This document shows, piece by piece, positions 1 through 47,768 of a DNA stretch of 47,768 nt. The stretch comes from Verrucomicrobiota bacterium (GTDB taxonomy: Bacteria; Verrucomicrobiota; Verrucomicrobiia; Limisphaerales; UBA11358), in NCBI GenBank assembly GCA_049516755.1, contig JBEKSU010000002.1:1-47768 (forward strand), given 5' to 3'. A program made the position numbers and the translations under genes. Numbering within the stretch: position 1 is the stretch's first letter; each line of letters starts with the position of its first letter. Below the pieces are notes generated by a model. The model worked only from the letters and a program-made list of their open reading frames with translations. It was not told the origin of the DNA and did no database searches.

Positions 1-480
1 GCCCACCACCGCCAGCAATGCCACGCCGATGGCCAAAACGAGTTTCCGGCCGGACCCGGAACTTTCGGGCGGTGGCGCCGCGGTGACATTGGTTTGAGCG
101 GGAACGGCATTGGTGGGCATCATCGACTCCTCCTCCGGCGTTCGCGTTTCGTCCGTGATCGCGGGTGCGGACGTCGAGGGGGGCATCGGCGGCGGGGTGT
201 TGACATTGGTCGTTGTCAGGGGCGTCGCGGTGATGTTGGAACGGGCGGGAACGGCGCTGGTTGGCGTCAAAGGCACCACCGCCGCCGGTTTCACCTTGTG
301 GACAACTGCGGGTGCGGGCGCCGACGTTGCGGTGGTTGTCGGCGGGACGGCATCCGGGCTGGCGCTGGCGGGGACGCTCGAGGTTGCGCCGGCTGGCGCG
401 TTGGTTTTGGGTTCGTCAGCCAGAGCCGTCAACATTCCGGCGGCAAAGATGACAGCGGAAATATTAATCCATGCTTTCAT
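1..480 (-). CDS. Secreted Pro/Thr/Ala-rich protein with C-terminal membrane anchor (runs off left edge; not in ORF track)
   Basis: ATG at 480; open frame MKAWINISAVIFAAGMLTALA-DEPKTNAP... (signal-peptide-like), low-complexity P/T/A body, then GSGRKLVLAIGVALLAVVG at the window edge. Confidence 0.75.
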   Translation of the reverse strand, partial: MKAWINISAVIFAAGMLTALADEPKTNAPAGATSSVPASASPDAVPPTTTATSAPAPAVVHKVKPAAVVPLTPTSAVPARSNITATPLTTTNVNTPPPMPPSTSAPAITDETRTPEEESMMPTNAVPAQTNVTAAPPPESSGSGRKLVLAIGVALLAVVG

Positions 481-524
481 AAACGGGAATTTTCCAGACC
501 CGCGGTCAAAAGTCACGGGCGGAA

Positions 525-1634
525 TCAATCCTTTTTCGGCGAACTGTCGCCGGGGTTGTCACCGCCGGTCCGGGGAGCGTGGCGGAACAGGAAAACCGCC
601 AGGCCAATCGCCGCTGCCAGCAGTGCCACACCGGCGGCCAAGGCGCCTTTATGGCCGGTCGGCGGACCATTTGGCGCCGGGCGGACGACGGTATTCGTTG
701 TTACCGGCGCCGCCGCGGCAATTTTGGTTTGAGCAGGCACGGTTCCCGTTTCCATCAACAGCACCTCTTCCGGTGGTTTCACCTCGTTGGCAACCACGGG
801 TTCGGGCGTTGAGGTGGTGACCGCCGGCGGCGGATTGGTCAGCACCGGTTTCGGCGCGGGCGGCGGTTTCGGCGCGGGCGGCGGCACATGGTTGGTGATG
901 GTTGTGCCGACAATGATCAGCGGTGGAACACTGATTCGTGGCAAAGCCGGCGGCGCGGGCGCGTTCGTGGGCGCCGGGGCGGGTTCGGGCCAGGGCGGAA
1001 ACTCCGGAAAACTCGCCGGCTGGGGCGGAAAACTCACCATGCAACCGGTGTATTGGCCGCGCTGCGAGCGCAACACGATGACGATGGGCAGTCGCGCCTT
1101 GTACCGTTCGCGTTGTCGCTGCTGAAAAACCTGGTTGATCCCGGTGTCGTAGGGTGTGCCGTGGATCTCGCCATAACCGTCACAGAATATCACCGCCGTC
1201 AGCCGCTCCGACCTTTGCACGATCTGGTTCAACACCGGCATCAGCGCTTCGAACCCGGTCTTTTTTGAATACCGCTGGCTGCCGGCAAAGGCGTTGATGG
1301 TCGCCGTGATTGTGGCCGCATTGTCCGGCCGCCAGCGTTGCAGCGGAAACTGCCCGGCATGCAAAACCTGGTCGAAGGTCCACACGCCAAGGCTGTCGCC
1401 GGAATGCAGCTGCCCGTTCGCATTGGTCGCCAGAACGTCGCTGAGCGCCTTTTGCGTCGCCGACAGGCGCGGCTTCATGTCCGATGAAGTGTCAAAAACG
1501 AGCAGAAAACGGCTGTCCACGTTCGGGGCCGCCGGCTGGGCCGGCGCCGCCGGAACCAGAAATAATCCGGCGAGCAGCGACGTGAAAAAGAATAAGCGGC
1601 GGGTCATTTGGTTTTGATGCGTTTGGGTCTTCAT
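525..1634 (-). CDS. VWA-like domain protein with signal peptide, Pro-rich linker and C-terminal TM helix
   Basis: N-terminal hydrophobic leader; FLLVFDTSSDM (DxSxS-like MIDAS strand) and AVIFCDG; PAP-rich linker; GALAAGVALLAAAIGLAVFLF+RH. Confidence 0.65.
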   Translation of the reverse strand: MKTQTHQNQMTRRLFFFTSLLAGLFLVPAAPAQPAAPNVDSRFLLVFDTSSDMKPRLSATQKALSDVLATNANGQLHSGDSLGVWTFDQVLHAGQFPLQRWRPDNAATITATINAFAGSQRYSKKTGFEALMPVLNQIVQRSERLTAVIFCDGYGEIHGTPYDTGINQVFQQRQRERYKARLPIVIVLRSQRGQYTGCMVSFPPQPASFPEFPPWPEPAPAPTNAPAPPALPRISVPPLIIVGTTITNHVPPPAPKPPPAPKPVLTNPPPAVTTSTPEPVVANEVKPPEEVLLMETGTVPAQTKIAAAAPVTTNTVVRPAPNGPPTGHKGALAAGVALLAAAIGLAVFLFRHAPRTGGDNPGDSSPKKD

Positions 1635-2116
1635 TTCAATTCGCGCTTGTGACTTCGGTTAAAGCGGTTCCGTTCCGCCCGGTTGTAATTTTGCAATTCA
1701 TCCTGCAATTCCGTCAGCGCATTTTCTACCATGCGGATGAAATTCGCACAACTCGACGCCAGTCCGCCCAGGCCCGTGACCGTGTCGCGCTCGGCGATGT
1801 CATCCGTGACGGCCAGCACTTCCCCGTAGGCGCTGAACCGGTGCGCCGCGCGTTCAATCATGTCGTCGGCGGTCTGACCGGCGGACGAAAACAAGACCTC
1901 GACCGACGGATTCGATTCGGGCGGCGGCGTTCCCGCCGGGGCGCCGGAACCGTCAAAAAAAATTGTGACCGGCGTGCCCGTAGCGTCGTGGTAGCGCGTG
2001 AGCACATGAACCAGCTCCTCGCGCACGCGGGCCGAATGACGCGGCCGGCCGGGAGCCAGTTCCGGCCAGTTGTGCACCAGGCTGTAGCCGTCCACCAAGA
2101 TGCGTGCCAGGGCCAT
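1631..2116 (-). CDS. YacP/Rae1-like NYN-domain protein (PIN-fold RNase)
   Basis: ILVDGYS, IFFDG, TADDMI, AVTDD acidic motifs; 161 aa; ATGA overlap with the downstream gene. Confidence 0.85.
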   Translation of the reverse strand: MALARILVDGYSLVHNWPELAPGRPRHSARVREELVHVLTRYHDATGTPVTIFFDGSGAPAGTPPPESNPSVEVLFSSAGQTADDMIERAAHRFSAYGEVLAVTDDIAERDTVTGLGGLASSCANFIRMVENALTELQDELQNYNRAERNRFNRSHKRELK

Positions 2117-2133
2117 GGACGGAAATTAGCCCA

Positions 2134-2161
2134 AAAAGCCCAAAGTCCAAAGCCTAAAGTC
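2134..2161. repeat. Heptamer tandem repeat (~CAAAGYC x4)
   Basis: aaaagcc caaagtc caaagcc taaagtc; reverse complement of the array at 2362-2396. Confidence 0.8.
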
Positions 2162-2361
2162 ACGGGCCTGGCTGGCGGGATGTAAATTGACACTGTAATA
2201 TGGTGCGCGGCTGTCCCCAGCGCAGCGGTGGGTAAACCCGGGAGTATTCCCCCGGTTTCACCGGCGTTTTTTTTGCTTCGGGCGTGCTGCACTTGAGACC
2301 GGCGCGCCCGGTTGGTGGCGGAACGTCCCAATACGGTGTTACTTTGCGCTCTGGCCGGCTT

Positions 2362-2396
2362 GACTTTGGACCTTGGACTTTGGACTTTGGACTTGA
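2362..2396. repeat. Heptamer tandem repeat (GACTTTG x5)
   Basis: gactttg gaccttg gactttg gactttg gacttga, abutting the lspA ATG. Confidence 0.85.
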
Positions 2397-2921
2397 ATGG
2401 CCGCCGGCGACAACATTTTTCAAAAATCCAATCGCGGCATTGCCGTGCTCGCGCTGGTGGTGTTTGCGCTCGACCAGATCACCAAATGGGTGGTGCTGCG
2501 CTCGCTCGCTTTGGATGACGAAAAGACGGTCATTCCCGGCTTCTTCAAACTGGTCCATTGGGGCAACACCGGCGCGGCGTGGAGCCTCTTCAGCGGCAAC
2601 AACGCCGCGCTCGCCCTGGTGGCCCTGTTCGCGCTCATCGCGCTGTTTCTCACGCGCCACCACTTCAGCTCGCACACGCTCTCCGGCCAGATTGCCTTCG
2701 GGCTGATCTTTGGCGGCATCGCCGGCAATCTCGCCGACCGCCTGCTGCCCGGCCGCCACGCGGTCGTGGATTTTCTTTATTTTTACCTGCAACAACGCGG
2801 CGGACGCATCATTGATTTTCCCGCCTTCAACGTCGCCGACACCGCCATTTGCACCGGCGTGGGGCTGATTTTCCTCATCACCTGGAAAACCGAGCACGCG
2901 CCCAAGCCGGCGGCCAATTGA
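2397..2921 (+). CDS. lspA: Lipoprotein signal peptidase II
   Basis: LDQITK, NTGAAWS, GNLADR, VVDF, FNVAD motifs; four hydrophobic segments. Confidence 0.97.
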   Translation: MAAGDNIFQKSNRGIAVLALVVFALDQITKWVVLRSLALDDEKTVIPGFFKLVHWGNTGAAWSLFSGNNAALALVALFALIALFLTRHHFSSHTLSGQIAFGLIFGGIAGNLADRLLPGRHAVVDFLYFYLQQRGGRIIDFPAFNVADTAICTGVGLIFLITWKTEHAPKPAAN

Positions 2922-2927
2922 TGCGCC

Positions 2928-3875
2928 ATGTCCGAGCGCACGGAAAATTTCACCGTCGAAAAATCGCTCCCGTACGGGCGGATGGACACTTATTTGCGCG
3001 AAAAGTTTCCCGCCGCCTCGCGCGGCGCGTTGCAACGGCTGATGGAACAGGGCCACATCCTCGTCAATGGCCATACGGTCAAACCCACGCACAGCCCGCG
3101 CGCCGGCGAACAAATTGAAGTCCGTTGGCCGGAGGCAATGCCAGCCGAAGCCCGGCCGGAGGAAATCCCGCTCACCATTCTGTTTGAGGACCAATCGCTG
3201 CTCGTGCTGAACAAACCCGCCGGACTGGTCGTGCATCCCGGCGCCGGACACGAGGAACACACGCTCGTCAACGCCCTGCTCCATCACTGCCAGGGCTCGC
3301 TCAGCGGCATCGGCGGCGTCGCGCGGCCCGGCATCGTCCACCGGCTCGACAAGGACACCAGCGGCTGCCTCGTGGTGGCCAAAAACGACGAAACCCACAT
3401 CGCGCTTTCCGCTCAATTCGCCAGACGGCACATCAAAAAAATTTACAACGCGATCGTGTGCGGCGAACTCGCGCGCGAAGCCGGCGAAATCCGCGTCGCC
3501 ATCGCCCGGCATCCGTCACACCGCAAACGCATGGCGGCGCGCGACGACGATTCCGGCCGGGCGGCGCACACGAGCTACCGGGTGCTGGAAAAATTAAACT
3601 CGGCCACGTTCGTCGAGGTGCAAATCCACACCGGCCGCACGCATCAGGTCCGTGTGCATTTCCAATTTATCAGCCATCCGCTCGTCGGCGATGAAACCTA
3701 CGGCGCGCGGCAGAATGTGCGGTTGAAGGAGTTGACGAACTACGCCGCGCCGCGGGTGATGCTGCACGCGCGCGAGCTGTCGTTTGTTCATCCGCGCACG
3801 GAGGAGGAACTGACGTTTGAAGCGCCCCTACCGGACGATTTCCGGGAGGCGTTGAAATTTTTGAGGGTTGACTAA
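2928..3875 (+). CDS. rluD: RluA-family pseudouridine synthase with S4 domain
   Basis: N-terminal S4-like region, NKPAGLVVHP, GIVHRLDKDTSG (catalytic Asp), TGRTHQVRVH, LHA; follows lspA as is common. Confidence 0.9.
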   Translation: MSERTENFTVEKSLPYGRMDTYLREKFPAASRGALQRLMEQGHILVNGHTVKPTHSPRAGEQIEVRWPEAMPAEARPEEIPLTILFEDQSLLVLNKPAGLVVHPGAGHEEHTLVNALLHHCQGSLSGIGGVARPGIVHRLDKDTSGCLVVAKNDETHIALSAQFARRHIKKIYNAIVCGELAREAGEIRVAIARHPSHRKRMAARDDDSGRAAHTSYRVLEKLNSATFVEVQIHTGRTHQVRVHFQFISHPLVGDETYGARQNVRLKELTNYAAPRVMLHARELSFVHPRTEEELTFEAPLPDDFREALKFLRVD

Positions 3876-3876
3876 T

Positions 3877-3934
3877 TTGGTGGGGCCGGCTCTCCGGACC
3901 GGCTGCGGCGCGGTGGGGCACCACGCCCTGCCAA
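3877..3934. repeat. Degenerate REP-like palindromic element between convergent genes
   Basis: ends TTGGTGGGGC / GCCCTGCCAA are near-inverted; internal hairpin gccgg-ctctccgga-ccggc. Confidence 0.45.
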
Positions 3935-4019
3935 AGTTGATGATTGACGTTCAACTCCCAACCGCATCCCGAATGTGTCCCCCCGCGATTTATTGGAGGT
4001 CGGGGTTCAACCCGGCCGG

Positions 4020-5909
4020 TCATCGTCCCAGCCAGTGCGGCAGGAAGGTGGTCAGGGCGGGACAATAGGTGATGAGCAGCAGGCCCACAATGAGGACGCA
4101 TTGCATGGGCAGGACGGCGCGTGAAACTTGCAGGACCGGTTTCCCAAAACGATAGGATGACAGAAAGATGTTGATGCCGGCGGTCGGGGTCAACAGGCCC
4201 AGTTCCATGTTGGCCAGGAAAATGATCCCCAGGTGGATGGGATCGATGCCGTAGGCGATCCCGAGCGGCACGATGATGGGCACCACCACGACAATCGCGG
4301 AATACATGTCCATCACGCAGCCCACCAACAGCAGGCACAGGTTCAGCGCGAGGAGAAAGGCGTACTTGGAATGGACGGTCCCGGTGACCCATTCCACCGC
4401 GCGGCTGGGAATCTGGGCGTCAATCAGGTAATTGGTGAATCCCAGCGCCACACCCAGAATGAGCAGCACGCCACCCACGAGCAATCCGCACTCGGCCATG
4501 ACGCGCGCAATTTCCCGCGGGCCCTTGAAGTCGCGATAAATAAAGGTCTCGACGACAAACGCATAAAAGGCGGTGACGGCCGCCGCTTCCACCGGGGTGG
4601 CGAATCCGCCGAAGAGCGCGACGAGCGCGACGACGGGCAGGAGCAATTCCCACTTGGCCGCCCAGACCGCGCGTCCCGCCTCGCCCCGGTCGAATCCCTG
4701 GCGGGCGCCGGCGTCCTTCGGTCCGAGGCGCAGGCCCAGCCAGATGGCCATGCCCACCAGCAGCACGCCGGGACCAAACCCGGCGAGAAACATTTTTTCA
4801 ATGGTTACACCGGCGCCGGTGGCGTTGGAACCGGCGACGATGGCAAAAAGTATCAGCGGGAGCGACGGCGGAAACAGCAGTCCCAGTCCACCCGAGCCGG
4901 TGAGGATTCCCAGGGTGGAACGTTCGGAATAACCTGCGCCCACCAGCACGGGCAGGAGCAATCCGCCCAGCGCGAGAATGGTCACGCCCGACGCGCCGGT
5001 GAAGGAGGAGAAAAACGCGCAGGCCAGGACGGTGACGATGGCCGGTCCGCCGCGGAATTGTCCCAACAACGCCTGAAAAACCCGGATCAACCGTTTGGAG
5101 GCGCCGCCTTCAGCGAGAAAATAGCCGGCCAGCGTGAACAGCGGGAGCGTCGGCAGCGTGGGATTGGTCACCATCGAATAGTGCGTCAGGGAAATCGAGG
5201 CGATGGGTATGTCTTCGCCCCAGAACAGAATCAGGGCCGCGCCGCCGAGCATGACAAAGATGGGCGCGCCGAGCACAACGGCTGCCAGCAAGGCCACCAG
5301 TCCGGGCACCACCAGCCGGGCGGGAGTCAATCCCAGCGGCGGATAAAACCCGATCCAAATCATGCTTCCGGCCACGAGCAAAGCGACGAGCCGTCCGCGC
5401 CAGGTGTCCGCCGCGTGCCACAGCAGGCGCAGCGCGATGACTCCGAAGCCGAGCGGCATGATGCATTGAACGCCCCAAATTGGAATTCCGTAGGCCAGAA
5501 TTTTACCGCCGCCTTTTTCCGACTGCACCAGTTGCAGGGCCGCGAGGCAGAGAAAAACGGTGATGCCTGCGGCGAAGGCGCTGCTGAAGACGCGGGCAAA
5601 CGTCTGCCAGCGGCCTTTGAGAAAATTGGTCAGGGTGGAGAGGCTGAGCAACCGGCGATCGCGCGCGGCAAACATGCCGCCCAGCAGGCCGATGATCAAA
5701 ACCAGGTGCTGTTGCAGCGCCGAACCGCCGGCCAGACCGCCATGGAAGAATTTGCGTCCGACGATTTCGATGAGGGGCAGCAGCATCAGCGCGGCCAGGG
5801 TCAGCGCGACCAAAAGATTCTCCGCCTGCCAGAGCCAGTGGAGGCGGCCGCCCGGCCGCCGGGCGGGTTTGTCCGAATTGGAAACGGCAGGGGACATTTC
5901 GCGGATCAC
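4020..5909 (-). CDS. TRAP transporter fused small+large permease (DctQM / TatQ-M)
   Basis: 629 aa polytopic; N-terminal 4-TM DctQ-like part, then DctM motifs LPLFTLAG, LLFPPSLPLI, ATPVEAAA, GIDPIHLGII, ELGLLTP. Confidence 0.92.
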   Translation of the reverse strand: MIREMSPAVSNSDKPARRPGGRLHWLWQAENLLVALTLAALMLLPLIEIVGRKFFHGGLAGGSALQQHLVLIIGLLGGMFAARDRRLLSLSTLTNFLKGRWQTFARVFSSAFAAGITVFLCLAALQLVQSEKGGGKILAYGIPIWGVQCIMPLGFGVIALRLLWHAADTWRGRLVALLVAGSMIWIGFYPPLGLTPARLVVPGLVALLAAVVLGAPIFVMLGGAALILFWGEDIPIASISLTHYSMVTNPTLPTLPLFTLAGYFLAEGGASKRLIRVFQALLGQFRGGPAIVTVLACAFFSSFTGASGVTILALGGLLLPVLVGAGYSERSTLGILTGSGGLGLLFPPSLPLILFAIVAGSNATGAGVTIEKMFLAGFGPGVLLVGMAIWLGLRLGPKDAGARQGFDRGEAGRAVWAAKWELLLPVVALVALFGGFATPVEAAAVTAFYAFVVETFIYRDFKGPREIARVMAECGLLVGGVLLILGVALGFTNYLIDAQIPSRAVEWVTGTVHSKYAFLLALNLCLLLVGCVMDMYSAIVVVVPIIVPLGIAYGIDPIHLGIIFLANMELGLLTPTAGINIFLSSYRFGKPVLQVSRAVLPMQCVLIVGLLLITYCPALTTFLPHWLGR

Positions 5910-6934
5910 TTCCCGGCCGCTTCATGGGCGGCACGGTAAATTTTCAGCTGGCTCATGACCTCGTCAAAGATGTCGGCGGGAACGACCGTCCCGCGGATTT
6001 TGGGCCAGGCCTGTTCGGCGACCTGGTCCCATTCGGCATTGATTTCCGGGGTAAGCGTGTGGATTTTTAATCCGCGTTTGCGCATCGCCTCGATGGATTC
6101 CTCATTTTCGCGCCGGCCATCGGCCTTGATGAGTTTGCCGGCTTCCCGGGCCGATGTGCGCAATGCCTCCTGGGCCTCGGGCGAAAGGCTGTCCCAGGTT
6201 TTTTTATTGATGATGGCGGCGCCGACCAGCGGGACCCAGTTCATGTCGAGCATGTTGGGGGCGGCCGAGTCAACCTGCGTGGCCAGGGCGAACGTCGGCG
6301 GCAGGCACAGGCAATCAATCAATCCCGTCTGGAGGCCGGGCAGAATGTCGGAGACTTCGAGGGGGACGGCATTGCAGCCGACCGAGTGATAGATGGCCAG
6401 TTCAGCGGGACGGTTGGCGGAGATGAACAGCTTGGTTTTCCGGAGATCGCCGGGCGTAATCATCGGTTCCTTGGAGAAGAATCGGACAAAGCCGGTGTCG
6501 GTCCAGAAGAGCACGACGAAGCCTTTTGCCTCGAGGCGTTTTTCGAGCATCGGCTGCAATTTCTCGCCGATGTAATCCACCTCGTCAAGGGTGCGGAAGG
6601 CCTTGGGGATGGTTTGGAGCCCGGCCACCGCCGGCTCAATTTCCGTGAGGCCCGTGGTGGTCACCATCGCGGCCTGCAACTGACCCAGACGCATGCGGCG
6701 CACCATGTCGGCCTCGCTGCCCATCGTGCCATCGGCGTAAATCGTCAGTTGCACCCCGCCGCCCGGCGCCTGACGCCATTGTTCGCCCATGGCTTGCAGA
6801 TGTTTGACGTAGGAGGAGCCCTTGGGCGCCAGTGTTCCCAGCCGCACCCTTACCGGCTCGGCGCCCATGACACGGTTAACCGGAAGGAGAAAACCCAGAA
6901 CCAACGCAAGCAATCCCAACTTGGTAATTTTCAT
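5906..6934 (-). CDS. dctP: TRAP transporter substrate-binding protein (DctP/TatP type)
   Basis: signal peptide; LGTLAPKGS, GTMGSEADM, LQTGLID; lies between the T-component and permease. Confidence 0.9.
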   Translation of the reverse strand: MKITKLGLLALVLGFLLPVNRVMGAEPVRVRLGTLAPKGSSYVKHLQAMGEQWRQAPGGGVQLTIYADGTMGSEADMVRRMRLGQLQAAMVTTTGLTEIEPAVAGLQTIPKAFRTLDEVDYIGEKLQPMLEKRLEAKGFVVLFWTDTGFVRFFSKEPMITPGDLRKTKLFISANRPAELAIYHSVGCNAVPLEVSDILPGLQTGLIDCLCLPPTFALATQVDSAAPNMLDMNWVPLVGAAIINKKTWDSLSPEAQEALRTSAREAGKLIKADGRRENEESIEAMRKRGLKIHTLTPEINAEWDQVAEQAWPKIRGTVVPADIFDEVMSQLKIYRAAHEAAGK

Positions 6935-6959
6935 TTTTGTTTAATTCAGTTTAAAGCTT

Positions 6960-7023
6960 CGTAGCAGCCGAGGTAACGAGGCTCATTCTTCAAAAATGGA
7001 GCCTCCTCACGTCGGCTGCTACG
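6960..7023. repeat. REP doublet (REPIN-like), GTAG-type
   Basis: GTAGCAGCCGAGGTAACGAGGCTC (6961-6984) and inverted copy at 6999-7022, 21/24 identical, 14-nt spacer. Confidence 0.8.
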
Positions 7024-7037
7024 GTTTAGCAAGAGGT

Positions 7038-7988
7038 TCATTTTGATTCGGTTAAAAACAATTCCGACTCGCGGGACAGGAGCCAGCGCGCCCGCCGTTG
7101 CATCACGGTGTTGCGCAGCCGGATGTCCGGATTGGCATCCGGATTGATGGCCAATGCCTGGTTCAGCAGCGATTCAAATTCCTTCGCGTCCTGTTTTTGA
7201 ATGTCCACCGCCTCCGCCAGGGCGACCAGCGGCGAGGCGTCGGTTCCTCCGGAGAGGGTCATGGCGCGCTCGAAATGTTTGCGGGCGCGCGCCGCCGGAT
7301 CGCCGGCCGCGCCCGACCGGCTCATCTCGTACGTGATCATGAAGGTGTGAATCGCACCGCGGTCCCAGCTCTCGTCCAGCTCCAGCGCCCGGTCTATCAG
7401 GGCTTCCATGGCCGGAATCTGTCCGACGAGTTCGGGGTTGTCCTTGGAAAGGGAGATGGCCGAACCCCACGAGGCTGCCGTCCAATAGAGCAGGGGCACA
7501 TCCGATTTGGTGGCGGTGCGGACGGCGGCCTTGGGATTGGCCAGCAACGCCGTTCCGAAGCCGGGGTGTTTCACCTCGAGACCGCGCAGGCCGTATCCTT
7601 GGGCGCGCAGGTAGAGGTGTCGGGCCCGCACGCGCATCGTCTCGGCCGCGGCGAAGTCCTTTGGCTCCACCTCATCGGCGTCCTCCTGTACAAAGGCATA
7701 GGAATACTGGGTGAAACCGCCGGCTGCGGAAGTCAGCAGGCCCAGATGCTGTGGATTTTCCGCGAGCATGCTCTCGGTGAGTTTCAAGCCGAACGGCGCC
7801 GCGGCCTTGATGAGGTCGGGATCATCATCGCTGGCATACGTGGTGCCGCTTTGGGCCACGGCATCGGACACCTGGTTCAGGGCATAGCGATGAATGGAGC
7901 AGCCGCTGCCGGCAAACCATGCCAGCAGCAGACCGACGGGAACCCGCTGTGAAAGCAGGTTTCTTCGCACTGGAATTCTCTCATCCAT
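7038..7988 (-). CDS. tatT: TRAP transporter T-component (TatT), predicted lipoprotein
   Basis: lipobox-like AGSG-C after a hydrophobic stretch (start ATG 7988 preferred over 8030); DDDPDLIKAAAPFGLK, FTQYSYAFV, TPR-like helices, QRRARWLL; first gene of T-P-QM operon. Confidence 0.85.
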   Translation of the reverse strand: MDERIPVRRNLLSQRVPVGLLLAWFAGSGCSIHRYALNQVSDAVAQSGTTYASDDDPDLIKAAAPFGLKLTESMLAENPQHLGLLTSAAGGFTQYSYAFVQEDADEVEPKDFAAAETMRVRARHLYLRAQGYGLRGLEVKHPGFGTALLANPKAAVRTATKSDVPLLYWTAASWGSAISLSKDNPELVGQIPAMEALIDRALELDESWDRGAIHTFMITYEMSRSGAAGDPAARARKHFERAMTLSGGTDASPLVALAEAVDIQKQDAKEFESLLNQALAINPDANPDIRLRNTVMQRRARWLLSRESELFLTESK

Positions 7989-8218
7989 CAAGTCTCGTCT
8001 TTCCCGTTTCTTAATCTTCCGGACGTTCAACCGTCTTTCAGAAACATGACATTATCGGCGAAGCACGGATTCAACCGCAAGCCGCATTGCAACGGAAATT
8101 TGGCGGAAGGAGCCGCAATTGCAACTGCTGTTCGAAGCCATCCGTGGTGACGGGATGGTAAAGGCTGTTTTCGATTAGCATAAGAATTCTTAAAAAACCG
8201 GTGTTTTTGCATGGATTC

Positions 8219-8234
8219 TGGCATCGCCGATGCT
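8219..8234 (+). promoter_or_regulatory. Candidate sigma-54 (-24/-12) promoter
   Basis: TGGCATCGCCGATGCT: GG and GC separated by exactly 10 nt, just upstream of the pilin-like gene. Confidence 0.45.
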
Positions 8235-8247
8235 CGTTTACAGCATT

Positions 8248-8640
8248 ATGCGGGCAAAAAGGACATATAAAGTCTCGGGTTCGGAGGCTTTCACATTGGT
8301 GGAAATCATGATTGTGGTGGCCATAATCGGCCTGTTGGCGGCGATGGCCATTGCCAGTCTTACACGTGCCCGCGCGACATCACAGGCCAATGCCTGCATC
8401 AACAACATGCATCAGATTGACGGTGCTGTCACTGAATGGGCTTTGGAAAAAGGGAGGAAAACGGGGGACCCGGCTCCCAGCCTGACGGATGACCTGACGC
8501 CCTACATCAGGCTAAACTCCAGCAGCAGCATTCCCAGTTGTCCGGCGGGCGGCTCCTACATCATGAGCGCCGTGGGAAACATCCCTCAGATCACTTGCAG
8601 CCTCGGCAGCTCGGTTGACCCGCCTCACGTCTTGCATTGA
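8248..8640 (+). CDS. Type IV pilin-like protein (prepilin N-terminal cleavage/methylation motif)
   Basis: basic leader then A|FTLVEIMIVVAIIGLLAAMA; CINNMHQI and CPAGGSY...C; alternative start 8230. Confidence 0.9.
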   Translation: MRAKRTYKVSGSEAFTLVEIMIVVAIIGLLAAMAIASLTRARATSQANACINNMHQIDGAVTEWALEKGRKTGDPAPSLTDDLTPYIRLNSSSSIPSCPAGGSYIMSAVGNIPQITCSLGSSVDPPHVLH

Positions 8641-8760
8641 CATAAGCCGGTCTGGGTTCTTCCTGAATCCTTCTCAAGGGTACAATTTGTAAAATAGCTG
8701 TTTCACGAATGGTGCGGGTTTTCGTTCCGCGGTTCCATCCGACATTTTCGCATCCTGGCG

Positions 8761-9207
8761 TCAAGAGGTTCCGCCGCTGCGGATGATTCCGGCGATTTGC
8801 TTCGCGACTTCGCGCGCAGCCTGCTCCACCTCGGGCGTCAACGTCGTGCCGAAATTAAAATCGCGGCCGCGGATGCTGAACAGGATGGCGCGCGGCGCCC
8901 GGTCGTAGAGCGTTTTGCACAACGACAGCACGTCCGCCGGCGTCAGATAATGGGCGACGGCGTGGCTTTGGAAGTTGGGGACGACGACGGTGCGTTGGAT
9001 GGCTTCCGGCGCTTCGGGTATCGCGGCGTCCACAAAAATCACGGCGTCAAAACGGCTGATGGTTTCGGAAGCCTCGATTTCAAGCTGCTGGCTGGTTTCC
9101 AGTTCCACGCCGGGGAGGCCCAGCGCGGCCAGTTGTTCGAGCACGAACCAGCCGACGCCGTCGTCGCGGCGGCTCTGGTTGCCGTAGCCAAGAATGAGGG
9201 TGGTCAC
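8761..9207 (-). CDS. hoxW: [NiFe]-hydrogenase maturation endopeptidase
   Basis: LILGYGN..RRDDGVG, VIFVDA, H-x-L-T-P motif; GTG start; directly after the large subunit. Confidence 0.9.
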   Translation of the reverse strand: MTTLILGYGNQSRRDDGVGWFVLEQLAALGLPGVELETSQQLEIEASETISRFDAVIFVDAAIPEAPEAIQRTVVVPNFQSHAVAHYLTPADVLSLCKTLYDRAPRAILFSIRGRDFNFGTTLTPEVEQAAREVAKQIAGIIRSGGTS

Positions 9208-9211
9208 AAGA

Positions 9212-9290
9212 AACGGAGTGTTGGAGTGGTGTAGTACTGGAGTGTTGGGATTTTCAGTTCTCCATCACTTCATCTCTCCACTACTCCGTT
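9212..9290. repeat. Inverted pair of octamer tandem repeats
   Basis: ggagtgtt ggagtggt gtagtact ggagtgtt ... ctccatca cttcatct ctccacta ctccgtt fills the hoxH-hoxW gap. Confidence 0.75.
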
Positions 9291-10722
9291 AGATTTTGGT
9301 GTCGCGCTGCACGGTTTGCAATACTGTCCCGCCGGCGTCCACTACTTCGACGCGCATCGGCATCTGGCCGACGGCGTGGGTGGCGCAGCTCAGGCAGGGG
9401 TCGTAACAGCGGATGACCGCCTCGACGCGGTTGAGCATGCCTTCCTGCAATTTCTTCGCCTTGACGTATTTCTTCGCCAGGGCCTGCACGCCGCGGTTCA
9501 TCGCCAGGTTGTTGTGGCCGGTGGCGACGATCAAATTGGCCTTCTCGATGCGGCCATTTTCGTCCACCCAATAATGATGGATCAATGTGCCGCGCGGCGC
9601 TTCAACCACGCCCACGCCTTCCCGGCGGGCCGGCTGGTTCGGCACCAGCACGTCGGTGCTGAGGATGTCGGGGTCTTTCAACAACTGCTGCGAGCGTTCC
9701 AAGCCGTAGAGCACTTCAATCACCCGCGCCCAGTGGTAGTAGAACGAGCTGGTCCGCACCGGCCCTTTGGCGCGCCAGACTTTCAATTCGTCGTCGGCCT
9801 GCGGCGTCGCAATGTGGCTGCAGACGTTCAAGCGCGCGAGCGGTCCCACACGGTACATGCCGTTCGGATAACCGAGTTTGGAGATAAACGGGAACTTCAT
9901 GTACGACCACGGCTCGACCGCCTCGCTGATGTAGTCGAGGTATTTGTCCGGCGAAATCTGGTCATGGAACATTTTGCCGGCGGCATCGCAGAAACGGAGC
10001 TTGCCGTCGTACAATTCCAGCGCGCCGTCGGGCTGGACGAGACCCATGTAATTGGAATCGAAGTTGGCGAAGTCCTCGACCTCCGCGAGGTTGGCCTTGT
10101 GATAGCCCGTGAGCAGATCGAGCGCGAACTTCGTGTGAGCGTACGCCTCGGGCAGGCCCTTGAGGATTTCGTCGCGCTGGGCGGTGGTGAGCACCTTGTT
10201 CACGCCGCCGGGCACCGGAAAATCCGCGTGAATTTTGCGGCCGGCGACGAGTTTGATGAGTTCCTGGCCGAACTTGCGCAGCCGCACGCCCTTGATGGCG
10301 ATGTCGGGTTTTTGCTGGATGAGGCCGACGATGTTGCGGGCGGCGGGGTCGGAGTCGAACCCGAGCAGCAGGTCGGGCGCGCTGAGATGGAAAAAACTGA
10401 GCGCGTGGGACTGGATGATCTGTCCCATGTGCATCAGTTCGCGGAGCATTTTGGCCGGACGGGGAATTTCATGACCGACGATGGCGTCGCAGGCTTTGGA
10501 GCTGGCGAGCAGATGGCTGACAGGGCAGATGCCGCAGGTGCGCGGGGTGATTTGCGGCATCTCGGTGAAATGCCGGCCTTCGCAGAATTTTTCAAACCCG
10601 CGGAACTCCACGACGTGGAAACGCGCGTCGTCCACCTCGCCCCGGTTGTCGAGGTGGATGGTGATCTTGGCGTGGCCCTCGATGCGGGTGACGGGGCTGA
10701 TGGTGATGGTCTTGGTTGTCAT
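9289..10722 (-). CDS. hoxH: [NiFe]-hydrogenase large subunit, group 3d-like
   Basis: TRIEGH, RGFEKF, L1 [22 protein letters not shown]2 [10 protein letters not shown] followed by a cleavable tail (AVGQMP...). Confidence 0.93.
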
Positions 10723-10723
10723 G

Positions 10724-11335
10724 TCAGTCGTACCTCAAATTCTTCTCGGTCCACTGCGGCATGCGGCCGGCCAGCAATTCCGTCAGGGCGTACCAGATCA
10801 CGTCGGCATCCGGCGGGCAGCCGGGAATGGAAAGGTCCACCTTCACGACCTCCTGGAGCGGGCGGGCCTTGGCGGTCAGCACCGGCACAACGGGGTCGTT
10901 AGGGATGCAACTGATTTTGGTGCTCTCGGTCTGTTCGTAGGCGCGCAGCAGCACGTCGCGGAGCTGGAACTGGTTGCGCAGGGACGGAATATTGCCAGTA
11001 ACGGCGCAATCGCCGAGCGCGATCAGCACCTTGCAGCGCGAGCGGAGTTTTTTCAGCTCGTGTTCCTGCTCATTGTTGTTGACGCAACCTTCGACGATGC
11101 CGACGTCCACCTGCGGGATTTCCTTCGTATCCACGATGGGGCCGTAGAGAATGTCCACGAGCTTGACCAGTTCCACGAGGCGTTCGTCGAGGTCGAGGAA
11201 CGACATGTGGCAGCCGGAACAGCCGCTCAGCCACATGGTGGCGACGCGCACCTTCGCGGGTGCGGGCGCCGCCGTGGCGGTGGCAGGTTTGCGGACGGGT
11301 TTCTTCGTCACTTTTTTGCCGGTAATCTTCTTCAT
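10724..11335 (-). CDS. hoxY: [NiFe]-hydrogenase small subunit (single-cluster type)
   Basis: [23 protein letters not shown]; 203 aa, no Tat signal, no distal-cluster domain. Confidence 0.92.
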
Positions 11336-13152
11336 GCGAACACATTCTCCAAAATCACCGCATCTTCGCGGGCTTCACCGTGCAACGGCAGCACTGGAGT
11401 CAATTTCAACTTGCGGCCTTCCAGATTCGTGATGGTGCCGGATTTCTCGCACCAGATGGCGGTGGGCAACACGACTTTTGCCGCCTCGGTCAAATGTGAC
11501 TGGTAGGCCGCCTGCACCACCACGCAGTCAATCTTCGGCAGCGCGGCTGAGACACCGGTTTCTTCCATGATTTTCAGGCCGCCATCCGGGGCATCGCTGG
11601 CCACGATGTGCAGGAATTTCAATGGCTTGGCATCCAGCCACGGGCCGACTTCCTCGACGGCTTCGATGCCGGCGCCGGCGAGCGCGAGGCTGTTGCTGCC
11701 GGCGGGGAGGCCGATGAGCAACGGCTCCTGTCCACCCCGGTTGGTTTCCAAAATCTTGATCAATTGTTCCATCACCGTGACCCCGATGGGCGTCATGGCA
11801 TCAGGCCCATATACCACGGCGGGGCGCTTGATACCGGCCAGCGTTGTCGCCACGCGGCTCCAGAGTGTGTTTTCCAGACTGACGATGTTGGCGCGAACAT
11901 CTGCGAACTGGTCGAGGTTGGTCTTGCGGGTGTGGAAGATGAGCAGCTTGGCGCCGCGTTTGCGCACGGTGGTGCGGATGCGGGCGGCCAGCACGCCATT
12001 GTCGCGGGCGGGTTGCGCGCCGATGATGATGATGGCATCGGCATCCTGCAATTTCGTCAGCGCGTCGGCCGTGTACTGGGGCTGGGCGCACAGGGCGGCC
12101 TCGTTGGTGGCCACATGCATGCCCACGCGGTCCACCTTGCCGGCGAGGCCGGTGACGGTTTTAGCCGTCTCATTGGTCAGGCGCGGCAGCACGAGCAGCG
12201 CTTTCTCTGATTTTTTTGCGGCCTTGGCGGCCTTGCGAATCGTATCAAGCGCCTCGGCCCAGGTGGCTTTTTGCAACGCGCCGTTTTTGCGCACGAGCGG
12301 CGTGAGGATGCGTTCCCGCGGCTCGGCCCAGGTCTGGTAACGGCCTTTGACACAAAGATGGCCGCGATTGACGGGCGAATTCGGGTCACCCCAGACGGTC
12401 ACGATGCGGTTTTCCTTGGTGAACACCTTGAGGCCGCAGCCGACGGGGCATTCGGTGCAGGTGGTGAGCACCTGCCGGCAACTGGCCAGCGGGCCACGGA
12501 AGGCCGCCGCCTTGTCGAACAGCGCGCCGGTCGGGCAATTCACCACGCAGGCGCCACATTGGGTGCAGGTGAGCGACTCGCCATACGTCTGGTTCATGTC
12601 CACGATCACCCGGTTGCGGATGCCGCGGTAGGCCACGTCGAGCGTATGCACGCCTTCGAGTTCGTCGCAGGTGCGGACGCAGCGCGTGCACAGGATGCAG
12701 CGGTTGTGGTCCATGCCGAAATATTTCGCCGACACGTCCACCGGCAGCGCGGGATACAGGTATGGGTAACGGATGCCATCGATGCCGTGCATATAACCCT
12801 GGTGCTGCAGGCCGCAATCGCCCTTGTTGTACTGGCACATCGGGCAGATGTGGTTGCGTTCGCTGAACAGGAGTTCCAGGGTGGCGCGACGCAGGTTGTG
12901 GAGCCGTTCGCTTTTGGTGATGATTTTGGTGCCCGCGACCGCCGGGGTGGTGCAGGCCGGCACGATTTTCGGGCTGCCCTCGATTTCAACGATGCAGAGG
13001 CGGCAGCCGCCCCAGGAAGTGAGTCCCTGAAGATAGCACAGCGTCGGAATGGGGATGTTGTTGGCGCGGGCGATCTCTAGGATGGTCTGGCCTTCAGCCG
13101 CCTCGCAGAGCCGGCCATCAATGTGGAGAGAGATTTTTTTGGGTGCAGTCAT
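11332..13152 (-). CDS. HoxU-like Fe-S subunit extended with a NuoG/molybdopterin-oxidoreductase-like fold (HydA-like, 606 aa)
   Basis: PTLC..GGCRLC..PAC [2Fe-2S]; HICPMC..C; [11 protein letters not shown] and [12 protein letters not shown]; extra [13 protein letters not shown]; [18 protein letters not shown]; start ATG 13152 avoids overlap with the upstream gene. Confidence 0.88.
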
Positions 13153-13166
13153 GGCTTTGCCGTAAA

Positions 13167-16100
13167 TCAGTGGGTCTTTGCCTCCGGAGTGGCTTTGATG
13201 TCGCAACGCAGGCAGCGGAAGCACTCGGCCTTGGCCTGCCACTCGGTGAAGGTGGGCGACACGTCAACCCAGGTGCCGCGCCGTTCCTCGACGGGCAACA
13301 GCCGCGCCGGGTTCCGTCCGCCACCCTGGCCAGCGGGCGGGATCGTCTGGCTGTAATCAAAATGCGGCCATAATTTCTCGAATCGGTCTTCGCCCGTCAA
13401 CGCCCGATCAATCGCCTTCGCCGCCTTCTTGCCCCAGCCCATGGCGATGGAAACGTTGGCGGCGCCGGTGACATAATCGCCGGCGGCATAAACCTTCGGG
13501 TGGCTCGTCTGGTGCGTCCACGGATCCACCTTGAGCGTATTCCGGGACGTGGTTTCGAGTCCCAACGCCTGGGTCACCGTGCTGTCGGGCTTTTCGCCGA
13601 TGGCCTTGATGACGGTGTCGCACGGAATCACGTAAGTTTCCGTGGTGACCACCGGCGAGCGGCGGCCGCGGGGATCGAACTTGCCGGGCACGGTCTTGGC
13701 GACCTCCAGGCCGGTGATGCGCCGGCTCTTGTCGGTGATGACGCGGAAAGGGGCGGCCATGGTGATGAGCCGGGCGCCTTCCTCGATCGCCTGCCTGGTT
13801 TCATCGACAATCGCCGGCATTTCTTCGCGGGAACGGCGATAAACGATGGTGACCTCCGCGCCCATGCGCAGGGAGGTGCGGGCCGCATCAATGGCGGAGT
13901 TGCCGCCGCCGATGATGACAACCTTTTTGCCCAGCGGCAGCTTTTGGCCATAAGCCGAGGCGTTGAGAAATTCCAGCGATGGATAAAGGCTCCTGGCCTC
14001 CTCGCCGGGAATGCCGAGCAGGGTTTCCTGCCAGGTGCCGAGGGCCAGCAGCACGACGTCGTGTTTCTTTTCAAGATCGCCGAGCTTCAGCGTTTTGCCG
14101 AGCGCGGCATTGAACTTGAACTGGACGCCGGCGCCGCGGATGAAGGCGACTTCCTTGTCCACCACATGTTTGGGCAGGCGGTATTCCGGCAGCGCATAAC
14201 GGAGCATGCCGCCCGCGTCGGGAGCGCTGTCATAAACGGTGACCTTGTGGCCGAGCAGGGCAAGATAGAACGCGGCACTGAGGCCGGCCGGGCCGGCGCC
14301 GACCACGGCAATCTTTTTGCCGGTGGCAGCCCGCTTGCGCTTGAGGATCCGCTTCAACACTTTTTTGGCGAGGTCGCCGTTGTACGCCGTGTCGGCGATA
14401 TACCGGTGGGTTTCGCGCATGTTCACCGAGGCGTCCGTGCCGGCGCGGCGACAGCGGGTCTCGCACGAATGCTGGCAGACGCGGCCGGTGGAGGCGGGCA
14501 GGGGATTGTCCATCACCACCTGTTCAAACGCGTCCTCGAGCCGGTCCTCCTTCAACAACTGGAGGAAGGCGGGGATGTTCATGTTGAGCGGGCAGGTGTT
14601 TTCGCACGGGGAAAGCTGCAGGGCGGTGCATACGCCGGCCGCGCAGCGGTGTTCAAGGATGTGCTGCTCGTACTCGCGGCGGAAATGCTTGAGCGTGGTC
14701 AGCACCGGGTTCGGCGCGGTCTGGCCCAGGCCGCACAGGCTGGCGTCGCGCACGACGTGGCAGAGCGCCTCGAGCCGGTCCAGGTCCTCCAGCACCCCTT
14801 CGCCGCGGCAGATTTTTTCCAGCAGATTGAGCATCTGCTTGGTGCCGACGCGGCACGGCGGGCATTTGCCGCAGGATTCATCGCAGCAAAATTCGAGGAA
14901 GAACCGGGCGACGTCCACCATGCAGGAATCCTCGTCCATGACGACGAGGCCGCCGGAGCCCATGATGGAGCCGAGTTTCTGGAGCGCTTCGTATTCCAAT
15001 GGCGTGTCGAGCAGGCTGGCCGGGATGACGCCGCCGGACGGCCCGCCCGACTGCACGGCCTTGAATAATTTGCCGTTCGGCGGGCCGCCGCCGATATCGA
15101 AAATGAGTTCGCGCAAGGGGGTGCCGAAGGGCACCTCGGCCAGGCCGGTGTTCTGGATCTTGCCGGCGAGGGCGAAGACCTTGGTGCCCTTGGCCTTCTC
15201 GGTGCCGATGGTGGCATACCACGCGCCGCCGCGGCGGATGATGATGGGCACTGTGGACCAGGTTTCCACGTTGTTGATGTTGGTGGGCCTGCCCCACAAA
15301 CCGGCTTGCGCCGGGTACGGCGGACGCGGCATGGGCTGGCCGCGGCGGCCTTCGATGGACCGCATGAGCGCGGTTTCCTCGCCGCACACAAACGCGCCGG
15401 CGCCGATGCGGAGTTCGATGTCGAAATCGAATCCGCTTTCAAAAATATTTTTGCCGAGCACGCCAAGCTTGTAGCCCTGGTCAATGGCGATCTGCAGGCG
15501 TTTGATGGCCAGCGGATATTCGGCGCGGATGTAGATGAATCCGCGGTTGGCGCCCATGGCATAGGCGCCGATGATCATGCCTTCAACAACGCTGTGCGGG
15601 TCGGCCTCGATCACCGAACGGTTCATGAACGCCCCCGGATCGCCTTCGTCGGCGTTGCAGATGATGTACTTGGGCTTGCTGGCCACCCTGGCCATGAGCT
15701 CCCATTTCATCCCGGTGGGATAACCCGCGCCGCCGCGGCCGCGCAGGCCGCTGGTTTTGATCTCCTCAATGACGCGCGCGGGGGTCCATTCGGTGAGCAC
15801 CTTGCCGAGCGCGGCATAGCCGTCGCGTGCGACGTATTCCTCGATATTTTCAGGGTTGATGATGCCGCAGTTGTTGCGGACGACGCGCGACTGCAGATTG
15901 AAGAATGCGAAATCCTGCTGGGTGGCGACGATGCTGTTGGTGATGGGGTCACGCGGCAGGAGTTTTTCGTAGGGCCGGCCCTTGACGAAGTGTTCCTGGA
16001 CGAGCTTGGGCACATCGGCGGCGACGACACTCCGGTAGAACGTGCCGTCGGGATAAACGAGGGCAACGGGGCCGAGGTCACAGCGTCCCATGCAGCCGGT

Positions 16101-16235
16101 TTCGACGACATGGACTTCGTTTTCCAGGCCGGCTTTTTTGAGCTCCTTCACCAGGGCGTCGCGGGCGGCGAAACTGCCCGAGCTGGTGCAGCCGGTCCCG
16201 GTGCAAATCAACACATGCGCGCGAAAATTGGCCAT
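13167..16235 (-). CDS. HoxF/HydB (NuoF-like FMN/NADH subunit) fused to a GltD/NfnB-like FAD/NAD(P)H oxidoreductase
   Basis: CTGTGC..CMGRC thioredoxin-like [2Fe-2S]; GLRGRGGAG, NADEGDPGAFM, CGEET, ESCGKCPPC..LCGLG; then PCENTCP, GRVCQHSCETRC, GAGPAG, GGGNSA, VYRR, AAGD, C-terminal CLRC. Confidence 0.92.
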   Translation of the reverse strand: MANFRAHVLICTGTGCTSSGSFAARDALVKELKKAGLENEVHVVETGCMGRCDLGPVALVYPDGTFYRSVVAADVPKLVQEHFVKGRPYEKLLPRDPITNSIVATQQDFAFFNLQSRVVRNNCGIINPENIEEYVARDGYAALGKVLTEWTPARVIEEIKTSGLRGRGGAGYPTGMKWELMARVASKPKYIICNADEGDPGAFMNRSVIEADPHSVVEGMIIGAYAMGANRGFIYIRAEYPLAIKRLQIAIDQGYKLGVLGKNIFESGFDFDIELRIGAGAFVCGEETALMRSIEGRRGQPMPRPPYPAQAGLWGRPTNINNVETWSTVPIIIRRGGAWYATIGTEKAKGTKVFALAGKIQNTGLAEVPFGTPLRELIFDIGGGPPNGKLFKAVQSGGPSGGVIPASLLDTPLEYEALQKLGSIMGSGGLVVMDEDSCMVDVARFFLEFCCDESCGKCPPCRVGTKQMLNLLEKICRGEGVLEDLDRLEALCHVVRDASLCGLGQTAPNPVLTTLKHFRREYEQHILEHRCAAGVCTALQLSPCENTCPLNMNIPAFLQLLKEDRLEDAFEQVVMDNPLPASTGRVCQHSCETRCRRAGTDASVNMRETHRYIADTAYNGDLAKKVLKRILKRKRAATGKKIAVVGAGPAGLSAAFYLALLGHKVTVYDSAPDAGGMLRYALPEYRLPKHVVDKEVAFIRGAGVQFKFNAALGKTLKLGDLEKKHDVVLLALGTWQETLLGIPGEEARSLYPSLEFLNASAYGQKLPLGKKVVIIGGGNSAIDAARTSLRMGAEVTIVYRRSREEMPAIVDETRQAIEEGARLITMAAPFRVITDKSRRITGLEVAKTVPGKFDPRGRRSPVVTTETYVIPCDTVIKAIGEKPDSTVTQALGLETTSRNTLKVDPWTHQTSHPKVYAAGDYVTGAANVSIAMGWGKKAAKAIDRALTGEDRFEKLWPHFDYSQTIPPAGQGGGRNPARLLPVEERRGTWVDVSPTFTEWQAKAECFRCLRCDIKATPEAKTH

Positions 16236-16241
16236 GGCGGA

Positions 16242-16613
16242 TTACTCCTTATCCTTGGTCTGGCCCACGGCGAGTTCCTGGACCTTTTTGCCCTTTTGCA
16301 GGTGCTGGGTGACGATCTTGCGTGCGCCTTCGAGATTGACCTTGCCATAGACGGTCTTCTCGCCACCGGCTTCCTCGACGCGCACCATCGGTTCGGCGTC
16401 CACCATGCCGATTTCGCCGGTGACACACACTTCCACGCTGCCGATGTTTTGCTTCTCGATTTCGTCGAGCATCGTGGTCATCACTTCGCGCGCGCCGGCG
16501 GCGACGCCGCTGGTGCTCATGCCGACCACCACGCGATATTTCTTGCCGCCTTCGCGCAGGGCGATTTGTTTTTGCGCCTTTTCCTTGAGTTTTTTCAGTT
16601 GTTCCAGGTTCAT
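16242..16613 (-). CDS. HydD-like thioredoxin-fold ferredoxin homolog lacking cluster cysteines
   Basis: VVVGMSTSGVAAGAREV, TGEIGMVDAEP, YGKV, IVTQHL..GK match the family frame; ATG 16613 overlaps upstream stop (ATGA). Confidence 0.8.
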   Translation of the reverse strand: MNLEQLKKLKEKAQKQIALREGGKKYRVVVGMSTSGVAAGAREVMTTMLDEIEKQNIGSVEVCVTGEIGMVDAEPMVRVEEAGGEKTVYGKVNLEGARKIVTQHLQKGKKVQELAVGQTKDKE

Positions 16614-17092
16614 AAATGGACCTTTCCTTTCGTGGCCAGCTCGCGGGAGTCGAAGAAAAACTTCTCTCCGTCGGAGCGGTAGTTTAACTGCACATCGATT
16701 TTTTTGTCCGCCGCGCACAATGCCAGAATCGTCGCGTTCAAATCGCCCAGCGGCGGCCGGTCAATATGGCTGAGCCGCATCGAGGCGGTCACGGACGTGC
16801 CCCGGCCGGGGACGGACCGCACCTGAAAACAGCCGTCACACATCTCGGAGGCCTGCCGCAGGAAGGCCAGGCCGAGGCCGATGGATTTGCGCCGTTTGTT
16901 TTTGCTGCTCCAGCGTTGCGTCAGCACGCGCTTCAGCCGGGCCGCGTCCATCCCGCAACCGTCATCCTGCACGCGCAGCTCAAGCCGGTCGCGCCGCCGG
17001 CTCTCCCGGATGCTGATCCGCACTTTTGTGGCATTGGCGGAGATCGAATTCATGGCAATGTCCAGGATGTGCTGTGACAGCTCTTCAAACAT
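16610..17092 (-). CDS. Stand-alone histidine-kinase-like ATPase (HATPase_c)
   Basis: ELSQHILDIAMNS (N box), DDGCGM (G1), GLGL (G2), GRGT; no sensor or HisKA domain. Confidence 0.88.
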   Translation of the reverse strand: MFEELSQHILDIAMNSISANATKVRISIRESRRRDRLELRVQDDGCGMDAARLKRVLTQRWSSKNKRRKSIGLGLAFLRQASEMCDGCFQVRSVPGRGTSVTASMRLSHIDRPPLGDLNATILALCAADKKIDVQLNYRSDGEKFFFDSRELATKGKVHL

Positions 17093-17618
17093 ATTTTTTC
17101 AGGTCGGTCTTGAAGAGCTGCGGGATCTTGTCAACCGTCAGCTTGCCATAGACGTCGTCGCCCACCGACATGGCCGGCGCCAGCGCGCAGGCGCCGATGC
17201 ACCGGGCGGTGGAGAGGCTGAACCGGCCGTCCCTGGTGGTTTCGCCTTCCTTCACGCCGAGCTGTTTTTCCACGGCGGCCAGGATCTGGTCCGAACCCCG
17301 CACGTGGCAGCCGGTGCCGCGGCAGACCATGATCTGGTGCTTGCCGCGCGGGACCATGGTGAAGAAATTGTAAAAGGTGACCACGCCATAGACGTGCGAC
17401 ACGGGGAGCTTCAATGCGCCGGCGATGTAGCGGAGCACGTCGGCGCTGAGATAACCGAACATCTGCTGCGCCGCGTGCAACACCTGGATCAGCGCCGTCG
17501 ATTCGTGGTTGTAGCTTTCAATCGTCCGGTCCAGGTCCGCGAAGCGCGGGTCACCGCTCGGGTGGGTGGTTTCCATGGCCGCGATGCGCGCGGTTTCGCT
17601 GACGGTTTTCTGGTTCAT
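17085..17618 (-). CDS. hoxE: NuoE-like [2Fe-2S] subunit (HoxE/HydC)
   Basis: LIQVLH..Q..GYL, VYGVVTFY, CRGTGC, CIGAC; start ATG 17618 overlaps the DRTGG stop (ATGA). Confidence 0.9.
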   Translation of the reverse strand: MNQKTVSETARIAAMETTHPSGDPRFADLDRTIESYNHESTALIQVLHAAQQMFGYLSADVLRYIAGALKLPVSHVYGVVTFYNFFTMVPRGKHQIMVCRGTGCHVRGSDQILAAVEKQLGVKEGETTRDGRFSLSTARCIGACALAPAMSVGDDVYGKLTVDKIPQLFKTDLKKYV

Positions 17619-17944
17619 CGTAATCCTGCCTTCCAAAGTTTGCCGGCCGCTTCGTAGGTGGTTTGTTTCGTGGACAACAACACAATGCCTTCCGCATCCG
17701 CCTCGGCCAAAACCGCCCGGTCGGGTTTCCGGCCGCAGGTGAAGAGCACCGTGCCGATGTCCTTGGCCAGGGCGCAGGAGATGACATTGCGATGGGTCTG
17801 GATGGTGACCCAGAGCATGCCAGGGCTGGCATGCGCCAGTACGTCGCTGAGCAGGTCGCTGATGTAGCAACCCGTCAGGTCGGCCTCCACTTTTTTGGTC
17901 AGCGGCCTGGCCTTCACAGTGGCCATGACGGACGATAATTTCAT
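17615..17944 (-). CDS. DRTGG-domain protein
   Basis: GCYISDLLSDVL, LWVTIQTHRNV, YEAAGKL; 109 aa; context next to the kinase. Confidence 0.85.
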   Translation of the reverse strand: MKLSSVMATVKARPLTKKVEADLTGCYISDLLSDVLAHASPGMLWVTIQTHRNVISCALAKDIGTVLFTCGRKPDRAVLAEADAEGIVLLSTKQTTYEAAGKLWKAGLR

Positions 17945-19080
17945 GAGTTTGCCTGTTTTCCCGGGCGCTTCTTCACGGGCGGCGGGGCCGCCTTGTGCAA
18001 CAGGACCTCGGAATACAGCCGGGTGCCGGCGCCCATTTCGGAATGAATTTCAAATTTATCGGAACATTTTTTGATGTTGGGCAGGCCCATGCCGGCGCCA
18101 AAGCCCAGTTCGCGCGCCAGCGGACCCGCGGTGGACCAGCCTTCCTGCATGGCCAGATCGATGTTCTCAATCCCCGGTCCGTGATCCGTGGCTTCGATGA
18201 CCACCTTGCCCGGGGTGACGGCCACCGAGAGGTCGCCGCCGATGGAATGGATGATGATGTTTGTCTCGGCCTCGTAGGCGACGATTGCCGCGCGGCGCTG
18301 GATGTCCGGGTCCACCCCGCGCATCCGCAAAATCTGGCGCATGCGCTGGGACACCTTGCCCGCGCTGTCGTAATCGCCCGCCTTCACCTCGGCCCGCAAC
18401 ACCATCGGTTCAGCCAGTTTCTGGCCCCGCGCCCGGCCCGGAGTCTGCGCGGCTTCGCGGGTGGCGACCTCCTCGGCGCGCTTCTCCAGGTGTTGCATCA
18501 GGCAGGAGGTGATGTCGCCGCGGGTGATGACGCCCACGAGTTCGCCGGCACTGTTCAACACGGGAAAACGGCCGAAGCCGTGCCGGTCGAACTCTGCCAC
18601 CGCGCGCACGAGGGAAAAATGGTCGCGCAGCGTGACGATGTTCCGCGTCATCCATCGCTCCGCCGGGTCGTTGACGTGGCCCTGATCAAGGGCGTTGATG
18701 ATGTCTTCAATGCTGACCAGACCCACCGGGGCGCCGTTTTGGAGGATGGGCACGCCCGAGATGCGGTGGGACTTCATCAAATTCTGTATGGTGCGCAGTG
18801 AATCCTCCGGCGCGCCGGTCACGGGAGGCCGGGTCATCGCGTCCCGCACGCGCAATTCGTAAGTCAGGACCTGGGCAACGGAAACTTTGAGCGGTTTGCC
18901 CGCGGTCATGCCGGTTTCGGTCGGGGACCCTTCAGCCATGGTTGCGGCGATCGTGCCGTCTTCCAGCCTGACCGCCGCGGCATTATGCGCCACCGCAGCG
19001 CTGGCGGTCAATTCCGGACCCGACTCCGGAAGAATGGCTGCCGGCCGTACCCTCTTTTTCTTTTGTTTGGTGGCGCTCAT
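17941..19080 (-). CDS. CBS-pair domain fused to RsbT/RsbW-like anti-sigma-factor Ser/Thr kinase
   Basis: VRDAMT..ISGVPI..GLVS and WMT..GRFPV..GVITRGD (two CBS); YEAETNIIIH, DHGPGI, GWSTA, GFGAGMGLPN; exact start uncertain. Confidence 0.88.
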   Translation of the reverse strand: MSATKQKKKRVRPAAILPESGPELTASAAVAHNAAAVRLEDGTIAATMAEGSPTETGMTAGKPLKVSVAQVLTYELRVRDAMTRPPVTGAPEDSLRTIQNLMKSHRISGVPILQNGAPVGLVSIEDIINALDQGHVNDPAERWMTRNIVTLRDHFSLVRAVAEFDRHGFGRFPVLNSAGELVGVITRGDITSCLMQHLEKRAEEVATREAAQTPGRARGQKLAEPMVLRAEVKAGDYDSAGKVSQRMRQILRMRGVDPDIQRRAAIVAYEAETNIIIHSIGGDLSVAVTPGKVVIEATDHGPGIENIDLAMQEGWSTAGPLARELGFGAGMGLPNIKKCSDKFEIHSEMGAGTRLYSEVLLHKAAPPPVKKRPGKQANS

Positions 19081-19607
19081 GAAAATCAGGCTTATCCCTT
19101 ATACGGACGTTCATTAGATTTTCGTGCGGGCGGGAGCGAATGGCTCTGCAAAAATTGGTAAACTATCACCGTGCTTTGCACGCCAAAGAATTGGTCAGCC
19201 GTTCATTCCCGTTCCACCGCCCGCGAACGCCGCGATTTTTGAAATTTAGCGCCGGTTCATTTCAGCCATCCGATGACCATGCGATGTCAAAAAAGCACCG
19301 GTGGCATCAGTGTTTCTTTCAAACGGGGCCCATGGTTTGCCCCGCTTCGCGTCATTCTGGGGGGAATGAGTCTTGCGCGGGTTGGGGTGGGATCAAAACC
19401 GGGGCCAATTCACTTGACGCATACTGGAGGTTTGCTTAATTTGTTGACGTGGCAACAACTATTGTAAAGAGCGACAAGGGGGAGGCAGCGATCCGGTCTC
19501 ACCCCGCGAAGAGTTGTTTGGTTGAGCCGTGTTTCCATCAAAGCACTCCGGACGCTGGAGCCGTGAAAAGGGTTGCTTCCGCCAAAGCCAGGGCCTCGGT
19601 CGTGGCG

Positions 19608-20513
19608 ATGAATGTCAATGGCAGCAGCGCCGGCACCAACAACCGCGCCCTGATCAAGGCCATCTCGGATTCCAAGGTTTATCAGGAGTATGAGCGCGCG
19701 TTCAACGTGTTGACCGGCCTGCCGGTGTCGTTGCAGCCGGTGGAAACGTGGCAGTTGCCGCATCACGGCAAGCGGAACGAAAATCCCTTTTGCGCGCTGG
19801 TGTCGCAGAAAAGCCACGCGTGCGCCGCCTGTTTGCAGATGTGGGAACAGCTTTGCGAGAAGGCCGTTCATGAACCGAAGACGATCACCTGTCAGGCCGG
19901 ACTGCTCGACACCGCCGTGCCGGTGCGCCTGGGCGACCGGCTCATCGGTTATTTGCAGACCGGACAGCTTTTCGGCCGGAAGCCGACCCCGCGTCAGTTT
20001 GACCGGGCCGCCAAACTGGTGGAGGGGTGGGGCGTGGACGTGGACCGGGATGCATTGCGGAAGGCCTACTATTCCACCAAGGTGGTGACCGCCAAACAGC
20101 ACGAGGCCGTCGTCCGGCTGCTGGTGATTTTTGCGCAGCATCTGGCGATGCTGGGCAACCAGATTTTCATCCAGCAAAAGAACGCCGAGCCGCCGATCAT
20201 CAAGCGCGCCAAGGAATACATTTACGAACATCATACCGAGGAACTCTCGCTCGCCCGCGCGGCCAAGGCCGTCAACATGAGCACGTTCTACTTCTGCAAG
20301 ATGTTCAAGAAGGTCACGGACATCAATTTCACCGACTACCTGTCGCGCGTCCGCATCGAGAAGGCGAAGAACCTGCTGTTGAATCCGAACCTGCGCGTGA
20401 GCGAAATTGCGTTTGAAGTCGGGTTCCAGTCGCTCACGCATTTCAACCGGGTCTTCAAAAAACTGCTGGGCCAGTCGCCCACGGAATACCGGGCGCAATT
20501 GCTGGCGCGCTGA
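19608..20513 (+). CDS. AraC-family regulator with PocR-type sensor domain
   Basis: NPFC..CAAC..CQAGL..AVPV..IGYLQTGQ; C-terminal RIEKAKNLL, VSEIAFEVGFQSLTHFNRVFKK..G.SP.EYR; start could be upstream (GTG 19449). Confidence 0.9.
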   Translation: MNVNGSSAGTNNRALIKAISDSKVYQEYERAFNVLTGLPVSLQPVETWQLPHHGKRNENPFCALVSQKSHACAACLQMWEQLCEKAVHEPKTITCQAGLLDTAVPVRLGDRLIGYLQTGQLFGRKPTPRQFDRAAKLVEGWGVDVDRDALRKAYYSTKVVTAKQHEAVVRLLVIFAQHLAMLGNQIFIQQKNAEPPIIKRAKEYIYEHHTEELSLARAAKAVNMSTFYFCKMFKKVTDINFTDYLSRVRIEKAKNLLLNPNLRVSEIAFEVGFQSLTHFNRVFKKLLGQSPTEYRAQLLAR

Positions 20514-20635
20514 ACGGGTGGTCAATGGCTGAACCGGCAAACGCTGTGGCCGGACGATGAAGCTTTACCGTTCCGAGCCGGTTACACTTCTGTTTCGAGC
20601 CTTATCCTTGCCGGGCACAATGGCTGGCCGCAAAA

Positions 20636-23554
20636 TTATTTTGCTTTGGCACCAGAATTGAGCGCCTGCAAGTGGTTGCTGGCATTACGCCAGAAGGGGG
20701 TTCCGGTTGGGGTGTTGGCCAGACAGAGACGCAAATAATGCATGGCCTGATTGGTGTCGTGGCGATGCTCGGCAATTATGGCCAGTCCGTAACTGGCGCG
20801 GTCGAGTTCCAAGCCTGATTTTTCGAGTTCGTGAAAGTCCGCCTCTGCCGCCGCATAATCATGGCTGGCGAGCCGGGCGCTGGCGCGGTTAAACCGTGCC
20901 AGCGGCAGGTTGGTGAGAGCCAGGACGTGATCGAGGACCGGAATGGCGTCGGCGGGATTGCCAGATGCAAACAGGATGGCAGCCTTGTCGTTCAGGTCCG
21001 TTATTTCGTCCGGCGATTTGGACAGACGGGTGCTCAAGATCTGCAAAGCGTTCGTGAAATCCCCAAAGGCGAGATAAGCTTTCAAAACATTATGTGCTAT
21101 CTGCGCGTCGTCGGGATACCGCAACCAGACCGACTGGAGTGCGTTACGGGCGTTGGCGGCGTTCGTTTGCGCCAGCCAGAAGTTTGCCTCCAGCAGCGCC
21201 AGATCGAAGTCGACTGCCCGGTTGGTAGATAGATTTTTAGTCTCGTCACGCAAATGGTTGAGGATGGGACGGGCGCGGTCGGTCAACTGGAATTGTGTAT
21301 AGAGCTCGGCCAGGGCAAATTCCGGCGCGGCCACGCCGGGTGCGAGTATCCGGGTGCGTTCAAATTGCTGCACCGCCTGCACCCACTGGCCGGCTTTTTG
21401 ATAAGTGCAGCCAAGCAGATAACAATAAATCGGATCGTCAATCGGGCCACACTTGTTCATGACCAGGCTCAATCGCTGGAGATTCCCCAACTGGCTGGCC
21501 ACCTCGTTGATACCGGCCAGACCCGGCCTTAAGCCGGACTGGAGATTGGCGTTGCAGGCCAGGCTGATCCGCGCCGAGACGTTGTTGGTGTTCAGTTGCA
21601 GCGACTGTTCCAGACGGGTTCGCCCCTCATTCAAACGCCCTTGCTGTTGCAAAGCCACGCCCCAGGCTTCCAGCGAAAGCGAATACCATTCGGCCAGCAG
21701 GCGGTCCTGAAAAAGTGGCGGCGGGTCAATGCCGAAGGATGGGATTTCTTTCTGCCAGATGCTTGGTTGCCGGACCGAAGCGGCAGCGAATGGGGATAAA
21801 TCCTTTTGCCAGGCCTGGGTCCAGAAAGATTCATTCGTATCGGTTGCCGAATCAGATAATAACGGATTAGCCAGGGAATCTGGGCTTCGTAATTTCATTT
21901 CGAAAATGGCACCCGCGGGCTCCAGATAAAAACGTTCAAAATAATGGCCATGGCTTGGATGCAGGTAGAAAAAGCGGTTGGTGCGACTCATCTGTTCCAG
22001 CAACCGCACCGTTTCCAGCGGCGTAAGTTCGTGCCGGTTTTCATCGGTCAGCCAGCCGGCGGGGTGATGGCGTTCCAGCCAGGCACGATATTCCACCGTG
22101 GGCAGGGCGTGCGTATCCACGGCCAGCCAGGCCAACCGGTTGCGGTGGTGAGCCAGTGCGGCCTGAAACGCCTCCAACTTTTGCGGTTGGTCGCTCAACA
22201 TCACACCGCCGCCCGCAGGCAATGACCCGGCCGCCAGTTCGCCGAAGCTTTGCAACGGATGGTGATTCAAATGCAGGATGGCGGGGGCGTTTCTCACAGC
22301 CAGGCCCGCGATGATCAGGACGAGCGATCCGGCGGCGAATTGGACAGCCAGTTGCAACCTCCATTTCTCGGCAGGCAAATGAGTGCCCCGGTGACTGCCC
22401 CGGTGATCCATCCTCTGTAAAATCAACAGGAGGATGCCGGCCAGAAAGCCGGCGCCCAGCGCGGTCAAATAGTCAAATGTCAGCATCGGCAGCGAATCGC
22501 CGAATCGTTGTTGTACCATCTGGCGCGGCCCGATGACCGGGTCAAATGCCAGCCACAAACAAGCCAGCAGCAGCAGCACGCGCAGACCCCGGCAAGTCAG
22601 GAGCTCGATCGGGTTCATTCGCGATTCGTCGTAGCTGTTCTCGTCGCGGAACCGCATCAGACAGGCCAGCGTGGGCACCAAAATATAACACGCCAATCCC
22701 AGCGTCAGCGTCCGGTGCGAAAGCCAGAATTGTTGGTAAAGCGTCCTGACCACGCTCTCGGTCTGCTTCAAACTGACGATGCAGGCGTGGCCCAGGGTCC
22801 AAGGTGAGTGCGGAGCCAGGCCATTGACCAGCGGCAGCAGTGCATATAATGAAAATCCAGCCAACCCCAGCCCGGTCAACCGCAGCAAAAATTCCACCCG
22901 GAACAAACGGAGCCATTGCAGCCAGCTTGCTCCGTCCCTCCTCCTCCTTTGCATGCCACTCTGGAAGAAGAAGTAAAATCCATGCAGCCAGATCACGCCG
23001 CCGATGAATAACGGCAGCGCCAACAGCATCAACCAGTTTTCGGCCATGCCCAGCCCCCAGACAAAGACCGCCGCATCCAGCAGCCAGCGGGATTCCCGGC
23101 GGACGCGATATTCGAGCAGCAACCACAGGGAAGCCGCCAGGACCAGCAAGTCCAGCATTTCGCCGGTGGCGGCGGTTGCCTCCTGCCAGAAGCTGAATTC
23201 CAGCCCGCATACCACGCACGCCAGCAAAACCGGCAGTGCGCGGGCCAGACGGTTTTCTTTTTCCCAGTGACGATCCCACAGCATCAACTGGACGGTGCGC
23301 GCCAGCAAACCCACCGTCAACGCTCCGGTGATGGTGGAAAAGAAATTCAGGCCCAAGGGAACCCAGGCGGCGGGCAACAGCCGCAATGGCAGGGTAAGCA
23401 GCCAGAACAGCGGACGCCCCACCATCGGCACCCAGTCCCAACCCGTCACTTTGGCCGCCAGCGCCAGGCTGTTCATCGTCACTCCGTGGCTCAACGTGAT
23501 GGCGTAAAGCACGAAGGCTGTCAGCGCGGCCAGCAGCGGCAGACGGCGGGTCAT
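20636..23554 (-). CDS. Polytopic membrane protein, DUF2723/GT-C-like N-terminus, with C-terminal TPR repeats
   Basis: LYAITL..GRPLF..LNFFS..FSFWQEA pattern, many TM segments, TPR-like helices (YLLGCTY, ARFNRA, ASYGLA); start 23554 or 23563. Confidence 0.65.
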   Translation of the reverse strand: MTRRLPLLAALTAFVLYAITLSHGVTMNSLALAAKVTGWDWVPMVGRPLFWLLTLPLRLLPAAWVPLGLNFFSTITGALTVGLLARTVQLMLWDRHWEKENRLARALPVLLACVVCGLEFSFWQEATAATGEMLDLLVLAASLWLLLEYRVRRESRWLLDAAVFVWGLGMAENWLMLLALPLFIGGVIWLHGFYFFFQSGMQRRRRDGASWLQWLRLFRVEFLLRLTGLGLAGFSLYALLPLVNGLAPHSPWTLGHACIVSLKQTESVVRTLYQQFWLSHRTLTLGLACYILVPTLACLMRFRDENSYDESRMNPIELLTCRGLRVLLLLACLWLAFDPVIGPRQMVQQRFGDSLPMLTFDYLTALGAGFLAGILLLILQRMDHRGSHRGTHLPAEKWRLQLAVQFAAGSLVLIIAGLAVRNAPAILHLNHHPLQSFGELAAGSLPAGGGVMLSDQPQKLEAFQAALAHHRNRLAWLAVDTHALPTVEYRAWLERHHPAGWLTDENRHELTPLETVRLLEQMSRTNRFFYLHPSHGHYFERFYLEPAGAIFEMKLRSPDSLANPLLSDSATDTNESFWTQAWQKDLSPFAAASVRQPSIWQKEIPSFGIDPPPLFQDRLLAEWYSLSLEAWGVALQQQGRLNEGRTRLEQSLQLNTNNVSARISLACNANLQSGLRPGLAGINEVASQLGNLQRLSLVMNKCGPIDDPIYCYLLGCTYQKAGQWVQAVQQFERTRILAPGVAAPEFALAELYTQFQLTDRARPILNHLRDETKNLSTNRAVDFDLALLEANFWLAQTNAANARNALQSVWLRYPDDAQIAHNVLKAYLAFGDFTNALQILSTRLSKSPDEITDLNDKAAILFASGNPADAIPVLDHVLALTNLPLARFNRASARLASHDYAAAEADFHELEKSGLELDRASYGLAIIAEHRHDTNQAMHYLRLCLANTPTGTPFWRNASNHLQALNSGAKAK

Positions 23555-23599
23555 ATTAAACACGAAACCATTGGATTATATTTTACCAGCTGATGACAG

Positions 23600-23628
23600 A
23601 AAAAAGGATGCGGAGAGTTTCCGCATCC
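23600..23628 (-). terminator. Rho-independent terminator of the PEP-CTERM gene
   Basis: perfect 9-bp stem GGATGCGGA/TCCGCATCC, 5-nt loop, U6 tract on the minus strand. Confidence 0.85.
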
Positions 23629-23662
23629 ATTGATCCCAGATAATTATTTTGCTGCCCGGCGA

Positions 23663-24259
23663 TTATTTCCGGCGGCGGAACAGCAGCAGCCCAAGCCCGC
23701 TCAAGCCGGCCAGCGCCAGTGTCGAGGGTTCGGGAACCGGTGCCGCTCCAATATTTGAAAAAGTAAATGTCAGGTCATTGTAGTTGAAATCAGATATGCC
23801 TTTAGGCCAGTCTTCCCACCCAACAAAGACGTTTCCCGACGATGGAAAATTATCAACCACATAGGCATGAACGGCGCCATCACTATTTTCGGTGCCGGAC
23901 CCCATATTCCAAGTGTTAACGGTGGTCAGGTCTTTCATCGTGAAATCCAACAATGTGCCGGCCGCAAACGTCCCCAAATCAACCGTATTTCCAGGGGAAT
24001 TGAGTTTATTGTCGAAAATTTCAGTGCCGTTTAAATACAATACGTCGTGATCGCCACTCGAGATGCCATGATAATACGTGGCAACGACATCTCCGCCGTT
24101 GGCATAAACAAGCTCCGCATTGGCATTGGCAATTTGAGTGCCGCCGTTCGGGTATGGCACAATTGTCCCTTGAGCCATGGCGGTCAAGCCCGCAAAACTG
24201 GCGCAAACTGCAATTGCGACTGAGCATTGTGGCGATTTACCAAGATATGGTTTTTTCAT
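23663..24259 (-). CDS. PEP-CTERM protein with DUF4114-like domain
   Basis: signal peptide; VGWED..SDFNYNDLTF; C-terminal VPEPSTLALAGLSGLGLLLFRRRK. Confidence 0.93.
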   Translation of the reverse strand: MKKPYLGKSPQCSVAIAVCASFAGLTAMAQGTIVPYPNGGTQIANANAELVYANGGDVVATYYHGISSGDHDVLYLNGTEIFDNKLNSPGNTVDLGTFAAGTLLDFTMKDLTTVNTWNMGSGTENSDGAVHAYVVDNFPSSGNVFVGWEDWPKGISDFNYNDLTFTFSNIGAAPVPEPSTLALAGLSGLGLLLFRRRK

Positions 24260-24425
24260 TTGGATTTATTGGTTATGTGTTTCTAGTTGACCCGGAGAAA
24301 ATCAGGGGTCGGTGATGTGTTGCACCCAAGGAACACAGCGGGGATTGCGTTCAGAATGGCCAACAGAAACCCGGTTTTTGTTTTTATAATTTTTTCCGCT
24401 GATTTTTCCACTGTTCAAGTCGGCG

Positions 24426-24441
24426 CGCAGGTCTCATGCCA
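24426..24441 (-). promoter_or_regulatory. Candidate sigma-54 promoter for the PEP-CTERM gene
   Basis: TGGCATGAGACCTGCG with GG-N10-GC spacing, preceded by a strongly AT-rich tract (~24445-24505). Confidence 0.5.
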
Positions 24442-25175
24442 TTCTGATTCAATTATGATATGTAAATTAGTTATAATTAACGTGATAAACTAATGTAATC
24501 AAGTTTCCATCGCGCCAGCCTTGGTTGATTGGCGGAATGGGCTAATTCGATCAGCGACCCGGTGATGTTCACGGGCAACTTTTGCCAAAGAAAAATAATT
24601 AATCTTCCTCTTCCGCAGGCCGTTTTGCGATACCTTGAGAAGGGTAATTTCAAATCGGCAACTTACCTGGTGAAGTCAGGCTTTGAGACAGTCCGGCTGG
24701 AAATGGGACAATCAAGGGAAGCTTCGCGGGAAAATGAAGATGGAGAATCGTAATTAAACGAGAAGGACAGGCGAACAGCGCGAAAGTCCTTGCGCCAACG
24801 GCAGGAATGCAGCGTCACGCCTTGAATCTCCAGCCGATTGCACCGTTGCCGGAATTCTGTCGCACGATCCAATTCGCACGCTTCAATCAGGTTGGACATT
24901 CATGCGCCGCGCGCGCTGGTGCCGCCAGTATTTGGAGACCGATATGGAGGCAAGTGGCGGAATCGACATTCCCCTTGCCGCTGGCAAAACTTTGCAAAAT
25001 TGGTAAAGTCTTCAACAAGGTTTGGTGAGTAGGCCACCTTGAAATCGCGGACTTTTAAACTGTAGAGTTTTTATGCCGGAAACACTGGGGAATTTACCCG
25101 TGCCGGGCGGTTGCCTGGCACCGGTTCTTGCAGTGCGGTCCGGGTTGTTAAAGGCAAGACGTCCGCAAATATTTT

Positions 25176-27950
25176 ATGGAATTAACAAAAAAAATGAGCA
25201 CTGCCACTTCTGAAATCAATCGCCTCGAGCCTGCCCACGACATTCTGCACCAGACCCGCAAGCATCCGCTGGACCCCATCTGCGCCCCGAAAGTCGTCGC
25301 CGTCATCGGCGCCACGGACAAGCCACGCAGCGTCGGGCGGATGCTGTTTGAAGGCCTCGGTCGCGGCGGTTTCAACGGCGTGGTTTATCCCATCAACCCG
25401 AAGCGTTCCTCCGTGCTGTGCGTCAAGGCCTATCCCAGCATCGGCGCCGTGCCGGAAAAAGTGGACCTGGCGGTCATCTGCACGCCGGCCAAAACCGTGC
25501 CCGGCCTGATCAAAGATTGCGCCAAGGCCGGGGTGGCCGGCGTCATCATCATTTCCGCGGGCTTCAAGGAAACCGGCCCCGAGGGCGTGAAGCTGGAACA
25601 ACAAATCCTCGCCGATGCCCGCGCCGCCGGCATGCGCATCGTCGGTCCCAACTGCCTTGGCGTCCAGATGCCCAACATCGGGTTCAACGCCAGTTTTGCG
25701 GCCACCATCGCCCAGCCCGGCGACGTGGCGTTCCTCAGCCAGAGCGGCGCGCTCTGCTGTGCCGTGCTCGACTGGAGCCTCAAGGAAAATGTCGGGTTCA
25801 GTTGCTTCGCTTCGCTGGGCTCCATGCTTGATGTCGGCTGGGGCGACTTGATTTATTACCTCGGCGATGACCCGAAAACCAAGAGCATCGTCATCTACAT
25901 GGAAACCATCGGCGATGCGCGCTCGTTCCTGTCCGCCGCCCGCGAAGTCGCGCTCACCAAGCCGATCATCGTCATCAAACCCGGCCGCACCGAGGGCGCC
26001 GCCAAGGCCGCCGCGTCGCACACGGGTTCGCTGACCGGCAGCGACGACGTGTTGGAAGCCGCGTTCAAGCGCTGCGGCGTGTTGCGCGTGAACAACATTT
26101 CCGATTTGTTTTACATGTCCGAAGTGCTGGGCCGGCAGCCCCGTCCCCGGGGCAACCGCCTGACCATGATCACCAACGCCGGCGGGCCCGGGGTGCTGGC
26201 CACCGACGCGCTGCTCACCACCGGCGGCGCGCTCGCGGAAGTTTCCAAGGGCACCATCGCGGAGCTGGACAAATTTCTGCCCCCTTCCTGGTCGCGCAAC
26301 AATCCGATTGACGTGCTGGGCGATGCCAGCGCGGAAGCCTACGCCAAGACGCTGGAAATCGCGGGTCGCGATCCGAACAGCGACGGCCTGCTCGTCATTT
26401 TGACGCCGCAGTCCATGACCGAATGCACCAACACCGCGGAAAAATTGAAGGCGTTCGGTCACATCGAAGGCAAGCCGGTGCTCGCCAGCTGGATGGGCGG
26501 CCGGGACGTGGCCGAAGGAGAAGCCATCCTGAACCGCGCCGGCATCCCGACCTTTCCGTATCCCGACACCGCCGCGCGCGTGTTCACATCCATGTGGCGG
26601 TATTCGGACAATCTCCGCGCGCTGTACGAGACCCCCGTGCCTTCTGCGGATGCTGACGATCTCAAGTCCGGGCGCGCCAAGGCCGCAACCTTGATCGAAT
26701 CGGTCCGGAAAACCGGCCGTACCATCTTCACCGAATCCGAATCCAAGGAACTGCTCGCCTGCTACAACATCCCGACCGTCATTACGAAAGTGGCGGCAAC
26801 CGAGGACGAAGCTGCGAAACTGGCGAAGGAAATCGGCTATCCCATCGTGCTGAAGCTTTATTCGGAAACGATTACGCACAAGACCGACGTGGGTGGCGTG
26901 CAGTTGAATCTCAAGGATGAGGCTGACGTTCGCCGGGCGTTCAAGGCCATCAAGACCGCCTGCACCGAAAAGGCCGGCGCCAAACATTTCCAGGGTGTCA
27001 CCGTCCAGAAGATGATCAAGTTGAGTGAAGGCTACGAAATCATCCTCGGCAGCAGCATTGACCCGCAATTCGGGCCGGTGCTCCTGTTCGGCATGGGCGG
27101 CCAGCTCGTCGAAGTGTTCAAGGACAAGGCGCTGGCGCTGCCGCCGTTGAACACCACGCTCGCCCGGCGGATGATGGAAACGACAAAAATTTATCACGCA
27201 CTCAAGGGCGTCCGCGGCCGCAAGTCGGTGGACCTCGCCGCGCTGGAAAAATTGATGGTCGGCTTCAGCCAGCTCGTTTCCGAGCAGCGCTGGATCAAGG
27301 AAATCGACATCAACCCGATGTTCGCCTCCGCCGATGACCTGGTGGCGCTCGACGCCCGCGTCATCCTGCACGACCCGAAAACGACCGAAGACCAGCTGCC
27401 CCGGCTCGCCATCCGTCCGTGCCCGACCCAATACGCCGCGCCGTGGAAAATGAAGGATGGCACATCGGTGACCATCCGCCCCATCCAGCCCGAGGACGAG
27501 CCGTTGCTGGTGAAGTTCCACGAAACCCTCTCCGAGGAAAGCGTGTATCACCGTTATTTCACCCAGTTGAAGCTCGACCAGCGCATTGCGCACGAACGGC
27601 TGACGCGCATCTGTTTCAACGATTACGACCGCGAGATTGCGCTCGTTGCTGAACGCAAGGATCCCAAGACCAAGCAGCGGGAAATTCTGGGCGTGGGCCG
27701 GTTGAGCAAGGAACACGGCCTGAACGAAGGTGACTTCTCCCTGCTCGTCAACGATCACTGGCAGAAAAAAGGACTGGGCGCCGAATTGCTCAAACGCCTC
27801 GTGGAGATCGGGCGGGACGAAAAACTCACGCGTCTCTCCGCGGAAATCATGGCCGACAACCACGCCATGCACCACATCAGCAAACAGGCTGGCTTCAAGC
27901 TGACCGCGGGTGCTGACGGTCGCGACTACACCGCCGAATACGTTTATTAG
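25176..27950 (+). CDS. Acetate-CoA ligase (ADP-forming) family / GNAT acetyltransferase fusion (Pat-like architecture)
   Basis: [41 protein letters not shown]-grasp HKTDVGGV and DINP, C-terminal GNAT WQKKGLG; start 25176 or 25194. Confidence 0.93.
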
Positions 27951-28079
27951 ACGCGGGGCTGTCTGCGGGATGGATATCGAATAACGGCAGCGTCCGGTTT
28001 TCTTTGCAGGCGGTCATGCAAATGGCCGCCTGCCGCAGTATTGCCACGGAGGGCGGGCATCCTTTAGCCTTTCCCTAAC

Positions 28080-28772
28080 ATGACTGAAACGCCCGGAATG
28101 AAACCGCACCGACCTTTCTGGGGATTGGTCCGCCGCCGGGAGTGTCTGCTCCCCACGTGGCGGGGCTGGCTGCTGCTGCTGCTCACGGGACTGTTGATGG
28201 CAACCGGCGCGGTCAGAAAGGTGCAATCGTTCCTTGCCGTCACCGATCCGGTCGCGGGCGGGGCGCTGGTTGTCGAAGGCTGGGCACCGGACTACGCCTT
28301 GGAGGAGGTGATCACCGAATTCCGGCATCATCATTACACCAAGCTGTATGTCGTCGGTGTGCCGCTGGAAAAGGGCGCGCCCTTGTCCGAATACAAGACG
28401 TATGCGGAACTCGGCGCCGCCACGCTGCTGAAGCTGGGCCTGGATCGGGACAGCGTCCAGGCGGTGCCCACGCCGGCGGTGCGCCAGGACCGCACCTACA
28501 CGTCGGCGCTGGCCTTGAAACAATGGTTGCAGGAACACGACGCCATGCCGGCGGAATTAAACCTGATGTCGTTGGGGGCGCATGCGCGCCGGTCCCGGCT
28601 GTTGTTCGAAAAGGCGTTTGGCCGGGATACCCGGGTGGGAATTATTGCCCTTGAGGACCGCGACTACGACCCCGAGCTTTGGTGGAAATCCAGCCAGGGT
28701 GTGCGGACGGTGACGGATGAACTCATCGCCTATGGTTACGCCCGGCTGTGGTTTCACCCGGGAAAACAGTAG
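28080..28772 (+). CDS. YdcF/DUF218-like membrane-anchored protein
   Basis: N-terminal TM, LVVEGW, RTYTSA, HARRSRLLF, WW..E motifs. Confidence 0.7.
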   Translation: MTETPGMKPHRPFWGLVRRRECLLPTWRGWLLLLLTGLLMATGAVRKVQSFLAVTDPVAGGALVVEGWAPDYALEEVITEFRHHHYTKLYVVGVPLEKGAPLSEYKTYAELGAATLLKLGLDRDSVQAVPTPAVRQDRTYTSALALKQWLQEHDAMPAELNLMSLGAHARRSRLLFEKAFGRDTRVGIIALEDRDYDPELWWKSSQGVRTVTDELIAYGYARLWFHPGKQ

Positions 28773-28818
28773 CGGTTTCAGAAGCTGATTTCTCAAGACC
28801 GAAATGCAAAACAGAATT

Positions 28819-29349
28819 ATGAACGCGACACCAAACGACCAATTCCAGTTCATTCTCGGCCGGCGGAGCATCCGGGTTTATGCGCCCGGCGAAGTCGGCG
28901 AAGCAGCCATCACCCAAATGTTGCAGGCGGCCATGGCGGCGCCCTCGGCGGTGGCCCGGGACCCTTGGCGCTTTGTCGTCATCCGGAAAAAACAAACGCT
29001 GTCAACCATCGCGGCGGCTTTGCCCAACGGCGGCATGCTGGCCACGGCCCCGCTGGGCATTGTCGTCTGCGGCGACCTCGATTCGGCACATGATCGCCAG
29101 CTCAGCTATCTGTTGCAGGATTGTTCGGCAGCCATTGAGAATCTGCTGCTGTGCGCGCATGGTCTTGGTTTGGGCGCCTGCTGGCTGGGGATTCACCCGC
29201 GGGAAGACCGCATCCGGAAGCTCAAGGAGATTCTTCAACTGCCCGCATCGGTCATCCCCATCGCCGGCATTGCCATCGGCCATCCTGGCGAGGAGAAGGA
29301 ACCGCGCACCCGGTTCAACCGCGAATATGTGCATTGGGAGAAGTGGTAA
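28819..29349 (+). CDS. Nitroreductase family protein
   Basis: RRSIR, AMAAPSA..PWRF, DCSAAIENLLL.AH.LGLGACW; start 28804 or 28819. Confidence 0.92.
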   Translation: MNATPNDQFQFILGRRSIRVYAPGEVGEAAITQMLQAAMAAPSAVARDPWRFVVIRKKQTLSTIAAALPNGGMLATAPLGIVVCGDLDSAHDRQLSYLLQDCSAAIENLLLCAHGLGLGACWLGIHPREDRIRKLKEILQLPASVIPIAGIAIGHPGEEKEPRTRFNREYVHWEKW

Positions 29350-29479
29350 TAGGGGAAGCGAAGATGGAAGATGGCGGATGAATGGCGCGAAGATGCAACC
29401 ATGATTCGGAGGACTACGACGCCCTGACTTTTGATTTGGGACTCGCGTCGCTCGCCCCTCCGATAATCTATATTACGGG

Positions 29480-31183
29480 TCAGGGCGCGATTCGTACTTG
29501 GACGCGATAGAATCGCGCGGTGTCGGACGGCGGATTCGTCTCGGTCAGTTCCAGCAAACCCGCATTGCCAGCAATGTCAACCTGCCCGGCCACTGCTGTC
29601 CATGAACCCACGGCCAGATTTGTCCGGCTCTCCAGGGAGTAAAGGCAGTTGAGCACCGAGGGGAAGGACAGGACGCAATTGGTGCCGACGGTGATGGACG
29701 TGATGTGAAGATAATTGGTGTCACAAAAGTTGAGCGCCGCTAGGGCATCCACGCGGCCCCAGCCGTAGATGTTGTTGGGAATGTCAGTGCCCGGAACATC
29801 CCCACACGACTGGGAGTCGGTGCGGGGCACGGCAGAGTTTTCGATGATGTGTTCGATGGTGTCCACCTGTCCCCGGAGTTCCGGGTGTGCCGAAATCAAC
29901 AAAGCCACCACGCCCACGACGTGCGGTCCGGCCATGCTCGTGCCGCTCCAGCCGCTGGCATAACTGTTGACGGGCACGCTGGACCGGATGTTGACCCCGG
30001 GCGCGGAAACATCGGGTTTGAGCCGGTTGCTGCCGTCCACCGTGACCGGGCCGCGGCTGCTGAAAAAGGCGATGTCGTCGCTGCTGTCCGTGGCGCCGAC
30101 GGCGAAGGATGCTTCGTAAATGGCGGGAGAGGTAATCGTGCTGCAACCGGAGCCTTCGTTGCCGGCCGAGACGACGACGACCACGCCGGCGGCACGAAGA
30201 GCTTCAACGGCACTCTGGAAGACGAGGAGATTGGTGGTGCCTTCGGAGGCGTCGGAGTACCACGAGTTGTTGATGACGTCGGGGGCCTTGGCTGGGTCGG
30301 GATTTTGGTCATTGAGATCGGTTGGTGCGAGGAACCATTGGAAACACTCCAGGTAACTGGCGGGGGTGCCCCAATTCCGTTCCATGTTGCGGCAACCGAT
30401 CCATTTGGCGCCGGGGGCCACGCCGATTTGATTGCCCGCGCCGTCGTCGCCGACCATGGTGCCCATGGTGTGCGTGCCGTGGGACCAATCGTCGCACGGC
30501 GCCGTCAGGTTGTAACCGCAGGGATTGTCGCCGGTGTTGTTGGGATTGGGGCCGTGAATGGCGTCGTGCCAGTTGTAATTGTGATTGGCGTTGGTGCCGT
30601 CCCAGCCGCGATAATGATTGATCAGAGCGGGATGATCCCATTGGTAGCCGGTGTCCTGTCCACCCACCACGACGCCCTGTCCGGTGTAGCCCAGCGCCCA
30701 CACGTCAGGCGCGTGAATCTGGGAAACGTTCCACTCCACCGAGGTGGTCAATCTGGGTGAGACGGATGCAGAAGGAATCTCCGGAGCGCGGACTGAGGCA
30801 TTGGCAAGGATGCGGGCGGTGTCGGTTCTTTGCGCCAGGGATTGAACGGCGTGCGAATCGCCGCGCACCCGGATCATGTTTGCCACCCAGAACGGTTGAT
30901 AATCCAGGTGTTGATCCTGAAGCGTTTTCAAGAGCGGCGGCTGGGTGCGTTGGGCCACTTCCTTCAGGTGTTCAAAAACATATCTGCCCTTGGCTTCCTT
31001 GGTCTTCAGCGCGGCGGCACCGCTCAAATCCGCCTGCTCGGACAGGATGACGAGGAATTCATTGGTGGCCGGCGCGCCCTGGAGCAGGCGCGCATCCACC
31101 TTGTCCTGCCAGTTTTCCGGAATCCCGGCCCGGGCCGGCAAAAACGCCAGCGCCAGACAAGCACACGTCACCATCCATTTCAT
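29480..31183 (-). CDS. Secreted S8 (subtilisin/bacillopeptidase F-like) serine peptidase
   Basis: signal peptide, propeptide, DTG, HGTHTMG, SAGN, GTSMA; C-terminal YSLE.RTNL..W..RFYRV tail. Confidence 0.92.
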   Translation of the reverse strand: MKWMVTCACLALAFLPARAGIPENWQDKVDARLLQGAPATNEFLVILSEQADLSGAAALKTKEAKGRYVFEHLKEVAQRTQPPLLKTLQDQHLDYQPFWVANMIRVRGDSHAVQSLAQRTDTARILANASVRAPEIPSASVSPRLTTSVEWNVSQIHAPDVWALGYTGQGVVVGGQDTGYQWDHPALINHYRGWDGTNANHNYNWHDAIHGPNPNNTGDNPCGYNLTAPCDDWSHGTHTMGTMVGDDGAGNQIGVAPGAKWIGCRNMERNWGTPASYLECFQWFLAPTDLNDQNPDPAKAPDVINNSWYSDASEGTTNLLVFQSAVEALRAAGVVVVVSAGNEGSGCSTITSPAIYEASFAVGATDSSDDIAFFSSRGPVTVDGSNRLKPDVSAPGVNIRSSVPVNSYASGWSGTSMAGPHVVGVVALLISAHPELRGQVDTIEHIIENSAVPRTDSQSCGDVPGTDIPNNIYGWGRVDALAALNFCDTNYLHITSITVGTNCVLSFPSVLNCLYSLESRTNLAVGSWTAVAGQVDIAGNAGLLELTETNPPSDTARFYRVQVRIAP

Positions 31184-31382
31184 GCCAAAGGTCATTTTTG
31201 AGGTCGCGATTAATATAACCCCGATTGACGGCGCTGTCATGGATCTTGGAAATTTAGCCGTTTTAAATCAGCGGGAGCCAATCTCGATTGTTAAACAAAG
31301 GCAAAAAAGCGCGAAGGGCACTGCTTGTCGGTCGCCATCCTCTATCCTCAATTTTCAATCCTCGCTTTTTCCACCCGCCGCT

Positions 31383-32399
31383 TTACTCCAACTCCTGGTC
31401 CGTGACGATGTCGTGGAATTTCAGGATGTCGCCCTTTTCGCCCTTGAGTTCGGCTTCCTTGAACTTGATGGCGGTGCGCGGATGCTGGTTGAGCATGCCG
31501 GTCAACAGGTAGGGCAGGTCATAGCCCCACAACAGCTTGGCGCGCATCGGTTCGATGTGGTTTTGCACGCAGCCCAGCACGGGCCGCAGATCGTACTTCG
31601 GGTTGTGGAGAAAACTGATGAGCAGTTCCATCAGACAATTGCCCGCACCGCGGCCCAGGCCGGCCATCGTGGCGTCGAGAAAATTGGCGCCGCCGACGAT
31701 GCCCTCGATGGTGTTGGCGTAGGCGAGCTGGAGATTGTTGTGCATGTGTACGCCCACCTCCATGCCGGCCGGCTTGCAGTGGGAAAGATATTTCTTCACC
31801 AGCAGCCGGATCTGTTCGCTGTAAAACGCCCCGAAGCTGTCCACCAGATAAACGGCCTTCGCTTCGGATTTGGCGAGCATTTCCAGTCCCTCGTCCAGTT
31901 CACGGTCGGGGATGATGGAGGCGGCCATCAGATTGACCGTGGTTTCGTAGCCTTTGTCGTGCGCGTCCTTGACCATCTCCAGCGCGGTGGGAATCTGGCT
32001 GATGTAGGTGGCCACGCGGATCATGTCGATGACCGAATCCTTCTTCGGCAGGATGTCCTCGTGATAATCACACCGTTCCGCGTCCGCCATGACCGTGAGT
32101 TTGAGGTCGCTCGGATTTTCACCAACGATGCGGCGGAGGTCCTCCTCCTGGCAATATTTCCAGCAGCCGTGTTCACCCTGCTTGATGCCTTTGCGCGATG
32201 CCTTGTAGCCGAGTTCCATGTAATCGATGCCCGCGGCGACGCAGGTGTCATAGACCACTTTCACAATCTTGTCATCGAAGTGATGGTTGTTCATCAAGCC
32301 GCCGTCGCGGATGGTGCAATCAACGACCTTGATTTCGGGCCGGAAGGAGAGCCAGCGTCCGGCGGCGGTCTCCCTGGGTTTGGCGGTTTTGGGGCTCAT
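31383..32399 (-). CDS. DRE-TIM metallolyase, 4-hydroxy-2-oxovalerate-aldolase-like (substrate unknown)
   Basis: DCTIRDGG, YLVDSFG, HMHNNLQLA, GLGRGAGN. Confidence 0.85.
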   Translation of the reverse strand: MSPKTAKPRETAAGRWLSFRPEIKVVDCTIRDGGLMNNHHFDDKIVKVVYDTCVAAGIDYMELGYKASRKGIKQGEHGCWKYCQEEDLRRIVGENPSDLKLTVMADAERCDYHEDILPKKDSVIDMIRVATYISQIPTALEMVKDAHDKGYETTVNLMAASIIPDRELDEGLEMLAKSEAKAVYLVDSFGAFYSEQIRLLVKKYLSHCKPAGMEVGVHMHNNLQLAYANTIEGIVGGANFLDATMAGLGRGAGNCLMELLISFLHNPKYDLRPVLGCVQNHIEPMRAKLLWGYDLPYLLTGMLNQHPRTAIKFKEAELKGEKGDILKFHDIVTDQELE

Positions 32400-32629
32400 A
32401 AGTTGGATTTCAAAAATGTATTCGGGCGACATTATCAGGGAAACAGCCTGAAACACAAGGCGGGAGTGAACGAAGACGGGAGCTTTCAGCCTTTCGATGG
32501 TCTGAAATCAGAAGGCATCTTCCGGCGCCAAGGCCATGGATGGACGGGGCGTGGGAGAACACGATTACGGACAGCGGCGAATTTTGTAATTGTTGACTGG
32601 TGCGGAAAAGTTAAAGTGTAACGGTCATT

Positions 32630-33268
32630 ATGAAAAAACTGGTGATTATTCTGTTTGTGCTCGTGGTGCTCGGCCTCCTGATCTTGATTTCGATCCTGGC
32701 GGCAGGCGTGGGTTACAACCATCTCGTCAAACTGTCGCAGGGAGTGGACAGCCAATGGGCGCAGGTGCAAAATGTCTATCAACGCCGGGCCGACCTCGTC
32801 CCCAACCTCGTCGCCACCGTTTCCGGCGCCGCCAATTTCGAGAAATCCACGCTGACGGAAATCACCGCGGCGCGGGCGTCGGTGGGGCAGGTGAAGATTG
32901 ACCCCAATTCCGCGCCGAGCGATCCCGCCAAGCTGGCGGCCTTTGAATCGGCCCAGGGCCAGCTTTCGTCAGCCTTGTCCCGGTTGCTGGTGGTGGTGGA
33001 ACGGTATCCGGATTTGAAGGCGACGGAGAACTTCCGGGATTTGCAGGCGCAACTGGAGGGCACGGAGAACCGCATCAGCGTCGAGCGCCGGGATTTCAAC
33101 ACGGCGGTCCAGAATTACAACACGGCCATCAAATCGTTTCCCGCTATGTTTTACGCCGGGGCCTGCGGCTTCCACGAGAAACCTTATTTTGCCGCCACCG
33201 CCGGCGCCGAGACGCCGCCCAAGGTCCAGTTCAATTTCAACAAACCGGCGGCGGCAACCAATCCTTGA
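32630..33268 (+). CDS. lemA: LemA family protein
   Basis: N-terminal TM, YQRRADLVPNLV, ERYPDLKA, LEGTENRI. Confidence 0.95.
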   Translation: MKKLVIILFVLVVLGLLILISILAAGVGYNHLVKLSQGVDSQWAQVQNVYQRRADLVPNLVATVSGAANFEKSTLTEITAARASVGQVKIDPNSAPSDPAKLAAFESAQGQLSSALSRLLVVVERYPDLKATENFRDLQAQLEGTENRISVERRDFNTAVQNYNTAIKSFPAMFYAGACGFHEKPYFAATAGAETPPKVQFNFNKPAAATNP

Positions 33269-33271
33269 GCC

Positions 33272-34024
33272 GTGCGCCGTCTTTACTTCATCCTGTTTTT
33301 GTTTTTCGGCTTCCGCCTGTTCGCGGTCGAGGTCATCCCGCCCGCGCCGGCGGCCTATTTCAACGATTATGCCCACGTCGTCTCGGCCGGCACGGCGGCG
33401 CAGTTGAATCAGACGCTCGAAGATTTCGAGCGCCAAAGCTCCGATCAAATCCTCGTGGCCGTTTTCCCGAAGATGCAGTCGGACTCGTCCATCGAGGATT
33501 ACACCGTGCGCGTGGCGCGGTCGTGGCAGGTGGGGCAAAAGAACAAAAACAACGGGGCGGTGCTGTTCGTTTTCGTCCAGGACCACAAGATGTTTCTGGA
33601 GGTCGGCTACGGATTGGAAGGTGTGCTGCCCGACGCACTCTGCAAGCGGATCATTGACGAGCAGATTACACCGCATTTCAAAGCGGGCGATTTCGACGGC
33701 GGCCTGACGGCGGGGGTGCAGGCAATCCTCGCGGCGGCCAAGGGCGAATACAAGGGAACCGGAACGACGGTGGCGGAGCATTTGCAACATTTGAAACAAA
33801 TCCTTCCGGGAATTTTCGCCATCGCCGTGCTCGTTTTGATTTTTATCATATTCTTGCGCGGCGGAAACTTGGGCAGCAGTTACTCGGTCTGGACGATTGG
33901 CAGTGGCGGGAGTTTGGGCGGGTGGGGCGGCGGTGGATTTTCGGGTGGAGGCGGCTTTTCGGGTGGAGGATTCAGTGGCGGCGGCGGCAGTTTTGGCGGC
34001 GGCGGCGCGGGAGGAGGCTGGTAG
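33272..34024 (+). CDS. TPM-domain (YgcG-like) membrane protein with Gly-rich tail
   Basis: NDYA, WQVG, NGAVL, EVGYGLEG.LPD, TM, GGFSGGGGSFGGGGAGGGW. Confidence 0.92.
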   Translation: MRRLYFILFLFFGFRLFAVEVIPPAPAAYFNDYAHVVSAGTAAQLNQTLEDFERQSSDQILVAVFPKMQSDSSIEDYTVRVARSWQVGQKNKNNGAVLFVFVQDHKMFLEVGYGLEGVLPDALCKRIIDEQITPHFKAGDFDGGLTAGVQAILAAAKGEYKGTGTTVAEHLQHLKQILPGIFAIAVLVLIFIIFLRGGNLGSSYSVWTIGSGGSLGGWGGGGFSGGGGFSGGGFSGGGGSFGGGGAGGGW

Positions 34025-34027
34025 GTT

Positions 34028-34426
34028 ATGCACCCCAAACATTTTTCAAAACATGTGCAGCACGAGAGCATCGTGGCGGCGATTCGTGAGGCCGAAAGCA
34101 GGACGTCCGGCCGGATCCATGTCAGCATCAGCCCCAATCACATTGACGACCCGGTCGTTGCCGCGCAGGTGGAATTCATGCGCCTGGGCCTGAACCAGTC
34201 GCCGGAACGGAATGGCGTTCTGATCTTTGTGGCGCCGCGCTCGCACAAGTTTGCGGTGATTGGCGATGAAGGGGTGCATGCAAAGTGCGGCGACGAATTC
34301 TGGCGGAAGCTGGCGGACGCCATGACCGGGTACTTCCGCAAATCCGAATTCACGCCGGGCATCATCCACGGCGTGCAAAAGGCCGGCGACCTGCTGGCGG
34401 AACATTTCCCGCATCAGCGCGGATGA
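34028..34426 (+). CDS. Small TPM-domain protein
   Basis: AIREAESRTSG, RNGVLIF, IGDEG, LAEHFP; third gene of the LemA/TPM trio. Confidence 0.88.
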   Translation: MHPKHFSKHVQHESIVAAIREAESRTSGRIHVSISPNHIDDPVVAAQVEFMRLGLNQSPERNGVLIFVAPRSHKFAVIGDEGVHAKCGDEFWRKLADAMTGYFRKSEFTPGIIHGVQKAGDLLAEHFPHQRG

Positions 34427-34439
34427 CCTGGCCGGATTT

Positions 34440-34635
34440 AACCGCAAAGAACGGGGAAATCTACAGAAGGCAACAAAGGAGGAAAATAGCTTTGGACTTT
34501 GTTATCTTCGTTTCCTTCTGTAACACAAAAACGGGTCTGATCTTTATGTTCTCTGAAGCGCCAAGGGATTGCGCCCCACCTTCTGTACCTTTTTGCGCCC
34601 ATCAAATCCGTGTCCATCTGAGTTCATCCGTGGTT
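34440..34635. repeat. Stack of degenerate short-unit repeats/inverted repeats
   Basis: tacagaaggcaacaaag ... cttcgtttccttctgta (34462-34522); ccttctgtacctttttgcg; atccgtgtcc atctgagttc atccgtgg. Confidence 0.55.
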
Positions 34636-34713
34636 GAAAACTCCTTGCTGCTGCATCAGTGTAATTGACAGGGCGCATTAATTTTGCACAAATGCGCTAA
34701 ATATGATTTCATC

Positions 34714-36696
34714 ATGATGACGCCAGACCAGGCCATATCGACGGATTCGCTGCTGCAGGAGAACCGCACGTTCCCGCCTGCGCCGGAATCCCTCAAGCGC
34801 GCGCACCTCAACGCCGCCCAATTCAACGCGCTTTACCAGCGTTCCCTCCGCGAGCCGGATAAATTCTGGCTGGAACAGGCCGCGACGCTCGACTGGTTCA
34901 AAAAACCGACCGTCGCCGGCAAACATACCTGGGACACCGATGCCCGGAAAATCCAGCACACCTGGTTCGAGGACGGCCAACTCAACGTCACGGTCAACTG
35001 CCTCGATCGCCATCTCAAAACCAAAACGCGCGACAAGGTCGCCATCATCTGGCAGGGCGAGCCGGAGGAGGAGGTCAAAAAGTTGACCTTTGCGGAATTG
35101 CACGCGGAGGTTTGCCGGTTCGCCAACGGGTTGAAATCGCTGGGTGTCAAAAAGGGTGACCGGGTGGCGGTTTACCTGCCGATGATTCCCGAGGCCGCCG
35201 TCGCCTTGCTCGCCTGTGCGCGCATCGGCGCGATCCATTCCGTGGTGTTCGGCGGGTTCAGCGCGGATTCACTCAGCGGCCGCATCAACGATTCCACCTG
35301 CAAGCTGCTCATCACCGCGAACGTCTCGTTGCGTGGCGGCAAAAGCATTTCGCTCAAGAGCATTGCCGATGAGGCGTTGCAGAAAACCCCGAGCATCGAG
35401 AAGGTCGTTGTCGTCAAACGCAACAGCGAACCCTGCAACCTCGTCGCCGGCCGCGATGTCTGGTATCACGACCTCATCGCAAAAGCGTCGCCGGATTGTC
35501 CGCCCGAGCCGATGAACGCCGAGGATTTCCTGTTCATCCTGTACACGTCCGGTTCCACCGGCAAACCCAAGGGTGTGGTGCACAGCACCGCCGGTTATCT
35601 TTTGTGGACCTCACTCACGCACAAATACGTCTTCGACATCCATGACGACGACGTCTATTTCTGCACTGCGGACATCGGCTGGGTGACCGGCCACAGCTAT
35701 GTCGTTTACGGCCCGCTCTGCAATGGCGGAACGACGCTGATGTTTGAGGGCATCCCGACGTTTCCCGACGCCGGGCGGTTCTGGAAAATTGTCGAGAAGT
35801 TCAAGGTTACCGCGTTTTACACCGCGCCGACGGCCATCCGCGCGCTCATCCGGCTCGGCGACGAGTGGGCGGCCAAACACGACCTGAGCTCGCTGCGCGT
35901 GCTCGGCTCGGTGGGTGAACCCATCAATCCCGAGGCCTGGATGTGGTATCACCGGAACGTCGGCCGCGGCCGTTGCCCGATCTGCGACACGTGGTGGCAG
36001 ACGGAGACCGGCGGATTCATGATCACACCGTTGCCCGGCGTCAACACCCTCAAACCCGGCAGCGCGAGCCGTCCGTTCTTTGGCGTGGAACCGGTGGTGT
36101 TGCGTGACGACGGCACGGAATGCGCGCCAAACGAAGGCGGCAAATTGTGCATCAAACGGCCGTGGCCCGGCATCATGCGCACCACCTGGGGCGATCATGA
36201 CCGTTTCATAAACACCTATTTCTGCACGTTCAAGAATATGTATTTTACCGGCGACGGTTGCCGGGTGGATGCCGACGGCGATTATTGGCTGCTCGGGCGC
36301 GTGGACGACGTGGTGAACGTCTCCGGCCATCGCATTGGCACGTCGGAAGTCGAGAGCGCGCTGGTGAGCCATCCCAAAGTGGCCGAGGCCGCAGTCGCGC
36401 CCATGCCGCACGACATCAAGGGCCAGGCGCTCTACGCCTTCGTCACGCTCAAGGAAGGAATCTTCGAAACCGAGGAATTGAAAAAGGAACTTGCAGCGCA
36501 CGTCCGCAAGGAAATCGGGGCCATCGCGGTGCCGGACAGGATTCAATTTGCACCCGGCCTGCCGAAGACGCGTTCGGGCAAGATCATGCGCCGCATTCTG
36601 CGCAAGATTGCCGAGAACCAGACCGACCAGATCGGCGACATCTCGACCCTCGCCGATTCGCACGTGGTGGAGGCGCTGGTGAAGGGGAAGCAGTGA
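34714..36696 (+). CDS. acs: Acetyl-CoA synthetase (AMP-forming)
   Basis: [57 protein letters not shown]. Confidence 0.97.
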
Positions 36697-36713
36697 GAGT
36701 TGAAGGCGGTGGA

Positions 36714-36750
36714 AACATCGAACATTCAACATTCAACTCTGAACATCGAA
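36714..36750. repeat. Heptamer tandem repeat (~AACATYS x5)
   Basis: aacatcg aacattc aacattc aactctg aacatcg just after the acs stop. Confidence 0.8.
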
Positions 36751-36912
36751 TTTCGGAGATAGAAGCTGACGCGATGCTTACACTGTTGATAACACCATAG
36801 CCGAAAAGCGGCGCGGTCGTGCTGGAACCGGCGCCGGCAAAATAACCGGCGGCATCGGATTTTTCCCGAACTGAACCCCCATTTCCATCTCGAAGGACTG
36901 GCGCATAATCTG

Positions 36913-37488
36913 GTGCCGCTTGTTTTGACATGTCACATCAGATTTTCTAGGCTCGACGCATGGCGAAAAGGCCGCTATCAATGTACCTTTTATGGCGGCG
37001 CATTACTTGCGCGCACACAATTTGCTTCACCAGAAACAGCTGAAGGCGAATTGGTCAATTTATTTCGAGTGAATCCGAATATCGTTGTTGTCTGTGATGG
37101 TGATCGAACTGCGGAAAACGGAAAAGGCTCGACAATCAAAGAGCGAGTAAATCGAATAAAAGCCGAGGTGGAAAAAATTCCGAACGCTCACATTTGGATC
37201 ACCGATGCAAAAGAAATTGAGAATTATTTGCCGGGGTATGTTTTGGATAAGGCTTTCAAGCATTCGAATCTTCCCAGCCCGGGCAAATTCGAGTTTTTCT
37301 TTCCAAGGGAAAGTAATGTAGAAAAAACTTCATATTTGGAAAGCCGCTTGAATCGTAAAAGTGTGGATAAAATGGAACTCACATCAGAAACCTGTCGGCA
37401 CATGACAAAAGAAATGATGCAGCAACGTTTTGAGCTTGCAGAACAAATTGCAGCTATTATTTCAAAGATCCAAAGTTGGAATTCTTAA
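36913..37488 (+). pseudogene. AT-rich remnant: C-terminal TOPRIM-like part of an OLD-family/ATP-dependent nuclease
   Basis: FYGG..L, VVVCDGDR (DxD), KEIENYL; no Walker A/ATPase domain and no convincing start; visibly AT-richer than neighbours. Confidence 0.55.
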
Positions 37489-37786
37489 ATTATTACCGGG
37501 GCGTTGCCCCGCGCTATTTTCTGTCAGCCTTGCAGGCTTTCAATTGGTGCGAATTCGTGCAATTCGTGTCAGATGTTTTTCAGGTCTTTTGCGCCTTTTG
37601 ACGGTCCTTGCCCGCCAGGAAGCAACGAATGGTGCTTCTTTGGCAAAAAAGGTGATGGTGTCCGGTCGGCGGTAATTTAAACTGATTTCGGTGTCGTCGG
37701 TCGCCGGAGAAGCTCTTATGAGCTGACCGACTTGACGGCCATTTTCGATGTCGCAGTGAATTTGAATTAATAAATTTTTCACAACT

Positions 37787-40700
37787 ATGAGTACCAGACC
37801 CAAACTGACTGTTGATGCCAACGAAGGCGTCGCCCACGTGGCGTATCGCCTCAATGAAGTGATGGCCATTTATCCCATCACGCCCTCCTCGCCAATGGCC
37901 GAATTTTGCGACCAATGGGCGTCCGAGAACCGCAAAAATCTCTGGGGCACCATTCCCTCGATCGTGGAGTTGCAGAGCGAGGGCGGCGCGGTGGGCAGCG
38001 TGCATGGCGCGTTGCAGACCGGCTCGCTGGCCACCACGTTCACGGCGTCCCAGGGCCTGCTGCTGATGATCCCCAACATGTTCAAGATCGCCGGCGAACT
38101 CCAGCCCGCCGTCTTCCATGTCACCGCCCGCGCCGTGGCCACCCACGCGCTTTCCATTTTCGGCGATCACAGCGACATCATGGCCTGCCGTACCACCGGC
38201 TGGGGCATGCTCGGCTCGGCCAGTGTGCAGGAAGCCTCGGATTTTGCCCTGATTTCGCAGGCGGCATCGTTGCGGTCGCGCATTCCCTTTGTGCATTTCT
38301 TCGACGGTTTCCGCACCTCGCATGAAGTCCAGAAAATCGAGTCGCTGACTGACGCCGACCTGCGGGCGTTGATTGACGACAAACTGGTTGCCGAGCATCG
38401 CGCGCGGGCGATGACGCCCAATCAACCGGTGCTGCGCGGCACGGCGCAAAATCCCGACGCCTTTTTCCAGGGCCGCGAGGCGTGCAACAAGTATTACGAC
38501 GCCTGCCCGCAAATCGTGCAGGACGCGATGGACCAATTCGCCAAGGTGGTGGGCCGCGCCTACAGGCTGTTCGATTACGTCGGCGCCCCGGATGCCGACC
38601 GCATTGTCGTGCTGATGGGTTCCGGTTGCGAAGCGGCGCACGAAGCCGTGGATTATCTCGTCAAAAAGGGCGAAAAAGTCGGCGTGCTGAAGGTCAGATT
38701 GTACCGGCCCTTTGACATCAACAAGTTTGTCGAGTCGTTGCCGGCGAGCGTAAAGTCCATAGCCGTGCTTGACCGTACCAAGGAGCCGGGTGGGGCGGGC
38801 GAGCCGCTTTATCAGGATGTCCTCACCGCGCTGATGGAAGGAATGGCTGCCGGTATCGGAAAATTGAAGGCGATGCCGAAGGTGGTCTGCGGTCGCTACG
38901 GTTTGTCATCGAAGGAATTCACGCCGGCGATGGTCAAGGCGGTGCTCGACAATCTCACCGCAAAACAGCCCAAGAACCATTTCACCGTCGGCATCACCGA
39001 CGACGTTTCCCGTACCAGCCTGACGGTGGACAGCGAGTTTTCGACCGAGCCGGACAATGTGATCCGGGCCATGTTCTACGGCCTGGGCGCCGACGGCACG
39101 GTGGGCGCGAACAAGAATTCCATCAAAATTATCGGCGAAGGCACGGACAATTACGCGCAGGGCTATTTCGTCTATGATTCCAAGAAATCCGGCAGCATGA
39201 CCGTGTCGCATCTGCGATTCGGGCCGGAGCCGATCCGTTCGACCTATCTCATCAGCCGCGCCAATTTCGTGGCCTGCCATCTGCCGACGTTCCTGGAACG
39301 CTACGACATGGTCAAACCGCTGACCACCGGCGGCACGTTCCTGCTCAACACGCCGCACTCGAAGGACGAGGCCTGGGCCAAGTTGCCGACGCCGGTGCAG
39401 GAAACACTCATCGCCCGGAAGGCGAAGTTTTACGTGATTGACGCGACCAAGGTCGCCCACAACAGCGGCATGGGCGGGCGCATCAACACCATCATGCAGG
39501 TCTGTTTCTTTGCATTGTCCGGCGTGCTGCCCCGTGACAAGGCCATCGAATCCATCAAGTATTCCATCAAGAAAACCTACGGCAAAAAGGGCGAGGAAGT
39601 CGTGGCCATGAATCTCAAGGCCGTGGACAACACGCTGGAACATCTGCACGAGGTGCCGGTGCCGAACCGGACGAATGGCGCGGGTCCGTTGCTGCCGCCG
39701 CTGGTGGCCGGTGCGCCGAAATTTGTGAATGACGTGCTGGGCAAAATCACCGCCGGCGAAGGCGACGACCTGCCCGTGAGCGCGTTTCCGGTGGACGGCA
39801 CGTTCCCGACCGCCACGGCGCAATATGAGAAGCGCAACCTCGCGCTGGACATCCCGGTCTGGGACGAGAAGGTTTGCATCCAATGCCTGAAATGCGTGGC
39901 CATCTGCCCGCACGCCACCATCCGCGCGAAAGTTTATGAACCGGCGGCGCTCAAGGGCATGCCGGGAACGTTCAAGAGCGTGGACTCCCGCGTCCCCGAC
40001 TTCAAAGGATTGAAATTCACGCTGCAGGTGGCCGCCGAGGATTGCACCGGCTGCGCGCTTTGCGTGGACGTCTGCCCGGCGAAGAACAAGACCGAGGCGA
40101 AACTCAAGGCCATCAACATGCGTCCACAGGCGCCCTTGCGCAATCCGGAGCGGGACAACTGGAATTTCTTCCTCGGCCTGCCCGAAATGGACCGGCGCAA
40201 GGTGAAGACCACCCAGCTCCGCCAGCAACAGCTCCTGCGCCCGCTCTTCGAATTCAGCGGCGCGTGCTCGGGTTGCGGCGAAACGCCTTACATCAAGATG
40301 GTGACGCAGCTTTTCGGCGACCGCGCCGTCATCGCCAACGCCACCGGCTGCTCCTCCATTTACGGCGGCAACCTGCCGACCACGCCTTATTGCGTGGACA
40401 AGGCCGGCCGCGGGCCGACGTGGTGCAATTCGCTGTTCGAGGACAACGCGGAGTTCGGCCTCGGTTTCCGCGTCTCGATTGACAAGCAAAAAGAATTCGC
40501 GACGGAACTGGTCAAGAAGCTCGCGCCCCAACTCGGCGACGAGCTGGTGACCGGCATCGTCAATGCCGTCCAGTCCGACGAAGCCGGGATTTACGAGCAA
40601 CGCGAGCGCGTGACAGCATTGAAGCAGAAACTCGCGAAGCTGGACGTTCCCGAGGCGAAACTGCTGCTGCCCATTGCCGACACGCTCGTCAAGCGCAGCG

Positions 40701-41407
40701 TCTGGATTTTTGGCGGCGACGGCTGGGCCTACGACATCGGCTACGGCGGCCTGGACCACGTGCTGGCCAGCGGACGCGACGTGAACGTGCTCGTCATGGA
40801 CACGGAAGTTTATTCCAACACGGGTGGCCAGATGTCCAAGAGCACCCCGCGCGGCGCGGTGGCAAAATTTGCCGCCGGCGGCAAACCGGCGGGCAAGAAA
40901 GACCTCGGCCTGATCGCCATGAGCTACGGCAACATCTACGTGGCCAGCATCGCGATGGGCGCGAAGGACGAACAATCGTTGCGCGCATTCGTCGAGGCCG
41001 AATCGTATCCCGGCCCGTCGCTCATCATCGCCTACAGCCATTGCATCGCCCACGGCATTGCCGTGGACATGGGCGTGGGCGCCCGCCAGCAGAAGCTCGC
41101 GGTGGAATCCGGCCAGTGGCTGCTCTATCGCTACGACCCGCGCCGGACCGAAGCCGGCGAGAATCCGCTGCAGCTGGATTCCGCGGCGGCGAAAACCAAA
41201 CTGCAGGATTACCTGCTCTCGGAAAACCGGTTCAAGATGCTCACCAAGAGCAAACCCGAAGACGCGAAGAAACTCTTCGTCCAGGCCCAGGCGGACGCTG
41301 ATCGCCGCTGGAAATTTTACCAGTTCATGTCCGGGCGCAATCTGAAAGCCGAGGGCGCTCCGGCGGCTCCGGCCAAACCGTCCGCCACGGTGGACCAACA
41401 ACCTTAA
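37787..41407 (+). CDS. nifJ: Pyruvate:ferredoxin/flavodoxin oxidoreductase (single-chain)
   Basis: YPITPSS, QSEGGA, YDSKKSG, CIQCLKC..CP, CTGCALC..CP, FSGACSGCGE, GGDGWAYDIG, EVYSNTGGQ. Confidence 0.97.
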   Translation: MSTRPKLTVDANEGVAHVAYRLNEVMAIYPITPSSPMAEFCDQWASENRKNLWGTIPSIVELQSEGGAVGSVHGALQTGSLATTFTASQGLLLMIPNMFKIAGELQPAVFHVTARAVATHALSIFGDHSDIMACRTTGWGMLGSASVQEASDFALISQAASLRSRIPFVHFFDGFRTSHEVQKIESLTDADLRALIDDKLVAEHRARAMTPNQPVLRGTAQNPDAFFQGREACNKYYDACPQIVQDAMDQFAKVVGRAYRLFDYVGAPDADRIVVLMGSGCEAAHEAVDYLVKKGEKVGVLKVRLYRPFDINKFVESLPASVKSIAVLDRTKEPGGAGEPLYQDVLTALMEGMAAGIGKLKAMPKVVCGRYGLSSKEFTPAMVKAVLDNLTAKQPKNHFTVGITDDVSRTSLTVDSEFSTEPDNVIRAMFYGLGADGTVGANKNSIKIIGEGTDNYAQGYFVYDSKKSGSMTVSHLRFGPEPIRSTYLISRANFVACHLPTFLERYDMVKPLTTGGTFLLNTPHSKDEAWAKLPTPVQETLIARKAKFYVIDATKVAHNSGMGGRINTIMQVCFFALSGVLPRDKAIESIKYSIKKTYGKKGEEVVAMNLKAVDNTLEHLHEVPVPNRTNGAGPLLPPLVAGAPKFVNDVLGKITAGEGDDLPVSAFPVDGTFPTATAQYEKRNLALDIPVWDEKVCIQCLKCVAICPHATIRAKVYEPAALKGMPGTFKSVDSRVPDFKGLKFTLQVAAEDCTGCALCVDVCPAKNKTEAKLKAINMRPQAPLRNPERDNWNFFLGLPEMDRRKVKTTQLRQQQLLRPLFEFSGACSGCGETPYIKMVTQLFGDRAVIANATGCSSIYGGNLPTTPYCVDKAGRGPTWCNSLFEDNAEFGLGFRVSIDKQKEFATELVKKLAPQLGDELVTGIVNAVQSDEAGIYEQRERVTALKQKLAKLDVPEAKLLLPIADTLVKRSVWIFGGDGWAYDIGYGGLDHVLASGRDVNVLVMDTEVYSNTGGQMSKSTPRGAVAKFAAGGKPAGKKDLGLIAMSYGNIYVASIAMGAKDEQSLRAFVEAESYPGPSLIIAYSHCIAHGIAVDMGVGARQQKLAVESGQWLLYRYDPRRTEAGENPLQLDSAAAKTKLQDYLLSENRFKMLTKSKPEDAKKLFVQAQADADRRWKFYQFMSGRNLKAEGAPAAPAKPSATVDQQP

Positions 41408-41419
41408 CAAAAATGAAAA

Positions 41420-41488
41420 CGTGATGCGTGAAACGTGAAATGCCTTCGGCGGTCGCAGGCGGTCACGTTTTACGTTTCACGCATCACG
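41420..41488. repeat. Inverted pair of heptamer repeats (CGTGAWR)
   Basis: cgtgatg cgtgaaa cgtgaaa ... ttttacg tttcacg catcacg; 20/21 complementary. Confidence 0.85.
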
Positions 41489-41497
41489 CCAATACCT

Positions 41498-42493
41498 ATG
41501 GACCTGACCACGACCTATCTTGGATTGAAACTGCGCACGCCGCTGGTGCCGTCGGCCTCGCCGCTATCGGAGGAAATTGACAATATCAAACAAATGGAAG
41601 ACGCCGGCGCGTCGGCGGTGGTGCTTTATTCCCTGTTCGAGGAGCAATTGCGCCAGGACCGCCTGGAACTGCACCATCACATGGAAAGCGGCACGTTCAG
41701 CTTCCCGGAGGCGCTGACGTATTTTCCGGAGCCGGAGGAATATCATCTCGGGCCGGAGGAATATCTCAAACACATTGCCGCCGCGAAAAAATCCGTGAAA
41801 ATTCCCATCATCGCGAGTTTGAACGGCTCGTCGCCCGGCGGCTGGACGCAATATGCCAAACTGGTGCAGCAGGCGGGCGCCGATGCGCTGGAGTTGAACA
41901 TCTATTACATCCCCACCAACATGAACCTGCCTGCCGGCGAGGTCGAGCAGACCTATTTTGACATCCTCAAGTCCGTGAAATCAGAAATCTCGATTCCGGT
42001 GGCGGTGAAGCTCAGCCCGTTCTTCACCAACTTTGCCAACATGGCCAAGCGGCTGAACGACGCCGGGGCGGATGGATTGGTGCTGTTCAACCGGTTTTAT
42101 CAGCCGGACATTGATCTGGACTCGCTGGAAGTCAAACCCAACATTTTGTTGAGCACGCCGATGGCCATGCGCGTTCCCTTGCGCTGGATTGCCATCCTTT
42201 GCGGCCGGCTCAAATGCAGCCTGGCGGCCACCAGCGGCATCCATCGCGCGTCCGACGTTTTGAAAATGCTCATGGCCGGCGCCGACGTGACCATGCTCTG
42301 CTCCACGCTCATCCGGCACGGCGTCGGGCATGTCAAAGTCCTTGAAAAGGAGCTCGTTGCCTGGATGGAGGAGCACGAATACGAATCCGTCACGCAACTC
42401 AAGGGCAGCCTGAGCCAGAAAAACTGCCCCGCGCCCAGCGCCTTCGAGCGCGCGCAATATATGCGCGCCATCTCGAACTATCCCGTGTCGTAG
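41498..42493 (+). CDS. Dihydroorotate-dehydrogenase-like FMN protein (PFOR-associated family)
   Basis: YLGLKL..PL..SASP, SLFEEQ, ELNIY, VKLSP, LFNRFYQPD, FERAQY; start ATG 41498. Confidence 0.88.
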   Translation: MDLTTTYLGLKLRTPLVPSASPLSEEIDNIKQMEDAGASAVVLYSLFEEQLRQDRLELHHHMESGTFSFPEALTYFPEPEEYHLGPEEYLKHIAAAKKSVKIPIIASLNGSSPGGWTQYAKLVQQAGADALELNIYYIPTNMNLPAGEVEQTYFDILKSVKSEISIPVAVKLSPFFTNFANMAKRLNDAGADGLVLFNRFYQPDIDLDSLEVKPNILLSTPMAMRVPLRWIAILCGRLKCSLAATSGIHRASDVLKMLMAGADVTMLCSTLIRHGVGHVKVLEKELVAWMEEHEYESVTQLKGSLSQKNCPAPSAFERAQYMRAISNYPVS

Positions 42494-42745
42494 GCGGATT
42501 TTTCCACCGCCCGCGCCGCCAAACCGTAAAACGTCAGGGCGCGCCATGCCGTGCGCGCCCACATATTTAAACCGCCAAGTTGCCAAGAACGCCAGGATTT
42601 TTTGGTCCACAGATTCCGCAGCCTGGCCGCCATATCCCTTCCCCCTTTTAGCCTCAGCGAGGGAGGATTGGCGATGGCGGAATGAACGCAAATTTTGCGC
42701 CTTTTGTGCCTTTTAGCGGCAGAAGAAATTTGGCAGGACGCGGTC

Positions 42746-43642
42746 TTAAAACACTTCCGCCCTGAGGCCGGAAATGTGGCGCACGGTTTGCGCGATGTGG
42801 GAAAGCGTTTTCAATGGCAGGTGTCCGCAATCCGCGTGAAACATCGGCCGCGTGGCGGAGTAAATCTGCACGAGGGGAATGTCCGCGCCTGCCGCCTTCA
42901 ATTCCTTGAGCCGATGCGCGTATTCCTCGATTTCCCTGGGCCGCGGCTCTTCGCCGTTGATGGCCGGGAACAGGCTTTGGATGATGACCGGCCGCTGGCG
43001 GGCCACCAGCAGGATGTTGGCCAGCACTTTCTCCAGCGGCACGCCCGACCGGTCCACCTGGTTGAATAATTCCTGCGTGCCGCCGTCAAGCTTCGCCCAG
43101 ATTTCGTCGGACTTGGTGAAATGTTTCAATCCCTGCTGCACCTGGGGCCGGTCCAGCCCGGTGGTATTTGTGATCAGCACGATTTTGAAGAACGGAAATT
43201 CGCCCAGCGCCCGGATATGCACGATGGACTCAACGGCCTCGGCAAAATTCGGCGCCAGGGTCGGTTCGCCGTCACCGCTCAACGCCACGTGGCGCAGCGT
43301 GAACAATTCCTCCGGCAGACCGGAATACGACGGGCGTTCGTGCAATTTTCCCGCCAGCACGAACGTGAGCGTTTTGTGCAGCTCGGTGGCCATCGCGCCC
43401 ACGTCCAGCTTCGACTCGCGCGGCGGGGTCCGGCGATCCACCTCGCAATAGAGACAGTTGAAATTGCACAGCTTGTCCGGGCTCAGGTTCACGCCCAGCG
43501 ACAAGCCATGGGCGCGGGCCGAAATCACCGCATATACAAATCGGTTGTTGAGGAAATCGCGTGGGCAGCCAAAGGCCGTCTCCGGAATCGCAGGGCGTTC
43601 TTTCCCGTTCCCGTTGAATGATCTGGTGATGGTCGAGTTCAA
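42746..43642 (-). CDS. Radical SAM protein, function unknown
   Basis: CNFNCLYC, SGDGEPT, LITN, KLDGG. Confidence 0.88.
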   Translation of the reverse strand: MNSTITRSFNGNGKERPAIPETAFGCPRDFLNNRFVYAVISARAHGLSLGVNLSPDKLCNFNCLYCEVDRRTPPRESKLDVGAMATELHKTLTFVLAGKLHERPSYSGLPEELFTLRHVALSGDGEPTLAPNFAEAVESIVHIRALGEFPFFKIVLITNTTGLDRPQVQQGLKHFTKSDEIWAKLDGGTQELFNQVDRSGVPLEKVLANILLVARQRPVIIQSLFPAINGEEPRPREIEEYAHRLKELKAAGADIPLVQIYSATRPMFHADCGHLPLKTLSHIAQTVRHISGLRAEVF

Positions 43643-43822
43643 GTGTTTTGACAGGCTGCTACCACAATTCTCACCGGCACGTTAAACCGGCGGCGGACCC
43701 GTCACTACACGACTCTTGGCAAAATGCCCACATTCCTTGGCCGGGGGGTCGGACCGGGGATGGACCAGCTTAAAAACCCCCTGTATTCATGGGGGAAATC
43801 CGGCTAATCAGCCCCGGCCTGG

Positions 43823-44590
43823 TCAGGTGTGGCGCAGCTTGCTGCCCCGGGTGGAATCCAGCGCCGTGAGGGTGCGCTGGTAAATTTCCTCCGGCGTGCC
43901 CTCGGCCTCGATGGTCACCAGCAGGCCGCGTTGCTGGTAATAATCCGTCAACGGTCGGGTGCTTTTTTCATAGACCTCCATGCGCACGCGGACGGCCTCG
44001 GGCCGGTCATCCTCGCGCTGCTGGAGTTTCGTCCCGCAATTGTCGCAAACGCCTTCCACGCGTGGCGGACGCCCGGTCACGTGGAAAACCGCCTTGCACT
44101 TCGGACAGGTGCGCCGGCCGCTCAGGCGCGCGACCACCTTTTCGATGGGCATTTCGTAATTCAACACGGCGTCGAGCGGGATATGTTCCTGCGCCAGGAT
44201 TTTGGCAAAAGCCTCCGCCTGCGCCACCGTGCGCGGAAAACCATCGAGCAGAAACCCACCGGGGCAGCGGAGGCAGGAGACGCGTTCGCGGACGAGGTCG
44301 AGCACGGTCTGGTCGGGGACCAGGTCGCCGCGTTTCATGTAGCCCAGCGCGGCTTCCAGCGCCGGGCTGCGTTCGCTCTCGGCGAGGCTTTTGGCGGCGC
44401 GGAAGATGTCGCCGGTGGAAAGGTGGCAGGTGCCCAGCCGTTCGCAAAGCAGTTCGGCCTGGGTGCCCTTGCCCACGCCCGGCGCCCCGAGGAGCACCAG
44501 ACGAAAAAGTCGCGGTGGCGACGACGGGAGAGGTTCACACTTTGCCACACCGCCGTGAATCCAGGCTGTTCGAGTTTGTTGTACGCTCAT
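43823..44590 (-). CDS. adk: Adenylate kinase (long, Zn-type LID)
   Basis: GAPGVGKGTQ, HLSTGDIFR, GFLLDGFPR, CPKC..CDNC LID, QREDD. Confidence 0.95.
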   Translation of the reverse strand: MSVQQTRTAWIHGGVAKCEPLPSSPPRLFRLVLLGAPGVGKGTQAELLCERLGTCHLSTGDIFRAAKSLAESERSPALEAALGYMKRGDLVPDQTVLDLVRERVSCLRCPGGFLLDGFPRTVAQAEAFAKILAQEHIPLDAVLNYEMPIEKVVARLSGRRTCPKCKAVFHVTGRPPRVEGVCDNCGTKLQQREDDRPEAVRVRMEVYEKSTRPLTDYYQQRGLLVTIEAEGTPEEIYQRTLTALDSTRGSKLRHT

Positions 44591-44977
44591 ATCATTTCCA
44601 TGGAAAACCTAATTCCAACACCCGGACAACATGTTGTTAAGACCATGCTGATTCAAGGGTAATTTGAAACCAAGCCAATAATTACACTGTCTTTGCCAAA
44701 AATGGGTGAAGGTGGCCGGGAAATGGCTTCGCCGGGGAAATCCGGCCGCCCAGTCGGAAAACCGCGGCGGTGTGGCGCGCACAAAATTTAATGCAATAAT
44801 GCCAAACTTTTCTTTTCAGCCGGGTGGCGGGTCGGGTATAAAATGGCGCATGCAAACCATCGGCGCCCGTCTCCGGCGGGCTTTCGCAAAATTGCATCCG
44901 GCTTCCATCCGGCCGCACTCCTTTGAGTCGCGGACGGTTGCGGTTTCCACTGTTTCCCAATCAAAAGAAATTCCTCT

Positions 44978-47071
44978 ATGAAAAATTACGCTCCCGCAGA
45001 CATCCGTAACTTCGCCGTCGTCGGTCACGCCTCGTCCGGCAAGACGATGCTCTGCGAGGCCATGCTCGCCTGCGGCGGCGTCATCAACCGCATGGGCCGC
45101 ATCGCCGACGGCTCCACCGTGTCCGATTATCACGTCAGCGAAAAAAACCGGCAGATTTCAGTCTCGGCGTCGCTGTTGCATACGGAGTGGGCGGGCAAGA
45201 AGCTCAACATCATTGACACCCCCGGTTACCTCGACTTCATCAGCGAAGGACTGGGCGCGCTGCGCGTCGGCGATTTCGCGCTGGTGGTGGTTCACGCGCA
45301 ACACGGCCTCGGCGTCGGCACTGACCGGGTGTGGGATTACGCGACCCGCTACGGCATCCCGAAAATGATCGTGGTGAACGGGGTGGACAAGGAGAACGTG
45401 GATTTCGACGCGGTGGTGAAACAGGTGCAGGAGCGGTTTGGCCGGCATGTCTTCCCGTTGAGCGTGCCGGTGAATCCCGGCCCCGGTTTCAACCGTGCTC
45501 TGGACGTGTTGCGCAACGAGGTCGTGACCTACGCGACCGATTCCAGCGGCAAATTCAAGGAAGAGGCGGCCACCGGTGAACTGGAGACCCAGGTCAAGGA
45601 ATTGCACCGCCAGTTGATCGAGCACATCGCCGAGTCCGACGACGAGTTGATGAACAAGTTTTTCGAGAAGGGCAGCTTGACCGAGGAGGAGTTCCGCGCC
45701 GGCATCCACGCGGCGGTGCAAAAGGAATCGTTCATCCCGTTGTTTTGCACCTCGGCGGAAAACAACATCGGCGTCGCCCGGGTGATGGATTTCATCGCCA
45801 AATACGGCTCGTCGCCCGTGGACCGCAAGAAGGTCAAGGCGGTCAATGCCAACGACGCGGAGGTGGAGGTGGGTTTGGAGGATCCCGAACCGGTGCTTTA
45901 CATTTTTAAGACGATGTCCGAGGCGCATTTCGGCGAGTTGTCGTTCTTCCGCGTCTATTCGGGGTCGGTTTCCACTGGCATGGACTTGTACAACAGCGAC
46001 CGCAAAACCAACGAGCGCGTCGGGCAGATTTACCTGCTCAACGGCCAGACCCGCGAAGCGGTCAACACCCTCGGCGCCGGCGACATCGCCGCCGCCGTCA
46101 AACTCAAGGACACGCACACTGGCAACACGCTGTGCCACGCGAAAAAGGCCGTGACCCTGCCGAAAGTGGTTTATCCCAAGCCCAACATTCACGCGTCGCT
46201 GGTCGCCAAGGTGAAGGGCGAGGAGGACAAAATCGCCTCCGGCCTTGCTGCATTGCACAATGAAGACCCGACGTTCCTTTACGTCGTGGACGCGGAATTG
46301 CACCAGACCGTCATCTCCGCGCAGGGCGAATTGCATCTGGAGGTCGTGGCCGACCGGTTGCGCCGCCGGTACAACGTCCACGTGGAACTGGCCGAACCGC
46401 GCGTGCGGTACCGGGAAACCATCCGGGGCAAGGGCGACTCGAAATACCGCCACAAGAAGCAGACCGGCGGTTCCGGGCAGTTCGCCGAGGTCTGGATGCG
46501 CATCGAGCCCAAACCGCGCGACTCGGGTCTGGAGTTCACCAATTCGCTGGTTGGCCAGAACGTGGACCGCACCTTTGTGCCGTCCGTCGAGAAGGGCGTC
46601 AACCAAGCCTGCACCGAGGGCATCCTCGCGGGCTGCCGCGTCACCGATGTGAAGGTTGACTTTTACGACGGCAAGATGCACCCTGTGGATTCCAAGGACA
46701 TCGCTTTTCAGATCGCCGGTTATTTTGCCTTCAAAGAGGCGTTCACAGCCGCCAAGCCGTGCCTGCTGGAGCCGATCAACAACGTCGAAATCCAGATTCC
46801 GGAAGATTGCATGGGCAAGGTGATGGGCGATCTGTCATCCCGGCGCGGCCGGATCCAAGGCATCGAAGCCGACGGCGGGTTCCAGGTCATCAAGGCCCAG
46901 GTTCCGGCCAAGGAACTGTACCACTATTCCAGCACCCTGCGTTCACTGACCGGCGGGCGCGGCGTGCATAGCGAGGATTTCAGCCATTACGAGGAAATGC
47001 CGCGCGATGCGGCGGAAAAAGTGGTGGAAGAGGTGAAGAAAAAGAAAGCCGCCGTCACCGAATCGCACTAA
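44978..47071 (+). CDS. Elongation factor G paralog (EF-G2-like)
   Basis: full five-domain length; G1 GHASSGKT, G3 DTPGY, G4 NGVD; EDPT, GELHL, KKQTGG.GQF, LRSLTGGRG; not in an rpsL-rpsG operon. Confidence 0.9.
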   Translation: MKNYAPADIRNFAVVGHASSGKTMLCEAMLACGGVINRMGRIADGSTVSDYHVSEKNRQISVSASLLHTEWAGKKLNIIDTPGYLDFISEGLGALRVGDFALVVVHAQHGLGVGTDRVWDYATRYGIPKMIVVNGVDKENVDFDAVVKQVQERFGRHVFPLSVPVNPGPGFNRALDVLRNEVVTYATDSSGKFKEEAATGELETQVKELHRQLIEHIAESDDELMNKFFEKGSLTEEEFRAGIHAAVQKESFIPLFCTSAENNIGVARVMDFIAKYGSSPVDRKKVKAVNANDAEVEVGLEDPEPVLYIFKTMSEAHFGELSFFRVYSGSVSTGMDLYNSDRKTNERVGQIYLLNGQTREAVNTLGAGDIAAAVKLKDTHTGNTLCHAKKAVTLPKVVYPKPNIHASLVAKVKGEEDKIASGLAALHNEDPTFLYVVDAELHQTVISAQGELHLEVVADRLRRRYNVHVELAEPRVRYRETIRGKGDSKYRHKKQTGGSGQFAEVWMRIEPKPRDSGLEFTNSLVGQNVDRTFVPSVEKGVNQACTEGILAGCRVTDVKVDFYDGKMHPVDSKDIAFQIAGYFAFKEAFTAAKPCLLEPINNVEIQIPEDCMGKVMGDLSSRRGRIQGIEADGGFQVIKAQVPAKELYHYSSTLRSLTGGRGVHSEDFSHYEEMPRDAAEKVVEEVKKKKAAVTESH

Positions 47072-47116
47072 AGCAACCGGCGTTGACGGCGCGGCTGCGC
47101 CGGCAAAAAACAACTC

Positions 47117-47368
47117 TCAGTGGGCCGCGACCGTGGCGCGGCTGACTGCGGAATAGAGGACGTCCTTGAGCTTGGCGCGCTTGAATTTGAGTTCGTCAAT
47201 TTCCTGATCGGTGGCGAACTCAACTTCTTCCTCGATGCGGCAAATGGCGTCGTCCAAGGTGTGATATTCCTCAAACTTTTGGCGGAATTGGTTGTCGCTC
47301 AGGCGCAGATGCCGGACGGTTTCGCGATGTTCGGGGAATTCACTTAGAAACGGGTGATGTATGTCCAT
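47117..47368 (-). CDS. DUF465/YdcH family small protein
   Basis: EFPE..L...D..F....EY..LD..I..IE..LK..R..LKD pattern; 83 aa. Confidence 0.85.
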   Translation of the reverse strand: MDIHHPFLSEFPEHRETVRHLRLSDNQFRQKFEEYHTLDDAICRIEEEVEFATDQEIDELKFKRAKLKDVLYSAVSRATVAAH

Positions 47369-47413
47369 AGACTGGTCGTTTTAAGTTTGACAGTTTACTG
47401 ACCACTGCGTTTG

Positions 47414-47441
47414 AACTTAGTGGATATTTTTTTACTGTCAA
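47414..47441 (-). promoter_or_regulatory. Candidate sigma-70 promoter for the DUF465 gene
   Basis: TTGACA-N16-TAAGTT about 45 nt upstream of the ATG. Confidence 0.4.
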
Positions 47442-47492
47442 GCGCCCGTCCGAATATTCGGCAAATTTTTTTCACAAGTTGTTCACAATTGA

Positions 47493-47768
47493 CCTGCCGC
47501 CGGCCTGGTGTTTGCCCTTCTTTCCTTTCCCGCAACCGCCCAGGTTCGGATCACCGAGTTTATGGCCAGCAACAGTATCAATCTGCTGAACCGGGCGTTG
47601 ACCGATGGCGCGGGCAATCCGGGCAAATGGCGTTTCCCGGCCACGAATATTCCGCCCCAATCGTTTATGATCGTCTTTGCCTCCGGCAAGGACCGCGCCA
47701 TACCCGGCCAGGAATTGCATACGAACTTCAAACTTTCCGCCCCCGGCGAATATCTGGCGATGTCCGTG
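47493..47768 (+). pseudogene. Lamin-tail-domain (LTD) protein fragment, apparently degraded; runs off right edge; not in ORF track
   Basis: frame reads PAAGLVFALLSFPATA-QVRITEFMASN..LTD..GKWRFP..IVFASGKDR..LHTNFKLS..GEYL; in-frame TGA at 47490 cuts the signal peptide. Confidence 0.6.

Follow-up and report, generated by a model that had tools for sequence, protein, structure and literature searches.

A HydABCSL-type [NiFe]-hydrogenase operon with a GltD-like module in place of the ferredoxin-like domain of HydB

The NiFe-HydABCSL hydrogenase of the Synergistetes thermophile Acetomicrobium mobile (7t2r/7t30; PMC8880783) comprises HydC, HydB, HydA, HydS, and HydL, and bifurcates between NAD+ and ferredoxin. 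As described in PMC9304861 and PMC8880783, its operon also has hisK, hydD, and hydP, with HisK reported outside the holoenzyme. Its HydB (597 aa) terminates in the B3/B4 ferredoxin-like domain. In Bfu enzymes, the C-terminal domain of BfuC and the ferredoxin-like domain of BfuB are described as flanking the bound ferredoxin, with C1-B3/B4-Fd as the low-potential path (PMC12018979, PMC10482914), and the B2 histidine is described as distinguishing bifurcating BfuB from non-bifurcating homologs, in which it is missing (PMC9304861).

Other systems are related in part. The Stn/Nfn-Bfu enzymes (StnABC, 8oh5; NfnABC, 9n5u; 9bov) pair a GltD-like FAD/NADPH module with an FMN/NAD(H) core of HydBC type; the module is inserted in BfuA (NuoG-like), NADPH is the mid-potential donor, BfuB, which retains B3/B4, reduces ferredoxin, and a hydrogenase is absent. 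HoxEFUYH (group 3d; 5xf9) joins a cytoplasmic group-3 [NiFe] module to a NuoEFG-like diaphorase with a short HoxU and no GltD module; Synechocystis Hox reportedly uses NAD(H) and ferredoxin, not NADPH (bioRxiv 10.64898/2026.06.25.734504). A GltD-extended HydB beside an [FeFe] hydrogenase is mentioned in the 2018 genome paper on Vallitalea guaymasensis (strain L81, peg.3894-3896; PMC6163223). Here, we analyse a hydrogenase operon in a 47,768-nt stretch of DNA (the window) from a peat Verrucomicrobiota bacterium.

Organization of the operon and its hydrogenase core

The ORF listing and Pfam reveal ten same-direction minus-strand genes filling 8761-19080, in the order CBS-kinase, DRTGG, HydC, HATPase, HydD-like, HydB::GltD, HydA, HydS, HydL, and protease (Table 1). 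A first-pass annotation of the same DNA had given this content and order correctly, although it counted nine genes where its own list names ten. The five junctions it gave are also present: ATGA overlaps at 17941-17944, 17615-17618, 16610-16613, and 11332-11335, and an 8-nt overlap, ATGTTTGA, between the HydC and HATPase genes at 17085-17092. The hydA start codon is the ATG at 13152 and does not lie within the hydB stop region. The neighbours are unrelated (TRAP-T transporter genes at 4020-8030; TPR/glycosyltransferase-like genes at 20636-23563), and we therefore take 8761-19080 as the operon limits. The operon is intact, and the [NiFe] hydrogenase that it encodes is cytoplasmic and belongs to the HydABCSL (NiFe-Bfu) type.

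Table 1. Genes and modules of the operon in window coordinates
Feature	Length or residues	Position	Strand	Evidence or content
CBS pair + GHKL ATPase (RsbW/SpoIIAB-like putative kinase)	379 aa	17941..19080	-	Operon's first gene; Pfam CBS 2e-25, HATPase_c 2.4e-07, HATPase_c_2 4.7e-07
DRTGG-domain protein	109 aa	17615..17944	-	Pfam DRTGG 3.2e-06, 27.4 bits (cut-off 25.2)
HydC/BfuC, NuoE-like thioredoxin-like [2Fe-2S]	177 aa	17085..17618	-	Pfam 2Fe-2S_thioredx 1.5e-52
Stand-alone HATPase_c protein ('HisK' of HydABC(SL) operons)	160 aa	16610..17092	-	HATPase_c 4.6e-17
HydD-like small protein	123 aa	16242..16613	-	phmmer to PDB
HydB/BfuB core of HydB::GltD	1-540	14616..16235	-	B5 [2Fe-2S], FMN/NAD(H) site, B1 [4Fe-4S], B2 [2Fe-2S]
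GltD/NfnB/StnC-like module of HydB::GltD	541-1022	13167..14615	-	Fer4_20 2.7e-18, Pyr_redox_2 4.3e-36
HydA/BfuA, NuoG-like electron-transfer subunit without H-cluster	606 aa	11332..13152	-	Pfam
HydS, [NiFe] small subunit	203 aa	10724..11335	-	Pfam Oxidored_q6 2.9e-31
HydL, [NiFe] large subunit	477 aa	9289..10722	-	Pfam NiFeSe_Hases 3.6e-31
HydP, hydrogenase maturation endopeptidase	148 aa	8761..9207	-	NCBIfam TIGR00072 6.7e-23, 81.3 bits (cut-off 47.45); Pfam HycI weak, 0.0047

A. mobile NiFe-HydABCSL has the same subunit set; among solved structures it is the top match for HydL, HydA, and the HydB core and the fourth for HydC. In particular, HydL matches A. mobile HydL (7t2r_D; 4.3e-176) with 589 bits, Hox 5xf9_D less well with 437 bits, and MvhA 5odc_F with 397 bits, and it contains an N-terminal motif and a C-terminal DPCLSCATH, both of which we take to be metal-binding motifs. 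No twin-arginine (Tat) motif is seen in the sequence of the HydS N-terminus, supporting a soluble [NiFe] enzyme. HydA, which the first-pass annotation had rightly described as a long HoxU/HydA, has the domains Fer2_4, NADH-G_4Fe-4S_3, Fer4_Nqo3, Molybdop_Fe4S4, and Molybdopterin, with Cys motifs for one [2Fe-2S] and four [4Fe-4S] clusters. Its closest solved match is A. mobile HydA, likewise long, NuoG-like, and without an H-cluster (7t2r_A; 1.4e-100, residues 7-406), whereas the match to HoxU 5xf9_B spans just residues 18-226. The top solved matches of HydC are HydC subunits of bifurcating hydrogenases (8a6t_C, 1.2e-44; 7t2r_C fourth, 6.6e-39), and the best NCBIfam model is HoxE, though under its cut-off. 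HydC residues C99, C104, C140, and C144 are invariant in 38 aligned HydC sequences, and HydC is predicted to carry the C1 [2Fe-2S] cluster. The proposal that the locus encodes a new hybrid of a Hox core with a HydABC module is rejected, since the HydL scores favour A. mobile over Hox and since hisK, hydD, and hydP also occur in the A. mobile operon; the scaffold and accessory genes are of the described NiFe-HydABCSL/NiFe-Bfu type.

The genes for CBS-kinase, DRTGG, HATPase, and HydD accompany the operon in a conserved manner and may act in regulation or maturation; the post-translational control proposed in the first pass is a putative role. The kinase and DRTGG genes noted in the first pass are found by Pfam. 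Unlike the A. mobile operon, the window operon starts with the CBS-kinase and DRTGG genes. The CBS-kinase gene, whose product has a weak, below-cut-off NCBIfam match to anti-sigma F factor, occupies the same place in those Verrucomicrobiota loci whose contig extends that far upstream, and also accompanies some [FeFe] loci. The DRTGG gene, which overlaps both neighbours by ATGA, is found repeatedly upstream of fused-HydB operons, [NiFe] and [FeFe] alike. Pfam finds no dimerisation/His domain in the 160-aa HATPase_c protein. The HydD-like protein, with no match in Pfam or NCBIfam and only one Cys, is by its phmmer matches (NfnB 9n5u_B, residues 7-93, 4.5e-09; StnB 8oh5_B, 1.5e-06; 7t2r_B, 0.001) a predicted relative of the HydB N-terminal thioredoxin-like domain.

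Domain structure and conservation of the HydB::GltD fusion

HydB::GltD is encoded by one uninterrupted 1022-codon frame (13167-16235) with the Pfam order 2Fe-2S_thioredx, Complex1_51K, SLBB, NADH_4Fe-4S, Fer4_20, and Pyr_redox_2. Residues 1-539 align without gaps to residues 1-539 of A. mobile HydB (7t2r_B; 4.6e-236), and the B2 ligands, in the A. mobile numbering of PMC9304861, are identical: C438, C476, H525, C531, and C536 are all kept. All 136 fused rows retain C438, H525, C531, and C536. C476 is absent from some fused proteins (kept in 116/136), which we count against the reading preferred below.

The module after the core is most similar to those of the Stn/Nfn-Bfu enzymes. Its closest solved matches are the GltD insert of 9bov_A (residues 102-567, 2.6e-102), NfnA 9n5u_A, and StnC 8oh5_C, followed by NfnL 5jca_L, and it aligns over its whole length with the GltD inserts of 9bov_A and StnC. 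Like these, it is circularly permuted, with the RCLxC segment after the flavin domains; in a stand-alone GltD/NfnB-like protein the corresponding RCLQC segment is N-terminal. NfnB/NfnL of NfnAB/NfnSL is homologous to the module (5jca_L, 1.5e-85; 4ylf_B, 5.4e-83), but by Pfam the operon does not encode the NfnA/NfnS (PyrK-like) partner. Residues C544, C548, C587, C591, C595, C1008, and C1011, GxGxxG at 646-651, and Y799-R800-R801 are invariant in 37 fused modules and also in 31 database proteins; we read the YRR motif as a putative mark of NADP over NAD specificity. Judged from these motifs, the module is complete, and it is predicted to hold FAD and two [4Fe-4S] clusters along with an NAD(P)H site. 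The StnC structure (8oh5_C) is described as containing bound FAD and NADPH (PMC10482914).

Comparison with an unfused HydB locates the module. In one congener (G022) the operon is the same but HydB is of the ordinary ferredoxin type; this HydB is 73% identical over the core and continues with two CxxCxxCxxxC(P) motifs instead of the GltD module. The NuoF-GltD fusion of the first-pass annotation is thus borne out by domain order and single frame, but the module is not an addition: where A. mobile HydB ends in B3/B4, the window protein, by alignment, lacks this C-terminal ferredoxin-like domain with its two [4Fe-4S] clusters and has a 480-aa FAD/NADP(H) module in its stead. In contrast to Stn/Nfn-Bfu, the module is part of BfuB and occupies the place of the low-potential exit, with H2 on the BfuA side.

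Of 15 other Verrucomicrobiota loci in public assemblies, 14 have the ten-gene operon, and in the fifteenth the contig stops after hydB; a shorter [NiFe] version, HydC-HydB::GltD-HydA-HydS-HydL, is present in 4 Dehalococcoidia loci. The recurrence of the gene order indicates that the arrangement is neither chance nor an assembly artefact. Fused HydB is widespread, mostly with [FeFe] hydrogenases (97 of 138 fused loci, both sets together), and is not peculiar to the window locus. In the [FeFe] loci, HydC and HydB::GltD likewise occur as a pair, the invariant ligands are unchanged, and DRTGG/HATPase/HydD companions are often present, but the catalytic role falls to an H-cluster HydA (Fe_hyd_lg_C by Pfam in 9 of 10 tested) rather than to HydA-HydS-HydL.

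An assembly or frameshift artefact joining hydB to a separate gltD has a negligible probability. The assembly is fragmented and metagenome-like (328 contigs, 6.85% contamination), and two relatives are broken in the gene (G017, split into two frames; L115, gapped), but the window frame is single, and full-length unbroken fused homologs, found in at least 67 of 401 genomes of the phylum, in 79 of 80 loci from many phyla, and in at least 120 protein clusters, refute such a joining. Contigs from four RNA libraries (four studies) map on the operon; a 737-nt contig crosses the HydB/GltD junction (14227-14946), further arguing against an artefact, and a 1162-nt contig covers hydB-hydD-hisK. DNA may be present in such libraries, so these contigs are no proof of transcription.

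Predicted electron routes and energetics

We favour, with a probability of roughly 0.5, an enzyme that couples H2 to NAD(H) and NADP(H) without ferredoxin, the second branch ending in the fused flavin. HydL would split H2, and electrons would pass the HydS cluster and five HydA clusters to the HydB B1 cluster and FMN, the site of NAD(H) binding. In an ordinary Bfu enzyme the second, low-potential branch starts at the mobile HydC [2Fe-2S] cluster and leads through the two C-terminal [4Fe-4S] clusters of HydB to ferredoxin; in the window enzyme, it would end in the fused flavin, reducing NADP+. Replacement of B3/B4 by a GltD/StnC-type module is what leads us to read the enzyme as ferredoxin-independent. 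With NADP specificity and tight coupling, the reaction would be 2 H2 + NAD+ + NADP+ <-> NADH + NADPH + 2 H+, probably running towards H2 at the low H2 expected in peat. With physiological potentials given as -280 mV for NAD and -380 mV for NADP (PMC9304861), our own arithmetic places the mean of the two couples at the H+/H2 couple at ~150 Pa H2, and NADH alone at ~3 Pa H2. In cells, the NADP+/NADPH couple is only ~100 mV more negative than NAD+/NADH, far less than the gap between NAD and ferredoxin, and the coupling gain would therefore be modest, which counts against this reading.

Rather unlikely, in our estimate, is a four-substrate enzyme for H2, NAD(H), NADP(H), and ferredoxin, which would join a bifurcating hydrogenase to an Nfn/Stn-like transhydrogenase and in which ferredoxin or flavodoxin docks on the GltD-type [4Fe-4S] clusters as on NfnL. 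The homologous two clusters of NfnAB/NfnSL are described as the path to ferredoxin (PMC10482914), making a ferredoxin site on the GltD clusters possible. A pyruvate:ferredoxin oxidoreductase on the same contig (37787-41407; TIGR02176, 1845 bits) implies that the cell makes reduced ferredoxin or flavodoxin, which the hydrogenase may still use, and the coexistence of fused and unfused HydB in many genomes, sometimes in tandem, fits distinct rather than substitute roles. Against this, the protein lacks the domain shown in a Bfu enzyme to make up the ferredoxin site, and the nearest solved modules, StnC and NfnA, are described as using FAD as the NADPH entry and the clusters as internal wires.

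Unlikely to a slightly greater degree is an uncoupled enzyme in which FMN/NAD(H) and FAD/NADP(H) are independent exits of one Fe-S wire, so that whichever nucleotide is available is reduced, without bifurcation or confurcation. At standard conditions the potentials of the two nucleotide couples are both higher than that of H2, so that at high H2 either can be reduced without being driven, and non-bifurcating HydABC homologs are described (PMC9304861). However, those homologs lack the histidine, whereas H525 and the B2 cysteines C438, C531, and C536, hallmarks of Bfu, are kept throughout the fused proteins, and a separate HydC with a predicted C1 cluster is encoded. GltD-like modules are also described in enzymes with diverse acceptors (PMC8097209, PMC10482914), but a module serving another acceptor (polysulfide or sulfur, as in some NfnB/SudA/NsoC-like proteins) or acting as a redox sensor is quite improbable: both Rossmann motifs and YRR are invariant, and Pfam and inspection of the flanking genes reveal no additional catalytic subunit in the operon.

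A full-text literature search found no characterised enzyme with the fused-HydB architecture, in line with the first-pass annotation. The recurrence of the operon in Verrucomicrobiota and, in shorter form, in Dehalococcoidia indicates that it is under selection. What is new is the known bifurcating HydABCSL design with its ferredoxin exit replaced by a putative NADP(H)-binding flavin module.

Gene content and scaffold of the operon

The hydrogenase operon comprises ten tightly packed genes on the minus strand of window positions 8761-19080, as defined by ORF listing, Pfam, and NCBIfam. The first-pass annotation had counted nine genes; every ATGA junction and 8-nt overlap that it named is present, and its operon is confirmed, with the start of hydA corrected to 13152 (-). 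The operon and its fused hydB gene are real, intact, and conserved, and the best name for the locus is hydC-hisK-hydD-hydB-hydA-hydS-hydL-hydP, with the CBS-kinase and DRTGG genes in front. The flanks are unrelated: a TPR/glycosyltransferase-like gene precedes the operon, and TRAP-T transporter genes follow it. Genes for a PEP-CTERM/DUF4114 protein and a protein with a prepilin-type N-terminal methylation motif lie near the operon, and both are ordinary for such bacteria.

Genes of the hydrogenase operon and other features of the window
Feature	Position	Strand	Evidence
CBS-pair/GHKL-ATPase protein	17941-19080	-	Pfam/NCBIfam
DRTGG protein	17615-17944	-	Pfam/NCBIfam
NuoE-like [2Fe-2S] subunit (HydC)	17085-17618	-	Pfam 2Fe-2S_thioredx, 1.5e-52
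HATPase_c protein, stand-alone (hisK)	16610-17092	-	Pfam
HydD-like protein, 123 aa	16242-16613	-	No family match in Pfam/NCBIfam
HydB::GltD, 1022 aa	13167-16235	-	2Fe-2S_thioredx, Complex1_51K, SLBB, NADH_4Fe-4S, Fer4_20, Pyr_redox_2, in that order
NuoG-like HydA, 606 aa	11332-13152	-	Pfam/NCBIfam
HydS, [NiFe] small subunit	10724-11335	-	Pfam/NCBIfam
HydL, [NiFe] large subunit	9289-10722	-	Pfam/NCBIfam
HydP, maturation protease	8761-9207	-	Pfam/NCBIfam
Prepilin-type N-terminal methylation motif protein	8230-8640	+	
PEP-CTERM/DUF4114 protein	23663-24259	-	
Pyruvate:ferredoxin (flavodoxin) oxidoreductase (PFOR), full-length	37787-41407	+	TIGR02176, 1845 bits, above cut-off

Comparison with solved structures places the operon on the scaffold of Acetomicrobium mobile HydABCSL (7t2r/7t30), a [NiFe] member (NiFe-Bfu, type 3) of the electron-bifurcating (Bfu) enzyme family, in which BfuA, BfuB, and BfuC correspond to HydA, HydB, and HydC. 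Specifically, A. mobile HydABCSL is the top solved match for HydL (4.3e-176; 589 bits, as against 437 bits for Hox 5xf9_D and 397 bits for MvhA), for HydB residues 1-539 (4.6e-236), and for the NuoG-like HydA (1.4e-100), while HydC has HydC subunits of bifurcating hydrogenases as its best PDB matches and ranks 7t2r_C fourth. With three of the four redox subunits tested matching A. mobile HydABCSL best, the label of a Hox/HydABC hybrid is rejected, and what the first-pass annotation took for a new assembly is a NiFe-HydABCSL scaffold already known.

The cofactor sites agree with this assignment. HydC is a separate subunit with the four invariant Cys of the C1 [2Fe-2S] cluster. HydB contains the FMN/NAD(H) site and the B1 [4Fe-4S] cluster (Complex1_51K, 7e-45; NADH_4Fe-4S, 9.6e-34), with the B1-type residues C455, C458, C461, and C501 invariant across 31 fused proteins, and an N-terminal thioredoxin-like [2Fe-2S] domain for cluster B5 (2Fe-2S_thioredx, residues 5-81), whose C11, C16, C48, and C52 are common to window HydB and 7t2r_B and are kept in 19/19 NiFe-type fused rows. 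HydA is of the BfuA type without an H-cluster and is accompanied by group-3 [NiFe] HydS and HydL (domain set; best matches 7t2r_A and 7t2r_D); its Cys motifs can be read as putative ligands of clusters A1-A5. The HydD-like protein, which has a single Cys, is related to the thioredoxin-like domain at the N-terminus of HydB/NfnB (residues 7-93 of 9n5u_B, E 4.5e-09). The A. mobile operon has the same accessory hisK, hydD, and hydP genes, described as lying outside the purified enzyme (PMC9304861, PMC8880783). In contrast, HoxEFUYH (group 3d) has a short HoxU (~240 aa) and a plain HoxF, whereas window HydA is far longer and carries a Molybdopterin domain; 5xf9_B spans only HydA residues 18-226, and NCBIfam HoxE and HoxU score below their cut-offs, placing the operon outside the Hox group.

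Replacement of the HydB ferredoxin-like domain

Residues 1-539 of window HydB align with residues 1-539 of A. mobile HydB with zero gaps, and the match to 7t2r_B ends at residue 539 of 597. All five ligands of the unusual B2 [2Fe-2S] cluster, C438, C476, H525, C531, and C536, of which the His is reported to be missing in non-bifurcating homologs (PMC9304861), occupy identical positions in this gapless alignment; C438, H525, C531, and C536 are kept in 136/136 fused rows, and C476 in 116/136. Beyond the core, A. mobile HydB ends in a ferredoxin-like domain of ~60 residues with clusters B3 and B4, whereas window HydB has a 480-residue GltD/NfnB-like module there instead, in which Pfam finds only Fer4_20 and Pyr_redox_2, and no match to a Fer4 dicluster domain in HydB. 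A Bfu survey lists B3 and B4 with the six BfuBC clusters that it calls "absolutely conserved" (PMC9304861). The cryo-EM structure of a Bfu transhydrogenase is described as having ferredoxin between the BfuC C-terminal domain and the BfuB ferredoxin-like domain, with a low-potential path from C1 through B3/B4 to ferredoxin (PMC12018979; likewise proposed in PMC10482914). Because that ferredoxin site is the BfuB domain missing here, the known ferredoxin site is gone from window HydB, and a flavin/nucleotide module stands in its sequence position.

A congener, G022, has the same operon from CBS-kinase to protease (first nine proteins 64-73% identical, protease 39%). Its HydB (locus L082, G022:C2 8398-10272) is 624 aa long and has, in place of the GltD module, a canonical ferredoxin-like tail for two [4Fe-4S] clusters, with two CxxCxxCxxxC(P) motifs. 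Judged by sequence, window HydB and G022 HydB are a natural domain-swap pair within one genus.

The fused module is complete and of the StnC type. Its best solved matches are 9bov_A 102-567 (2.6e-102), NfnA 9n5u_A, and StnC 8oh5_C 102-568, followed after these BfuA inserts by NfnL/NfnB (5jca_L, 4ylf_B) and glutamate synthase small chains. A GltD/NfnB-like module has two [4Fe-4S] sites, an FAD Rossmann fold (GxGxxG), and an NAD(P)H Rossmann fold with a basic motif following strand 2, and the window module has these features in Fer4_20, Pyr_redox_2, seven Cys, GAGPAG 646-651, GGGN 776-779, and YRR 799-801. C544, C548, C587, C591, C595, C1008, and C1011 are invariant in 37 fused modules from many phyla, as are the FAD GxGxxG motif at 646-651 and, beyond the second Rossmann strand, Y799-R800-R801; the seven Cys, GxGxxG, and YRR are likewise invariant in 31 database proteins. 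From work on NfnB/GltD, we take YRR 799-801 to be a putative NADP(H) signature, and seven Cys agrees with NfnB, where one of the two [4Fe-4S] clusters presumably has a non-Cys ligand.

The alignment to 9bov_A and StnC reaches the extreme C-terminus of window HydB, with an RCLxC motif within it. In the stand-alone GltD/NfnB-like protein of Omnitrophota locus L123, the matching segment (…EATRCLQC…) is N-terminal, directly before the CxxxCP motif. The fused module is thus circularly permuted relative to stand-alone GltD, with two cluster ligands on its tail. The C-terminal 71 residues alone gave no match in a Pfam scan, and the permutation is therefore based on the 9bov_A/StnC alignment, the invariant residues, and the L123 ORF. 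The arrangement also differs from that of Stn/Nfn-Bfu transhydrogenases, in which a GltD-like FAD/NADPH module is inserted in BfuA, B3/B4 are on BfuB, and hydrogenase subunits are absent; in the window the module is on BfuB, none is on BfuA, and HydS and HydL are encoded.

The first-pass annotation knew of no characterised enzyme with such an architecture, and our search of the open full-text literature likewise found none with a NuoF/HydB-GltD fusion. The only mention of the fusion found is a Vallitalea guaymasensis annotation, given there without experiments (PMC6163223). GltD and fusions are never mentioned in the main text of a Bfu survey, whose supplementary clade tables may list fused BfuB; the survey picked BfuB by a domain architecture including a ferredoxin-type 4Fe-4S domain (PMC9304861), so hydrogenase classifications that presuppose the usual HydB domains may overlook GltD-tailed HydB. 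The HydDB classifier has the rule "GltD ... but not NuoF" (PMC5037454), a hint that proteins containing both had been encountered when it was drawn up. Cyanobacterial HoxEFUYH is described in a 2026 preprint as bifurcating between NAD and ferredoxin, with NADPH not supporting the reaction (bioRxiv 10.64898/2026.06.25.734504). The [NiFe] form and the replacement of the ferredoxin site appear to be undescribed before.

Distribution and phylogeny of fused HydB

The window operon belongs to a large class of GltD-tailed HydB enzymes, none characterised. In a collection of 5.8 billion proteins, the 120 best clusters listed are 52-94% identical, mostly 1000-1060 aa long, and annotated as "NADH-quinone oxidoreductase subunit F" or "FAD-dependent oxidoreductase". 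The nearest contigs are labelled Verrucomicrobiota (Verrucomicrobiae/Limisphaerales), with one close record labelled Candidatus Acidoferrum. Within the window's genus, 3 of the 25 genomes searched have the fused gene (the window's own, G000, together with G011 and G017), and G022 has the unfused operon; in G017 the fused gene (L081) breaks into two frames around residue 850 (G017:C10 ~10950-11480). Across 401 evenly sampled genomes of the phylum, a NuoF match runs into a GltD match in 67, G000 included (our own count over 68 listed rows, in which G415 occurs twice).

Genes downstream of the fusion were compared in two sets of loci, which overlap (L080 = L101, L063 = L172) and were picked by likeness to the fused query, so that their counts are not prevalence figures. 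The phylum/genus set comprises 57 of those genomes and three congeners, with the window proteins mapped onto each of the 60 loci; hydB is fused in 59/60 and unfused in G022. The fused gene is followed by [FeFe] HydA in 50, by HydA-HydS-HydL in two (both congeners), by an N-terminal HydA-like match only in three, and by none of these or a contig end in four. Fe_hyd_lg_C and Fe_hyd_SSU were found by Pfam in 9/10 downstream genes tested, the tenth (G138) coding for a short HoxU-like protein next to a Hox-type operon. The all-phyla set comprises the best 80 loci from a search in which each prokaryotic species was represented by one genome. The fusion is uninterrupted in 79, followed by [NiFe] genes in 17, [FeFe] in 47, a HydA-like match only in six, and none or a contig end in nine; locus L115 has a gap between its HydB and GltD matches (~11611-11974) and is also followed by HydA-HydS-HydL, and is left out of the 17. 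The L115 gap and the split in G017 may each reflect sequencing error or real decay. Thirteen of the 17 are Verrucomicrobiota-type contigs that carry all ten genes in order; the remaining four, from Dehalococcoidia, have just HydC-HydB::GltD-HydA-HydS-HydL, with HydL 53-58% identical. The [FeFe] loci carry the labels Planctomycetota, Omnitrophota, Myxococcota, Spirochaetia, Actinomycetota, Bacteroidota (Paludibacter), Acidobacteriota, and others.

The window locus is less singular than the first-pass annotation supposed; the [FeFe] partner is commoner in both sets. A fusion peculiar to the window locus is rejected, given the homologs among protein clusters, phylum genomes, and all-phyla loci; a chiefly [NiFe]-linked fusion is rejected on the [FeFe] counts in the two sets, in the all-phyla set among best loci.

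Several loci combine the fused gene with further sets. In five Verrucomicrobiota genomes (L045, L046, L049, L054, and L056, from G302, G397, G431, G261, and G360, respectively), HydC-HydB::GltD is directly followed by HydC'-HydB' (unfused, 44-46% identical) and then by [FeFe] HydA; such tandem loci, two of which have CBS-kinase, DRTGG, HATPase, and HydD genes in front, may encode a larger complex with both kinds of HydB. HATPase-HydD-HydC-HydB::GltD occurs in L051, L052, and L059 (G341, G415, and G335); recognisable HydA, HydS, and HydL are absent downstream on the same strand within the 7-8 kb flank fetched for L051 and L052, and L059 is cut at a contig end. In L040 (G138:C6), HydC, HydB::GltD, and a second short HoxU-like gene come immediately after a Hox-type operon (HydC-like, unfused HydB-like, short HoxU, HydS, HydL, protease). 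A Hox-like operon also adjoins the fused operon in L053, L075, and L098, the fused operon being [FeFe] in L075 and L098; the L053 contig ends just past fused hydB. Each of the Omnitrophota loci L123, L124, L136, and L141 has a fused [FeFe] HydABC set between two other elements on the same strand, with a stand-alone GltD/NfnB-like gene on its upstream side and a further HydC-HydD-HydB-HydA[FeFe] set, this one unfused, on its downstream side.

Trees were built with FastTree (local support, midpoint rooting) from data chosen for fusions, after leaving out rows with internal stops and HydB matches of <450 residues. In the HydB-core tree (151 rows), the Verrucomicrobiota NiFe sequences form one clade of 18 (support 100) with the unfused G022 row inside; the position of that row is weakly supported (80), and both loss and gain of the GltD module are therefore possible. 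Four Dehalococcoidia NiFe rows fall in a separate eight-row clade (support 100), the other four rows of which come from contigs ending before any hydrogenase gene, and a third clade comprises 101 rows, mostly FeFe (support 98). The GltD-module tree (137 rows) has 132 fused modules on one side and five stand-alone GltD homologs on the other (support only 83). These topologies fit an old HydC + HydB::GltD unit that would have paired with hydrogenase modules of one type or the other, and a swap of GltD-type and ferredoxin-type tails, in either direction, within the window's genus.

More than half of the operon's sampled words are contained in two peat metagenome runs, which are the habitat evidence used here; peat, wetland, and soil labels of runs with small shares were set aside. 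Four metatranscriptome runs from four studies yield contigs that match portions of the operon with 92-100% likeness. Among them are short pieces identical to it within hydL/hydS, hydD, and hydC, together with a 737-nt contig over the HydB/GltD junction and a 1162-nt contig over hydB-hydD-hisK. Uncovered bins and depth differences in these libraries carry no meaning. The contigs support continuity of the fused frame and are compatible with expression of the operon, DNA carry-over being possible.

Proposed electron routing and its significance

By analogy with A. mobile HydABCSL and Stn/NfnABC, electrons from H2 would pass through HydS and HydA to B1 and FMN, where NAD+ would be reduced. A second branch, gated by the mobile HydC cluster, would end on the GltD clusters and FAD, and the FAD would reduce NADP+. 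We tentatively propose, with a probability of roughly 0.35, a widespread ferredoxin-independent class of bifurcating/confurcating hydrogenases, with NiFe and FeFe versions on one HydC + HydB::GltD core, in which FMN, B1, and C1 split electrons between NAD+ (high-potential) and NADP+ (low-potential).

Two observations count against a ferredoxin-free enzyme and bring in rival readings. A PFOR gene lies 19 kb from the operon on the same contig, so the organism has a source of reduced ferredoxin or flavodoxin, though its hydrogenase is without the usual ferredoxin domain; and homologous clusters in NfnSL are described as a ferredoxin path (PMC10482914). A four-substrate hydrogenase/transhydrogenase, with ferredoxin still a partner, would accommodate both, and we regard it as rather unlikely in view of the lost B3/B4 site. 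The other rival is a dual-cofactor enzyme using both nucleotides without coupling them, which we hold to be unlikely. Fe_hyd_lg_C was not found in the genome (90% completeness), and two more matches on other contigs to the NiFe-large-subunit family, covering its N-terminal part (G000:C311:586-822 and G000:C58:14649-14855), could be other hydrogenases or complex I-like proteins.

For the proposed ferredoxin-independent enzyme, we calculated H2 balance points from potentials of -280 mV for NAD, -380 mV for NADP, and -414 mV for H2 at 1 bar (PMC9304861), at 29.6 mV per decade. The mean of the NAD and NADP couples, -330 mV, equals the H+/H2 couple at ~150 Pa H2, whereas NADH alone balances at ~3 Pa; co-oxidation of NADPH would thus stretch NADH-driven H2 release roughly fifty-fold in H2 pressure. 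Above ~150 Pa H2, the reaction would run in reverse and charge both nucleotide pools.

Bfu-type enzymes (HydABC, HydABCSL, Stn/NfnABC, and others) are described as abundant in anaerobes, with the mechanism of FMN-based bifurcation unresolved (PMC12018979). A variant whose exit leads directly into a second, built-in flavin and NADP(H) would permit the reaction, bifurcating or not, to be followed optically, with two soluble nucleotides and free of ferredoxin, and would test whether the Bfu core needs an acceptor of very low potential. To our knowledge, every characterised Bfu member delivers its low-potential electron through the B3/B4 domain to ferredoxin. If the proposal is correct, energy would be coupled between NADH and NADPH themselves, and in the GltD-type/ferredoxin-type congener pair nature would already have carried out a domain swap in the low-potential branch. 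In practical terms, an enzyme making NADPH from H2 would be attractive for H2-driven cofactor regeneration. GltD-tailed HydB offers a good way into both the open Bfu mechanism and the coupling of H2 to NADPH. For the organisms, fermenters would be able to vent NADH as H2, with NADPH assisting, up to roughly 100 Pa H2, or to make NADPH from trace H2, and the variant would give bacteria of peat and sediment (Verrucomicrobiota, Dehalococcoidia, Planctomycetota, Omnitrophota, and others) a new route between H2 and their NADPH pool.
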